From: an uncultured Gemmatimonadaceae bacterium
GTDB taxonomy: Bacteria; Gemmatimonadota; Gemmatimonadetes; Gemmatimonadales; Gemmatimonadaceae
Assembly (NCBI GenBank): GCA_963829055.1
Contig: CAWHHI010000016.1
Coordinates: 832,001-896,000 of the forward strand
Reading direction: 5' to 3'
DNA: 64,000 bases
Position numbers and translations under genes: made by a program. Positions 1 through 64,000 of this stretch are shown in pieces. The notes under the pieces were generated by a model, which was given only the letters and a program-made list of their open reading frames with translations, made no database searches and had not been told where the DNA came from. How positions within the stretch are numbered: position 1 is the first letter of the stretch; every line of letters begins with the position of its first letter.

Positions 1-805
1 CGGCCACGAGCGCGAGACCGCCATAACGCCGCCGGGTCCGCTTGCGCCAGATCTCCTCGAATCCTGGTTGAGTCAGGCCGTAGGCCGCGCGCACGGCGGT
101 CTCGAACCGACCGCTCTGCTTCCAGTACTTGAAGAACAGCGTTAGGCCCCGTTCGGGATCCTGCGCCGCAAGCTCGGCCACCGCGCGATATGCCAGCGCA
201 TACGTCCCCTCGGCGCGCAGCGACCCGCCGGCGAAACCGTTATCGAGCGAATCGAGCGACGGCATTCCGCGGAACAGCAGAACGAGGTTCGCTCCCAGAA
301 TCGCGTCGCGCGCGACCTCGTTCGCGGCATAGCTCGCGTACCCTTCGTCGAACCACCGCGGCGGCAGCTCGCCGAGCGCCTCGTGCAACGCGAGATGCGC
401 GAGCTCATGGCGGAGCACCTCGATGGGGTCACCGGCGTCGGATCCAGCGCCGCGCCCCTGCATCACGATGCGGTTCGACTCCGGGAACGCGACGGCAGCC
501 CCCCATTCGGGCGCCGTCGGACCGATCCACTGGCGAAACCGCTCACGATCCGGCGCGACGGCAATGACGACGCGATTGGACGGCCGCGGTAATCCGGGGA
601 AGGTGTCACGCGCGGTCGCCGACGCGAGAAGCGACTTCGCCAGCTGTTCATCCTGAGGATACGCGGCGACAGTGAATCGGCCGCGGTCGAAGCGCATTGC
701 TTGCTGCTGCGCGCGCGCCAAGCTCGGCACGCACAGAAGAACGCCAATAAGCGCGCGCAGCAGCCGCGGGAATCGGGAATCGGGAATCGGGAATCGCGGC
801 CGCAT
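1..805 (-). CDS. Secreted zinc metallopeptidase-like protein (Peptidase MA-like), runs off the window start
   Basis: Manual translation from ATG 805: MRPRFPIPDSRFPRLLRALIGVLLCVPSLARAQQQ (signal-like) ... VLRHELAHLALHE ... PRWFDEGYA (HExxH plus downstream E). Absent from the ORF track because the 3' end is outside the window. Confidence 0.75.
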   Translation of the reverse strand, partial: MRPRFPIPDSRFPRLLRALIGVLLCVPSLARAQQQAMRFDRGRFTVAAYPQDEQLAKSLLASATARDTFPGLPRPSNRVVIAVAPDRERFRQWIGPTAPEWGAAVAFPESNRIVMQGRGAGSDAGDPIEVLRHELAHLALHEALGELPPRWFDEGYASYAANEVARDAILGANLVLLFRGMPSLDSLDNGFAGGSLRAEGTYALAYRAVAELAAQDPERGLTLFFKYWKQSGRFETAVRAAYGLTQPGFEEIWRKRTRRRYGGLALVA

Positions 806-844
806 GTTGCTTGGATTCCCGATTCCCGATTCCCGATTCCCGAT
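768..844. repeat. Inverted heptamer arrays (GGGAATC)4 ... (GATTCCC)4
   Basis: Read directly; the arms are reverse complements around a short spacer. Confidence 0.9.
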
Positions 845-1692
845 CAGTCCGGCGTCCCTCCGGCTTCCACGCGAGCCAATACCTCTGCGCACCGCTTTCC
901 CCATGGATTGAACTTGTTCGCCGCCGCACCGGCGCGCCAAGCCTCGCGCGCGTCATCCGGTTGTTCGGCCAACCAATGCGCACGACCGAGCTCGTAGTAC
1001 GCCTCGAGGAGGTTCGGGCCAAGCGAGAGGCTCTTCCGGAAAAACGTCTGCGCGTCCTCGTACATCTCGCGCTCGAGGTACACGAGACCGAGGTAGTAGT
1101 GCGCGTACAGCGTCGCTTTCGCGTCATTGTCGAGGCGGATCGCCTTCGACAGGTGCTCGATGGCCTCGCCGAAGATGCGCTTCTTCAGACAGATGTACCC
1201 GACGTTGATGCGCGCCAGCGCGTTCGCCGGCTCCTTCATCAGCACGCGCTGGAAGTTCATCAAGGCGTCGTCGTACTTCTCCTGATGCATCTGCGCCCAG
1301 CCGAGCAGCGAGATCGCCTGCGGATCGTTAGGCGAGAGCTCCAGCGCCTTGCCCAGCGCCGCCTCGGCGGCCGGGTAGTCGCCGAGCGAGATGCGCGACC
1401 ATCCTTTCTCGATGAACGTGGATGCGCCAATGTGATCGGCACGCAGCGGTGGGGCGACGGGTTGCGGGCCGGTCGGATACGCGGCACCGCCCGCCGTTTT
1501 CCACCGTTCCGCGAGCTTCTTCACATCCTCTTTGAGGGCCGCGAGCTCGGTGATCTCGCGCTCGACGCCGCGGAACAGCTCGATGATCTCCGCCTTGAGC
1601 GCGGCACGATCGGTCGACGCGTCGGCGGCATCCAGGCGCGCCGACAGTTCGGCATATCGCGCACGCAGGTCGCCGGCGGGCACGTCAGGCAT
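844..1692 (-). CDS. TPR repeat protein with N-terminal coiled coil
   Basis: ORF 844..1872, likely start ATG 1692 (MPDVPAG). Multiple TPRs (AISLLGWAQM, ARINVGYICL, AHYYLGLVYL, AYYELGRAHW). Confidence 0.8.
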   Translation of the reverse strand: MPDVPAGDLRARYAELSARLDAADASTDRAALKAEIIELFRGVEREITELAALKEDVKKLAERWKTAGGAAYPTGPQPVAPPLRADHIGASTFIEKGWSRISLGDYPAAEAALGKALELSPNDPQAISLLGWAQMHQEKYDDALMNFQRVLMKEPANALARINVGYICLKKRIFGEAIEHLSKAIRLDNDAKATLYAHYYLGLVYLEREMYEDAQTFFRKSLSLGPNLLEAYYELGRAHWLAEQPDDAREAWRAGAAANKFNPWGKRCAEVLARVEAGGTPD

Positions 1693-2170
1693 TCCGTGCC
1701 GGCTCCTCCGACGGTCGCTCGAGCACGATGCGCTCGTCAGTTGAAAACAGGCGTGGCACATCGAGAAATATGACCAGGCGCTCCCCGCGACGCACGACAC
1801 CGCGCAGGTAGCTCGCGGCGAGGCCGCGGAACAGCGTTGGCGGCGGAGCGAGCCGCGCGGCGTCGAGCACACTCACGTCCAGCACGCCGTCTACCGTTGC
1901 GGCAACCCACTCGTCATCGACGGTCAGCACGAGGATGCGCGCATCGCTCGGAATGGGCGCAGCGGGCAGCTCGAACCGCTTGCGCAGATTGATCACCGGG
2001 ACGACCCGCCCCTGATAGTCGATGACGCCTTCGATCCAGGGCGGGACGTTAGGCACCGGCGTCGGTGCTGCATAGCGAAGCACGCGCTCCACCGAGAAGA
2101 TGTCGGCGGCGAACAGCTCGTCGCCGAGGCGGAACGTCACGATCTGTGACGCGGTCGCGGGTGCGGTCAT
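1685..2170 (-). CDS. cheW: Chemotaxis coupling protein CheW
   Basis: IVTFRLGDELFAADI ... VPNVPPWIEGVIDYQGRVVPVINL CheW signature. Confidence 0.9.
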   Translation of the reverse strand: MTAPATASQIVTFRLGDELFAADIFSVERVLRYAAPTPVPNVPPWIEGVIDYQGRVVPVINLRKRFELPAAPIPSDARILVLTVDDEWVAATVDGVLDVSVLDAARLAPPPTLFRGLAASYLRGVVRRGERLVIFLDVPRLFSTDERIVLERPSEEPARNA

Positions 2171-2883
2171 AACGAGTCCGGTGAAGCGACGGCGAGGCAG
2201 GTGTCCACGACGACATCGGCGTCGAGCAACGTCACGAGCTCGGTGCCACGCCAGACGACACCGAGCACCATGCCGTCGGCGTCAGTATTGGGTACCGGGC
2301 GCACCGTGTCGAGGGACACATCGAAGACGTCATCGACGGCGTCCACGGCCAGCGCTATCCGTGTGGCCGAGGGACGCATAACGAGCGTCATCGTGGGGCT
2401 GCCCATCGACGGGACGGCGAGCACTCGCGCGAGCGCGTACATGGGCAGGGTGCGGTCGCGCAGCGCGAAGATCCCGAGCATCGCCGGGGGAGCGTCGGGG
2501 ATGGCGCGGGCGTCCACGCCCTCTACAGCCTCCTCCACCGCTCGGAGCTCCGTGGCGAACAGCTCCAGCCCTACGCGAAACACGAGTAGATCCGCGTGCC
2601 CCTCCCGCGCCGCAATACGTTCGCGGAACGGCGTGACCGGCGCTGGCGGCGCCGCGAGCTCGAACGGCGGAAGCTCGGTATCGAACTCCTTCGGTCGAGG
2701 CTGCCCGTTGTTCAGTGAGAGTGCCAACGTGCGCAGCGTCATCCGAGCCGCGTGGTCGGCGCGGCTCAACGCTCCCGGCCCGCGCTCGGAGGGCGCAGGG
2801 ATCGCGAGGACAGGCTCGTGGGGGGTCTTTCGACGGAGGCGTGGCATTACCTCAAAGGACAGTCGTGCGATAGGACGCGTCAC
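2167..2883 (-). CDS. cheW: CheW-domain protein with N-terminal extension
   Basis: LLVFRVGLELFATEL ... IPDAPPAMLGIFALRDRTLP; about 95 aa precede the domain, start uncertain. Confidence 0.8.
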   Translation of the reverse strand: MTRPIARLSFEVMPRLRRKTPHEPVLAIPAPSERGPGALSRADHAARMTLRTLALSLNNGQPRPKEFDTELPPFELAAPPAPVTPFRERIAAREGHADLLVFRVGLELFATELRAVEEAVEGVDARAIPDAPPAMLGIFALRDRTLPMYALARVLAVPSMGSPTMTLVMRPSATRIALAVDAVDDVFDVSLDTVRPVPNTDADGMVLGVVWRGTELVTLLDADVVVDTCLAVASPDSL

Positions 2884-2916
2884 GGGTGACGCCTGGCGGC
2901 GGATGTCCTGCGTGAC

Positions 2917-3990
2917 CTATGCCACACTCGCGCGCGTTCGACCGACCGCGGCGCTGATTTCCGCACCGATGTCCGCGAGCGGCAGCATCCGATCGGCGCC
3001 CGCCGTCGCCAGTGCGGCCTGCGGCATTCCATACACGATCGACGTCGCCTTGTCCTGCACGATGGCGTACCCTCCCCTGTCGCGGATCGCCCGGAGACCC
3101 TCCGCGCCATCACGCCCCATGCCGGTGAGCACGACGCCGACGACTCGCGCGCCGAAGCGCTGGGCCGCCGACCGGAACAACGGATCCGCCGAGGGGCGGA
3201 CCCCCCAGATGGGAGGCGTCTGATCCAGCGCGATCACCGGAGCTCCGGACACGTCGATGACACGCATGTGCATGCCGCCAGGCGCGACGTACACGCGCCC
3301 GTGCTCGATCCGGTCACCGTGGCGTGCTTCCGTCACGCCTAACGCGCTCATCGCGTTGAGCCGCGTCGCGAGGCTGGTCGTGAAGCCGGCCGGCATGTGC
3401 TGCACGACGAGCACCGCGGCATCCATGCCAGCCCGCAGCCTCGGAATCACTTCCGCGAGCGCACGCGGTCCGCCGGTCGATGCCGCGATGACGACGGCCT
3501 GCGTCGCCGCACCGCGCTCGACGAGCGTCGCGCCTCGCTGGACGAGGGACGGGCGTGCGAGCATCGGCACGCCGCGGAGGTTCACGCATGACGCAGCGCG
3601 CAGCGCATCCAGCAAGCGCGCGCCGAGCAGCTCGGCGGTGTCGCGCGCCGACCCATTCGGCTTGTGCACGAAATCGACGGCGCCGAGCTCGAGCGCGCGG
3701 ATCGTGAGCTCTCCACCGTTAGGCGAATCGAGGGCGCTCAGCATCACCACGGGACGCGGCGTCTCGCTCATGATGTAGCCGAGCGCCTGGAGGCCGTCCA
3801 GCTCGGGCATCTCGATGTCGAGCGTGACGATCTCGGGGTCGAGCGCGTGGATCTGCTTCAGCGCGTCATGGCCATTGCGTGCCGTGCCGACGACGCGGAA
3901 CTCGCCGCTCGTCGACAGAATCTCGCTGACCATCTTCCGCATGAACGCACTGTCGTCGACGACAAGGACAGTGCGTGGACTAGAGGACAC
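2917..3990 (-). CDS. cheB: Chemotaxis methylesterase response regulator CheB
   Basis: Receiver VLVVDDS...TLDIEMP; catalytic motifs ASTGGP, VQHMP, LTGMGRDG. Confidence 0.95.
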   Translation of the reverse strand: MSSSPRTVLVVDDSAFMRKMVSEILSTSGEFRVVGTARNGHDALKQIHALDPEIVTLDIEMPELDGLQALGYIMSETPRPVVMLSALDSPNGGELTIRALELGAVDFVHKPNGSARDTAELLGARLLDALRAASCVNLRGVPMLARPSLVQRGATLVERGAATQAVVIAASTGGPRALAEVIPRLRAGMDAAVLVVQHMPAGFTTSLATRLNAMSALGVTEARHGDRIEHGRVYVAPGGMHMRVIDVSGAPVIALDQTPPIWGVRPSADPLFRSAAQRFGARVVGVVLTGMGRDGAEGLRAIRDRGGYAIVQDKATSIVYGMPQAALATAGADRMLPLADIGAEISAAVGRTRASVA

Positions 3991-4498
3991 GCTCTCCCAT
4001 CTTGAGCGACTTCACGACCACGCGGCCATCCGTGACGTGGAAGTACACGCTCCGCCCGTGCTCACCGCCCGTGTCGGACGCGACGAGGGGAATCTCGGCC
4101 AGCCGAAGCACGCGCTTCGTGGCTTCGACGTTACGCTCGCCCATGTTGATACCACCGGACGGCAGCAACGACGCGAACATGCTCGCGCCGCCTACGATCT
4201 TCGCCATCGGCCGCCCCCAGGCGCCGCGCTTCCGCATCTCCTCGACGAGCATCGGGATTGCCGTCGACGGGAACTTCGCGCGGTTTTCGCTGTCGAGCGA
4301 AAGCCCTTCGCTGGGGAGCAGGATGTGCGCGAGACCACCAATCCGCGACGAGCCGTCGTAGAGCATGATGGCCACGCACGAGCCCAACCCGATGGTCGAG
4401 ATGATCGATTCGCCGTTCGCCACGGCGTAGTCGGCGACCTTGACCCGGATCTCCTGCACTTTCGGATCGGTCACATTGGGCTCATTCACGTTAGGCAC
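3980..4498 (-). CDS. cheD: Chemoreceptor glutamine deamidase CheD
   Basis: TIGLGSCVAI, GGLAHILLP, AKIVGGASMF, MGERN, DTGGEHGR. Confidence 0.92.
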   Translation of the reverse strand: MPNVNEPNVTDPKVQEIRVKVADYAVANGESIISTIGLGSCVAIMLYDGSSRIGGLAHILLPSEGLSLDSENRAKFPSTAIPMLVEEMRKRGAWGRPMAKIVGGASMFASLLPSGGINMGERNVEATKRVLRLAEIPLVASDTGGEHGRSVYFHVTDGRVVVKSLKMGERVL

Positions 4499-4500
4499 GG

Positions 4501-5319
4501 CTACCGGCGACGAAAGATGCGCTCACGCGGATCGACTGCGGCGAACAGGGAACGAGTCGGGCCCAACAACGTTTCGACCTTACCGAGAATCAGAAAGCCA
4601 CCCGGCGCCAGCGCATCGTAGAAGCGCTGGAAGAGATGCTCCTGCGTTGCACGGTCGAAGTAGATCAGGACGTTACGACAGGTGATGAACTGCATACCGC
4701 CCGGAGACGGATCGACGATCAGATCGCGCCGCTCGAACGACACGAGCGGCCGCACCTCCGGCACGACCTCGAACGGCGGTCGCAGGGAGAAGTAACGGCG
4801 TCGGATATCATCGGGCGTATCGGCGAATGCAGCCTCGGCGAACTGCCCGCGGCGCGCAGCCTCGAGGCTCGCGCGATCGATGTCCGACGCCAGCACCTGC
4901 ACGCGCGACGCGTCGGCCGTTTCACCCCGCATCGCCGCGTGGCGATGCAGCAGAATTGCCAGCGAGTACGGCTCTTCGCCCGACGAGCAGCCCGCGCTCC
5001 ACCCACGGATGGGACGCGTAGCCCCCTCCCAGAGTATCGGCACCACGAGGCGCGCCATGGCATCGAACGTCGACCAGTTTCGGAAAAGTTTGGTGACGTT
5101 AATGGTCAGCGTATCGATCAGCCGTTCGTACTCGACGGCGTCGCGATCGAGGAGCGCAGCGTAGTCGGAGAACACGTGAACGCCTCGCGCGCGCATGCGG
5201 ACGGCAATGCGGCGCCGGAGGCACTTCTCCTTGTAGCTCGAGCAGCCGAACGCGCGCTCGCGGGCGATCTTTGCCGTCAGCGCGGCGAATCCGGCGTCAT
5301 CGACCTCGGTCGTCATCAT
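4501..5319 (-). CDS. cheR: Chemotaxis methyltransferase CheR
   Basis: TINVTKLFR, WSAGCSSGEEPYS, CRNVLIYF. Confidence 0.95.
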   Translation of the reverse strand: MMTTEVDDAGFAALTAKIARERAFGCSSYKEKCLRRRIAVRMRARGVHVFSDYAALLDRDAVEYERLIDTLTINVTKLFRNWSTFDAMARLVVPILWEGATRPIRGWSAGCSSGEEPYSLAILLHRHAAMRGETADASRVQVLASDIDRASLEAARRGQFAEAAFADTPDDIRRRYFSLRPPFEVVPEVRPLVSFERRDLIVDPSPGGMQFITCRNVLIYFDRATQEHLFQRFYDALAPGGFLILGKVETLLGPTRSLFAAVDPRERIFRRR

Positions 5320-6933
5320 CCCGAGGTTCTCGCCGTCTCCAGATTCGTGCGCGCAATCGCATTCGTCGGCTCGAGCTCGAGCGCGCGCTTCCAGCAGCGG
5401 TTTGCTTCTTCGCGCTCCTGCCGGCGATACCGGAGGTTGCCGAGCTTGAGGTAGACGTCGGCGCCAAGGTTCGGGCGGTGCTTCACGGCGCGGAGGTAGG
5501 ACTCGAGCGCGTCGTCGTAGCGGCCCGACCGGTAGTAGCTGTCGCCGAGATTCTTGTGCAGCTGCGGCAGCGTCGCGTCCTCGAGCGCGCCTCGCTCGAA
5601 GGCCACGGCGGCATCCGGGTTCCGGCCGCGACGCTCGAGGGCGACGCCGAGGTTGTTGAGCAACACCGCCGAGTGCGGATGCGCACTCACACCATTCGAT
5701 AGCAAGGCGATGGCGCGATCGATGTCATTTGCCAGCGCCGCGGTGAGCGCCGCGTAGTGGAACCACGCCGCGGGCTTCGGCCGACGATCCCAGAGCGCCG
5801 CCGCGTCGTTCATCGCGGCGTCCGCCTCGGCGATGTCGCCGCGCCGCAGCGCGAGCACGCCCGCCGCGAGACGCGTGCGTGGATCGTGACCGCCGACGCG
5901 AACGGCCTGCGCCAGCACATCGGCCGCTTCGTCGTACCGTCCGAGACGCTCCAGCGCGTACGCCAGATTGTGATAAACGGCCGGATTGATCGCGCGGCGT
6001 GACACCATCTGCTGGAACAGCGTGACGCCGTCCTGCCATCGCCCCTGTCGCAGCAGCACGAGTCCGGCGTAGAACGTCGCGAGCTCATCGCCCGGACGCA
6101 GCTCGTTCACGCGCCGGAATTCGCGCACGGCTTCGTCGAACATGCCGGCCTTGTAGAACGCGACGCCCAGGTTGCGATGCTCGGCCACACGCGACTCGGA
6201 CGTGACAGCTTCGACGGGCTTCGTCCGACCGACGCGGTGCAGGAAGCCCGCGGTGATGAGACCGTACAGCGCTTTCCCGACGTCGAACTCGCACGAGCCC
6301 GGATTCGTCCACGAGACCGGTGACATCGCGCTTGCCGTCGACGAGCGAGACGAGCGTCTCCTGCTCCGCCGTGAGCGTGGGGGCGCTGTCGGCGAGCCTG
6401 ACGCGATCGACCTCGAAGACGAGGTCGAAGCTCGGAATCTTCTTCTCGATCAGACTCCATTCGTCCACCCGTCGCGCGCCTTCGAGCAGCAGCGACTCTG
6501 GATTGATGGAGACGAGAAAGTCCTGCTCGTCAGGCGCGACGTCCGCCTCGAAGTTGAACGTGCCCTGATTCCACGTGAACAGGTAGAACACCGCCTCTTC
6601 GATCTGCAGGCGGATGTAGCGATGCAGTTCCTCCCGTGCGATGAACTCGCGCTCGACGAGGATCTCGCCGAGCCGCGTGTCGCGCTGCGTGTTCTGTCCG
6701 GCGACCGCCTCGTCGAGCTGCGCCTGGGTGATCAGGCCATTCTTCACGAGGATGTCGCCGAGTCGATCGCGGCGGTTCACGATCGACGCGTAGCAGATGC
6801 GACCCTTGTCGAAATAGATGTAGCCGAAGCTCTGGCGATGGGTGACGCTCAGGCAGCCGCTCTTCTTGCCCATGGAGAGCAGCTGCAACACGTCCGGGAG
6901 ACTCGCCTCGCTGAGGCTTCCCTTGATGGCCAT
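5316..6933 (-). CDS. DUF4388 (PATAN)-MshEN-like-TPR protein; one indel near 6295
   Basis: N-terminal [19 protein letters not shown] ... LLLEGARRVDEW (ORF 6085..6933) continues as EFDVGKALYGL plus TPRs (ORF 5316..6326). Confidence 0.8.
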
Positions 6934-8855
6934 CAGCGCAGTTCCTCGATGACACGGCCATCCAGATCAGGCCATTCCATCACGATCTTTTCCGCGTCGA
7001 GGAACGACTTGTCCCCGATGGTCGGGACGGACACCGGCGTGGCGGCGCCACCGGAGTTGAGCTCACGCCTAACGATGGACATGGTGATCGGCCCGCCAGC
7101 GGCGCGCGCGGAGTGGGCGACGCGGTCGACGACCGACTCCACCTCGCCAGCACCCGACACCGGCAGCTCGGCGAGTAGCGCCGCCACGCCAGGCTCGGCG
7201 TCAGGCGCTCGATCCATGAGCATGCGCGAGTACAGCGCCTCGCGTAGCGTGCGATCCGGCGGCTGGATCGCGACCACGAGGCCGCCGTCGAAGCGCGACC
7301 GAAGGCGCGCCTCGAGCTCCCCGATCTCGGACGGTGGCCGATCGCTCGCGAGCACGACCTGCCGACCCGCGCTGTGAAGCGCGTTGAACAGGTGGAACAG
7401 CTCTTCCTGCGATCGCTCTTTCCCCGCCAGCGCATGGACGTCATCGACGATGAGCGCGCCCGCGGCGCGATAGCGCGAGCGCCACCGGTCGACGGTGCCT
7501 CCCTGTAGCGCGGCGATCAGCTCATCGACGAACTGCGAACCGCTCACGCACGCGACGGGGCCCGACAGCCCTTCCTTCCGACGCAGCGCGTTGCCGACGG
7601 CGTGGACGAGATGCGTCTTGCCCACGCCCGGGCCGCCGTGCACGAACAGTGGATTGTACTGCGAGCCGGGCGCGTTGACAGCCGCGTCCGCGGCGCGCAG
7701 CGCAAGCTGATTGGACTTGCCCGCGAGGAGTGTCTCGAGCGTGTAGGCTGGCCACGGAGCAGGCGGTGGATCGTGAGCGGCGATCGCCTGCTCGACACGC
7801 ACCTCCGCTTCCGCAACGCGCTGTGGGTCGCGAAAGACGTCGAGGCCGGCGAGTCGCGGATCCAGCAGCACGGCCTGCGCCTCGAGTTGTTCGAGACGAG
7901 TCACGCCGCTCGCGAACGCGGCGTCGAGCGCATCCACGTCCGCTTCTTCGGTCAGCGAGAGCGCGCGGTCCAGCATCGTCGTCCGGTAGCCAGCCTTCTG
8001 CCAGTGTGCGATACGCTCGCCGAGTCGCACGCGCCACCCTTCGACGTGCTGGGCGACAGCGACCGCGATGTCCGACAGGAAACCAGCAAACTCGTCGCTC
8101 GCCCCGGGTGTCGCACCGCCGAACTCGGGCGTCACGCGCGCCCCGGAAATGATCGCCCGGACGTTCGCGGGCGTCACGGTGCGCTCGCCTAACGCTTCGT
8201 GGGCCGCCAGCCGGTTGAGCGCGCCCTGCAGCTCGCGCACGCTGCCGCACGGCAGGCGCGCGAGCTCCTCGAGCACACCATTCGCGAACGTCATCTCCCG
8301 TTCCGCGCACTTGTTGCGGAGAATCGCGACGCGGGTTTCGTATTCCGGCAGGCCGATGTCCACGATCAACCCACCGGCGAGGCGCGTCACCAGGCGCTCG
8401 TCGACGTCGGCGATCTCCGACGGAGGCCGATCGCTCGCCATGATGATCTGACGCCCACTGCCCTGCAGCGAGTTGAAGATGCGGAGCATCTCGCTCTGCG
8501 TCTCGCGGCGGCCGGTGAGGAACTGGACGTCATCGAGCAGCAGCAGATCGACGCGCTGGTACAGCTGCTTGAACGCTTCCGCGTGGCCGGCGGAAATCGC
8601 GATGTGGAGTCGGTCGACGAAGTCATCGAGCGGCACGTACTCGATGACGAGCTCCGGCTGCAGCTGCTTGGCGGCGAACCCGATGGCGCCGATCAGGTGC
8701 GTCTTGCCGAGGCCGGACGGGCTGTAGATGAAGAGCGGGTTGTACGTGGCTCCGGGCGACTCCGCGACGGCGCGGCCGGCCGCGACCGCGAGGCGGTTCG
8801 ACGCGCCGACGACGTAGTTGTCGAATCGAAATCGTCCGTCCAGGAGCAGACTCAT
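6933..8855 (-). CDS. Tandem DnaA/Hda-type AAA+ ATPase without DnaA DNA-binding domain
   Basis: Two modules: [34 protein letters not shown] and [30 protein letters not shown]. No DnaA domain I or IV seen. Confidence 0.85.
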
Positions 8856-9469
8856 CGTCCCACGGCCACACTCGGCGCAGTGGTCCCGCTCAGGCGGCGC
8901 AGCACGAGCTCCGAAATGCTGCGCAGCGTCTCGAAGACGCCGGTGCCGCGAAGGGCATCGCCGGCGTGAAAGGGCACACCACGAAAGTTGATTGCATCGT
9001 CGAGCTCATCGACATCCACGATGAGCTCGCGAGGCAGATCCTGCTTGTTGTACTGGATGACGAGCGGAACATTCCGCGCGTCAATGCCCTGCTCCGCCAG
9101 ATTCGCGTGCAGGTCCTGCATGCTCTCGATGTTCTCATCGAGCTGGCGCCGCTGACTGTCTCCGACGAACACGACGCCGTCCGCGCCCTGCAGCACGAGC
9201 TTGCGCGTCGTCGCATAGTAGACCTGGCCGGGCACCGTGTACAACTGAAAGCGCGTCGTGAAGCCCGAGATCATCCCGAGGTCGAGCGGCAGGAAGTCGA
9301 AGAACAGCGTGCGGTCGGTTTGCGTCGCGAGCGAGACCATCGACCCTCGGCGCTCGGCCGGCACCTGGTTGTAGATGTAGTGCAGATTGCTCGTCTTGCC
9401 CGAACGGCCCGGCCCGTAATAGACGATCTTGCAGGTGATCTCGCGCGCGGCGTAGTTGACGAGGGACAT
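8852..9469 (-). CDS. mglA: MglA-family small GTPase
   Basis: [48 protein letters not shown]. Confidence 0.92.
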
Positions 9470-9471
9470 GG

Positions 9472-9945
9472 TCAGATCCTGTCCGAACAACTTCGCCAGG
9501 TTGCGGTTGAGGTCCGACTCGAAGTCCACGAGACCCGGCGCGACGCTCGCGATCGCGGCCGATGGCGTCGCCGCGGCGAGGCGCGCGCCCAACTCCTTGA
9601 AGTAGAGCCGCACGAGGCCGATCGAGGTGGTGTCGTCGAACACGGTCAGAAGAATGTGCGCTCCACGCGCCGTTGGTAGCTCGCCAAGGAATATTTGTCG
9701 CTGGTTCCCGGGATGGTGCATCGTGGTGAATGCGGCTGCCATCGAGCTGCCGTCCGATCTCCGATCCGGTCGCGTGAATCGCCGCGGCGAGCGCGCAGGC
9801 GGACATGACGTCGATGCGAACGGGTGAACCCGTGTTGGGCAAGCACGCGTCCACTCGACTCGAGCAGCAGCACCAGCCTAACGCGCGAATCGTCGATGAA
9901 CCGGAGCAGCGGCTGCTCCATCCACTGCTCGACGGCGATTCTCAT
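9472..9945 (-). CDS. mglB: MglB-like roadblock protein (GAP partner); split by indels
   Basis: Joined frames: [16 protein letters not shown] / [14 protein letters not shown] / [18 protein letters not shown]; lies directly upstream of mglA. Confidence 0.75.
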
Positions 9946-9955
9946 GATCGCACGC

Positions 9956-10306
9956 TCACGTGAGCGCCCTCGCGGCGCGCATCATCTCGACCCGCAGAAG
10001 GCCGATGTTCGCGCGCGCTTCCGAGATCGTCACCAGCACGAGGTCGTCGCGGCCGGCAGCACAGATCCCGCCGCGTTCCGCGTCCAGGCGCAGGAACGTG
10101 ACGGTGCCACAACCGGCAGCACCACACGCGAGACGTGCCTTGCGATGCAGCGACGCAGCCAGCGCGGCGACGGCCTCGGCCTGGACGCCGATCTGCACGT
10201 TGGAGTCGATCGAGAGACCGTCGCGCTCCGAGACCACGAAGCTTCCCACCACGCCGCGGTGACGGGAGAGCATCGACAGGAGCTCCGCGTAAGGCGTCTT
10301 GTTCAT
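9956..10306 (-). CDS. Roadblock/LC7 domain protein
   Basis: GVVGSFVVSERDGLSI, AVAALAASL, ANIGLLRVEM. Confidence 0.8.
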   Translation of the reverse strand: MNKTPYAELLSMLSRHRGVVGSFVVSERDGLSIDSNVQIGVQAEAVAALAASLHRKARLACGAAGCGTVTFLRLDAERGGICAAGRDDLVLVTISEARANIGLLRVEMMRAARALT

Positions 10307-11290
10307 GACACCCTCGCGAGCCAGTCACGCGCGCGGCCGAGCGCGCGGTCCAGCAGCAATCGCACGAGACCGACTGGCGTCTGCCGCGATGCGGCGACGA
10401 CGAGCAGGCTGCCCAATGGCGCGGGCGTCATGGCGACGACGGCGGCATCGGCCTCGACGAGCAACGACGTCCACGCACCGAGGCCCAGATGGCGCATCGC
10501 GCGCTCCGCCTCGCTGCTCACCCCCGCCAGCTCGGCTGCAACGATGTCGGCCACGTCGTGGCCGTTCGCGTCCTGGTACGAGCCCGCGAGCACGAGACCG
10601 TCGGCATCCACCAGCAACGCGGTCTGGTCGGGTCCCTCGAGCGCGGGAACGAACAGCTGTCGCGCGCGAGTGGGGTCGGGTGCGGGGTATTCAGGGATCG
10701 CGAACGGCGCAGCGGTTGACTGGTGCGCGCACATCACTCGAAACGGACGGCTCCGCCGGCCGTCGTGAGACGATCGCGTCAGGCGGCGAAGGCATCGATA
10801 CCTCAGCAGGCATTGCCTCCGCAACCATCGTGTGCGCACCGTTGGCCCGTACGCCGTTCGACGCGGTGTTCGCCACATTCGCGGCCTGCGAGCCCCGCGC
10901 GAATCGCACGTGCGCCAGTGCCGCAGCGACCGCGGGGTTCTGCCCGTCGGCAGCGGAGGACGAGAGCCGCCGTTCGGCACTCTCGAAGTCGCCGCGTCGA
11001 AAATCAACGAACCCGAGCCCGAGGCTCGCCTGCGCGTGCGACGGATCCAGACGCAACGCCATCTCCCACTCGTCGGCCGCGCGCTCGACATCACCACGGT
11101 CCGCGTGAATACGCGCTAGCACATCGTGCGCGTCGGCCAGATACGGATGGCGATCCAGGCCACGCAACGCAACACGCAACGCGATATCGAGCTGTCCCGC
11201 GCGACGCAGCGCATCCGCGAGCGGCAGGAACACGAGGCTCGACGGATCGCGCGCCAGGTCATCGCTCAGACGACGAATCTCGTCAGCCAT
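10303..11290 (-). CDS. TPR + C-terminal roadblock/LC7 protein; indel near 10720
   Basis: N-terminal DPSSLVFLPLADALRRAG TPRs; C-terminal ALLVDADGLVLAG ... TPVGLVRLLL. Confidence 0.75.
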
Positions 11291-12432
11291 CATCGACTCC
11301 CTTGAGCAGCGCGCGCAGTCGGACCACACAGTCGAGCATCTCGCGGACGCGGGGCACAGCCGGCCGATCGCCCGCCTCCATCAAGTACCGCTGCCACGAC
11401 AGGATCGCCTGGTCCATCCCCGCGCTGCGCGCCGCGGTCGCGCCAAGCGCGAGCAGCACCTCGGGGTTGCGCGGCTCGATCTGCGCCGCGCGGCGGAGCG
11501 CGTCCAACGCCTCGGACTCGCGCTCGAGCCGCATGAGCGACCGCGCGACAAGCACCTGCGGCTCGGCGCGCGTGGGCGCGGCGCGACTCGCTGACATGGC
11601 GGCCGCGAGTGCCTCGTCGAGGCGTCCGTCGCGAAGTGCCTGACGCGCGAGCTCGATGTGCGGCGCCGGATCATCGCCGGGAAGTGGCTCGACGATCGCG
11701 AGCTTCTCCGCCGACCCGGACCTGAATGATGCCGGTGGAAAGCAGACCGTACGCGATCTTCGCGACGTCGAACTCGCTGCGTCCGAGGCGCATCGCGATG
11801 CCGCGCAGATCGGTCTGGCCGTCGATCATCGCCAGCATCTCCCACTCGTTCGGCAGCAGATCCAGCAGCGACGGATGATCCTCGTCGATCGGCGCGAGTA
11901 CGGGCACGACCGCGAGATTCGGGATCTTGTGCGAGATACGAGCCCACTCATCGATGCGTCGAGCGCCTTCCATGAGGAGCGACTCCGTGGAGATGCGCGC
12001 CACTGCCTCCGTCGTGGCGTCAGAGGACGGCCCCTCGACGAACGAGAAGAATCCTTCCTGCCACGACATGAGCTCGAAGACGACCGTCTCGATCTGGCGT
12101 CGCACCTGCCGCTCCAGCTCGCGCCACGTTAGGCAGCCGGCCTCGACGAGCAGCTCGCCGAGCCGCTTGCCGTCGGCGCGCTGCGCCTGCGCCGTGCGCG
12201 CCCGCTCGAGGTCACCCTCCGAGATCTTCCCGGCCTTCACGAGCAACGCGCCGAGTGGATGCGGGTTGGTGCGGATGGAGGCGGACACGACACGGCCCGA
12301 TTCGAAGCTCACGATGCCTTCGTTGTCGCGCAACGCGGACGTCACGCGCAACGACCCCGTCTTCCGGCTCAGGTCGAGCAGCTGGAAGACGTCATGGATG
12401 CCGAGCTCGCGGAGCGGTCCCTCGATCGCCAT
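11283..12432 (-). CDS. DUF4388 (PATAN)-MshEN-like-TPR protein; indel near 11700
   Basis: MAIEGPLRELGIHDVFQLLDLSRKTG ... LLMEGARRIDEW ... EFDVAKIAYGL; TPR tail in ORF 11283..11597. Paralogous to 5316..6933. Confidence 0.8.
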
Positions 12433-15278
12433 TACGCGGCTGGCTCCCGTGCGGCGAAGATCCGTTGCAGGTCGGTGGCCGTCCGCGTGTCTCGACGCGC
12501 ACGCCGCGCGTACTCGCTCGCGGGCTCGAGGTCGACGACTCTGCGCCAGCGATCGATCGCGTCACGGTATCGGTGTTGATCAGCCGCCAACACGCCCTCG
12601 AAGTACAGGGCGCCCACGTGTTCCGGATCGAAGCGCAGCACGCGCGCGAACGCGACGGCGGCGTCACTGCGTCGCGTGCTCTCGAACAGCGTCTCGCCAA
12701 GCGATGTCAGCGCGTCGAGATTGTACGGGTCGCGCTGCAGGAGATCAACGAGCAGCGACATTGACTCCGCGTGGCGCTGCAGTCGGCGGCGCAGCGACGC
12801 GAGCGCGAGCGCTGCCTCGGTGTACGTGGGCACCGAGTCGAGGGCCGACGCGAGCTCCTGCTCGGCGTCGGCGTTCAACCCCTTCATCTCCAGAATCGTC
12901 GCCAGCTGGTACCGCACGACCGCAAAGTCAGGATCGAGCGTGAGCGCATGACGATACGCCTCGATCGCACTCTCGAAGTCGCCGATGGATCGCGCGACGT
13001 CGCCGATCTGCTTCAGTACGTCGGCTCGCGCAGGCGCACCACGACGCGCTCGCTCGAGCGCCTCGAGTGCCGCCGCGGGATCACCACCGTCCGCACGAGC
13101 GGTTGCCGCGAGTATCAGCATCTCCGACATCGGTAGGCGACGGCGCTCAACAGGTCCTCGGCCAGTGGACGCGCTTCGGCGCCGCGCCCAAGCATGATCA
13201 GCACGCGCACCTCTCCCGCGGTGGCGCGCCGAGCGGCGGGAGACGCGACACCGGACGCATCGGTCGCCGCGGAGCGGGCGCCGCGATACCGCTCCAGCGC
13301 TTCGCCGTACGCACCCTGCTTGGCGAACACGTCGCCTAACAACGTCAGCCCCTCCACCGCTTCGCCGCCACGCCCCAGCACTCGGCTCGCTTCCGCGGAC
13401 GCGCGATCGAGCAAGCCTTTCGACAAGTAGTCGGCAGCAGCCGAATACGGGGTGCCCGCCGGAGTGGGCGGCACGGGAGTGGGGGCGACAGGCGCGAGCT
13501 CGGTGAACAACGAGTCGAGCACGCCGATGTCAAACGCGAACTCCTCGACTGATCCGTCGGTGCGCTTCTCGCCGCCGAGATCAGGCACGATCGCGAACTG
13601 TGGATCCTCGAACTCCAGGTCGATCGCGAGCTCGAACTTCTGCTGCACGTAGTACGGATCGATTTCGAGCGCGCGCTTCGTCGCCTTGAGCGCACCCTCG
13701 TAATCGCCGAGGTTCGAAAGCACGAAACTGAGATTGTAGTGCGCCTCGGCGTAGTTCGGCCTGGCCTGAATGGCGCGGCCGTACGCGTTGCGGGCGTCCT
13801 CGAGCTTCTTGAGCTCGACGAGCACGAGCCCCACACCGTTCCAGGCCATGGGCTGTTCGGGCTCGAGCTGAAGCACCTGACGATACGCCTCGAGGCATAA
13901 CGGCAGACGCTTGTTCTTGAACAGCAGGAGCGCGAGGTTGAGCCGCGCCTTGATGAACGACGGCTGCGCCTTGAGCGCGAACCGGAACGCCTCGACCGAT
14001 GCCTCGGCGTTGCCGATGTGATACAGCGCGACGCCGAGGTTGTTGAGACCTAACGCGTACTTCGGATCGCACGCCACGCCGCGCCGGTAACTCTCGGCGG
14101 CTTCGGCGTAGCGGCCGTCCTGATGGAGCGCGATGCCGCGTTCATTCCAGAGCTTCGGGCTGTCCGGACGCGTCGCGAGCAGCTTGTCGTACAGCTGCGC
14201 GGCCATCGCCGGCTCCTTCTTGAGCAGGTGCACCTCGGCCATCGCCTGCAGCACCAGCTCCGCGTCCTCGCCTCGGTCGGCCGCGAGGCGGTATTCGCGA
14301 AGCGCTTCGGCGTAGTAGCCCTTCTGACGGAACGCGAGACCGAGGTTGAAGTGCGCGAGCTGTCCTTCCGGCGCGACGGCCATCTCGCGATCCAGCGCGC
14401 GCGCCGCGCGTTGGGCGACGACGGCTTCGTACGTCTGCGGCGTACTGCGGTCGAGCGACAGATTCGCGTGCGCACGGGATAGCGCGGGATTCAGCTGAAT
14501 CGCGCGCTTGGTCGCTTTCTGCGCTTCGTCGTGACGCCCCATGTCACCGAGCACGAAACCGAGCAGGTAATGCGCGTCGGGATTGTCGGGGGCGAGATCG
14601 ATGGACCGCTTGAGTGCGTGCAGCGCCTCGTCGTTCAGCCCTCGGTTGTACAGCACCTCGCCGACGTAGAACTGGATGACCGCGCTCTGCGGATCGATCG
14701 CGAGCGCGCGGGCGAACCAACGCTGCGCCGTCTCGAGGTCGCCGCTTCCCTTCTCAGCGAGTCCGAGCTGGACGATGGCGCCGATGTCGTCGGGATAGAA
14801 GCGCAGGAGGTCGGTGAACTCCGCGACGGCGTTGTCCACCTGGCCGAGGAGCGCGTACGTGCGGCCGAGCTCCCAACGGGCCTCGCGGTCGTCGCCGTGC
14901 AGCCGCAACCGATCGCGCAGCTCCGACACGCGGCGGTCGTAGTAGCCGGTGTTGAAATAGGCGATCTCGAGATTGCGCTGCGCGACTTGCATTTTCGCGT
15001 CGAGCTCGAGCGCACGCGAGAATGCGGCGACGGCCTCGCCTAACAAGCCCTTGTTGTAGTAGAGAACGCCCAGGTTGTTGTGCGCGCCGGCGTCCGAGGG
15101 ATCAATTCGGCGGGCGAACGAGCGGAGGACGTCGCGGTCGCGCTCGGACGTCAGCTGAGCGTTGGGGACTGGCACTGGGGACTGGGGACTGGGGACTGGG
15201 GACTGGGGACTGCTGCTCGACGAACGAGCAGACGTCGGTTGCGAACAGGTCGTCAGCAAGGGAGTCGGGAATCGTCAT
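12432..15278 (-). CDS. Large multi-TPR protein (~950 aa); indel near 13130, start uncertain
   Basis: ORFs 13115..15259 and 12432..13130 are mostly TPRs (AHNNLGVLYY, AHYLLGFVL, AWNGVGLVL, AHYNLSFVL). Confidence 0.8.
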
Positions 15279-15350
15279 GCCGCGGCCTCGGGCACGCAGC
15301 CACCTAACGCGCGTCCCCCAGTCCCCAGTGCCGAGTCCCCAGTCCCCAGT
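15163..15350. repeat. Inverted heptamer arrays (GGGGACT)n ... (CCCCAGT)n
   Basis: Arms at 15163-15212 and 15316-15350; the left arm encodes SPQSPVP in the TPR protein N-terminus. Confidence 0.9.
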
Positions 15351-15354
15351 CGGT

Positions 15355-15975
15355 TCATCCCAGACGAACCGCCCTGAGAATCGCCTGAAGCGATGCCACG
15401 TCAGGCAGCAGCAGGAAGAATCCGCGCAGACGCTCGTGCAGGTCGTGCATGTAAAACTCGCTCTCGACGCAGAACACGTAGTCGCGGTCGGTGCCGAACT
15501 GCAGATACGCGGTCGTGAGCACCGCGCTCGACATGTCCACGGCGAGACTCGGCGGCGAGGGCAACAGCATCAGCCCCATGAAGTCGCTCAGCGCATTCAT
15601 GTACGCGCCACTCAGGATGTTGCCCGCTTCCTTGATCGCGGACTGCTCGAGCTCTCCGAGCTCCTTGGACGTCCCAGCTGGCCGACGCAGCATCAGCTCC
15701 GAGAGCCTAACGGCGGTCGACTTCGGAAACACGAGCAGCGTGCGCCCGGTGAGGTCGCCCATCATGTGCATGAGCACCGCGGCGACCGGCTCTTCCGGTC
15801 CGGAGATTTGCGGCGGGACATCCTCGAGCTTGGCGATCGTGATCGTCGGCACGCTGATCATGATCGTGCTGCCGGTCATCTGTGACAGCGCAGTCGCTGC
15901 GTGACCGGCGCCGATGTTCGCCACCTCGCGCAGCGCGTCCACTTGGACCGGCTTCAGATCCCTCAGGTCGTTCAT
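15355..15975 (-). CDS. cheC: CheY-P phosphatase CheC
   Basis: DALREVANIGAGHAATALS and SAIKEAGNILSG motifs. Confidence 0.93.
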   Translation of the reverse strand: MNDLRDLKPVQVDALREVANIGAGHAATALSQMTGSTIMISVPTITIAKLEDVPPQISGPEEPVAAVLMHMMGDLTGRTLLVFPKSTAVRLSELMLRRPAGTSKELGELEQSAIKEAGNILSGAYMNALSDFMGLMLLPSPPSLAVDMSSAVLTTAYLQFGTDRDYVFCVESEFYMHDLHERLRGFFLLLPDVASLQAILRAVRLG

Positions 15976-15985
15976 TCGCGCTCCG

Positions 15986-17940
15986 CTAAAAGAGACTGCT
16001 CACATCGAGGATGAGCGCCGGAACCCCGTCGCCGAGGATCGTCGCCCCGCTGAACACGGAGAGACCGTCCCGCACCGCATCGAACGGCTTGATGACGATC
16101 TCCTGTTGTCCCGTCAATTCGTCCACCACCATTCCGGCGCGCCGGTCGGCCACCTCCAATACGACGACTTGGCCACCCCCCGCGTCGCGCCTTGGTAATC
16201 GGACCACGTCGCGGAGATGCATCAGGGGCAGCACATCGCCGCGGAGCACGAGAACTTCGGCCCCCTTCACGTGGCGAATCGTGTTCGCCTCCAGGTGCAC
16301 GGTCTCGTTGACGTGCGTCATCGGAATCGCGTACGTCTCATCACCAACCTTCGCCAGCAACGACCGCACGATCGCGAGCGTCACGGGCAAACGCACCGTC
16401 ACGGACGTCCCCTCGCCTTTGGTCGAGCGGATGTCCACGGTGCCGCCAAGCGCTCGCACTCGGGCATGCACCGCGTCGATGCCGACGCCGCGACCGGAGA
16501 GGTCGGTCACCTGTCTTGCCGTCGAGAACCCGGGGCGTGCAATGAGACGAACCAGCTCGTCATCCGTGAGCTCGGAGCGGCTCGCGTCCATCAGCCCTAA
16601 CTCCTTCGCACGAGCGAGCACGCGGTCGCGGTCGATGCCCTTGCCGTCATCCGTGACGCGGATCACCACCGCGGACCTGTCGCGCGCCGCGGTCAGCGCG
16701 AGCCGCCCGGTTGGAGACTTGCCCGCCGTCGACACGAACGTCCGGCGCTTCGAGGCCGTGATCGATTGCATTCCGCAGCAGATGCACCACAGGATCGCCG
16801 ATCTCATCGAGCAGCGAGCGATCGAGCTCGATCTCCTGGCCTGAGACCACGAAGTCCACCTGCTTGCCCAGCGCGCGTGCGGCATCGCGGACGACTCGCG
16901 GGAATCGATCGAACACCTGCCACACCGGCACCATGCGACTCGTCATGATGCCGTCCTGCAAGTCAGCCACGAGGCGCGATGCCTGCGTGACGGTCTCCGT
17001 CAACGCCGGCTCGTTGATCGTGGCGGCGAGCTGCTGCAGTCGGCCCCGTGTGATCACGAGCTCGCCGATGAGGTTCATCAGCGTGTCGAGGCGGTGGAGA
17101 TCGATGCGGATGTGTCGGTGTTGCCGCGCCGGCGCAAGCTCGCTCGCGCTGCCCGCCGAGATCGGGAGCAGGTCGGGCAGGTCACCGTTAGGCACGGTAG
17201 CCACGTGTCCGTTCGTGCTCGGTGCCGCCCGCGTTATCACGATATCGGCGACGTAGCCGGCTGCCCGAAGCGCGCGGTCGATCTCGTCATCCGGTGCCGA
17301 CGTATCGAGCCCAATCGTTAGGCGTCCAGCGAACGCCTCGTCGCTGAACGTGCTCGGATCAGGCGTGGTGCTCACGACGGTAGCGAGTGCCCGCGCGCGC
17401 TCGAGCACGAGATACGCACGAACGCCTGGCATCGGCGTGTTCGCCTCCTGCGTGACCACGACCGTGACCGGGGCGACGGCGCTCGCGGCGGCGCGCCTGG
17501 ACGAGCGCTTCTTCCGCGGCTTTGCCGTCGCTGTCGGTGCCGGCGAGTGGACGGCTGGGTTCCGTCGCGGCCGCGGCTCTCAGCGCCGCGATGGTCGTAC
17601 TCGCATCGACGTCCGATTCGCGTCCCGCGACCGACAGCTCGATCGCGCGCTCCAGCATGTCGGTGGCGGCGAACAGCGTGTCCATGAGCGGCGCCGAAAC
17701 AGCGCGCTCGCCGCGTCGGACGAGATCGAGCAACGTCTCGAGCTCGTGGGACACCTCGGCGACGACGGCGTAGCCCATCGTCGCGCTCATCCCCTTCACC
17801 GTGTGCACGGCGCGGAACAGTGCGCCGACCGGCTCTCGCGCCGTCGGCGTTCGTTCCAGCTCGAGCAGCGCGTGATTGATCGCCGAGAGATTGTCCTGAC
17901 TCTCGGTCAGGAACAGCTCGGCGTACCGGGAGGTGTCCAC
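15986..17940 (-). CDS. cheA: Chemotaxis histidine kinase CheA; split by indels
   Basis: Hpt FRAVHTVKGMS; dimerisation LDTLMNLIGELVI; HLLRNAIDHG; DDGKGID; GFST..SGRGVG; C-terminal CheW-like P5. Confidence 0.92.
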
Positions 17941-17980
17941 GGAAAACGCTCAGCGATGAGCGTTCAGAGCGCGATGCGGC

Positions 17981-18343
17981 CTATCCGAGCACGCGCTGCA
18001 CCGCTTCCAGCACGCGACTCGGCTGGAACGGCTTGACCACGAAGTCCTTCGCGCCAGCCTGAATGGCCTCGACCACGAGCGCCTGCTGGCCCATCGCGCT
18101 GCACATGAGCACCTTCGCCTGCGGATCGAACTTCGTGATCTCGCGAACGGCGTCGATGCCGCCCATGTCGGGCATCACGATGTCCATCGTGACCAGGTCG
18201 GGTCGAAGCTGCCGGTATTTCTCGACCGCCTGCACGCCGGTCTCCGCCTCGCCGATGATCTCGAATCCCGCCTGCTGCAGGATGTCGCCGACCATGGTAC
18301 GCATGAAGATCGCGTCGTCACAGATCAAAACGGTATGGCTCAC
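17981..18343 (-). CDS. cheY: Single-domain response regulator CheY
   Basis: VLICDDAIFMR, LVTMDIVMP, CSAMGQQ, FVVKPF. Confidence 0.92.
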   Translation of the reverse strand: MSHTVLICDDAIFMRTMVGDILQQAGFEIIGEAETGVQAVEKYRQLRPDLVTMDIVMPDMGGIDAVREITKFDPQAKVLMCSAMGQQALVVEAIQAGAKDFVVKPFQPSRVLEAVQRVLG

Positions 18344-18425
18344 GTTCCACTCCACACCAAAGGACGGGACGATTCGTACCACGTTATGCAGCGACAGATC
18401 TCGACGATGTCTCGCCGGTACTCAG

Positions 18426-18507
18426 GTCGTCAGTCGTGAGTCCTAAGTGATCAGTCGTGAGTCCCAGGGACTGACAACTGATGACAGACGACTGATGACT
18501 GACAACT
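18426..18507. repeat. Degenerate inverted heptamer hairpin (CAGTCGT / GACTGAC type)
   Basis: gtcgtcagtcgtgagtcc...tcagtcgtgagtccc followed by gggactgacaactgatgacagacgactgatgactgacaac. Confidence 0.7.
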
Positions 18508-18560
18508 TGTCACTCGCCATGCTGACTCGCGTTCTGTCTCTGATGCAACCACTGGTGCAG

Positions 18561-19019
18561 TCACGCCATTACTTGCCGTACGACCGCGGGGATCTCGAGT
18601 ACTATGACGACTCCGTCGTCCAGATGTCCCAAACCGCGCACGATTCCGCCGCGTGCCAGATCACCCGTCGCGGCCTCGAAGCGCTCCGGCGGCATCATCT
18701 GCACGTCGCGCACGTCATCGACCGCCAACCCGACCTGTTTGGTGCCGAATTGGGCGAGCACGATGGACCCGTCGTCTGCGCACGTCGACCCCGCGAGCCG
18801 AGTCGCCAGATCGATTACCGTGACGATGGCGCCGCGGAGGTTGACCAGTCCGCGGACGTACGCCGGGGCGCCCGGGAGCCGGGTCGCATGACGGATCGGA
18901 ACGATCTCTCGTACCGCCGCAATGTCACAGCCGTACACCGTGCCCGCCACCGCGAACAACAGCAGTCGGAGTGCGCCTGTGTGATTCGCGTCAGTCGGTG
19001 CTGTCGCTGTAGAAGCCAA
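18561..19019 (-). CDS. cheW: CheW
   Basis: LLLFAVAGTVYGCDI, LPGAPAYVRGLVNLRGAIVTVIDL; probable TTG start. Confidence 0.88.
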   Translation of the reverse strand: MASTATAPTDANHTGALRLLLFAVAGTVYGCDIAAVREIVPIRHATRLPGAPAYVRGLVNLRGAIVTVIDLATRLAGSTCADDGSIVLAQFGTKQVGLAVDDVRDVQMMPPERFEAATGDLARGGIVRGLGHLDDGVVIVLEIPAVVRQVMA

Positions 19020-20022
19020 AGTGGTCGAGCGGGTCCGGGTGACTCTCGAGCGCGGGATCTCCGGCCGCCGCCGCGAGTGACCGTCTGAGGTCCTCGGGAA
19101 GCGGTGCACGAAGGTCCATCGATTGCCCGGACACCGGATGCCGAAAGCGCAGCCAGGCGGCGTGGAGAAAATGCCGTCGTGCCGACAGCGCCATCAGTCG
19201 CCGACCGCCGCCGCCACCGTACGTATCGTCGCCGACGACCGGATGGCCGACCGACGACAGGTGTACGCGAATCTGATGCGTGCGACCGGTGTGCAGGTTC
19301 GCGCGCAGGAGATCCGTCGCATCGAAGCGGGCGAGGCGGAGAAAGTCCGTCTTCGCCGACCTTCCGGTAGTGACGATCGCCATCCGCGTTCGGTCTCGCG
19401 GATCACGCCCGATCGGGGCGTCGACGGTCAGCGTGTCCCCGTCGATGTGGCCCCACGTGAGCGCGGCGTAGCGTCTGATCACTCGCCGGTCGGCAATCGC
19501 CTTGCTCAGCACGCGGTGAGCGCGCTCACTCTTCGCGACGAGCAGCAGGCCTGACGTGTCCTTGTCCAGCCGGTGCACGATCCCAGCGCGATCGGCGTCA
19601 CCCGACTCGGCCAGTTCGTTCCCGCGCCCCATGAGCGCGTTGACGAGCGTCCCGGTCCAGTTGCCGGGAGCGGGGTGCACGACCATTCCAGCAGCCTTGT
19701 TCACGACCACGAGATCGTCGTCTTCGAACACGACGTCGAGCGGGATCTGTTCCCCGACGATGTCTCGAGATGGAGGCGCAGGCACGTCGACAACGACGAC
19801 ATCGCCAGCGACTGCGCGGTAGCTCGCGCGAGCGAACTGACCGTTGATGGTCACGGCGCGATTCGCGATGAGCGTCGCCGACTGCGTTCGTGAGATGCCA
19901 AGCCGGCCGGCGATGAACAAGTCGAGGCGAACATTGCTGTCCGCCTCGACTGTCAACTCGTGGTGTGCGCCGCGACCGGCCGAGCTGGCGCCGATCGGCG
20001 TGCCCGGACCGGAGTCGGTCAT
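18991..20022 (-). CDS. rluD: RluA/RluD-family pseudouridine synthase
   Basis: S4 domain RLDLFIA, VVNKAAGMVVHP, HRLDKDTSG, TGRTHQIRVH. Confidence 0.92.
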   Translation of the reverse strand: MTDSGPGTPIGASSAGRGAHHELTVEADSNVRLDLFIAGRLGISRTQSATLIANRAVTINGQFARASYRAVAGDVVVVDVPAPPSRDIVGEQIPLDVVFEDDDLVVVNKAAGMVVHPAPGNWTGTLVNALMGRGNELAESGDADRAGIVHRLDKDTSGLLLVAKSERAHRVLSKAIADRRVIRRYAALTWGHIDGDTLTVDAPIGRDPRDRTRMAIVTTGRSAKTDFLRLARFDATDLLRANLHTGRTHQIRVHLSSVGHPVVGDDTYGGGGGRRLMALSARRHFLHAAWLRFRHPVSGQSMDLRAPLPEDLRRSLAAAAGDPALESHPDPLDHFGFYSDSTD

Positions 20023-20029
20023 CGGATTC

Positions 20030-20602
20030 TCACGGTGAGTCCTGAGGACGCGCGGCGGCGCTTGCCGCGTTCGATCCCCTGCTGCTCACGCCCGTCGCTT
20101 CAGCAGCGCGAGCGCGTTCGGCACGATCATCACCCCACAACACCCACGCGAGGAGAAACGCGCCTGTGCTCACCGCCATGTCGGCGACGTTGAACGTGGG
20201 CCATCGCATGTCGCGGAAGCCGACATCGATGAAATCGACGACGCCTTCACTCCAGCGGATGCGGTCGATGAGGTTCCCGAGCGCACCCGCGCAGACGAGC
20301 GCGATGGCGAGCGTGCGAGGCACGTCTCCCTCGCGCGTCGATTGATAGAGCCGCCACAGGATGACGAGCGCGCCCACGGTCAGGACCATGAAGATGTACC
20401 GGGAGTAATCCCCGAGGTACAGACCGAAGGCCGCGCCCTTGTTGCGCACCAGTGTGAGCCGGAGCGCATCACCCGCGACTTGCTGCGGCGTGAACAGAGT
20501 CAGCGTGTTCAACGCGATCATCTTCGTCACGACATCCGCGACGACGATGCACGCGACCACCGGCCAGAACACGACCGCGTTGGGGCTACTGCTTCTTGGC
20601 AT
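20030..20602 (-). CDS. lspA: Lipoprotein signal peptidase II
   Basis: NKGAAFG, GALGNLIDR, VVDFI, FNVAD. Confidence 0.93.
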   Translation of the reverse strand: MPRSSSPNAVVFWPVVACIVVADVVTKMIALNTLTLFTPQQVAGDALRLTLVRNKGAAFGLYLGDYSRYIFMVLTVGALVILWRLYQSTREGDVPRTLAIALVCAGALGNLIDRIRWSEGVVDFIDVGFRDMRWPTFNVADMAVSTGAFLLAWVLWGDDRAERARAAEATGVSSRGSNAASAAARPQDSP

Positions 20603-21008
20603 CTTCCTCGCGCTGCTTGCATTCGATGCAATACCGCGCGTGCGGAAGCGCATCGAGACGCTCGTAGGCGATCTCCTGTCCACAGTTGTGACACTTGCCG
20701 AACGTATCCGGGGCTCGATAGAGCCGGCGGAGTGCTTCGTCGATGTGCCAGAGGAATCGACCCTCCTGGCTCGCGAACAGGAACGCCTTCTCGCGCTCCA
20801 TCGCGTCGGTGCCCTGATCGGCCATGTGAAACGAGTAGGAGCTCAGATCGCCGTCAGCCGATTGTGGCGTCGACCCAAACGTCTCGTCATAGTGGCCGAG
20901 CTCCTTCAGCACCCGACGGCGCTCTTCGAGCAGCCTCTTCTCGAAGTGCTGAAGGTTCTTCTTGTTCATCGACTTTGCCTTCTTCGTGCCGCCGCTTGCG
21001 GTTGGCAT
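20586..21008 (-). CDS. TraR/DksA C4 zinc-finger protein
   Basis: Coiled coil with HMADQG tip; CHNC ... RLDALPHARYCIEC. Confidence 0.88.
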   Translation of the reverse strand: MPTASGGTKKAKSMNKKNLQHFEKRLLEERRRVLKELGHYDETFGSTPQSADGDLSSYSFHMADQGTDAMEREKAFLFASQEGRFLWHIDEALRRLYRAPDTFGKCHNCGQEIAYERLDALPHARYCIECKQREEDAKKQ

Positions 21009-21010
21009 CG

Positions 21011-24000
21011 CTACGGTTCCCTGGTGAGGGTGACGCGGACACTGGACCCGTCGAGATCCACTTCATGCGTCGCCTGTTGACCAGCCGCGGGAGCACCAAA
21101 GGTGATCTCCCGGGCGAGTAATTCATTGGCGATCCAATCATTGTACTCGGTAATCGCCGCTCGCACATCATCGGGAGCGTCGATCCGCACTCGGATTCGG
21201 TCGCTCACCGAAAAACCTAAGTCCCTCCGCAACCGTTGTAGCTGACTCACGAACTCCCGGGCGATTCCCTCACGTTTCAGCTCGGGCGTGACCGCTGGAT
21301 CGATCGCCGCGAACCGACCGTCCTCCTCCTTCACCGTCAGGGCCCCTGTGGCCCGCCGGACGATTGTGAGATCGTCGGCATCGAGCAGGCGCGACTCGTT
21401 GCCGACGGAGACGGCAAGTGGCTGCCCGTGCTCGAACGCCCGCAACTCATCGCTCGTGAACGCGGCAACCGCCTGCGCCGCGAGCGGCGTACTCTTGCCG
21501 AACTTCTTACCCAGCGAACGGAAGTTCGGCTTCGCTTCGAGCGTCACGAGGGAGTCCGCGGACGAAGCCAGTGTCACGCGCTTGACGTTGAGCTCCGCCT
21601 CGAGCAGATCGAACAGCGATGTGACGTCACCGGCGACCTGCTGAGGCACAACGCATACCATCTGCGAGAGTGGCTGGCGCACCTTGATCGCGGCTTCCTC
21701 ACGCGCCGCCCGTCCCAGGCGGGCGAGCGTGCGGATCTCACGCATGGCGCGCTCGAGGGCGACGTCAGGCGCGGGTGCGTCCGAGCGGCGGTAGGGCGCC
21801 AGGTGGACGGACGTGCCGGTCAGCTCGCGGTGCAGCCAGTCGCTCAGGAACGGGGCAAGTGGAGCGAGGAGCCGGGACGAAACGACCAGGACCTCGTGCA
21901 GCGTCGCGAATGCCGCGCGATTGTCGTCGCTGGCGACCTCGTAGAAGCGGCTTCGCGTGCGGCGCACGTACCAGTTGGACACGTCATCGACAACGAAGCT
22001 CATGAGGGTCTTCGCCGCGGCGGTGGCGTCGAATGTCTCCAGCAATGCGTCGACTTCGCGCTCCACAGTGGTGAGGCGCGACAACATCCACCGGTCGATC
22101 GCCGGCCGGTCTTTGGGAGCGGGATCGAGCGAGGACGGCTCCCAGCCAAAGTTCGCGTAGAGCGCGAACATCCCGCTGTAGATGTTCTTGAGCGTGACGA
22201 GGAACTGCGTGACGCCTTCGCGGATCTGCGCCTCGTCGAACGCGCGCGGCTTCCACACCTGGCTGGACGAGACGAGGAACAGCCGCACCGCGTCGGCCCC
22301 GTACTTGGGGATGACGGACCACGGATCGACGATGTTGCCGAGGCGTTTCGACATTTTCACGCCCTCGGCATCGAGAACGAGGTCGTTGACTACCACGGCG
22401 CGGTAGGGAGCGACATCGGGAATCGGCGGGCGCCCGCAGCGGCGGGCAGATGGGAATCGGGAATCGAGGCTGCATGCGGCGCGCTGCTCGCAGCACCGAT
22501 TCCCGATTCCCGATTCCCTGATTCCCTTGTTATTCGGCAACGCGTCACCCAGCCCCGCCGCGATCGCGAGGAGGGAGTAAAACCATCCCCTCGTTTGGTC
22601 CACCCCCTCGGCGATGAAATCCGCGGGGTACTGCGTCGCGAGCATCTCGCGATTCTCGAACGGATAGTGCCACTGCGCGAACGACATCGCGCCTGAATCG
22701 AACCACGTGTCGATGACCTCGCTCACGCGACGCATCGTGCCGCGGCCGCTCTTCGCCGGCCACGTGTAGCGGTCGATGTACGGCTTGTGCGGGTCGAAGT
22801 CGCTGCCTAACGACGCGCCGACACGCTCCGCGAGCGCGGCGTAGGAGCCGATGACCTCGATCTCCGACGGGTCCTCGTCATTCACCCACACCGGCAGCGG
22901 CGTGCCCCAGTAGCGATCGCGCGAGATCGCCCAGTCGATGTTGTTCACCAGCCATTCGCCGAATCGACCCGCACCGACTTCGGGCGGATGCCAGTCGACG
23001 CGCGCGTTGCGCGCCAGCATGTCGTCGCGATACGCCGTCGTGCGGATGAACCACGAGCCGCGCGCGTAGTACAGGAGCGGCGTGCCGCAGCGCCAGCAAT
23101 GCGGATACGCGTGGACGAGTGTTCCCGCCTTCCAGAGGACGTCGCGCCGCTCGAGTTCCTCGATGATGAGCGGGTCCGCCTTCTTCACGAACTTCCCGCC
23201 GACGACCGGCATGTCCGCCGGGAACTCACCGCGCGCGTTCACGGGCTGCACGAACGCGAGCCCGTTGCGCTGGCCCGCTGCGTAGTCGTCGGCACCGAAC
23301 GCCGGCGCCATGTGGACGACGCCGCTGCCGTCGTCGGCGGACACGAAGTCCTCACCGACGATCACACCGTGATCGCCTTCGACGCCATCGAACGACACCC
23401 AGTCCAGCGGCCGCTGGTAGCGCGCGCCGACGAGCATGGAGCCCGGAAACCGCCCGACGGTCTCCCATCGATCGCGATAATCCTCGCCGAGCACGGCGCC
23501 CGCGCGTGCTTCGGCGAGGATGATGGTCCAGTCGGTCCCGGTCTTCTTTTTCAGCTCGACGTAGTCGAGCTCGGGATGCACCGCGAGCGCGACGTTCGAG
23601 ACGAGGGTCCAGGGTGTGGTCGTCCAGACGAGGATTCGCCGTCGGGAATCGGGAATGGGGAATCGGGAATCGGGACGTGCTCGCAGTTGTCCGATTCCCG
23701 ATTCCCGTGTTCCCGAGTCCCCGAAGATCGAACGCCACATAGACACTCGGATCACTCACATCCTGATAGCCTAACGCCACCTCGTGACTCGACAACGTCG
23801 TTCCGCAACGCGGGCAATACGGCAGGATCTTGTGGCCACGTGCGAGCAACCCGCGCTCGTGCATCGTCGCCAGCGCCCACCACACGCTCTCCACGTAGTC
23901 GTTCGTGTACGTGACGTACGCGTTGTCGTAGTCCAGCCAATAGCCGATCCGCTCGCTCAGCTTCTCCCAGTCGCCCTGGTACTTCCACACGCTCTCGCGG

Positions 24001-24428
24001 CAGAGGCGATTGAACTCCTCGACGCCGAACGCCTCGATGAGCTGCTTCCCGCTGCAGCGCTGGATGTCCTCGTCGCTCATCCCGCGCGCCTTGAGCAGCG
24101 CCGGCAACTGCTTCTCGACCTCGATCTCGACCGGCAGGCCGTGCGTGTCCCAGCCCGCTTTTCGCAGCACGCGATAGCCACGCATCGCGCGATGGCGGCA
24201 GAAGAGATCCTTGATCGTGCGCGCGAAGACGTGGTGGATGCCCGGGCGGCCATTCGCTGTGGGCGGTCCCTCGAAGAACACCCACGACGGTGCGTCCGCC
24301 CGCGCCTCGAGCGTGCGCGCGAACAGCCCCTCCTCGCGCCACCGTCCGAGTAGCTCCTCCTCGAGCGCGTTCGCCCCGCCCTCCGGCGGAATCAGTCGGA
24401 ACCGCGTGCCTGATTCAGCGGCGGTCAC
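21011..24428 (-). CDS. ileS: Isoleucine-tRNA ligase (IleRS2 type); frame break near 23650-23750
   Basis: FEGPPTANG, GWDTHGLP, WTTTPWTL, ISRDRYWGTP, DQTRGWF, KMSKR, PNFRSLGK. Confidence 0.95.
22418..22526. repeat. Inverted GGGAATC arrays inside ileS
   Basis: gggaatcg..gggaatcgggaatcg ... cgattcccgattcccgattccctgattccc within the 914-aa ORF. Confidence 0.85.
23643..23723. repeat. Inverted GGGAATC arrays inside ileS
   Basis: cgggaatcgggaatggggaatcgggaatcggg ... ccgattcccgattcccgtgttcccgagtccccg. Confidence 0.85.
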
Positions 24429-25294
24429 AGACGCTCCACGACGCCGCGCACGAGCGCGGTGAGATTCGGCTCCGCGCGCGACGCGACGGCGATGATCTTT
24501 TCGAGGCTCGCGGGCTCCAGCGCGTCCGGAAGACACTGGTCGGTGATGATCGAGACGCCGAGCACGCGCATGCCGGCGTGAATGGCCACGATCACTTCGG
24601 GCACGGTGGACATGCCGACGACGTCGGCGCCGATCCCGCGGAGGAATCGATACTCCGCTCGCGTCTCCAGATTCGGCCCCGGCACCGCGACGTACACGCC
24701 TTCGTGGAGCGTGAGGCGCAACTCACTCGCCACGGTCTTCGCCAGTGTGCGCAGCTGCCCGCTGTACGGCTCCGACATGTCCGGGAACCGCGGTCCGAGC
24801 CGATCGTCGTTAGGCCCGACCAGCGGATTGTCGCCGAGCAGGTTGATGTGATCGGCGAGGAGCATGAGATCGCCCGGCGCCCACAGCGGATGCATGCCGC
24901 CGCACGCGTTGGAGACCACGAGCGTCGTCGCGCCTAACGCGCGAAGCACGCGCACGGGGAATGTCGCCTGCGACAGCGAGTAGCCCTCGTAGCGATGGAA
25001 CCGGCCCTGCATGGCGACGACGGTCTTCCCCGCGAGCGTTCCGCAGAGCAGGCGCCCCGCGTGCGACTCCACCGTCGACAGCGGGAACCCCGGAATATCG
25101 GTGTACTCGACGGTCGCCTCGACGTCGATGGCCTTGGCCAACCCGCCGAGTCCGGTCCCGAGGATGATCGCGACGTCCGGACGGCGCGAGAAGCGAGCGC
25201 GCACGACGTCAGCGGCGCGCTCCACCCGCTCCACCGTGTGAGGCGCGTCGTCCATCGTCAGGCCGTTGTTCGCCACTGCGTCCACGGCGGCCAC
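24425..25294 (-). CDS. Purine-nucleoside phosphorylase (trimeric type)
   Basis: IILGTGLG, QGRFHRYEG, GPNLETRAE, VGMSTVPE. Confidence 0.93.
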   Translation of the reverse strand: MAAVDAVANNGLTMDDAPHTVERVERAADVVRARFSRRPDVAIILGTGLGGLAKAIDVEATVEYTDIPGFPLSTVESHAGRLLCGTLAGKTVVAMQGRFHRYEGYSLSQATFPVRVLRALGATTLVVSNACGGMHPLWAPGDLMLLADHINLLGDNPLVGPNDDRLGPRFPDMSEPYSGQLRTLAKTVASELRLTLHEGVYVAVPGPNLETRAEYRFLRGIGADVVGMSTVPEVIVAIHAGMRVLGVSIITDQCLPDALEPASLEKIIAVASRAEPNLTALVRGVVERL

Positions 25295-25301
25295 CGACCC
25301 G

Positions 25302-25895
25302 CTACTCCTTCACCAGCGAATCGAGCCAGGCCGGTGTGGGATGGGCTGTCCGCGTAGGCTCCTCGCGCTTCCCCTCGTCGCGTCTCGGCGACGAGGACCC
25401 GCCCCCGGATCCCATGGGAGCCACCGGCAGCGGCGTTGCTTCAGCGGTCTCGATCTCCGCGAGCTGACGTTCCACCATCGTGCGCAGCTGCGACAGGTAC
25501 GTCCGGCGCGCGCGAACGAGACCCTGGATCTCGTCCTCGAGCCGGCGTGCCTCGGCGCGGATGCCCTCGACGTCCTGCTCGACCTGGGCGCGCGCTTCGC
25601 GCATCAGCAGCTGGGCTTCGCGGTCCGCCTGCTCGCGGATCTCGGCGCGGAGCTGTTGCGCGGACACGAGCGCGTCGTTGAGCGCCTTGTCGCGCTCACG
25701 GAACGCGCGGAGCTGCTCGACGAGACCCTTCGTCTTCTGATCGAGCTCCTGATTTGCCCGCGCGAGCCGCTCGACCTCGGCCGCCACCTGATCGCGAAAC
25801 TGGTCGACGCGCGTCTTGTCGTATCCGCGCAGGGCGGAGCCGAAATCGTACCGGCGAATGTCGACCGGTGTGAGGTGAAACGCTTCGTCGCTCAT
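25302..25895 (-). CDS. divIVA: DivIVA domain protein
   Basis: LTPVDIRRYDFGSALRGYDKTRVDQF plus long coiled coil. Confidence 0.85.
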   Translation of the reverse strand: MSDEAFHLTPVDIRRYDFGSALRGYDKTRVDQFRDQVAAEVERLARANQELDQKTKGLVEQLRAFRERDKALNDALVSAQQLRAEIREQADREAQLLMREARAQVEQDVEGIRAEARRLEDEIQGLVRARRTYLSQLRTMVERQLAEIETAEATPLPVAPMGSGGGSSSPRRDEGKREEPTRTAHPTPAWLDSLVKE

Positions 25896-26575
25896 GCGTG
25901 CCGCGCCCCGAACAGGACAGTTCCGAGTCTCACCATCGTCGCTCCTTCTTCCACCGCGATCTCGTAGTCGTTCGACATTCCCATCGACAGCTCCGTCGCT
26001 GGATGTCCGAGCGCAGCGAGCCGCTCGCGAACTGCTCGGGCGCCGCTGAACGTCGAGCGCAGAGTGCGCTCGTCAGCGTCCAGTGGCGCCATCGTCATTA
26101 CGCCTTCGACACGCAAACCACGCAACTGGAGCCAGCGTTCGCCTTCCGCGCCGGTCTCGCCTGGTGCAAGGCCACCCTTCGCCTCCTCGCCTGCCACGTT
26201 GACCTGCATGAGCACGCGGATGGGCGCACCTCGATCATCGCCGACGCGTGCAACCGCGTCGGCAAGCCGAGCGCTGTCTACGGAATGGACGAGCGCGAAG
26301 CGGTCGACTGCCTTCGCTTTGTTGCGTTGTAGATGACCGATGAGATGCCAACGGACCGGGACGGCAACTTCACCCATCTTCGACAGCGCTTCCTGCACTT
26401 TGTTCTCGCCGACGTCCGCAATACCCAGCTCCGCCGCCGCTTGCACCGCGTCGGGCCCGTAGGTCTTGGTCACGGCGATAATCGCGACCTGCTGCTCATG
26501 CCCGCCCCGAACGACCGCGGCCGCTATTCGCTCGCGCACCTCGGCGACCCGATCGGCGAGGTCTGGAAATGGCAT
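25892..26575 (-). CDS. yggS: PLP homeostasis protein YggS
   Basis: AVTKT, GENKVQE, WHLIGHLQRNK, LSMGMSND, VRLGT. Confidence 0.93.
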   Translation of the reverse strand: MPFPDLADRVAEVRERIAAAVVRGGHEQQVAIIAVTKTYGPDAVQAAAELGIADVGENKVQEALSKMGEVAVPVRWHLIGHLQRNKAKAVDRFALVHSVDSARLADAVARVGDDRGAPIRVLMQVNVAGEEAKGGLAPGETGAEGERWLQLRGLRVEGVMTMAPLDADERTLRSTFSGARAVRERLAALGHPATELSMGMSNDYEIAVEEGATMVRLGTVLFGARHA

Positions 26576-26596
26576 AACATTACATTTTATCAGAAG

Positions 26597-28584
26597 TTAC
26601 AACGCGAGGCAAGTAATCGAACCGTGTCGCTGACTGCCCCCTGAGCGACGCGCCGCGCGACCGTCGGACACGTCAACAGGCTGGTGAGGTACCCTCCGGC
26701 CGGATCGTCTATCCGGACTGGGTCGATCGGCCCACTGAACCAGCGCCCGATCAACGCAGCGGTGGAATCTACCGCAGGGACATCGATCGTTGTGGAACGC
26801 AGCGGTCGTGCGCCGAGGCGCTCCAGCGTAGACCAGCCCACGAAACAACCAGTCGGCGCCGAGGGCGCGGCGGAGCTCTGGTTCGAGGCCGACCGATGCC
26901 GCAATCGGTCGGCCGGAACGCTCCACCCGCGCGGCAATGGCGGCGAGCTCGCGCCGCGTACCGCGCCAGCCCGTGGTGTCGGCCGGCTCATACAGGCCCA
27001 GCCGTCGCGCCAGCTCGGCGCGGTACCAGACCGCCGGCAGCAGCGGGACCGTCACGATCGACACATCCGGCCTCACGTGTTCAGCGACCTGCGTGTACCA
27101 CAGGGGGTAGGTGTCGTTGTCGCCGGCGACGAACAGCACCGCCTTTGGCGGCGTCGACTCGAGCGTGGCGCGCGCGAACGCGTTAGGCAGCGAGGCCGCG
27201 GGCTCCCGACGGCGGTCGACCGCATGCCAGTTGAGCGCGATGGGTAACGCGGCGACGACCAGCCCCATCGCCGCGAGACGCGGCCGATCGAATCGCTGCG
27301 CGACGATTCGCCCAAGCAGGATTGCTCCCTGCCCTACCCAGAGGCCAAACACGGCGAAGCCGAGAGCAAAGAAGTAATCCCGTTCACGAGCTTCGCGATC
27401 AGCATCGGGCGGAAGCACGCCGTATCCGAACGACGGCCCCGCGCGCAGGTTGAGGTACACGATCACGCCGAGTGTCGCCGCGCCGAAGAGCACGAGCATT
27501 GCGGCCCAGGATCGCCGGTCGCGCCGCCTGTGCCACGCGCTGCCGGCGAGCCCGAGCGCGAGGAATGCCAACGTGAACGGAGTGCGAAGCCACGATGCTC
27601 CGACAGCGCGATCGAGGCCGAGCGCGAATTGCCAGTCGGTGTACTCGACCAGGTTCCCGACCTGGAGCCAGAATGGTGCGCGTCGCGGCCACAGGCCGGG
27701 CACGTCGTATTGTCTGCGCGCCATGACCTCGATCACGCCACCAGGCGTCATCGGGGCACCCTGGTTGATCGCCGGGTCGAGCCGCGCGCGAAGCAGAAGG
27801 AAGAGGAATGCGGACGCAGCGACCGTCACAATCCCGAGCACGGCCGCCGTTTCGCCGAATGCGCTGTGGTCGCCCGTGCCGAATGAAAGCGAGACGCACC
27901 ACGAGTATGGCCAGCGCCAGCAACGCCAAGGCCGATCGACCCTGTGCCCGCGCCAACGGCGAGAACCGCGGCGCCTGACAACAGCGTGGCCCGAGACCCG
28001 TCGAGTTCGAGGTCGTCGCCAAGGGTGGCGAGCGCGATGGCGCCAGGCGCGGCGACCATGGCACTCAGGTGGAGCGGCGGCGCGAGCGCAAAGAGATACG
28101 CCAGCAGCAGATCCCACCGGCGAGCCTCGGTCGGCTCCCTCCTCCGCGTGTTCGCCTTGAACCCGACCCAGAGCATGACCATCGAGAGTAGCAGCGACGC
28201 CGAATAGACCTCGGTCTCCGTCGCGTTCAACCAGACCGTGGACATTCCGCCGAATGCGAGCCCGGCGCCGACCGCGGCCAGCGTGGTGCGCGTCCAGCGA
28301 GCGACGAGGCTCGCGGCGATCGCGGCCGCAATGGCCGTGGACACGACGGCCAACAGGTTCGTCGCGAGGACGGTGCTCAGAAACGGCAGAAGCAACCGCC
28401 ACGCGCGCGCCACCAGCACGAACAGCGGGGTGCCTGGCGGGTGCGGGATACCTAACGATTCGACGGCCGACGCGAACTCACCGGCGTCCCACAGCGTGAC
28501 GCCTGGGGCCATTGTCGCGAGGTAGACGAGACCGAGCGTGGTGCCGACGAGGAGCGCTGCCCGTCGCGGCGACGCCAGCCTCAC
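26597..28584 (-). CDS. DUF2723 (TMEM260-like, GT-C) membrane protein; split by indels
   Basis: WDAGEF..LGIPHPPGTP, ETEVYS, RERDYFF, GDNDTYPLWY. Confidence 0.8.
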
Positions 28585-29383
28585 GCGGAAATCTGGGTGA
28601 CCGGGTGCTCGGCCGTCGCACGTCCCATCCGCCCGGATACGATCTCACGGATCTGGGCCGATGTGAGGTTACGCGTTAGGCGCCCCGCGAGCGCGATCGA
28701 GATCGTCGACGTCTCCTCCGACACGACGACGACCAGCGCGTCGGTCTCCTCACTGAGCCCGATCGCCGCGCGGTGCCGTGTGCCGAGTGACCGGTCAGCC
28801 AGCGGCGCCTGTGAGAGCGGCAGGATGCACCCCGCTCCGATGATCGTGTCGCCGCGCAGAATCACCGCGCCATCGTGCAGCGGCGAGTACGGCGTGAAGA
28901 TGGTCGCCAGGAGATCGGCGGAGACCTTGGCCTGCATCTCCGCCCCTGACTGGATGAAATCTCCGAGGGCCATCTCCCGCTCGAGGACGATGATCGCGCC
29001 GATGCCCGACCGCGCGAGACGCTCGACGGCGTCACTCACTTCCTCCGCGACCTCCACTTCCTCCATCCGGCGGAAGAATCGCGTGACGCGCGACTGTCCG
29101 AGGTGCGCGAGCCCGGCGCGAAGCTCGGGCTGAAAGATGATGAGCGCCGCGAACGCACCGTACGTGAACACGAGCTCGAGGAGGTACGTGATCATCGTGA
29201 GCTTCATGAGCCACGCGACGGCGTACACGAGCACGAGCACGACGATGCCGGTGAGCATCTGGACCGCGCGCGTCCCCTGGATCAGGAGCAGCATGCGATA
29301 CAACACGACCGCTACGACCAGCACCTCGATGAGGTCGCGGGGCCGGCATGGAGGAGACGGAGTTGTTCGAGGACCTGCGTCAT
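28581..29383 (-). CDS. cdaA: Membrane diadenylate cyclase CdaA; indel near 29340
   Basis: Three TM helices, IIFQPELR, PLHDGA, GTRHRAA, VSEE; ATG overlaps the folP stop. Confidence 0.9.
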
Positions 29384-30372
29384 CGGGAATCGGGAATCGG
29401 GAATCGGGAATCGGGAGCCGCCGAATCCCCGGTGTCGCTCGCATACGCCATCCGCCCCGCCTCAAGGATTCCCCAAGCGACATCGAGCGCTTGTCGATTT
29501 GCCGCGACGTCATGAACGCGGAACAAGCGCGCCCCGGTCATGAGAGCGGCCACGTGCGCGCCGACAGTGCCGTACACACGCTCCGCGGCTGATTGCACAC
29601 CCGACAACTCTCCGACGAAACGTTTCCGTGATGCGCCCACAAGGACCGGGAAACCTAACGCTACAATGCGGCCAAGTTGAGCAAGCGTCACCAACGAATG
29701 TTCGCTCCGCTTCGCGAACCCGATTCCAGGGTCGAGGACGATGGCTTGTCGGTTTACCCCAGCGGCCGTCGCAGTGTCGACCGCCACGTGCAATTCGCGG
29801 ACGATCTCGCCGACGACGTCACCGCCATAGCTCGCGTACGCGTACGTGCCCATCTCGGCCACGCCACCACGTGAATGCATCAATACGGTTCCCACCGCGC
29901 TCTTCGCAACAACTCCCGCCATCTGTGCATCGAGACGAAAACCAGAGACATCGTTGATGATATCCGCACCGATAGCAATCGTGGCGTCAGCGACCGCGCT
30001 CTTCGTCGTGTCGATTGACAACAGCGCTTCGGGGAACGCGCGTCGCAGCGCTTCCACAACGGGTGCCACGCGGTGGAGCTCCTCGTCCAGTGAAACGACG
30101 TGCGCCTGCTGTGGCCTCGTCGACTCACCGCCAATGTCGATGATGTCGACCCCCTCCCCGATCATTGCCCCGACGCGATCGACCGCGCGAGGCAATTCCG
30201 CGAAGCTCCCTCCGTCGCTGAACGAGTCTGGCGTGACGTTGAGAATGCCCATGAGCAAGGGTCGATCGATCGCCACCTCACGGTTGCGAACGCGCCAGAC
30301 GGTTGGTGTGGGAGGTGAGCCTTGGGGCAGCGACGAGGCTACATGCAATGGATTGATGTCACGCGGAATCAT
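29380..30372 (-). CDS. folP: Dihydropteroate synthase
   Basis: MGILNVTPDSFSDGG, GGESTRP, DPGIGFAK, SRKRF, FRVHDV. Confidence 0.95.
   Translation of the reverse strand: MIPRDINPLHVASSLPQGSPPTPTVWRVRNREVAIDRPLLMGILNVTPDSFSDGGSFAELPRAVDRVGAMIGEGVDIIDIGGESTRPQQAHVVSLDEELHRVAPVVEALRRAFPEALLSIDTTKSAVADATIAIGADIINDVSGFRLDAQMAGVVAKSAVGTVLMHSRGGVAEMGTYAYASYGGDVVGEIVRELHVAVDTATAAGVNRQAIVLDPGIGFAKRSEHSLVTLAQLGRIVALGFPVLVGASRKRFVGELSGVQSAAERVYGTVGAHVAALMTGARLFRVHDVAANRQALDVAWGILEAGRMAYASDTGDSAAPDSRFPIPDSR
29385..29416. repeat. (GGGAATC)4 array in the folP 3' end
   Basis: Encodes the terminal PDSRFPIPDSR of FolP. Confidence 0.85.
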
Positions 30373-30452
30373 TCGGTGCTGCGGTTGGCCAGCCGTCTCG
30401 TCAACGTAGCGATAGATCGCCGAGCAAATCCAATCTCCGCCAACCCGACACC

Positions 30453-30812
30453 ATGACCGTCTCCGATCACCGCCAACTCATTGTCTGGCAGAAAGGCGTA
30501 GCCCTCGCCCTCGAGACCTACCGAATTTCGCGATCCTTCCCGCGCGACGAAATGTATGGCCTCACGAGCCAAATTCGACGCGCGTCGGTCTCGATTCCGT
30601 CGAACATCGCGGAGGGAAACGGTCGAAGGCATCGCGCGGAGTACGCTCACCACGTATCGATCGCGCGGGGATCGCTGAGGGAGGTCGAGACTCTCGCGGA
30701 GATCGCGCACGGGTTGGAGTACATACGCAAAGAGGAGCTCGCGATGTTCCGCGAACTCCTCGATCACGTGGGCCGAATGCTGACCCGGCTGCTGAAGGGA
30801 CTGGAGGCTTAG
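30453..30812 (+). CDS. Four-helix-bundle protein (23S rRNA-IVP / Avd-like family)
   Basis: LIVWQK, FPRDEMYGLTSQIRRASVSIPSNIAEG, IARGSLREVET. Confidence 0.9.
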   Translation: MTVSDHRQLIVWQKGVALALETYRISRSFPRDEMYGLTSQIRRASVSIPSNIAEGNGRRHRAEYAHHVSIARGSLREVETLAEIAHGLEYIRKEELAMFRELLDHVGRMLTRLLKGLEA

Positions 30813-30817
30813 TGCCT

Positions 30818-30849
30818 CGATTCCCGATTCCCGATTCCCGATTCCCTAT

Positions 30850-30850
<1 letters not shown>
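30818..30850. repeat. (GATTCCC)4 array between the four-helix-bundle gene and the ftsH stop
   Basis: cgattcccgattcccgattcccgattccctatt. Confidence 0.9.
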
Positions 30851-32820
<1,970 letters not shown>

Positions 32821-32841
32821 AGGCCTCTGCTCGTCCTACTG

Positions 32842-33418
32842 CTACTGCAAGCTGGCGATGTACGGCAAATGACGGAAGTTCTCGGCGTGATCGAGTCCGT
32901 AGCCAACCAGAAACTCGTTCGGCGCGTCGAAGCCCACGAACTTCGTGGGATAGCGCAAGTACTCGGCAATGTGCTTGTGAAGGAGCGCGCACACCTCGAG
33001 GGAGCGCGGACTACGCTCGGAGAGAAGATCCATCAACCGGCTCAACGTGCGACCGGAGTCGACGATGTCCTCTACGAGGAGAATGTGTTTTCCTTCCAGC
33101 GTGGTCTCGGGATCGTACACCAATCGTACGCTCCCGCTCGATACCATGGCGTCACCGTAACTCGCGGCGACGAGGAAATCTACTTGCAGGGGACGACGAA
33201 TCTCGCGCACGAGATCGCTGAGGAAGATGAAACTGCCCTTCAGCAAACCGAGCACGAGCAGGTCGCCCTCCGGGTATGCGTCTCCAATCTCGCGACCCAG
33301 CTCGACGCACGCGCGCCGCGATCTCGTCGGACCCGAACGCGATCCGCTTGACCGGGCGCCCGTCGAGGCGCGGATCTTCAGTTGCTGGCGTGCCGACTGA
33401 CGAAACGTTCACAGGCAT
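32842..33418 (-). CDS. hpt: Hypoxanthine phosphoribosyltransferase; indel near 33305
   Basis: LLKGSFIF, LLVEDIVDSGRTL, FLVGYGLD. Confidence 0.92.
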
Positions 33419-34834
33419 ATCGGACTACCGGTCGGCCGGACCGTTCGGGCGCCGCAGCCCTGCGGCGAACACCAGGAATCCATACGATCTCGTTGTCCGC
33501 GAGGACGACCGGCCAGCCAGCGCGGCTGGGGCCCGGAATGCGCGCGTCACCGAAGAACCGCTTCACACGACGTGCCGACCCATCCTCTCGCCCTCGCATC
33601 CGGTCGGCCGGACGCCATTCGCGAATGGAGAGTCGTCGATCACCGGGCAGATCACACGTCCAAAGATCGTCCCGGTCCAGACCTGACGACTCGTCAGGCA
33701 ATGCGCCCGCCGCCGATTCGCCAACGTCCCGGCTGTTAGACACCGCGACGGGGCGGAAGCGCCACCCGCCAAACTCGACGACGCCAGCAAGCGAGCATTC
33801 AGTCGAAACCGGCGGGGAGCTCGCCGCGCGGCGGATGAGGAAGGCATCGCGATGGCGAACAACCTCGACGCCCCCCGACAGCTGGATGCGAGCTCCGGAC
33901 GCGCCCGAACTGGTAAACTGTGCCAGACGTAGAGTTCCGCGACGATCGAGGGTGACCAGGGCGCGCGCCGCGATCGCCGGCCAGAGCACGCAGAGCGCTG
34001 CTGAATCGTACGTTGCAAGCTCGCCTCTGGCAACGCGAAACGCACCGTCGTCGGCGCGTCCGGCGACGAACCTGGACACGATCTCGTCCACCTCCGCGCG
34101 CCACTCCGCTGCCCGATCGGCGACGCGAGCAGCTCGGCGTCAAACTGAGGACGGAGCTGACGAATCGCGGGCAACAGGTCGTGGCGCATCCGATTGCGGA
34201 GATGCTCGCGCGACTCGTTCGACGGGTCGTCGACGAAGCGGAATCCCACGGTCGTGTGCGTAGCGACGGATCGCGGCCCGCGAGAGCTGGAGGAACGGTC
34301 GCGCGACCCCTGGGGTGTCGGCTGCGAGACCCGCGATCCCCCGGGCGCCGGCGGCGCGCAGCACGCGCATCACGACTGTTTCGATCTGGTCGTCGCGGGT
34401 GTGGGCGGTCGCGACCAGTGAGCCACGTGGGCTCGCCTCGCGGAAGAACTGCCACCGCGCGCGGCGCCACTCCGCTTCAGTCGCACCCGCTAAGCTTCCG
34501 CGACCGATGCGCACGTCGAGTCCGAGTCGCCTGCCCTCATCCGCGACCAGCGTTGCGGCCTGCGGACGCGTGTGCTCCGGTGCCGTGGTCGAGCGTGACG
34601 ACGCGTGCCTGGCCGAGTCGATCAGGGCCACCGGCCCGACCGAGCGCGTGGGCGACGGCATGCATCAGCACCATCGAGTCCGCACCGCCTGAAACGGCCA
34701 GCACGATCGGCACGCCCGCCGAACGGGTCGCGTCGTACGAACGCTCGCGCGGCCTCGTCGATCGGGGTCAGATCGACACGGCTGCCTCGAGCTTGGCGAC
34801 GTACGGCAGGCGAAGGACGCGAGGGAGCGGGCAT
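33378..34834 (-). CDS. tilS: tRNA(Ile)-lysidine synthetase; split by indels
   Basis: AVSGGADSMV (manual reading near 34700), TAHTRDDQIET, DPSNES..RNRMRH, C-terminal WRPADR..VKRFF; tilS-hpt-ftsH order. Confidence 0.85.
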
Positions 34835-34924
34835 GGAAGAGACGATCGTACGACGCCGCAACGTGATACGACGTGACGCAATGTCACGGAATGTGATCCA
34901 GTGTCTTGAAGCTAACGCGCGACC

Positions 34925-35160
34925 ATGGCACTATTCGCCCGGATCGGCGGACGCCGCCGACTCATTCGACGCTCTCACGAGGCACACCTTGGAGACCCAC
35001 GGACCGCTCGGCACCCTGATCGCTGGACTCGGACTCGGCGCGTTCTACGCTGCGCTCACTCTGGGTCAACCTGCTGCTGGGGCACATGCTCACGCCGCTG
35101 TTTCTGATTCCGCTGACGTGGCTTCAGGACATGGTGCTCGGCCGTCGGCGATCGACCTGA
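34925..35160 (+). CDS. Small hypothetical membrane protein (needs indel correction)
   Basis: Joined frames give GTLIAGLGLGAFYAAL / LWVNLLLGHMLTPLFLIPLTWLQDMVLGRRRST*, ending just before the lemA RBS. Confidence 0.4.
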
Positions 35161-35181
35161 CCGACCGACCTGAGGAGACCC

Positions 35182-35781
35182 ATGGGCTTCATTGCGCTGC
35201 TCGTCGTTCTCGCACTGCTCGTCTTCTGGCTGATCGGCGCGTACAACAAGCTGATCGGCCTGAAGAACCAGGTCGCGAACGCGTGGAAGCAGATCGACGT
35301 GCAGCTCAAGCGGCGACACGACCTGATTCCGAACCTCGTGAACACCGTGAAGGGCGCGATGCAGTTCGAGCGCGAGACGCTCGAAGCGGTCGTGTCGGCG
35401 CGGAACAAGGCGATCCAGGTTCAGCAGGCTCCGGGCGACATCGGTGGCGCAGACGGCGGCCGCGGAATCGCAGCTGACGGGCGCGTTGAGCCGGCTGCTC
35501 GCGGTCGTCGAGTCCTATCCGGATCTCAAGGCGACCGGCAACGTCGCGCAGCTGCAGGAAGAGCTGACGTCCACCGAGAACAAGATCGCGTTCGCGCGGC
35601 AGCTCTACAACGACACGGCGACGCAGTACAACACGAAGCAGCAGCAGTTCCCGACGAATCTCGTCGCCGGCATGGCGGGCGCGTCGCCGGCGGAGCTCTG
35701 GGAGATCACCGACCAGGCGGAGCGCGCGGTGCCTAACGTCGATCTGTCGTTCGGAACGCCGCCGCGAGGACGGCGACGTAG
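35182..35781 (+). CDS. lemA: LemA family protein; indel near 35445, end approximate
   Basis: [53 protein letters not shown]. Confidence 0.9.
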
Positions 35782-35884
35782 GGACTGGGGACTGGGGACT
35801 GGGGACTCGGCGGGACAGCGCTCCGCGCATCAGCGTCCGGCTCAGCCGTAGCTCCCAGTCCCCAGTCCCCAGTCCCCAGTCCCC
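35781..35884. repeat. Inverted heptamer arrays (GGGGACT)4 ... (CCCCAGT)4
   Basis: Fills the lemA-htpX gap and abuts the htpX ATG. Confidence 0.9.
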
Positions 35885-36928
35885 ATGTCTGACTTCGAAT
35901 CCACCAATCTCTTCGAGCAGCAGGACGCGAACCGGCGCCGGACGCGCTGGCTCGTCGTCGCGTTCATCGCGTTCTTCGCGCTGGCTCGGGTTCGGCGGCG
36001 ACTGGATTCTCTACGAGCTGACGCGCGGCGCGCCACCTAACGCGTATCGACACGTGTTTCCGTGGTTCGGGCATCGCGCTCACCGCGTTCGCCGGACTGC
36101 TCGCCGCGTACGCCTGGAAGACCGGGCCGAACAAGGTGCTGTGGTCCGCCGGCGCCCGCGAGATCGAGACCGCCGAGCGGCGACATGCCGAGACGCGGCT
36201 CGTGAACGTGGTGGAGGAGATGGCCATCGCGTCTGGCATGCCGCGGCCGCGCATCTGGCTCATCGCCGGACCCCGACCCGAACGCGTTCGCCACGGGACT
36301 CGACGCCGAGCACGCGCACATCGCCGTGACCGATGGGCTGCTGCGCGATGTGTAGCCGCGATGAGCTGCAGGCGGTGATCGCACACGAGATGGGGCACGT
36401 GAAGAATCTCGACGTGCGACTCATGACGTTTCTCGCCGCGCTCGTGGGCGCCGTCGCGCTCATGTCCGACGGCATGGGCCGCATGCTGCGCGGCGGCGCG
36501 CGATTCGGCGCGCTCACGGCGGCGGTCGCTCGCGCGACAAGCGCGACAACCTCGGGCCACTCGTGCTCGTGCTGATCGCGGTGTGGCTGCTCAGCTGGCT
36601 CATCGCGCCGTTCGTGACACGGCTGCTCGCGCTCGGCGTGAGCCGGAAGCGCGAGTTCCTCGCGGACGCGATGAGTGCGCAGTTCACGCGCAACCCGCTC
36701 GCGCTGGCGAGTGCGCTCGAGAAGATCGAGCACGCCGACGCGCCGACGATGTCGATCAAGCGCGGCAGCGCTCACCTGTGCATCGCGGACCCGTTAGGCA
36801 GGAAGGCATCACTCCGCGAAGGCACGCTCGCGGATATCTTCGGCACGCATCCACCCATGGCGATCCGCGTCGCGCGGCTCAAGGCGATGGGCTACCAGGA
36901 GGCCAAAGCCCTTTCGGCGAGCGCCTAG
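35885..36928 (+). CDS. htpX: HtpX-like M48 membrane metalloprotease; split by indels
   Basis: NVVEEMAIASG, PNAFATG, VIAHEMGH, SRKREFLAD, THPP; follows lemA. Confidence 0.85.
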
Positions 36929-36974
36929 CTACAGACTGACGCTGGTTGCTGGGTGTGCGGTGCTGGTGGCTCAG

Positions 36975-38083
36975 CTAGGCGTTTGGGACGATGACGGCCT
37001 TGGTCACGTCCCTTCGCTCGACCGCCGCCAGCGCGTCGCCGGCGTGCGCCAGGTCGTAGCGGCCGCCGATCATCTCGCGCCACGGCACCCGGTCGCCGAA
37101 GCGCGCGGCAATCGCCACCGCGCGGTGAAAGTGCGAGTAGTCGCAGCCCCAGCAGCCGCGGATCTCCACGTGCTTGCGGTTCACCTGCCAGTGCGGATGG
37201 ATCTCGACCGGGCCGTTGTCCGTGTAGTGACCACAGATCACGACGCGTCCGCCGTCGCGCACGAGGTCCAGCGCCTGGCTCACGGCCGCCGGGCTTCCCG
37301 ACGCTTCGATCACGACGTCGACGCCGTGACCGCCCGTTAGGCGCCGCACCGCATCCGTCCGCTCGGCGGGTGGGACGTCGAGACCGAGCGTCGACGTCGC
37401 TCCCATGCGCGTCGCGAAGTCCAGGCGACTCGCCGGGATCGCCGACCGCGATGACCTCGCTGGCTCCCGAGAGCGCGGACAGCGCGATCGCCGACTGCCC
37501 CACCGGACCGGCGCCCAGCACGGCGACCGATTGCCCGAGGCGGATGCCCGCGAGGTCCACGGCGTGGAGCGACGTCACGAGGCCGCAGCCGCCGCCGATG
37601 AACGTCTCGGGATCCAACTGCTTCGGGAGATGAATGATCTTCACGCCGGGCCGCACATAGAGCGCCTGCGACCAGCCGCCCAGCAGTCCGTCGCTTCACG
37701 CCGTACGTGATGCCGTAGACCTTACGGTGCGGACAGCGCGTGGTCTGCTTCGTCACGAGGCAGTGGTAGCACGCGCCGCACGTCTCGTGCACGTCGAGAA
37801 ACGTGACGACGTCGCCTTCGTGGAACGCGTTGCCTTCGACGTCAGCGAGCGGGCCGCGAAGCTCCGCGATCGTCCCGACCGACACGTGCCCGGGAATGAG
37901 CGGGTACGGGACGCCCGACAGCTTGCCGTGATGGAGGTGCACGTCGGTCCCGCAGACCTCGGAGAACAGCACGTGGAGCAGCGCGGCGCCGGCATCGAGC
38001 GACGGCCGCGCGAACTCGACGACGCGGACGGGCTCGTTAGGCGCCGGGATTGTGGCGGCGAGAACGGACGACGAAGCGGCCAT
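36975..38083 (-). CDS. Zinc-binding alcohol dehydrogenase (MDR); split by indels
   Basis: VCGTDVH, CGACYHC..C, GAGPVG. Confidence 0.85.
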
Positions 38084-38251
38084 GATCTGAGTCGACGGTG
38101 AAAAGGGATGGGCGCCGTAAGGGCCGTAAGGAGGCAGACGACCCGCCGGCCGCAAGGGTGCGCCGGGGACTAGCCGGTCGCCGTGCACCACGCATCTTAG
38201 TCGACGTCAACAGAATACTGGTCCCTACCCTCACTGCCCGAGGTCCCGGAG

Positions 38252-38814
38252 ATGCGCCGCACTTCTCGCGTTCTGCCGTTCACGATGTCGCTCCTGGTGA
38301 TGCCGCTGGTCAGCACACCGCTCTCGACCGCCGCCGCGCAGGCGGGAACACCCACGTCCAATGCTGTCGCGGCCGAATCCCGCCGACGTCGGCTCGCTGG
38401 ACGCGATCATCAAGGCGCTCTACGACGTGATCTCGGGCCCCGCCGGTCAACCACGCAAATGGGATCGCATGCGCTCGCTGTTCATACCCGGCGCGCGACT
38501 CATCCCCGTCCTCGCGGACGCGGCGTCCACGTGTCCTCGACGTCGACGACTACATCGCGCAGGCAGGACCGATGCTCGAGAAGAACGGGTTCTTCGAGCG
38601 CGAGATCAGTAACAAGATCGAGACGTTCGGCACATCACGCACACGTTCAGCACGTACGAATCGCGTCGCACGACGGAGGATGCAAAACCATTCGCGCGGG
38701 GCATCAACAGCATCCAGCTCGTTCAACGATGGCACGCGGTGGTGGGTCGTGACGGTCTTCTGGGACAGCGAGCGACCGAACAACCCGATCCCGGCGAAGT
38801 ACCTGCCGAAGTAG
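38252..38814 (+). CDS. Secreted NTF2-like hypothetical protein; split by indels
   Basis: Signal peptide; DVGSLDAIIKALYDVISGPAG..WDRMRSLF; GFFEREI; WWVVTVFWDSE. Confidence 0.65.
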
Positions 38815-38818
38815 GGTC

Positions 38819-38977
38819 GTCATTCCGAGCGGGTTGTCATTCCGAGCGGAGCCGCGAAGCTGTGTCATTCCGAGCGAGCGGAGCGAGTCGAGGAATCGCG
38901 ACTATCCGGTAGAGCCCTCTATCGAACAGCATCGCGATTCCTCGACTGCGGCCTGCGGCCTCCGCTCGGAATGACAC
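38819..38977. repeat. REP-like nested palindrome GTCATTCCGAGCG ... CGCTCGGAATGAC
   Basis: Left end at 38819, 38836 and 38864; right end 38963-38975; inner 16-bp arms 38886-38901 / 38932-38947. Confidence 0.85.
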
Positions 38978-39031
38978 GGTCCGCCGATTTACCGATTCGC
39001 TCACCCTCGCGGCTGGCGTTAGGGTTCGAGC

Positions 39032-40936
39032 ATGAGTGGTCCTCCTGTGGTAATCGTTCAGTCCGGCGGACGACGCGGACGCGGTGGCGGCGAAGCGCGA
39101 ACGAGAAGCCGTCGTTCCGCGAGCGCATGCGACGCGCTTCGCTACGTCCCGCAGCTTCTCGAGCCTCGTCTGGAATACGCATCGCGGCTTCACCATCGCG
39201 ATGGCGGTGCTCCGTCTCATTCGCGCATTCGTTCCGATCGCCACGTTGTGGATCGGAAAGCTGATCATCGACGGCGTCGTGACGCGCGCAGCGCACCGGC
39301 GGGTCGTGGCGCTCCGTCGGCGTCGCTCGTCGCGATCGAGCTCGGCGATCGTCATCGTCGGCGAGTTGCTCGCGCGCGCGTCGAGCCTCGTCGAGAGTCT
39401 GCTCGGTGATCTCTTCAGCAACCGCATCAGCGTGCGTCTCATGGAGCACGCGGCGACGCTCGACCTCGCGCAGTTCGAGGATCCCGAGTTCTACGATCAC
39501 CTCGAGCGCGCACGGCGCCAGACCGTCGGACGCATTGGGCTGATCGCGCAGCTGCTCGGCCTCGCGCAGGACACGCTCACGCTCGTCACCCTGAGCGCCG
39601 CGCTGCTCGCGTTCAGTCCGTGGCTCATGCTGCTGCTCGTCGTCACGATCCTGCCGAGCTTCCTCGGCGAAACGCGGTTCGCGGCGATGGAGTATTCCCT
39701 GCTCTTCCGCTGGACTCCAGAACGACGGCAGCTCGACTACCTGCGCTACGTCGGCGCGAGCGACGACACCGCGAAGGAGGTCCAGCTGTTCGGACTCGCC
39801 GGCTGGCTCACCGAGCGCTATCGCGTGCTGTCCGAGCGATGGTACGCGGAGAACCGCAAGCTCGCGACGCGAAAGGCGATCGTCAGCTCGCTGCTGTCGT
39901 TCATCGGCACGGCCGGGTACTACGCGGCCTACATCGTCATCATCGCGCGAGCGGTCGCCGGCGCGATCACGCTCGGCTCGCTGACGTTTCTCGCCGCGTC
40001 GTTCGGTCGCGGACGCGATCTCATTCAGCGCCTCCTGCTCGGCGCGAGCTCGATCTACGAGCAGGGGCTCTACCTGCGCGACCTGTTCCTGTTCCTCGAG
40101 ATGAAGCCGACGATCAGCTCGCGACCGGGCGCGCCACCGGTGCCGAGGCCGATTCGAACCGGCTTCGTGTTCGAGGACGTCGGATTCAAGTATCCGGGCA
40201 GCGATCGATGGGCCGTGCGCCACGTGAGCTTCACGCTCAGCGCCCGGCGAGCGCATCGCGCTCGTCGGAGAGAACGGCGCCGGCAAGACGACGCTCACCA
40301 AGCTGCTCGCGCGCCTGTACGACCCGACCGAAGGACGCATCCTGCTCGATGGCATCGATCTCCGGGACTACGACCTCGCGTCGCTGCGTCGCGAGATCGG
40401 CGTGATCTTCCAGGACTTCGTGCGCTACGACATGCGGTTCGATGAGAACGTCGGCGTCGGCGAGATCGAATCCGTGCGCGACTATCTCGACGACGGCGCG
40501 ACGCTCCGACTCCGGCGCCGCTCGTCCACGCGGCCGAGGAATCGCTCGCATCGTCGCTCCTGCCGCGTCTTCCCGGCGGGTTATCGACAGATGCTCGGCC
40601 GCCGCTTCGAGGACGGCGTCGATCTCTCGGGCGGCGAGTGGCAGAAGATCGCGCTCGCGCGCGCCTACATGCGCGACGCGCAGGTGCTGATCCTCGACGA
40701 GCCGACGGCAGCGCTCGACGCGCGCGCGGAGTACGAGGTGTTCGAGCGCTTCTCCGAGCTGATGGCCGGGCGGATGGGCGTCCTCATCTCCCATCGCTTT
40801 TCGACGGTGCGCATGGCAGACCGGATCGTCGTGCTCGAAAGCGGGGAGGTCGAGGAAGAGGGAACGCACGAGGAGCTGGTCGCGCCGGTGGGTTGTACGC
40901 GGAGCTGTTTGGAATGCAGGCGGTGGGATACGGTAG
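39032..40936 (+). CDS. ABC exporter, fused permease/ATPase; split by indels
   Basis: TM domain then GENGAGKT, IFQDF, LSGGEWQK, ILDEPT, ISHRFS. Confidence 0.88.
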
Positions 40937-41145
40937 CTGGGACTGGGGACTGGCGACTGCAGCTGGTGGCTGGGTGCTCGTGCTGGTTGCTGGGTGACGC
41001 TGGGTGCGGCTGCGTGCAGCGAGCAGCGCGTGGGTGACCGGCGGTATCGGCAGCAGCGGGCAGCGTGCGGCCGCAGCATGCAGCCGTCGGCAGACGTTCC
41101 CAGCGTGCAGCCCCGACTTCCCAGTCCCCCGTCCCCGCTTCCTTC
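40937..41145. repeat. Degenerate inverted heptamer region
   Basis: ctgggactggggactggcgactg..gctggtggctggg ... cagccccgacttcccagtcccccgtcccc. Confidence 0.55.
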
Positions 41146-41213
41146 CGCTCACCACCTCCGGCGTTTACCGTTGCCGTCGCTCGTAAACGTCCCTCCGATA
41201 TCGCGATCACGAA

Positions 41214-42321
41214 ATGCAGATTGGCGTTCCAAAGGAGACCGCTCCGCGCGAGCGGCGGGTAGCGCTTGCGCCCGACAGCGTCGCGAGGCTCGTGAAGGCT
41301 GGTGCACAGGTCGTCGTGGAGCACGACGCCGGCGTCGCCGCCTCGTTTCCCGACAGCGCGTACGACAGCCGCTGGCGCCACCCTCGCCGCGATCGGCGGC
41401 CGAGACGCTCGCGGACAGCGACGTCGTGACCAAGGTGCAGCGCCCGTCGGCGGACGAGGCGCGCGCGTTCAAGACCGGCGCTGTGCTCGTCAGTCTGTTT
41501 CAGCCCTCCACCGCCGCAGACGTCCTGCCGGTACTCGCCGAGCGGTCAGTGACGGCGTTCAGCCTCGAGCGCGTGCCGCGCATAACGCGGGCACAGTCGA
41601 TGGACGTGCTCTCGTCGCAGAGCACCGTCGCCGGCTACAAGGCCGTGCTGATCGGCGCGTCGATGATGCCGAAGTTTCTTCCGATGCTCACCACCGCGGC
41701 CGGCAACATCGCGCCGGCAAAGGCGTTCATCCTCGGCGCGGGCGTCGCGGGACTTCAGGCGATCGCGACCGCGCGGCGTCTCGGCGCCATCGTGTCCGCG
41801 TTCGACGTTCGACCCGCCGTGCGCGAGCAGGTACAGAGTCTCGGCGCAACGTTCGTCGCGGCGGAAGCCATCGCGAGCGACGCCGAAGACAAGGGTGGTT
41901 ACGCGCGCGAGCAGTCGGCCGAACAGCAGCAACGGACCGCGGCGTTGCTCCACGATCATCTGAAGCAGATGGATCTCGTCGTCACGACGGCGCAGATCCC
42001 CGGTCGGCCTGCGCCACGGCTGATCACGGAGGCGATGGTCGCGGACATGCGGGCCGGGTCCGTGATCGTCGATCTCGCGGCGGAGAGCGGCGGGAACTGC
42101 GCGCTCACGAAACCGGGCGAGACGTGAACGCGAACGGCGTGCTTGTCTACGGAGCCGTCGACGTGCCGAGCACCGTCCCGACGCACGCGAGTCAGATGTT
42201 CGGCCGCAACGTGCTGACGCTGCTGCAGCACCTGATGAAGGACGGCGCGATCACGATCGACGTGAACGACGAGATCGCCGGACCTATGTGCGTCGTGTAT
42301 CAGGGACAGCCACGAACGTGA
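41214..42321 (+). CDS. pntA: NAD(P) transhydrogenase alpha subunit, soluble domain I; split by indels
   Basis: IGVPKE..ERRVAL, PRITRAQSMDVLSSQ, GAGVAGLQA, DLAAESGGNC. Confidence 0.88.
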
Positions 42322-42327
42322 CGCGCG

Positions 42328-43474
42328 CTATGCCGCGTACTGGCGGCCGCGCCACGCGCGCGGCCGCCTAACGGTGGACAGCAACACGCGGAACACGGCA
42401 AGCGGGTCGGCGAATGGCGACAGCCAGAATGCCAGTCCGGGACGCTCGTACGAACCGGCTAGCGCGGCGAGCAACCCGACACGCATCAGCACGAACGCGG
42501 CGTTGATACCGATGAGCATGTCCATCGCGGTAGGCGACCCATGTGATGAGGCCCGCGGCGACTGCTGCCAGGATCGGGATGGGCAGCGCCTGAGCGAACA
42601 CGAGCAGAACAAGGTCGACGGCTTGCCGGACGCGCGACGTGGAATCGCGCAGGTCGATCGAGCGCCCCCACTCGCGCCACATCTGCCCTAACGACTCGTA
42701 CGCGCGGACGACGTACAGACGCGACCCGTCGAGGAAACCCACGCGGGCGCCTGACGCGGCGTAGTGACGAGCCAGCGTCACGTCGTCGCTGAACGAGCGT
42801 CGCGCGGGGGCGTAGCCTCCGCCTTCCGCAAGCAACGACGCGCGCGCGAGGAAGCACTGGCCATTGGCGAGCACGCGATCCGGCCGCGTGCCACGCCCAC
42901 CCGCGGCGCCGGTGCGATAGATGAGCGTCGTCAGCATCGCCGGCTGGACCCACTGCTCGGCGGGTGTCATGCCGGCGAACCGTGGCGCGAACGAGACCAT
43001 GTCGAAGCGGTTCGCGCGCGCGGCCTCGATCACGCCGGCGACGAGCCCCGGCCTCGGCTCCGTATCGGCGTCGATGCCAAGCAGCCACTCTCCGGTCGCG
43101 ACGGCGCGGCCACGCTCCAGCGCCCACACTTTCCCGATCCACCCCTCGGGGAGAGGACGATCGTCAATCAGGCGGAAGCGATCGTCGACCGCGCGCATGG
43201 CTTCGACCTGATCGCGCGTGTCGTCGGTCGACCCGCTGTCGATGACGATGATCTCGGTGAGCGGCGCGCCCTGCTGATGCAATCCCGCGAGGCACGGCCC
43301 GATCCGGCGTCCTTCGTTGAGCGTCGGCACGAGCACGCTGACCGTCGTGTCACTCGGGCCATCACGAATCGGCGAGACAGGGGGCGACCGTTTGCGTCCG
43401 CCCTTCAACCGCGACACCAGGAGCGCCAGGGCGATCGCCTGCAACGCGATGAGGATCGCCAGCGGATTCGTCAC
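42328..43474 (-). CDS. GT2 glycosyltransferase, CruG-like (carotenoid glycosylation candidate); indel near 42540
   Basis: N-terminal TM, VPTLNE, GWIGKVWAL, IDAD, ANGQCF, FSDDVTLAR, WREWGRS. Confidence 0.75.
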
Positions 43475-43565
43475 GCCCTGGTCGACCGCACGGCGCCTGA
43501 TGCCGTACGACGCCGGCCGACACCCATCAGGGATGCCGGCCGGGGCCTAACGACGGAGATCAGCG

Positions 43566-45818
43566 TCAACGCGCTCCGTCGCTCGTCGTCGCTGTCTGTG
43601 GCTTCTCGTCCTTCAGCCAGTACCCGAACCACTGCCGGATGCGCGCCCAGCCGATCGACCAGCAGCCACGGCTCGCCGGTTCGCGACAGGTCGTGCGTCG
43701 ACCGCGGATAGCGTAACGAGCTCCACCGGCACGCCCTGCTTCTTGAGCGCCATGAACCACAGGTCGGCGTTACCCATCGGCGTGCGGAAGTCTTCCTCGC
43801 TCTGCACGATCAGCGTCGGCGTGCGCACCTTCGCGACGTGACGGATCGGCGACAGTGAGTCGTACATCGCGAAGTTGTCCCACGGCTTGCCGTAGAACTC
43901 GAACTCCGTGAGGCCCTGCGCGTCCGACGCGCCGTACCAGTACGTCCACTCGCTGATCATGCGATCGGCTTCGGCCGCCTTGAAGCGATTCGTCTTCGTC
44001 GTGATCCACGCGGTCATGAAGCCGCCGTACGATCCGCCGGTGACGCCCATGCGCGTGGAATCGACGTCGGGCCGCTTGGCCACGATGTCCACCGCCTTCA
44101 TGAGATCCTCGTAGTCCTCGGCGCCCCAGCGACCGCGCGTGGCGTACGTGAAGTCACCGCCGTAGCCGCTCGAGCCGCGCGGGTTCGTGTACAGCACCCA
44201 GACGCCGGCGCCGGCGAGGCTCTGGAATTCGTCGAACCAGCCCTCGTTGTACTGCGAGTGCGGGCCGCCGTGGATGTAGAGCACGAGCGGATACTTCTTC
44301 CCCGCTTCGTAGCCGGCGGGCTTCATCAGCCACCCTTCGATCTCGAGGCCGCCGACCGACGGATACGTGAATCGCTCGGCGGTGCGACCAGGCGATCTCG
44401 CTGATTCAGCTTGTCGTTGAACGACGTGAGCTTCCGCTCGCCGGTACCGTCGGCGTTCGCGATGTAGAGCTCCGTCGGCACATCCACGCTCGTGGAGACG
44501 TAGGCGACCGTGCTTCTTCGCCGCGTCGAACGCGAAGCCGTTGAGCCGACGACGTCCGCCGAGCACTTCCTTCGACCTGCTTCGTGCGCGGGTCGAGCCG
44601 GAACAGTGCCGACCGTCCGCCGACCGACGCCGAGATCGCGATCTCGCCCGTGGGCAGCCACTCGTAGACGTCCGGCTCGTACTGCCACGTGCCTAACAAG
44701 TTCGCCGGCTCACCGCCGGCGACGTCGACCGCGTAGATGCGCGCGCGACGCGACGCGCGTCGGCGCCGCCACGAACGAGATCCGCTTCCCGTCCGGCGAC
44801 CAGCGCGAGGTCACCCTCGTTGCCCGCGAACGTCGTGACGCGACGCGGCTGCCCGCCAGTGACCGGCACGACGAAGATGTCCGCTTCGTTGCGCTGGCGC
44901 CTCGTCGCGCTTGGCGTCGTACGGGAGCCGCGCGAGCGAGTCGCGCTCCGCCTCCGACGACCGAATCCGGACGCAGCGCGGGGTCGGCCATGAACGCGAT
45001 CCACTTGCCGTCCGGCGACACGGTCGCGCCGCGGCGCGAGTACGACGTCGTATCGAGCAGGCGCTTCTTCGACCCGTCGAGCTTCTGCACCCAGATCTGC
45101 GCGGGGCGCCAGACGCGCGCCTCACGCGGCCCCGGGAACAAAGCCCTGCCCGTTCGCCTTGTACCGCATGTCGTAGATGTGGCGACCGTCGAATCGCTTG
45201 GGATCGAGCGGCTGCGTGATGGCGCCGTACGGTGGCCGCGCCATCGGCTGCATGGCCGCATACGGATCGCGCCGACGCGTCGAGTCCGCGCTCGAATCGG
45301 GCGTCACCGACTCGCTCCACACGGCGAAGCTCTTGTCGCGCGGCAGCGAGCCGTTCGGGTAGTCGTTCATCTCCGCCGCTTCGCCGCCCGGCTGGTCCAT
45401 GCGCAGCCCCCACGTGCGCGCCTTCGACCCGGGGCGCGTCGAGTTGAACAGCAGATACTTGCCGTCCGCGCGAGAAGCGCGGGTTCGAGCTCTCCGTGCT
45501 CGGCGACGTGTATCGCGTCGCCTCGCCGCCGGCGGCCGGCACGACCCACACCTCGTTGTGCCGCTTGTTCTCGCTCTCGCGAACCGTCGTGACCGTGAAC
45601 GCGACGAGCTTCCCGTCGGGCGAGACGGCCGGCGCGCTCAGCGTCGTGACCCTGTACCAATCGGCCGGCGTGAACGCGCGACGTCGCCCCGCTGGTCGGC
45701 GGCGTCATGACGGCGGCGGCGCGCGTCTGCGCTGCCAGCTGCGGATGCGAGCGCGACGTACGATGCGAGCAACGTCGCGATTGCGATGGCTAGCGAACGG
45801 AGTCGATGTTTGCTTCAC
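43566..45818 (-). CDS. S9 family peptidase (propeller + alpha/beta hydrolase); several indels
   Basis: [28 protein letters not shown]-terminal SPDG repeats. Confidence 0.85.
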
Positions 45819-45954
45819 GGTTGCTCCACGCTCGAGGTGAGTCGTTGGCGGTGCCCGGAATGTAGGGCGCGTAGCGCTATTGGCGAGTCCCGCCCTGCGC
45901 GCACGTGTGCCACGTCGTTTCCCGCACGTTCGCATCGAGGTCGGGTCCGCTCGC

Positions 45955-46770
45955 ATGCCGTTTCTTCGCTCGATCGCAGCCAAAGCATCGCTTGGGCGAC
46001 GCGCCGAAGACGTTTCCGTTCTCGGTGCCCGTCGTGCGTGCGCTCGAGACGCTCGAGCTTTCCGACGCGCGGTCACGTTCTTCGTCGGCGAGAACGGGTC
46101 CGGCAAGTCGACGTTGCTCGAAGGCAATCGCGGCGGCGGTTGGTCTGCCAACCGTTGGCAGCGACGCGGTGCGCGACGACGCCACGCTCGCGGCTCAGCG
46201 AGCGCTCGCCGCGCAGTCTGCGGCTTGTCGTGGTCGCGTCGCACGCACAAGGGCTTCTTTCTCCGCGCCGAGGACTTCTTCGGCTTCACGAAGTACGTCG
46301 CGCGGCTTCGCGCGGAGCTGCAGGGCCGACTGGCCGAGATCGACGTGGAGTACGCGACGCGTTCGGCGTACGCGCAAGGGCTGGCGAGCGGGACCGTCGG
46401 CCAGCGTCGCTGGCCGAGCTCGAGCAACGGTACGGCGTGGACCTCGACGCGAACTCGCACGGCGAGAGCTTTCTGCGGCTGTTCCGGTCACGGTTCGTGC
46501 CCGGCGGGCTGTACCTGCTGGACGAGCCCGAAGCGCCGCTGTCGCCGCAGAGCCAGCTCGGGCTCATCGCGATGCTGAAGGACATGGTGAGCGAGGACGC
46601 GCAGTTCATCATCGCGACGCATTCGCCGATCCTGCTCGCGTTTCCCGGACGCCACCATCTACACGTTCGACGACCAGCCGCCGCGAACGGTCGAGTACGA
46701 GGAGCTCGAGCACGTGCGCCTGACGCGGGATTTTCTGAACGATCCGGATGCTTTTCTTCGTCACCTGTAA
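45955..46770 (+). CDS. Predicted ABC-type/AAA ATPase (COG3910-like); split by indels
   Basis: [41 protein letters not shown]. Confidence 0.82.
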
Positions 46771-46772
46771 CA

Positions 46773-46959
46773 CATCCGGCGGCGGCATGGCCAGTACCAA
46801 GTGCGTCAGCGACTGCTCAGAGCAGGTGTCAGGCATCAGGCCCGTATCCGCGGCTTGGGTCGCGCGGTGCTGCGGCGGACTGGCGACTGGGCTCGGAGAC
46901 TGATGCCTGAACCTCCTACTAAAACTGAGTGCTGAGTGCTGGCCAGGCCGCCGGAGATG
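46773..46959. repeat. Long imperfect nested inverted repeat
   Basis: catccggcggc..tggccagtac vs gtgctggccaggccgccggagatg; inner tcaggcatcag vs ctgatgcctga; ctgagtg heptamers. Confidence 0.6.
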
Positions 46960-47049
46960 CCAGCAACTCCGGCGTCAAGCCGACGAACGGTCGCTCGGAG
47001 CGCTGAACCGTGCATAGATTGAACGCACCTTCATTCGCGTGAGCACCAC

Positions 47050-47523
47050 ATGGCCGGCTTCTCTGGCGCGCGACTTCTCTCGTTATGGCGCATGCTCAGC
47101 CCGTGGCCCGGCGGCCGTTGGCTGTTCAGCGTCATCGTCGGCCGCACCGCGCCGTACACCGGGACCATCGGCGCGCGAATCATCGAGCTTCGACCCGGGC
47201 TACGCGCGCGCCGAGATGCGCGACCGTCGCATCGTGCGGAATCACCTCAAGTCCGTGCACGCCGTCGCGCTCGTGAACTTCGCGGAAGTGACGAGCGGGC
47301 TCGCGATGCTCACCGGGCTCCCACCGACATTGCGCGCGATCGTCGTCGGACTCTCGATCGACTATCTGAAGAAAGCCCGCGGCACGCTCGTCGCCGAGTC
47401 GACGGTGGATCTCCCGCCGATCACGGAATCGCGCGAGATCCAGATCCACGCGTCCATCCGCGACGCCGCCAGCGACGTCGTGGCGCGCGCGACCGTGCGG
47501 TGGCGCGTGGGCCCGGCGACTCG

Positions 47524-47527
<4 letters not shown>
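47050..47527 (+). CDS. Hotdog-fold thioesterase (PaaI/DUF4442-like); indel near 47195
   Basis: [29 protein letters not shown]. Confidence 0.8.
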
Positions 47528-49191
<1,664 letters not shown>

Positions 49192-49279
49192 GACGCGTGG
49201 GAGTAGGAGTGTCAGCGGCGCAAGCTACTCGTGCCCGGACGACAGTCCAAGTCTCGGCCGTACGCGGCGCGGGGCCGGA

Positions 49280-49942
49280 TCAGCGACGCGTCGATCGTTT
49301 CGACGTCGAGCCGCGAGCCTTTGTGCGTCGCGATTTGTTGAGCCGAGCGAAGTCGATGTCCCCGGAGGAGACGATCTCCGCCTTCAGCACGCGCCGCATG
49401 TGAGCCAGCGCTTCGCGATGCGCCGGAACCGTGACGGCGGTAACGCAGTCGCGCGGGATGATCACCTCGAGGTCGCGCATATACGCATCCGCGGCCGTGA
49501 ACAGCACGCACGACATCGGTCGCCATCCCGGTGATGATGAGCGATCTTCGACCTGAAGGTATTCGAGCAGCAGATCGAGCGTGGTGTTGAAGAAGCCCGA
49601 GTGCTTCGGCTTGAGCACGAAGTAGTCCGCCTCGTCAGGCACCAGCATGCTCGACGACGGGTCGGCCGCGAACGTCCGTCGTCGAGACAGTGCGCGACGG
49701 TGCGGCGGAAGTCGGACCGCCACCGACCGAAGTTGTCGTTCACGTAGACCACCGGCACTCCCGACGCTCCGATGCCTTCGCCTTGAGCGCGGCGATACGA
49801 CGGGCCATCCGGATCGCGCGCGGGAGCATTCCGGCGCCCCCCTCGAACTCGAGATCGTTCACGACATCGAGGATGAGCAGAGCAACGCGGAGACGAGTCC
49901 GGGCGCGTTGCCGTGAAGATCGGTGTTACGATGAGCAGGCAT
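49280..49942 (-). CDS. Isochorismatase-family cysteine hydrolase; split by indels
   Basis: LLILDVVND, YVNDNFGRW, LKPKHSGF, CVLFTAADAYMRD. Confidence 0.82.
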
Positions 49943-50075
49943 GAGAAGAGTCTAACAACGGTGATGCGTCGCGCTGCCTGACGAGTCGATCGCATCATGC
50001 ACGTTCGCTACGATCGCAACACCGCGGCCATAGTTAGGACGGCAACTATTATAGATGCGCTACGAAGTCCGTACT

Positions 50076-50913
50076 CTACGCGGCGCCCAACCGAGAGGCG
50101 CAATCAGCGGAGATCCGCTCAGGCAGATGCGGCGCTGCGCGACGGGTGGAGACGAGCGTCTGGCGGAACGCGTGCAGCACGCAGCGAAGGCCGCCGTTCT
50201 CCCGCACTTCGCGCGGCGACAGTCCCGTGTATCGCTTGAGCATGTTGCGCAGCGACGCGGCCGACGAGAAGTCGAGCAGCAGCGCGATCTGCTCGACGGA
50301 GCGCGCGGGGTCCTCGAGCATCTGCGCCGCGAGCGTGAGGCGGCACCACGCGATCATCGCGCTCGGCGTCGGCAGTCCGCGCGGTCGCGAGTCGGTCGAC
50401 GAGCGTCTTGCGATGCACGCCGAGCGCGGCGGCGGCGTCGGCGACCGTGACTGCCTGACGAGCGTGCTCGAGCGAGTAGCGGAGAAACGGGACGACGCTC
50501 GGTGGCACGAGCGGTGCGATCGCTTCGAGCACGTGCTTCGCTCCGCAGTGTTCCTGCGCCGTCGTGATGACGGAGCGAAGCGCGACGCCGACATCATCGA
50601 CGCCACGAAGGATTAGATCATTCACACCCGCGCGCGCGAGCGCGAGAATCTCGCGCGATGAGTCGGGAGAGAGCGCGCAGTACGCGACGACGGGCACGCT
50701 CGGAAATCCTTCGCGAATGGTCCGGACCATTCCGAGTGTCGGAGCGCCGGTGCGATCGCGCAGATCGACGACGGCGACACCAACGAGCCCTTCCGTCACG
50801 AGCGCGAGCAGTTCGTCTTGCTGATCGCAGGTTCGAACAGCAGCATAACCGCGAAGCGCTTCCTGAATGCGCGCGCGTGCGGCCAGCTCGCGAACCAAAA
50901 CCGCGACGATCAC
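50076..50913 (-). CDS. AraC-family regulator with receiver-like N-terminus; indel near 50380
   Basis: VAVVDL..VPVVAY (REC-like); TVADAAAALGVHRKTL and SVEQIALLLDFSSAASLRNMLKRYTG double HTH. Confidence 0.8.
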
Positions 50914-50942
50914 CGCAAATAATTCGGACTTGGGTTACATGG

Positions 50943-50963
50943 CGTATGGGCATTGCCCATACG
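50943..50963. promoter_or_regulatory. Perfect 10-bp inverted repeat, candidate operator
   Basis: CGTATGGGCA-T-TGCCCATACG in the divergent AraC/peptide gap. Confidence 0.55.
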
Positions 50964-51031
50964 ATGTCGGTCGCCGGTCACGCGACGTGGTAAATGTATC
51001 GCGCCAACCCCACCCCACACTGGAGCGATAC

Positions 51032-51198
51032 ATGTCCCGCACGATCCGCTACGCTGTTCTCTCCCTCGCCGTTGCCGCGACCGACTGCATGCTCGAGCTC
51101 GGTTACCGAACCGACCGCCGCCCGAAGTGCACTAGCGAAGTCCACAGAACGCGTCGCAGTCGTGCGTGTCGTTGGACTTTATCAATCCTAAGGTGTAA
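51032..51198 (+). CDS. Tiny exported lipopeptide (~53 aa; needs indel correction)
   Basis: RBS GGAG at 51022; MSRTIRYAVLSLAVAAT then, after a 1-nt shift, ACSSSVTEPT (lipobox-like); stop at 51191 or 51198. Confidence 0.6.
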
Positions 51199-52471
51199 GC
51201 GCGAGAGCGCAGCGATCCGGCTCGGTCTCGAGCGCTTCGAGCGACTGGATCACCTGCAGCGACGCGTCGCTCAACGGAGCCTTCGCACGCGTTACGCGCT
51301 GGCTGAGTCGCAGGTATCGCCTTCGGTTCGGTCGCCAGCACGATTTCGAAGAATCCATTCTTGCGCGCCAGCGCACGCGCGCGAAGCCGGTACTCCTCCG
51401 CGCGCGCGGCGTCGCCGACGATGTCGAACGCGTCAGTACAGCGAACTGAGCACGCCGGCGCTCTCGTACGGCAGCGCCGTCGCGGACGAGCGAGTCCTCC
51501 GCCACACGCGCGACCGCGGCGACGAGCTGCGGAGTCGCCGACGCGTCGCCGACGCCACCGCAGCGCCGCCGAGCACGGCAGGCGGAAACGCGTGGAGTCG
51601 GGTCCGCGACGAGCGATGCGAGAAACCCTCGCAGCGCTGCCCGCGGCGTGACCCGCGACCAGGCTCACCTGCGATAGGTTGATCAGGATCTCGGCCTGAC
51701 GATCGGCGTTGCCCTGCGCGAGCTCGTAGCGCTGCCCACCCATGCACGAGCGCCGTGTCTGAGATCGCCCGCCGTGCTGGCCGCGATGAGCAGCCCCTGG
51801 TGCCCGACGCCGCGAGACTCGGACAGGCCAACGTTCTCGGCGCAGCGCGAGGCCCTCGCGCAGACGCGTCGCGCGCCTTCGGGTAGTTGCCGCGAACACG
51901 CGCCGTGACGCCCTTGCCGAGCAGCGCGCGCGCCTGGAGTTCCGGTTCTCCGAATCGATCACCAGCGAGCGCGACGCCTCGTAGAGCTCGTCGGCGCTGT
52001 CGAGATCGCCGAGCGTGCGGCGATACCCACGCCTGGTCGGCCATCGCGAGACCCAGGTCGCGATGCGGCGCAGCCGTTGCAGCAGTGCGCACATGACCCG
52101 AGCGTGCTGAACGCGAGCCAGAGCGCGCCTGCGTCCGCCATCTGGTCTGCGAGGACGCGCGCCGAGTCCACGACCTCGCTCGCCGCGCGCGCCGTGTCGA
52201 TCAGCGGAAGCGCTCCGCGCAAGCGCGCGAGCTGCGAGACCATGGCCGCTTCTTCCGGCGTATCCGGCGAGACCGTGCTCGCGAGATCGCCGATCGCCGA
52301 CGCGCAGTTCTCCGCGATCGAGCGGCGCGCATCACCCTGCGCGCGCGAGAGGCGGTGCAGGCAATGCGCGACGAGCAGCCACACCGTGTCCGAGCGCCCG
52401 AAATCCGTCCGATTCGGGTGTCGACTCAGATCAGCGCGGTACGCTTCGAGCGGCGACTGGAGAGGAAGCAT
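51188..52471 (-). CDS. All-helical TPR-like protein (~425 aa); split by several indels
   Basis: Joined frames: MLPLQSPLEAY.., RTLGDLDSADELYE, ARALLGKGVTARVRGNYPKAR, AEILINLSQVSLVAGH, AFDIVGDAARAEEYR..KNGFFEI, SLQVIQSLEAL. Confidence 0.65.
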
Positions 52472-52924
52472 TCGTACCCGGAGAAAGAAGGCGAAGCTAA
52501 GATTGGATATCGCGCTCTTTCGCACAAGGACGCATTACCACGACTCCTGCCGCATCGTGACGACCGTCCTGTGCGTTTGAAACAGACGACCGGTGATGGA
52601 GATCGCAATCACACGGCCCGGATGCGGATCGTCGCCGAGTGTCGGCGCGACACGCGACACAACTTCAGTCTTTCGAGGACGATTGCTTCACGCAAACGAT
52701 GCAATCTCCGGTCTCCACCGAACACTTCACGTGACATGGCAACGCGCAACGGACTGCGCATCACACGATGTGCACGTCATTGGCGTTTACTCATACGACG
52801 ACGTGCTCAACGCCACGCCGGAGTCGCATTGAGCCGGCCGACCCGATATGATGCCGTTCAGCAGCACGACGAAACCGTGAGCCCGTCAGCCCCGTGTACG
52901 TAGCGCGTCAACCCTGGAGCCTTC

Positions 52925-53514
52925 ATGACGCCGACCGCCCGTTCGAACATCGATGCGAACACCCATGACAGCCTCGATTCGCTGGGCACCACCATGATCG
53001 AGGACACCCTGCTCACATTCCGTCGGCAGAAGGAGCTCGCCGAGCGCGCGCTCGTCGCAGGTCGACGATCGAGGATTTCTTTCGCACTATCGATGCCGAA
53101 TCGAACAGCATCGCGATCATCGTGAAGCACGTCGGTGGAAATCTGAAGTCCCGCTGGACCGATTTCCTCACGACCGACGGCGAGAAGCCGGAGCGCGATC
53201 GTGACGGAGAGTTCATCGTGGCAGACGAGACGAGCCGCGCGCGCGATCATGGGGATCTGTGGAACGCCGGATGGGCGGCACTGTTCAATACGTTCTCCCA
53301 GCTCCGCCCTGCCGATCTCCTGGCGACCGTTCACGTGCGCGGTGAGTCGCTGACCGCCGTCGCGGCAATGCACCGCTCGGTGGCGCACATCGCCCAACAC
53401 GTCGGCCAGATCGTACTGCTCGCCAAGCACTACCGCGTCTGCCGATTGGAAAACACTAAGCATTCCCCGAGGGCAGTCGGCAAACGTGGCATCCTCGGCG
53501 TCGACTCCTCGATA
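52925..53514 (+). CDS. DUF1572 / DinB-like protein; split by indels
   Basis: NSIAIIVKHVGGNLKSRWTDFLTTDGEKP, HIAQHVGQI. Confidence 0.8.
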
Positions 53515-53574
53515 GGCATCCCGCAGGGTCGCTCCTCTCCGGCTCCTGCTCATCCCTCACGCTGCTACGAGTCC

Positions 53575-53847
53575 ATGAAACGTGGAACGCTGATCGGCAT
53601 CGTCGTCGCCGCGATCTTCGCGAGCTTTCTCCTCTGGTCCACGCTCTCGGCGCAGAAGACGTCGACTGCGAGGCGTGCGTCCAGTTCTCCGGGAAGCAGA
53701 ACTGCGCGAAGGCATCCGGCACCTCGGAGGCCGAGGCGCTACGCACGGCGGTCTCCACTGCGTGCGGGCCTGTCACGCAGGGAATGAACGAGTCCATTGC
53801 CTGCCAGAATCGGCCGCCGGTCAGTCCAGCGGTGCAAGACTCGTTAG
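53575..53847 (+). CDS. Small membrane-anchored Cys-rich protein; indels
   Basis: MKRGTLIGIVVAAIFASFLLWSTL then CEACVQFSGKQNCAKASG..TACGPVTQGMNESIACQNRPP..C. Confidence 0.6.
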
Positions 53848-54672
53848 GGTACCGTGGCGTTGGCGGGCGCGCGAGGAGGCGGCGGCAGTTGCCGGACACG
53901 CGCCTGAAATTCGTGAAACGTCGGGTCATCGCGGACGAGCGTCCGACCGTCGGCGCGCGACGATGATCGGATCACACGCACGACCGCCGCGATGCGATCC
54001 TCCTCCATCGGGTGCGACGCGAACCAGCCCTCGACCATGTCGGGTCGCTGATCGCGCGTCTCGAGGAGCTTCGCGAACATTGTCGCGATGCCCTGCGGAT
54101 CATAGCCGGCGCGCGACACGATGCCGACGGCCGCCGAATCCGCCTCGAGCTCGTCGCTGCGACTGAACCGCGCGAACAGCGCGGCGCCACCCACGTCGAT
54201 CGCGACGCGGGCGGCCTCGCTCGAGCAGATGTTCGTGAGCCCGCACACCACGGATACGCCCACGTTCGTCTTCTGCTGCTTCTCGATGCGCTCGGCCGAG
54301 TGGCGCAGGAGCACGTGCCCGATCTCGTGTCCGAGCACGCCCGCCAGCTCCGAGCTCGACGTCGCGCGCTCGATGAGTCCACGGTTCACGTAGACGAAGC
54401 CACCGGGCAGCGCGAACGCGTTGAGGACCTCGGCGTCCACGATACGAAAGCGCCAGTCACGATTGCGGTCGTCACTCGCGGTGGCGAGCGCCGTCCCCAG
54501 GTTCGTCACGTAGCTGTTCGCGGCATCATCGGCGACCATCGGCACCTCGCGCTCGATCTGCGCCGCAGCCTCCTGGCCGAGTGCTTTCTCCTGCTCATCG
54601 CCGACGGTACACGCGACGCATCGCCATCGCGATGCCGGCAACGAGTACCGCGGCCCGGGCAGTGTTCGGCAA
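53844..54672 (-). CDS. M48 family zinc metalloprotease (BepA/YfgC-like), probable lipoprotein
   Basis: NAFALPGG, LGHEIGH, FSRSDELEAD, ASHP. Confidence 0.85.
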
Positions 54673-54761
54673 TTCCCTTTCTCCCCTTGGGGTGTCGTCG
54701 CCCGAGATGGGCAAGACACGTTCCCCGTACAGCTCGGCCTCGAGCAGTAGCCAGCGGAGCG

Positions 54762-55332
54762 TCAGCGATTGTAGATCGGACCACCGCGCTCGAGATACAG
54801 ATCGAACACGGCGTTCGCCTCGCTCCGCAGCACGCCGCGCTTCGATCACAATCCCGCGGTCCTCGAGGTACTCGTAGGACTCGGGGAACACCGGCCCCTC
54901 GTCGAAGCTCAGACGCGAGGCGTCCTCGCGCGTCGCCGCGAAAACAAGTCGGCTCACGCCACCCCAGAGCGTCGCGCCCAGGCACATTGCGCACGGCTCG
55001 CACGACGAGAACAGCTCGTGGCGAGGCTTGCCGTCGTTCTGAAGCGTGAAGCTCCCGACGTGCGCCTGCGCCATCATCAGCGCGACGACTTCCGCATGCG
55101 CGCTCGAATTGTTGAGGCGGACGACTCCGTTGGTGCCGACCCCGACCAATCGACCCGTGCCAGCCTCGAATACCGCGGCGCCGAATGGCCCGCCGGTGTT
55201 GCGGAGGACGTTCTCGCGCGCAAGTTCGATGGCGACGCGAATCCTCGCTTCGTCATCGGGGTACGGACGGTTGACGTCCACCGTCTCGCGCACCCAATCG
55301 GGATTCGTTATGCGGATCTCGGACGTGTGCAT
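54762..55332 (-). CDS. Zinc-dependent nucleoside/guanine deaminase
   Basis: GGPFGA, AHAE, SCEPCAMC. Confidence 0.85.
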
Positions 55333-55471
55333 GTCACGTGCATTGTGCGGAGTGGGCGGCAGAATCGCTCAATTGAACTGGTCGCTCGTAAAACAGGCAA
55401 CCCCAGCCGCGCGCTCGCTCCGAGACCGAGGTCTCCGGAACGAGTCCACGACTGCGATCGTCTCGAACACG

Positions 55472-56726
55472 ATGATCCTCACGCTCCTCATCTCCGCGCT
55501 CGCATTCGGCGACACCACCGCCCTGCGCCGTCGTCCGCCGGCGGAAGTCGGGATGGACGCCGGTCGTCTCGTCCTGATCGATCGCGCGGTGAAGCAGGGG
55601 TTGGCGGCCGGCGGCTTTCCCGGTGCGGCCGTCGTTGTCGGACGACGCGGGGCGATCGTCTGGGAAAAGGGCTATGGGTCCGCCGATTGGGGCTTCGGTC
55701 TACCACCGGTGCGTCCGCCACAGCGACGATGTACGACATCGCGTCGCTCACGAAGGTCGTCGCCACGAGTGCGGCGGCGATGGTCCTGTACGATCGCGGG
55801 AAGCTCAAGCTCGACGTGCCGGTCTCGCGTTACCTGCCGGAATTCCGCGGTGGCGACAAGGGTCGGGTGACGGTACGCGAGCTGCTGACACACCGCTCCG
55901 GCCTTCCCGCGGGACGCGACCTGCGAGGCGCGCATAACGCGCGTCAGGCACGACGCCTCATTCTCGAAACGCCGCTCGATGCCATACCCGGCTCACGCAC
56001 CGAATACTCTGACGTCGGCGCGGACGTGCTCGGGCTTCGTCGTCGAAGCGGTTGCGGGCGAGCGGTTCGACCAGTTCGTATCGCGCACCATCTATCAGCG
56101 CCTCGGACTGCAAAACACGCTGTTCGTGCCCGGCCGCGACCGACGCGCGCGCATCGCGCCAACGGAGAACTTTCCGCCGCGCGGGTATCCGCTGCGCGGC
56201 GAGGTACACGACGACGCCGCATTCGCGCTCGGCGGCGTTGCCGGTCACGCCGGTCTGTTCGCGACCGCCAGCGACCTCGCGGTGTTCGCGCAGATGATGC
56301 TCAACGGCGGGACGTACAACGGCGTGCGCATCGTGAGCGACACGACGGTCGCACGCTTCACGCAACGAACCGTCGGCTCGCGCGCACTCGGCTGGGATAC
56401 GTGCATCGGCGGCGGCGAGCTGCGGCTTCTACTTCGGGCCCCGCGCGTACGGGCACACGGGCTACACCGGCACGTCGCTGTGGATCGACCCCGATCGGCA
56501 GGTGTTCGTGATCGTGCTGACGAACTGGGTGCACGCGGCTCCGAGCGCGCGCGTGGCACCCATCGCGGTGCTCGCGGACGTGCGGAGCGACATCGCCGAC
56601 ATCGCGGCGCTCTCCATTGTGGACGGCGCGTCAGGCGCGCTTCCCATGCCCGACCGCCTGCGCGCAGACCGGCAGATCGGCTGGAAGCGCGAGAACTACA
56701 TCTCGACCGGCGGCGACCCGCGTTAG
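55472..56726 (+). CDS. Serine hydrolase, beta-lactamase class C-like; split by indels
   Basis: FPGA, YDIASLTK, LLTHRSG, EYSD, GHAGLF, GHTGYTG. Confidence 0.85.
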
Positions 56727-56733
56727 GCCCGCG

Positions 56734-59371
56734 TCATTGCTGCGTGGTGCCGCGAATCCTCACGGTGCGAGTGAGCTCGTCTTCGGCCTGAAGGATCTTC
56801 TCGCGAATGTCACGCGGCAGATCCGCGTGCTCGCGAAGGAAACGATCGACCGCCAGCAGCGACTCGGCGCTCGTCTGCCCTTCGAGGAACGACGACAGCC
56901 ACGATCCGAGGAAGAAGATCCGCCGGTTCGTCTGGATCCAGCGCAGGGAGTCGAGCGCGGGAATCAGGTAGGGCCGAGTGAGGTCCGACTGGCGGACCGA
57001 GTTGAAGCCTTCGAGGCTCGCGGTTACCCAGTCTTCGTTGAGCGCCTCGTCCGCGAAGTAGCGCTGGAAGTACTCGCGCTTGACCTCCGGGATCAGGGCG
57101 TGCCGCCGCGGCGACGAACGCGCGACGCTTCCCTTCCGAGCCGGAGTCGCGACTCGCTTCGGCGGCGAAGCGTCGCTCCGCCGAGCGACTCCTTCGCTCG
57201 ATGAGCGCGGTGACGATTGCCCAGCGCGTCGGCGCCCGCAGCGGCGCGCCGGCCGCTTGCGGTGCTGTCGAGCAGCGCATCGAGATGCGACGAGCGCCGC
57301 GGGCGTTCCCGCGACGCGAATGTACGTGTCGAGGTACGGCTTTCGGATGCCGTACGGTCGCGACGCGTCCGCCGACGCCTGCGCGCAGCGCCTGCTCCAC
57401 CGAGGCCAGCGCCGAGTCTCGCCGCTCCGGCGGCAGGTACGCGAGCATCGCGCGTCCCACGCGTCCGAGCACGCCAGACACGATCTGCTCGTCGCGTTCG
57501 TTCGGCAGCTCGCGCAACGCGAGTGCGGCGATACCGAGCCGGATCGAAGCCGGGCCTCGCGCACGAGGTCCCACAGCGCGCCCCAGAGCATCGCGCGCAG
57601 AAACGAGTCCTGAACGCTCGAGATGTTGCTCCTCGAGCCACGCGACCGTCCGCTCGTCCGGAAGCACGAGCGCGTACGCATAGTCGTCGGCATTCGCGAA
57701 CACGAACGTCGGGCGAGACGCGCGCTTCGGGCAGCGCGGACGACCGTGCTCTCGGCGTCCAGCGACACGCGGCAGCCTAACGACGCCACCGTCCGACAGG
57801 CCGACGATCACGCTCGTGCGAATGGGCCACGGCTCCTTGCCGGACAGATCCTGCGCGGCGCGCTGACGAAGGATCGAGCCGTCGTCTGCCCATCGCGAGC
57901 CTTGCTTGAGCACCTGATCGATCATCGGCATGCCGGGGCGAAGGATGTACTCCTTGCCCCAGCCGTCGAGCGATCGACCACTCTCGGCGCCGATCGCGGC
58001 CAGCAGGTCGCGCCACGTCGCGTTGCCGTACGCGTGCGCGGTCGAGAAACCGGCGGAGACCGCGCTGAAACGCATCGGGACCGACGAGATAGTCGAGCTG
58101 CTTGAGAACGACGGCGCCTTGTTGTAGACGATCGCGCCGTAGTTGCTCTTCGCCTGATCGAGATTCGCGAGCGACTGCCAGACCGGTGTCGTGCCGCGCG
58201 TCTCGTCCACGGCGTACGCCGCGGGCTTGTTGCGCAGGTAGAACGTCTTCCAGACACCGGACGACGTGTCGAGCGACGCCTGCATCTTCGCCGCCATGTA
58301 CGTGGCGAAGCCTTCCTTGAGCCACAGGTCGTCGAACCAGCGCATCGTCACGAGATCGCCGAACCACTGATGCGCGACCTCGTGGTAGATCGTCGCGGTG
58401 CGTCCGAGTCGCTGCGTGAGCGTCGGCCGCTCGCGGAAGATGAAGCGGTCTTCGTTGTAGAAGATCGCGCCGGGGTGCTCCATGCCGCCGAACGGGAACG
58501 CCGGCGCGAGCAGGACGTCGAGCTTCTTGAATGGGAACGGTCGCGCGAAGTAGCCCTCGAGCCACCGCGCCGCCACATCGTTCGCGACGATGATCGAATC
58601 AGCTCTCGGCCTCGGCGACGCGTGACTTGCGCACGTACATCGTGATCGGCCGCTTGCTCGCCGACGATGTCACCGTCGCCCACGGTCCGGCCGCGAACGC
58701 GATCAGATAGGTGCTGATCGGCTCCGTCTCGGCGAACTCGGTGCTCGGCAGGCGTGGCCGCTGTCGGCGACATGCCGTGGAGGTCGCCGGACCGTTCGCG
58801 AGCACTCGCCACTCCCGGCGGTGCTCGCAGTCGCAGCGAGACTCTCGCCTTGAGGTCCGGCTGATCGAAGCACGGAAAGAGCTGATTCGCGTCAGCCGGG
58901 ACGAGCAGCGTGTAGAGGTATTCCGCTCCGTCCGTCGCGTCGCGATAGCGGATGATGCTGGCGCCTGCCGCCGCGATCTTCGTGACGAAGCCGATCGTGA
59001 CGACGTTCTCGCCGACGACGACGTCGCTCGCAGGCACTCGGAGGTGCGCGCCGTTGAACTCGCGGTGACGCGATGCGCCTTGCCGTTCACCTCGACGGCA
59101 CCGAGTCGCTGGCCGCGGAAATCGAGGATGACATCGCCCGGCTCGTGCCACGTGGAACCGCGCCGTCACCGTTCCTCGCGACGAGTCGCGCTCCGTGAGG
59201 TCGAACGACAGCGCGTAGCGAACATCGCGGATCTGCGCCGCACGAGCCGTCGCGAGCGCGCGCGACACACCGGTTCCCATGAGCGAGTCCGCTGGTCCGC
59301 GAACCGTATGCCGCCGGCGGATTCCCGGACGTGGCGATCGCGAACAGCACTGCGGAAACGGTCAGCGGCAT
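56734..59371 (-). CDS. M1 family aminopeptidase N; split by indels
   Basis: FPCFDQPDLKA, GGMEH, HEVAHQWFG..WLKEG, IVYNK. Confidence 0.88.
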
Positions 59372-59608
59372 GATGGCCCATGGTCGACGTCGTAGTTCGC
59401 TCGTTCGCAGTATCCCCGCCGGAAATGCCTGACACAAGGGTCAACGAGAGTCGGTGAGCCCGACCAGCATGGTGACGACGTCATTCGACCTTCCCTCCGC
59501 TCGCTTCGCGAGCCGATCTTTTCGGCGCGACGCGACTGCGATCGTCGGGCCGGCGAGAGCGCGTCGTGGCGATCACGTGGCAACAACGGCGGCGAGGGCG
59601 GAGCGCAC

Positions 59609-61928
59609 ATGCGGATCGGCAAGATTGGGGTGATTGGTGCGGGCGCCATGGGAGCGGGCATTGCCGCGCTGGCAGCGTCGGCCGGATTTCCGGTGACGCT
59701 GCTCGACGTTCCCGGCGACGCCGACCGCAACGCGGCGGCGAAGGGCGGCGTACAGCGAGCGCTGAAGGCGAAGCCGCCGCAATTCATGAGCGCCGACCGC
59801 GCCGCGCTCATCACGGTCGGCAACACGGCGGATGATCTCGCGTCTGCTCGCCGACTGCGACTGGATCATCGAAGCGATCATCGAGCAGGCAGCGCCTAAG
59901 CGGCAGCTGTTCGAGCAGCTCGAGACAGATCGTCAAGCCGACGGCGATCGTATCGACGAACACGTCCGCGATTCCGATCCGCTCGCTGGTCGAGTCTCGC
60001 TCCGACGAATTCCGACGACGCTTCCTCGGCACGCACTTCTTCAATCCGCCGCGCTATCTCCATCTGCTGGAGCTCATTCCGACGGAGCGAACGGCACCGG
60101 AAGTCGTCGCGGGAATCCGCGACGTTCGGTGAACGCCTGCTCGGCAAGGGCATCGTCGTCGCGCGAGACGTTCCGGGATTCATCGCGAACCGCCTCGGCA
60201 TTCACGGGTTCCTGCGTGCGATTCGGCTACATGCAGGAGTTCGACCTAACGATCGACGAGGTCGACGCACTGACCGGACCGTTCATAGGCCGACCGAAAT
60301 CCGCGACGTTCCGTACCGGCGACATCTCCGGTATCGATGTGCTGAGCCACGTCGCGTCCGGTCTGTCCGCGAGCGACCGGCGAGGACTTCGCGCTACCCG
60401 ATTGGGTGCGCAAGCTCGTCGGCCGAGAATCGACTCGGCGAGAAAACGGGCGCGGGCTTCTACCGAAAGGTCGGGCAAGGACATCCACACGCTCGACTGG
60501 AAGACCGGCGAGCTACGCACCCGCCTCGAAGCCGCGGCTCGAGGCGCTGCAGAACATGCAGCAGCTGCCGCTCAACGAACGACTCCATGCGCTCACGACG
60601 GCGGGCGGCCGCCATGCGGAGTTCCTGCGCAAGCTGCTGCTGTTCGAGAGCCATTACACCCTGACGAGAACGCCCGAGATCGCGCCGGACATCGTGTCGG
60701 TCGACCGCGCGATGGAGTGGGGATATGCCTGGGATTGCGGTCCGTTCAAGCAGATGGACGCGATGGGCCTCGAGTTCCTGCGCGGCGGTTTCGGCGCGCT
60801 CGGCCTCGATGAGCCGACGTCTTCTGCGCACGGCGCAGGAGAGCTTCTACCGCCGGCCGGGCAATGGCGAGCGATACCTGACGTTCGCGGGTCAGTACTC
60901 GCCCGTCGACGAGCTCGCCGGGCATCTGAGCCTCGACGCGCTGCGGTTGCGCAACCGCGTGATGGAAGCGTCCGCCGATGCCGCACATGTACGACGTCGG
61001 CGACGGCGTGCTGCTGCTCGAGTTCCGCAGCAAGATGAATTCGTTAGGCGAAGGCGTGATGCGGATGCTCGAGGCGGCGCTCGATCGCGCCGAACGCGGC
61101 AAGCACACGGGTGTGATCATCGGCAACGACGATCCGCGCACGTTCACGGCCGGCGCGGATCTGGCGCCTGGTGCTGCGTCAGGCTGCAGCCGGCGACTGG
61201 AAGGCACTCGACGCGAACGTGCGAGTCGTTCCAGCGACTCGTGACGTCGCTCAGGCGGATGCCCTTCCCCGTCGTCGTCGCGCCATTCGGGCTCACGCTC
61301 GGCGGCGGCGCCGAGATGACGCTCCACGCGTCGCGCGTGCAGGCGCATGCCGAGTTGTACATGGGTCTCGTCGAGGTCGGCGTCGGGCTGATTCCGGCTG
61401 GCGGTGGCACGAAGGAGCTGCTCTTCCGCTTCACGGAGGAGCTCGCCGCTTACGACGAGGCCGATCCGTTCGAGGCGGTGAAGCGCGCGTTCAAGATGAT
61501 CGCGATGGCGACGACGAGCACGAGCGCGCTCGATGCGCGAAAGCTCGGCTTCCTCCGCGACGGCGATCGCATCTCGATGAACCGCGATCACCTGCTCGGC
61601 GACGCGAAGGCGCGTGTGCTCGAGCTCGCGCGGGACTACGTCGCGCCGCCTCCGCGCCGCATTCGTGCGCTCGGCCGTGAAGCGATCGGGAATCTCGAGT
61701 ACGCGCTGTGGGCGATGCGCGAGGGCGGTCAGGCGAGCGATCACGATGTGCGCATCGGACACGCGCTCGCGCGCGTGCTGGCCGGCGGCGACGGTCCGCC
61801 GCGTGAGGTGTCGGAGCAGGACGTGCTGGACCTCGAGCGCGAAGCATTCCTCTCGCTGCTCGGCACGAAGGAGACGCAGCAGCGCATCGAGCACATGCTG
61901 AAGACCGGGCAAGCCGTTGAGGAACTGA
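59609..61928 (+). CDS. 3-hydroxyacyl-CoA dehydrogenase / enoyl-CoA hydratase (FadN-like); split by indels
   Basis: [53 protein letters not shown]. Confidence 0.88.
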
Positions 61929-61994
61929 GCGGCTGGCAAGCGCCGCCGACCCGGACTTTATACTTCAGTCATTACCGCTTCCCACCGGAGTCCC

Positions 61995-63165
61995 ATGTCT
62001 CCCAACGACGCCGTCATCGTCTCGGCCGTTCGCACCGCCGTCGGGCGCGGCAAGAAGGACGGCTCGCTCGCCAACGTTCATCCCGTCGATCTCTCGGCCG
62101 AGGTGCTGAAGGCCGCGGTGAGTCGCGCCGGCGTCGCACCGAGCGACATCGACGACGTGATCTGGGGATGCGCGATGCCCGAGGCGTCGCAGGGACTCAA
62201 CGTCGCGCGCCTCTCCGTGCTGCGCGCCGGCTTCCCGGTCGACGTGCCTGCGACGACGGTCAATCGCTTCTGCTCGTCGGGACTGCAGACGATCGCGATG
62301 GGCGCGCAGGCCATCATGAGCGGGATGGCCGAGACCGTCATTGCCGGCGGCATCGAGATGATGAGCCAGGTGCCGATGTCCGGGTATCCACACCGGACTC
62401 AATCCGGCGATGACCGAGTCGTACATCGGCATGGGCTTCACGGCCGAGCGGGTCGCGCGAGCGATGGAAGGTGAGCCGCGCGGACCAGGACGCGTGGGCG
62501 TTAGGCAGTCAGGAGAAGGCGGCGCGCGCCTGGCAGGCTGGCCGATTCGCCGACCAGATCGTCCCGATCGAGGCCGAGCGGCTGGCGGCAATGGCGGCAG
62601 CCGAGCGTACGGCGTTCTGCGCGCGATGAGCTCGTGCGCGCCGACACGACCGCCGAGAAGCTCGCGAAGCTGCAGCCGGCGTTCAAAGTCGGCGGGACCG
62701 TCACGGCCGGCAATGCGAGCCCGTACTCCGACGGCGCCGCGGCGCTCGTGCTGATGAAGCGCTCGAAGGCCGACGCGTTAGGCCTCAAGCCGCTCGCGCG
62801 GTTCGTCACGTTCGCGGCGGCTGGCGTCGATCCCGACATCATGGGCGTCGGGCCGATCAAGGCCGTGCCGAAGGCGCTTCGCCTCGCCGGCATGTCGCTC
62901 GCCGACATCGACCTCATCGAGTTCAACGAGGCGTTCGCGTCGCAGATCGTCGCGTCGATGCGTGAGCTCGGAATGCCGGAGGATCGCGTGAACGTCAACG
63001 GCGGCGCGATTGCGCTCGGCCATCCGCTCGGCGCGACTGGCGCGAAGCTCACGACGCAGCTGATCCACGAGCTACGAGCGCCGTGGTGGTGGTCGCGGCC
63101 TCGTGACGATGTGCGTCGGCGGCGGCATGGGCGCCGCGGGGATCTTCGAGGTCGACGCCGCCTAA
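61995..63165 (+). CDS. Acetyl-CoA C-acyltransferase (thiolase); split by indels
   Basis: [32 protein letters not shown]. Confidence 0.92.
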
Positions 63166-63176
63166 CGCACGAGCGC

Positions 63177-63947
63177 TCAGGTCATCCAGCCGCCGTCGAC
63201 CACGTACACGCCGCCGGTACAGTAGCTGCCCGGCGTCGGAGGCCAGAAACAGCGCGAGCCCCGCGACGTCCTCGGGAGTGCCAAGACGCGGCAGCGGCTG
63301 CCGCGCGAGCTGTGCCGCAACCGCGGCGTTGTCGTTCCACATCGCGGCGCTGAAGTCGGTCTTGATGAGGCCCGGGCAGATCGCGTTCGCGCGCACGTTC
63401 TGCGCACCCCACTCGAGCGCCATCGCCTTCGTCAGGTTGATCAGCGCGGCCTTGCTGACACTGTAGATCCCGAGCCCCGTGTCCGGCCGCAGACCATCGA
63501 CGCTCGACAGGTTCACGATGGAGCCTCCGCCGCGCGCTGCCATGATCGGGTAACGCGCGACAGCCGAGCTCCAGCGGCGCCTTCACGTTCACGGCCATGA
63601 TCTTGTCGAACGCAGCTCTCGGTCATCGACGTGAGCGGCCCATAGAGCGGACTCACGGCGGCGTTGTTGACGAGCACGTCGATGCCTCCGAGCTCGGTCG
63701 CGGCGAACGCGATGAGCGCGCGCGCTTCGTCGAGCCGGCCGACGTTCGCGGGAAATCCGCGCGCGATGATGCCTCGGCCAGCGAGTGCCTGCACGGTGGA
63801 CTCGACGGCGTCAGGCTTTCTGCTGCTGACGACGACCGCGGCGCCGGCGCGGCCGAGTTGAAATGCGATCGCGCGGCCGATCCCACGCGTGGCGCCGGTG
63901 ATGACGGCGATCTTTCCCGAGAGATCGAAGCGTTGATCGTTTTGCAT
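63177..63947 (-). CDS. Short-chain dehydrogenase/reductase; split by indels
   Basis: [28 protein letters not shown]. Confidence 0.88.
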
Positions 63948-63988
63948 GGCGGGAAGGTGTCGATGTTCGACGCGCGTCGCCATTGGGC

Positions 63989-64000
63989 GTCATTCCGAGC
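63989..64000. repeat. Start of a second copy of the GTCATTCCGAGC REP-like element
   Basis: 12/12 identity with the left end at 38819; intergenic; truncated by the window end. Confidence 0.6.

Follow-up and report, generated by a model that had tools for sequence, protein, structure and literature searches.

A tandem DnaA domain III protein in an mgl/chemosensory cluster of Gemmatimonadota: a candidate self-pairing ATP switch

Why should a cluster of mgl and chemosensory genes encode a protein made of two DnaA-type ATPase modules? The question is raised by a window of 64,000 nucleotides (the whole stretch of DNA analysed here) from contig CAWHHI010000016.1 of an uncultured Gemmatimonadaceae bacterium. 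The gene is read from the minus strand (Table 1), the plus strand being interrupted by stops over the same positions. In the cluster, cheW, cheY, cheA, cheC, a TPR gene, a DUF4388 gene, roadblock, mglB and mglA precede it, and it is followed by a DUF4388-TPR gene (hereafter the partner), cheR, cheD, cheB, two cheW and a TPR gene. Its start overlaps the mglA stop (ATGA) and its stop overlaps the partner start (TGATG). The upstream small GTPase is tentatively named MglA, on account of its mglB neighbour.

Table 1. Features of the tandem ATPase gene and its cluster (window positions)
Feature	Positions	Strand	Remarks
Tandem DnaA-domain-III protein (P0001)	6933..8855	minus	640 aa ORF
Module 1 (aa 5-237)	8145..8843	minus	complete ATP site K51, D108/D109, D142, R207
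Motif A, amphipathic helix (~aa 256-272)	8028..8105	minus	kept in mini-proteins; helical in model
Helical linker unit (aa 273-362, W..GY motif)	7770..8039	minus	matches ~95-aa repeat
Module 2 (aa 371-600)	7056..7745	minus	keeps R202/R206/H231/R264/L269 face, own site relaxed
C-terminal tail motif EK.V.EWP....R.IEE.R	6936..7004	minus	predicted unfolded alone; kept in mini-proteins
GAGGA within the EE codons of the tail	6943..6947	minus	likely ribosome-binding site of downstream gene
DUF4388 (PATAN)-MshEN-TPR gene, constant partner	5316..6933	minus	two frames in this assembly
MshEN-type c-di-GMP-binding motif, inserted in the PATAN domain of the partner	6598..6774	minus	MshE 5htl E 5.7e-7
mglA-type small GTPase	8852..9472	minus	Ras/Arf-type matches; small_GTP match for L005
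mglB-like gene (split in this assembly), roadblock gene, TPR-roadblock gene	9450..11329	minus	
Second DUF4388-TPR gene and long TPR gene	11283..15259	minus	
cheC, cheA (three pieces in this assembly), cheY, cheW	15355..19109	minus	
cheR, cheD, cheB, two cheW, TPR gene (cluster end)	844..5319	minus	

The protein matches Bac_DnaA twice in Pfam (E 5e-106), and Bac_DnaA_C was absent from it in the same search. At the sequence level each module is a DnaA domain III (E 1e-51), and the two share 36% identity over 210 aa. Their Walker A motifs are SPSGLGKT (aa 45-52, module 1) and GGPGVGKT (407-414, module 2), each followed by a Walker B DD (108-109 and 471-472). DnaA domain III also gave the best fold matches, with Z 31 and an rmsd of 1.7 Å between module 1 and the B. 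subtilis domain. There is no domain I: domain III begins at residue 5, and the start is set by the mglA stop and is common to the orthologues. The model predicted from a 44-sequence alignment (mean pLDDT 85) comprises two DnaA-like domains and a helical linker; confidence is low past residue 601, hence no folded HTH, and with a pTM of 0.50 the relative placing of the two modules is not fixed. The C-terminal end reads [17 protein letters not shown]. A first-pass annotation, made from the sequence alone, had described two DnaA-like modules with these Walker motifs, a helical linker, no domain I or IV, overlaps at both gene ends and an acidic tail. Profile search, fold match and model agree with this description, and the letters of the tail are as it gave them, but the EE codons probably double as the ribosome-binding site from which the next gene is translated (see below).

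That the protein is not the normal initiator, as had also been proposed, was confirmed at genome level. A whole-genome profile search gave three Bac_DnaA matches, the tandem gene twice and a true, canonical dnaA on another contig (C3), and the latter holds the sole Bac_DnaA_C match of the genome. A separate Hda-type Bac_DnaA match was not found in this genome, which is 86% complete. In the phylogeny suggested by the annotation as a check, the two modules fall in clades separate from true DnaA.

To describe what each module keeps of DnaA, we take its filament-interface residues to form an arginine-finger face and a nucleotide face, and name D248 sensor I and R313 sensor II. The residues themselves are given in two groups in section 8 of PMC6669920, and B. 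subtilis numbers were transferred via an ungapped alignment to 8btg. The counts cover 68 tandem proteins, of which 66 are distinct; a fragment with a single domain was excluded. These proteins are kin and not independent observations, and they were compared with 30 DnaAs. Module 1 keeps Walker A in 67/68, Walker B in 68/68, sensor I in 68/68 and sensor II in 67/68. Module 2 retains Walker A and B in 64-65/68; sensor I is found there in 23 of the 68, and the lid is missing in 16. The two modules keep complementary faces: E183/F218/G317/R321 are present in 67/66/67/67 of 68 for module 1 vs 4/1/42/50 for module 2, and R202/R206/H231/R264/L269 in 66/65/47/68/68 for module 2 vs 45/6/0/61/68 for module 1. 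I190/K222/E223 are kept by module 2 in 65/54/62 of 68, and module 1 has I190 in 0/68 and K222 in 1/68. The faces that would point outwards are degenerate (R206 6/68 and H231 0/68 in module 1, F218 1/68 and E183 4/68 in module 2), and no single module has both filament faces plus I190/K222. When cluster representatives were included (99 tandem proteins) the pattern persisted at lower levels, with F218 74 vs 2 and R206 10 vs 88. In the protein of the window, the module 1 face F218/G317/R321/E183 corresponds to F112, G211, R215 and D77, and its ssDNA residues are substituted (H84, R116). The module 2 face R202/R206/H231/R264/L269 is R459, R463, H488, R521 and L526, accompanied by I447/K479/E480; its own site is relaxed, with A475, S440 and G570 at the sensor II position.

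Natural losses of module 2 are informative here. In 15 proteins consisting of module 1, linker and tail, face residues of module 1 are kept at 28/52 positions vs 345/382 in tandem proteins, and control positions at 329/382 vs 2607/2723, a comparison in which some controls decay too and several rows are fragments. The most decayed of 37 module 1 positions were G317, F218 and R313. In the tree, these forms turn up at several positions within the clade of module 1. Since the module 1 face decays when module 2 is lost, module 2 is favoured as the partner of module 1; DnaA is disfavoured in this role, because it remains when module 2 goes and yet the face decays. Taken together, the residue patterns suggest an ATP switch in which each module is probably the partner of the other. 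The presence of R264 in module 1 and of Walker A and B in module 2 makes further contacts possible.

The complementary faces and the decay pattern are equally compatible with pairing within one chain and between chains.

We then examined how constant the gene and its neighbours are. Relatives of the tandem protein are labelled Gemmatimonadota; of 80 loci of relatives, 31 hold the tandem family and 49 are ordinary dnaA loci. The DUF4388-TPR gene lies directly downstream in 29/29 and 10/10 loci long enough to show it, and the stop of the ATPase gene and the next start abut or overlap in 28/28 orthologues. mglA is directly upstream in 27/28 loci that show it, but it does not adjoin the gene in L030, L127 or L128, nor in any of the six single-module loci of other classes (L115-L120). 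It is thus the PATAN-MshEN-TPR gene on the downstream side, and not mglA, that is the constant neighbour, and the special tie to mglA put forward by the first-pass annotation is weakened to that extent. In the loci read, the tandem gene was never beside replication genes.

Across the phylum, a profile of the linker matched 135 of 201 genomes, a tally that counts the genome of the window and the unpublished G155. By family of the order, 27/38, 95/97 and 3/3 genomes were matched; outside it, 9/45 in other orders and 0/17 in other classes. A Bac_DnaA check on 75 chosen genomes showed true dnaA only in all 11 no-match members of the family to which the window belongs (completeness 96-100%), a diverged tandem gene in two other no-match genomes (G076, G178), and a single extra DnaA module in six genomes of other classes. 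In those six, only the TPR half of the partner comes after the single module (6/6 loci), and the best domain of that half scored 104-166 bits vs at most 65 for the other TPRs of the cluster. The tails of these six distant proteins look like that of the tandem protein by eye, but the likeness was not significant: the tail profile beat shuffles in one of the five scored.

The partner orthologue of L005 is a single 538-aa ORF. The partner carries a tandem MshEN motif (NF053729 53 bits vs a cut-off of 38 for the L005 orthologue), with TPRs C-terminal to PATAN and MshEN; the motif is worn in partners of one Gemmatimonas-related clade.

Two short motifs persist where the ATPase is missing. Twelve genomes of the order have no linker match and a single Bac_DnaA match, and eight of these keep the partner gene. 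In 8/8, a 60-86 aa ORF replaces the ATPase gene; it abuts the partner start in seven and is separated from it by a short spacer in one. Each such mini-protein consists of motif A, the helix that opens the linker, and the C-terminal tail. A profile of the eight, run against the 7.8-Mb genome of the window, retrieved the tail (E 1.4e-7) and motif A (E 0.002) of the tandem protein, and nothing else below 0.01. When 151 genomes of the family were searched, the profile had matches in 133, among them five new full-length ones; the tally, not the five, includes the unpublished G155 and G251. All five are mini-ORFs ahead of the partner, giving a total of 13 genomes without ATPase modules, and in 11/13 the MshEN part is deleted from the partner. 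A single origin of the first eight mini-proteins was not rejected (AU p 0.45); the mini form, and with it the losses of MshEN, may therefore go back to one event. Silent and replacing codon changes numbered 7:0 in one pair and 21:21 in a distant pair; a third pair, compared without gap alignment, had 7 silent vs 22 replacing changes over 59 codons. The first-pass annotation had regarded orthologues with a single module as evidence against its reading. They do occur, as the 15 proteins without module 2, and the 13 genomes without any module extend the series, alongside the tandem form.

Part of the tail probably has a second function. The first E of its EE is encoded by GAG in 28/28 orthologues vs 883/1329 elsewhere in these genes, which argues that this part is a ribosome-binding site; an SD-like core lies within the last 21 bases of the gene in 28/28. 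The W, P and R of the tail and motif A fall outside the ribosome-binding site. At L172, motif A, linker and a tail-like motif are found in an unrelated protein, with no TPR neighbour and with the tail away from the stop. Motif A and tail, which persist even where both modules are gone, likely dock the tandem protein on the neighbouring PATAN-MshEN-TPR protein, and the docking site would be its TPR half.

The linker, modelled alone, forms its own helical unit (pLDDT 86). It gave no credible Pfam family and no usable ESM Atlas match, and fold searches with the model returned at best generic helical rods (Z 5.6) and no Foldseek match. The absence of a fold match does not by itself demonstrate a new fold. 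The linker profile matches 444 cluster representatives, and at least four copies of the unit are present in 30 of the best 150. The same repeat of ~95 aa occurs in long helical proteins, several of them labelled Thermoplasmata or Wallbacteria; single repeats score 14-30 bits against the linker profile, and the linker is likely homologous to the repeat unit. A DnaA domain III forms the end of five repeat proteins and of further relatives, in most cases together with zinc ribbons. Their N-terminus compared with the PATAN domain of the partner gave an hhalign E of 0.026, with a score of 17.6 vs 16.7 for the best of 30 shuffles. For P0286, two metagenome loci searched by BLAST with the proteins of the window had no mgl, che or PATAN neighbours.

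The output of the cluster was approached with a panel of 70 hand-picked genomes. pilM is present in 26/26 ATPase carriers, 8/8 mini-protein carriers and 6/6 single-module genomes, and the eight genomes without it all lack the system. As 62 of the 70 possess pilM, however, the panel tests the pilus link weakly. In Synechocystis, PATAN regulators are reported to act on the pilus motor (10.1101/2021.06.11.447907). The genome of the window has pilM and chemoreceptors; flagellin was not found in it (86% complete). On this weak evidence, pilus polarity is likely the output. A flagellar link was considered and rejected: flagellin is found in 10/26 ATPase carriers, yet in 6/6 genomes of a family that lacks the gene.

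We propose, with moderate confidence, that the tandem protein is a DnaA-derived self-pairing ATP switch, docked on the PATAN-MshEN-TPR protein, which tunes the MglA/chemosensory module steering pili. Module 2 would lend arginine R521 to the ATP on module 1, resulting in one closed DnaA-like dimer and no filament. Closing and opening would alter the spacing or exposure of motif A and tail, which would bind the TPR half of the partner, and c-di-GMP on the MshEN motif of the partner could provide a second input. The switch would thereby tune the MglA/chemosensory module that likely steers type IV pili, the output being pilus polarity. The repurposed switch or scaffold suggested by the first-pass annotation fits this scheme. 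Module 2 might instead pair with module 1 of the next copy, so that an ATP-dependent chain or ring would act as a polar scaffold presenting many tails to the TPR partner. The facing residues and their decay suit this arrangement equally, the ~95-aa helical linker could be too stiff to close within one chain, and its relatives are repeats of long helical proteins. However, we consider it unlikely, because an ATPase-less mini-protein occupies the same place in 13 genomes and a polymer is thus not needed for the core role. A more speculative refinement, for which we see a very slim chance, is that the interface between the modules rebuilds exactly one dinucleotide-capture pocket of DnaA, whose residues are given in PMC10721633. 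The pocket would be made of R202, E228 and I190/K222/E223 from module 2 and of E183 and acidic 187 from module 1, and would sense either a dinucleotide, linear or cyclic, or a short stretch of single-stranded nucleic acid; the ligand would gate ATP hydrolysis, with the signal passing via the tail to the c-di-GMP-binding PATAN-TPR protein. On this speculative view, DnaA domain III with the W..GY helical unit would be a signalling module common to Gemmatimonadota and Thermoplasmata.

Two other readings place the target of the ATPase elsewhere. The protein might cap DnaA oligomers or, like Hda, give the arginine of module 2 to DnaA-ATP and so tie polarity to initiation. Module 2 does keep the donor face with I190/K222/E223, and the genome has no separate Hda-type match at 86% completeness. 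Such a link to replication seems improbable, since the acceptor face of module 1 decays without module 2 although DnaA stays, the outward face of each module is degenerate, a search of 44 aligned proteins gave no clamp motif, replication genes are never adjacent in the loci read and 11 near-complete genomes of the same family lack the gene. The degenerate faces and the missing Hda-type clamp motif likewise speak against co-polymerisation with true DnaA, which the first-pass annotation had offered as an option. Alternatively, tail and mini-ORF could be kept mainly for translational coupling to the partner, the ATPase acting on another protein such as MglA. The fixed GAG, the SD-like core and the contiguous stop and start, each in 28/28 orthologues, are what coupling predicts, and mglA is the usual upstream neighbour (27/28). 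Nevertheless, the ribosome-binding site does not extend to W, P, R or motif A, which are conserved as protein sequence with silent changes, a tail-like motif is also found inside another protein away from the stop, and mglA is the neighbour that gets lost; we regard this explanation as very unlikely.

DnaA domain III, known as a part of replication, here appears re-used as a signalling switch in the greater part of an order of widespread soil bacteria, in a protein that databases mislabel as DnaA. If the self-pairing switch is correct, it would provide a natural two-unit, non-extending DnaA dimer, a simple model for the DnaA-DnaA interface and for hydrolysis. The series of natural losses, from two modules through one to none, narrows the system to a 60-residue peptide and one TPR protein. 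It also offers a way into how signals from MglA, the chemosensory proteins and c-di-GMP are brought together in this phylum, in which the control of motility has hardly been studied.

How does the tandem protein compare with known systems? With DnaA (PF00308, TIGR00362; PDB 8bv3, 8btg, 2z4r) its modules share the sequence and fold of domain III. Its summed score of 487 passes the TIGR00362 cut-off of 344, which explains why databases label such proteins 'DnaA'. Unlike DnaA, it has neither domain I nor domain IV, and the filament interface is divided between its two modules, half on each; I190/K222 are missing from module 1, both modules branch apart from true DnaA, and the gene is absent from many genomes, true dnaA being present elsewhere. 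With Hda/HdaA it shares a DnaA-like AAA+ without domain IV, but it scores 162 against a cut-off of 195. Module 2, which looks like an arginine donor with its own site relaxed, resembles Hda in this respect. A search for a clamp motif of the Hda type gave no QL[SD]LF in 44 aligned proteins and incidental QLLL-type helix matches in 5/44. In addition, unlike for Hda/HdaA, the likely acceptor of the tandem protein is its own module 1.

Also comparable are seven Thermoplasmata-type repeat proteins (P0126, P0140, P0145, P0160, P0241, P0283, P0286), of which only P0286 has a taxon label. Like the tandem protein, they have a DnaA domain III without domain IV, together with 4-8 copies of the unit matching its linker. 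They differ in having one module that keeps nearly all DnaA residues, and terminal zinc ribbons in most. Six of the seven modules group with true DnaA and not with modules 1 and 2; a quick tree, which came with long-branch warnings, did not place the archaeal modules as sisters of modules 1 and 2.

At the level of the cluster, PMC4316618 describes group 1 MglA/MglB modules with PATAN neighbours and includes Gemmatimonadetes among the carriers. As there, MglA, roadblock, PATAN and TPR genes occur together; unlike the modules described there, the present one is located within a che cluster and its PATAN protein bears MshEN and TPR parts. The main text of that article mentions a DnaA-type ATPase nowhere, and the neighbourhood table of its supplement may list the gene as DnaA; we found no description of the tandem protein in the literature searched. 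In Myxococcus, MglA acting with TPR proteins such as SgmX activates type IV pili (PMC11580455). In its way of working the tandem protein would be comparable to two DnaA protomers tied together, or to a DnaA that brings its own Hda, while belonging to neither family.

Mini-ORFs of 60-86 aa stand in for the ATPase gene at the relatives' loci L132, L133, L134-L139 and L167-L171, and the partner, the downstream PATAN (DUF4388)-MshEN-TPR gene, has lost its MshEN insertion in 11 of the 13 mini-ORF loci. ORFs of this size could easily be overlooked by gene callers. At L137, a short 15-base tandem repeat is inserted between the partner gene and the mini-ORF. At L115-L120, which belong to two families of other classes in the same phylum, the partner's TPR half is immediately preceded by a lone DnaA-like module whose sequence is more worn and whose end is acidic; neither PATAN nor mglA was found in the genomes of these loci.

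The cluster lacks mglB and roadblock genes and keeps mglA in one clade (L007-L016, L021, L023, L024), where the partner's MshEN motif is worn. In the genome panel, most members of the order carry a second mglA elsewhere, which persists where the cluster's copy is lost.

Frameshift-split genes are numerous in the source genome, true dnaA among them. The same genes are unsplit in a close relative (L005) wherever its locus covers them, and the frameshifts are likely assembly indels rather than marks of pseudogenes. Several copies of an element resembling a repeated palindromic sequence also recur in the window, intergenic or in-frame, with translations such as 'DSRFPIPDSR'.

Coordinates of the features (G000, source genome; C, its contigs; L, loci of relatives; P, proteins)
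Feature	Location	Strand
Frameshift-split genes	window 5316-6933, 9450-9945, 10303-11597, 12432-15259, 15986-17940	
Frameshift-split true dnaA	G000:C3 about 529800-531250	
Mini-ORF replacing ATPase gene	L133:10927-11145	+
15-base tandem repeat	L137:9988-10089	+
Palindrome-like element	window about 690-800, 15170-15260, 22280-22520, 23560-23720, 29370-29440	
Fe-hydrogenase-like/motif A/linker protein	L172:3363-5363	+
Further members	P0228, P0254, P0270, P0210	
Relatives of its N-terminal part	G000:C3:454123-454854; G000:C16:356397-356891	

Long proteins with 4-24 repeats matching the linker, the helical unit between the ATPase modules, were also observed (P0122-P0129, P0140, P0145, P0233, P0286 and others; L140, L141). 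Several are labelled Thermoplasmata or Wallbacteria, and DnaA domain III, DUF835, KaiC-like or zinc-ribbon domains are found at their start or end. A second protein family joins motif A, the amphipathic helix opening the linker, and the linker itself to a domain weakly resembling the Fe-hydrogenase large subunit C-terminus; some members also carry a motif like the C-terminal tail of the ATPase.
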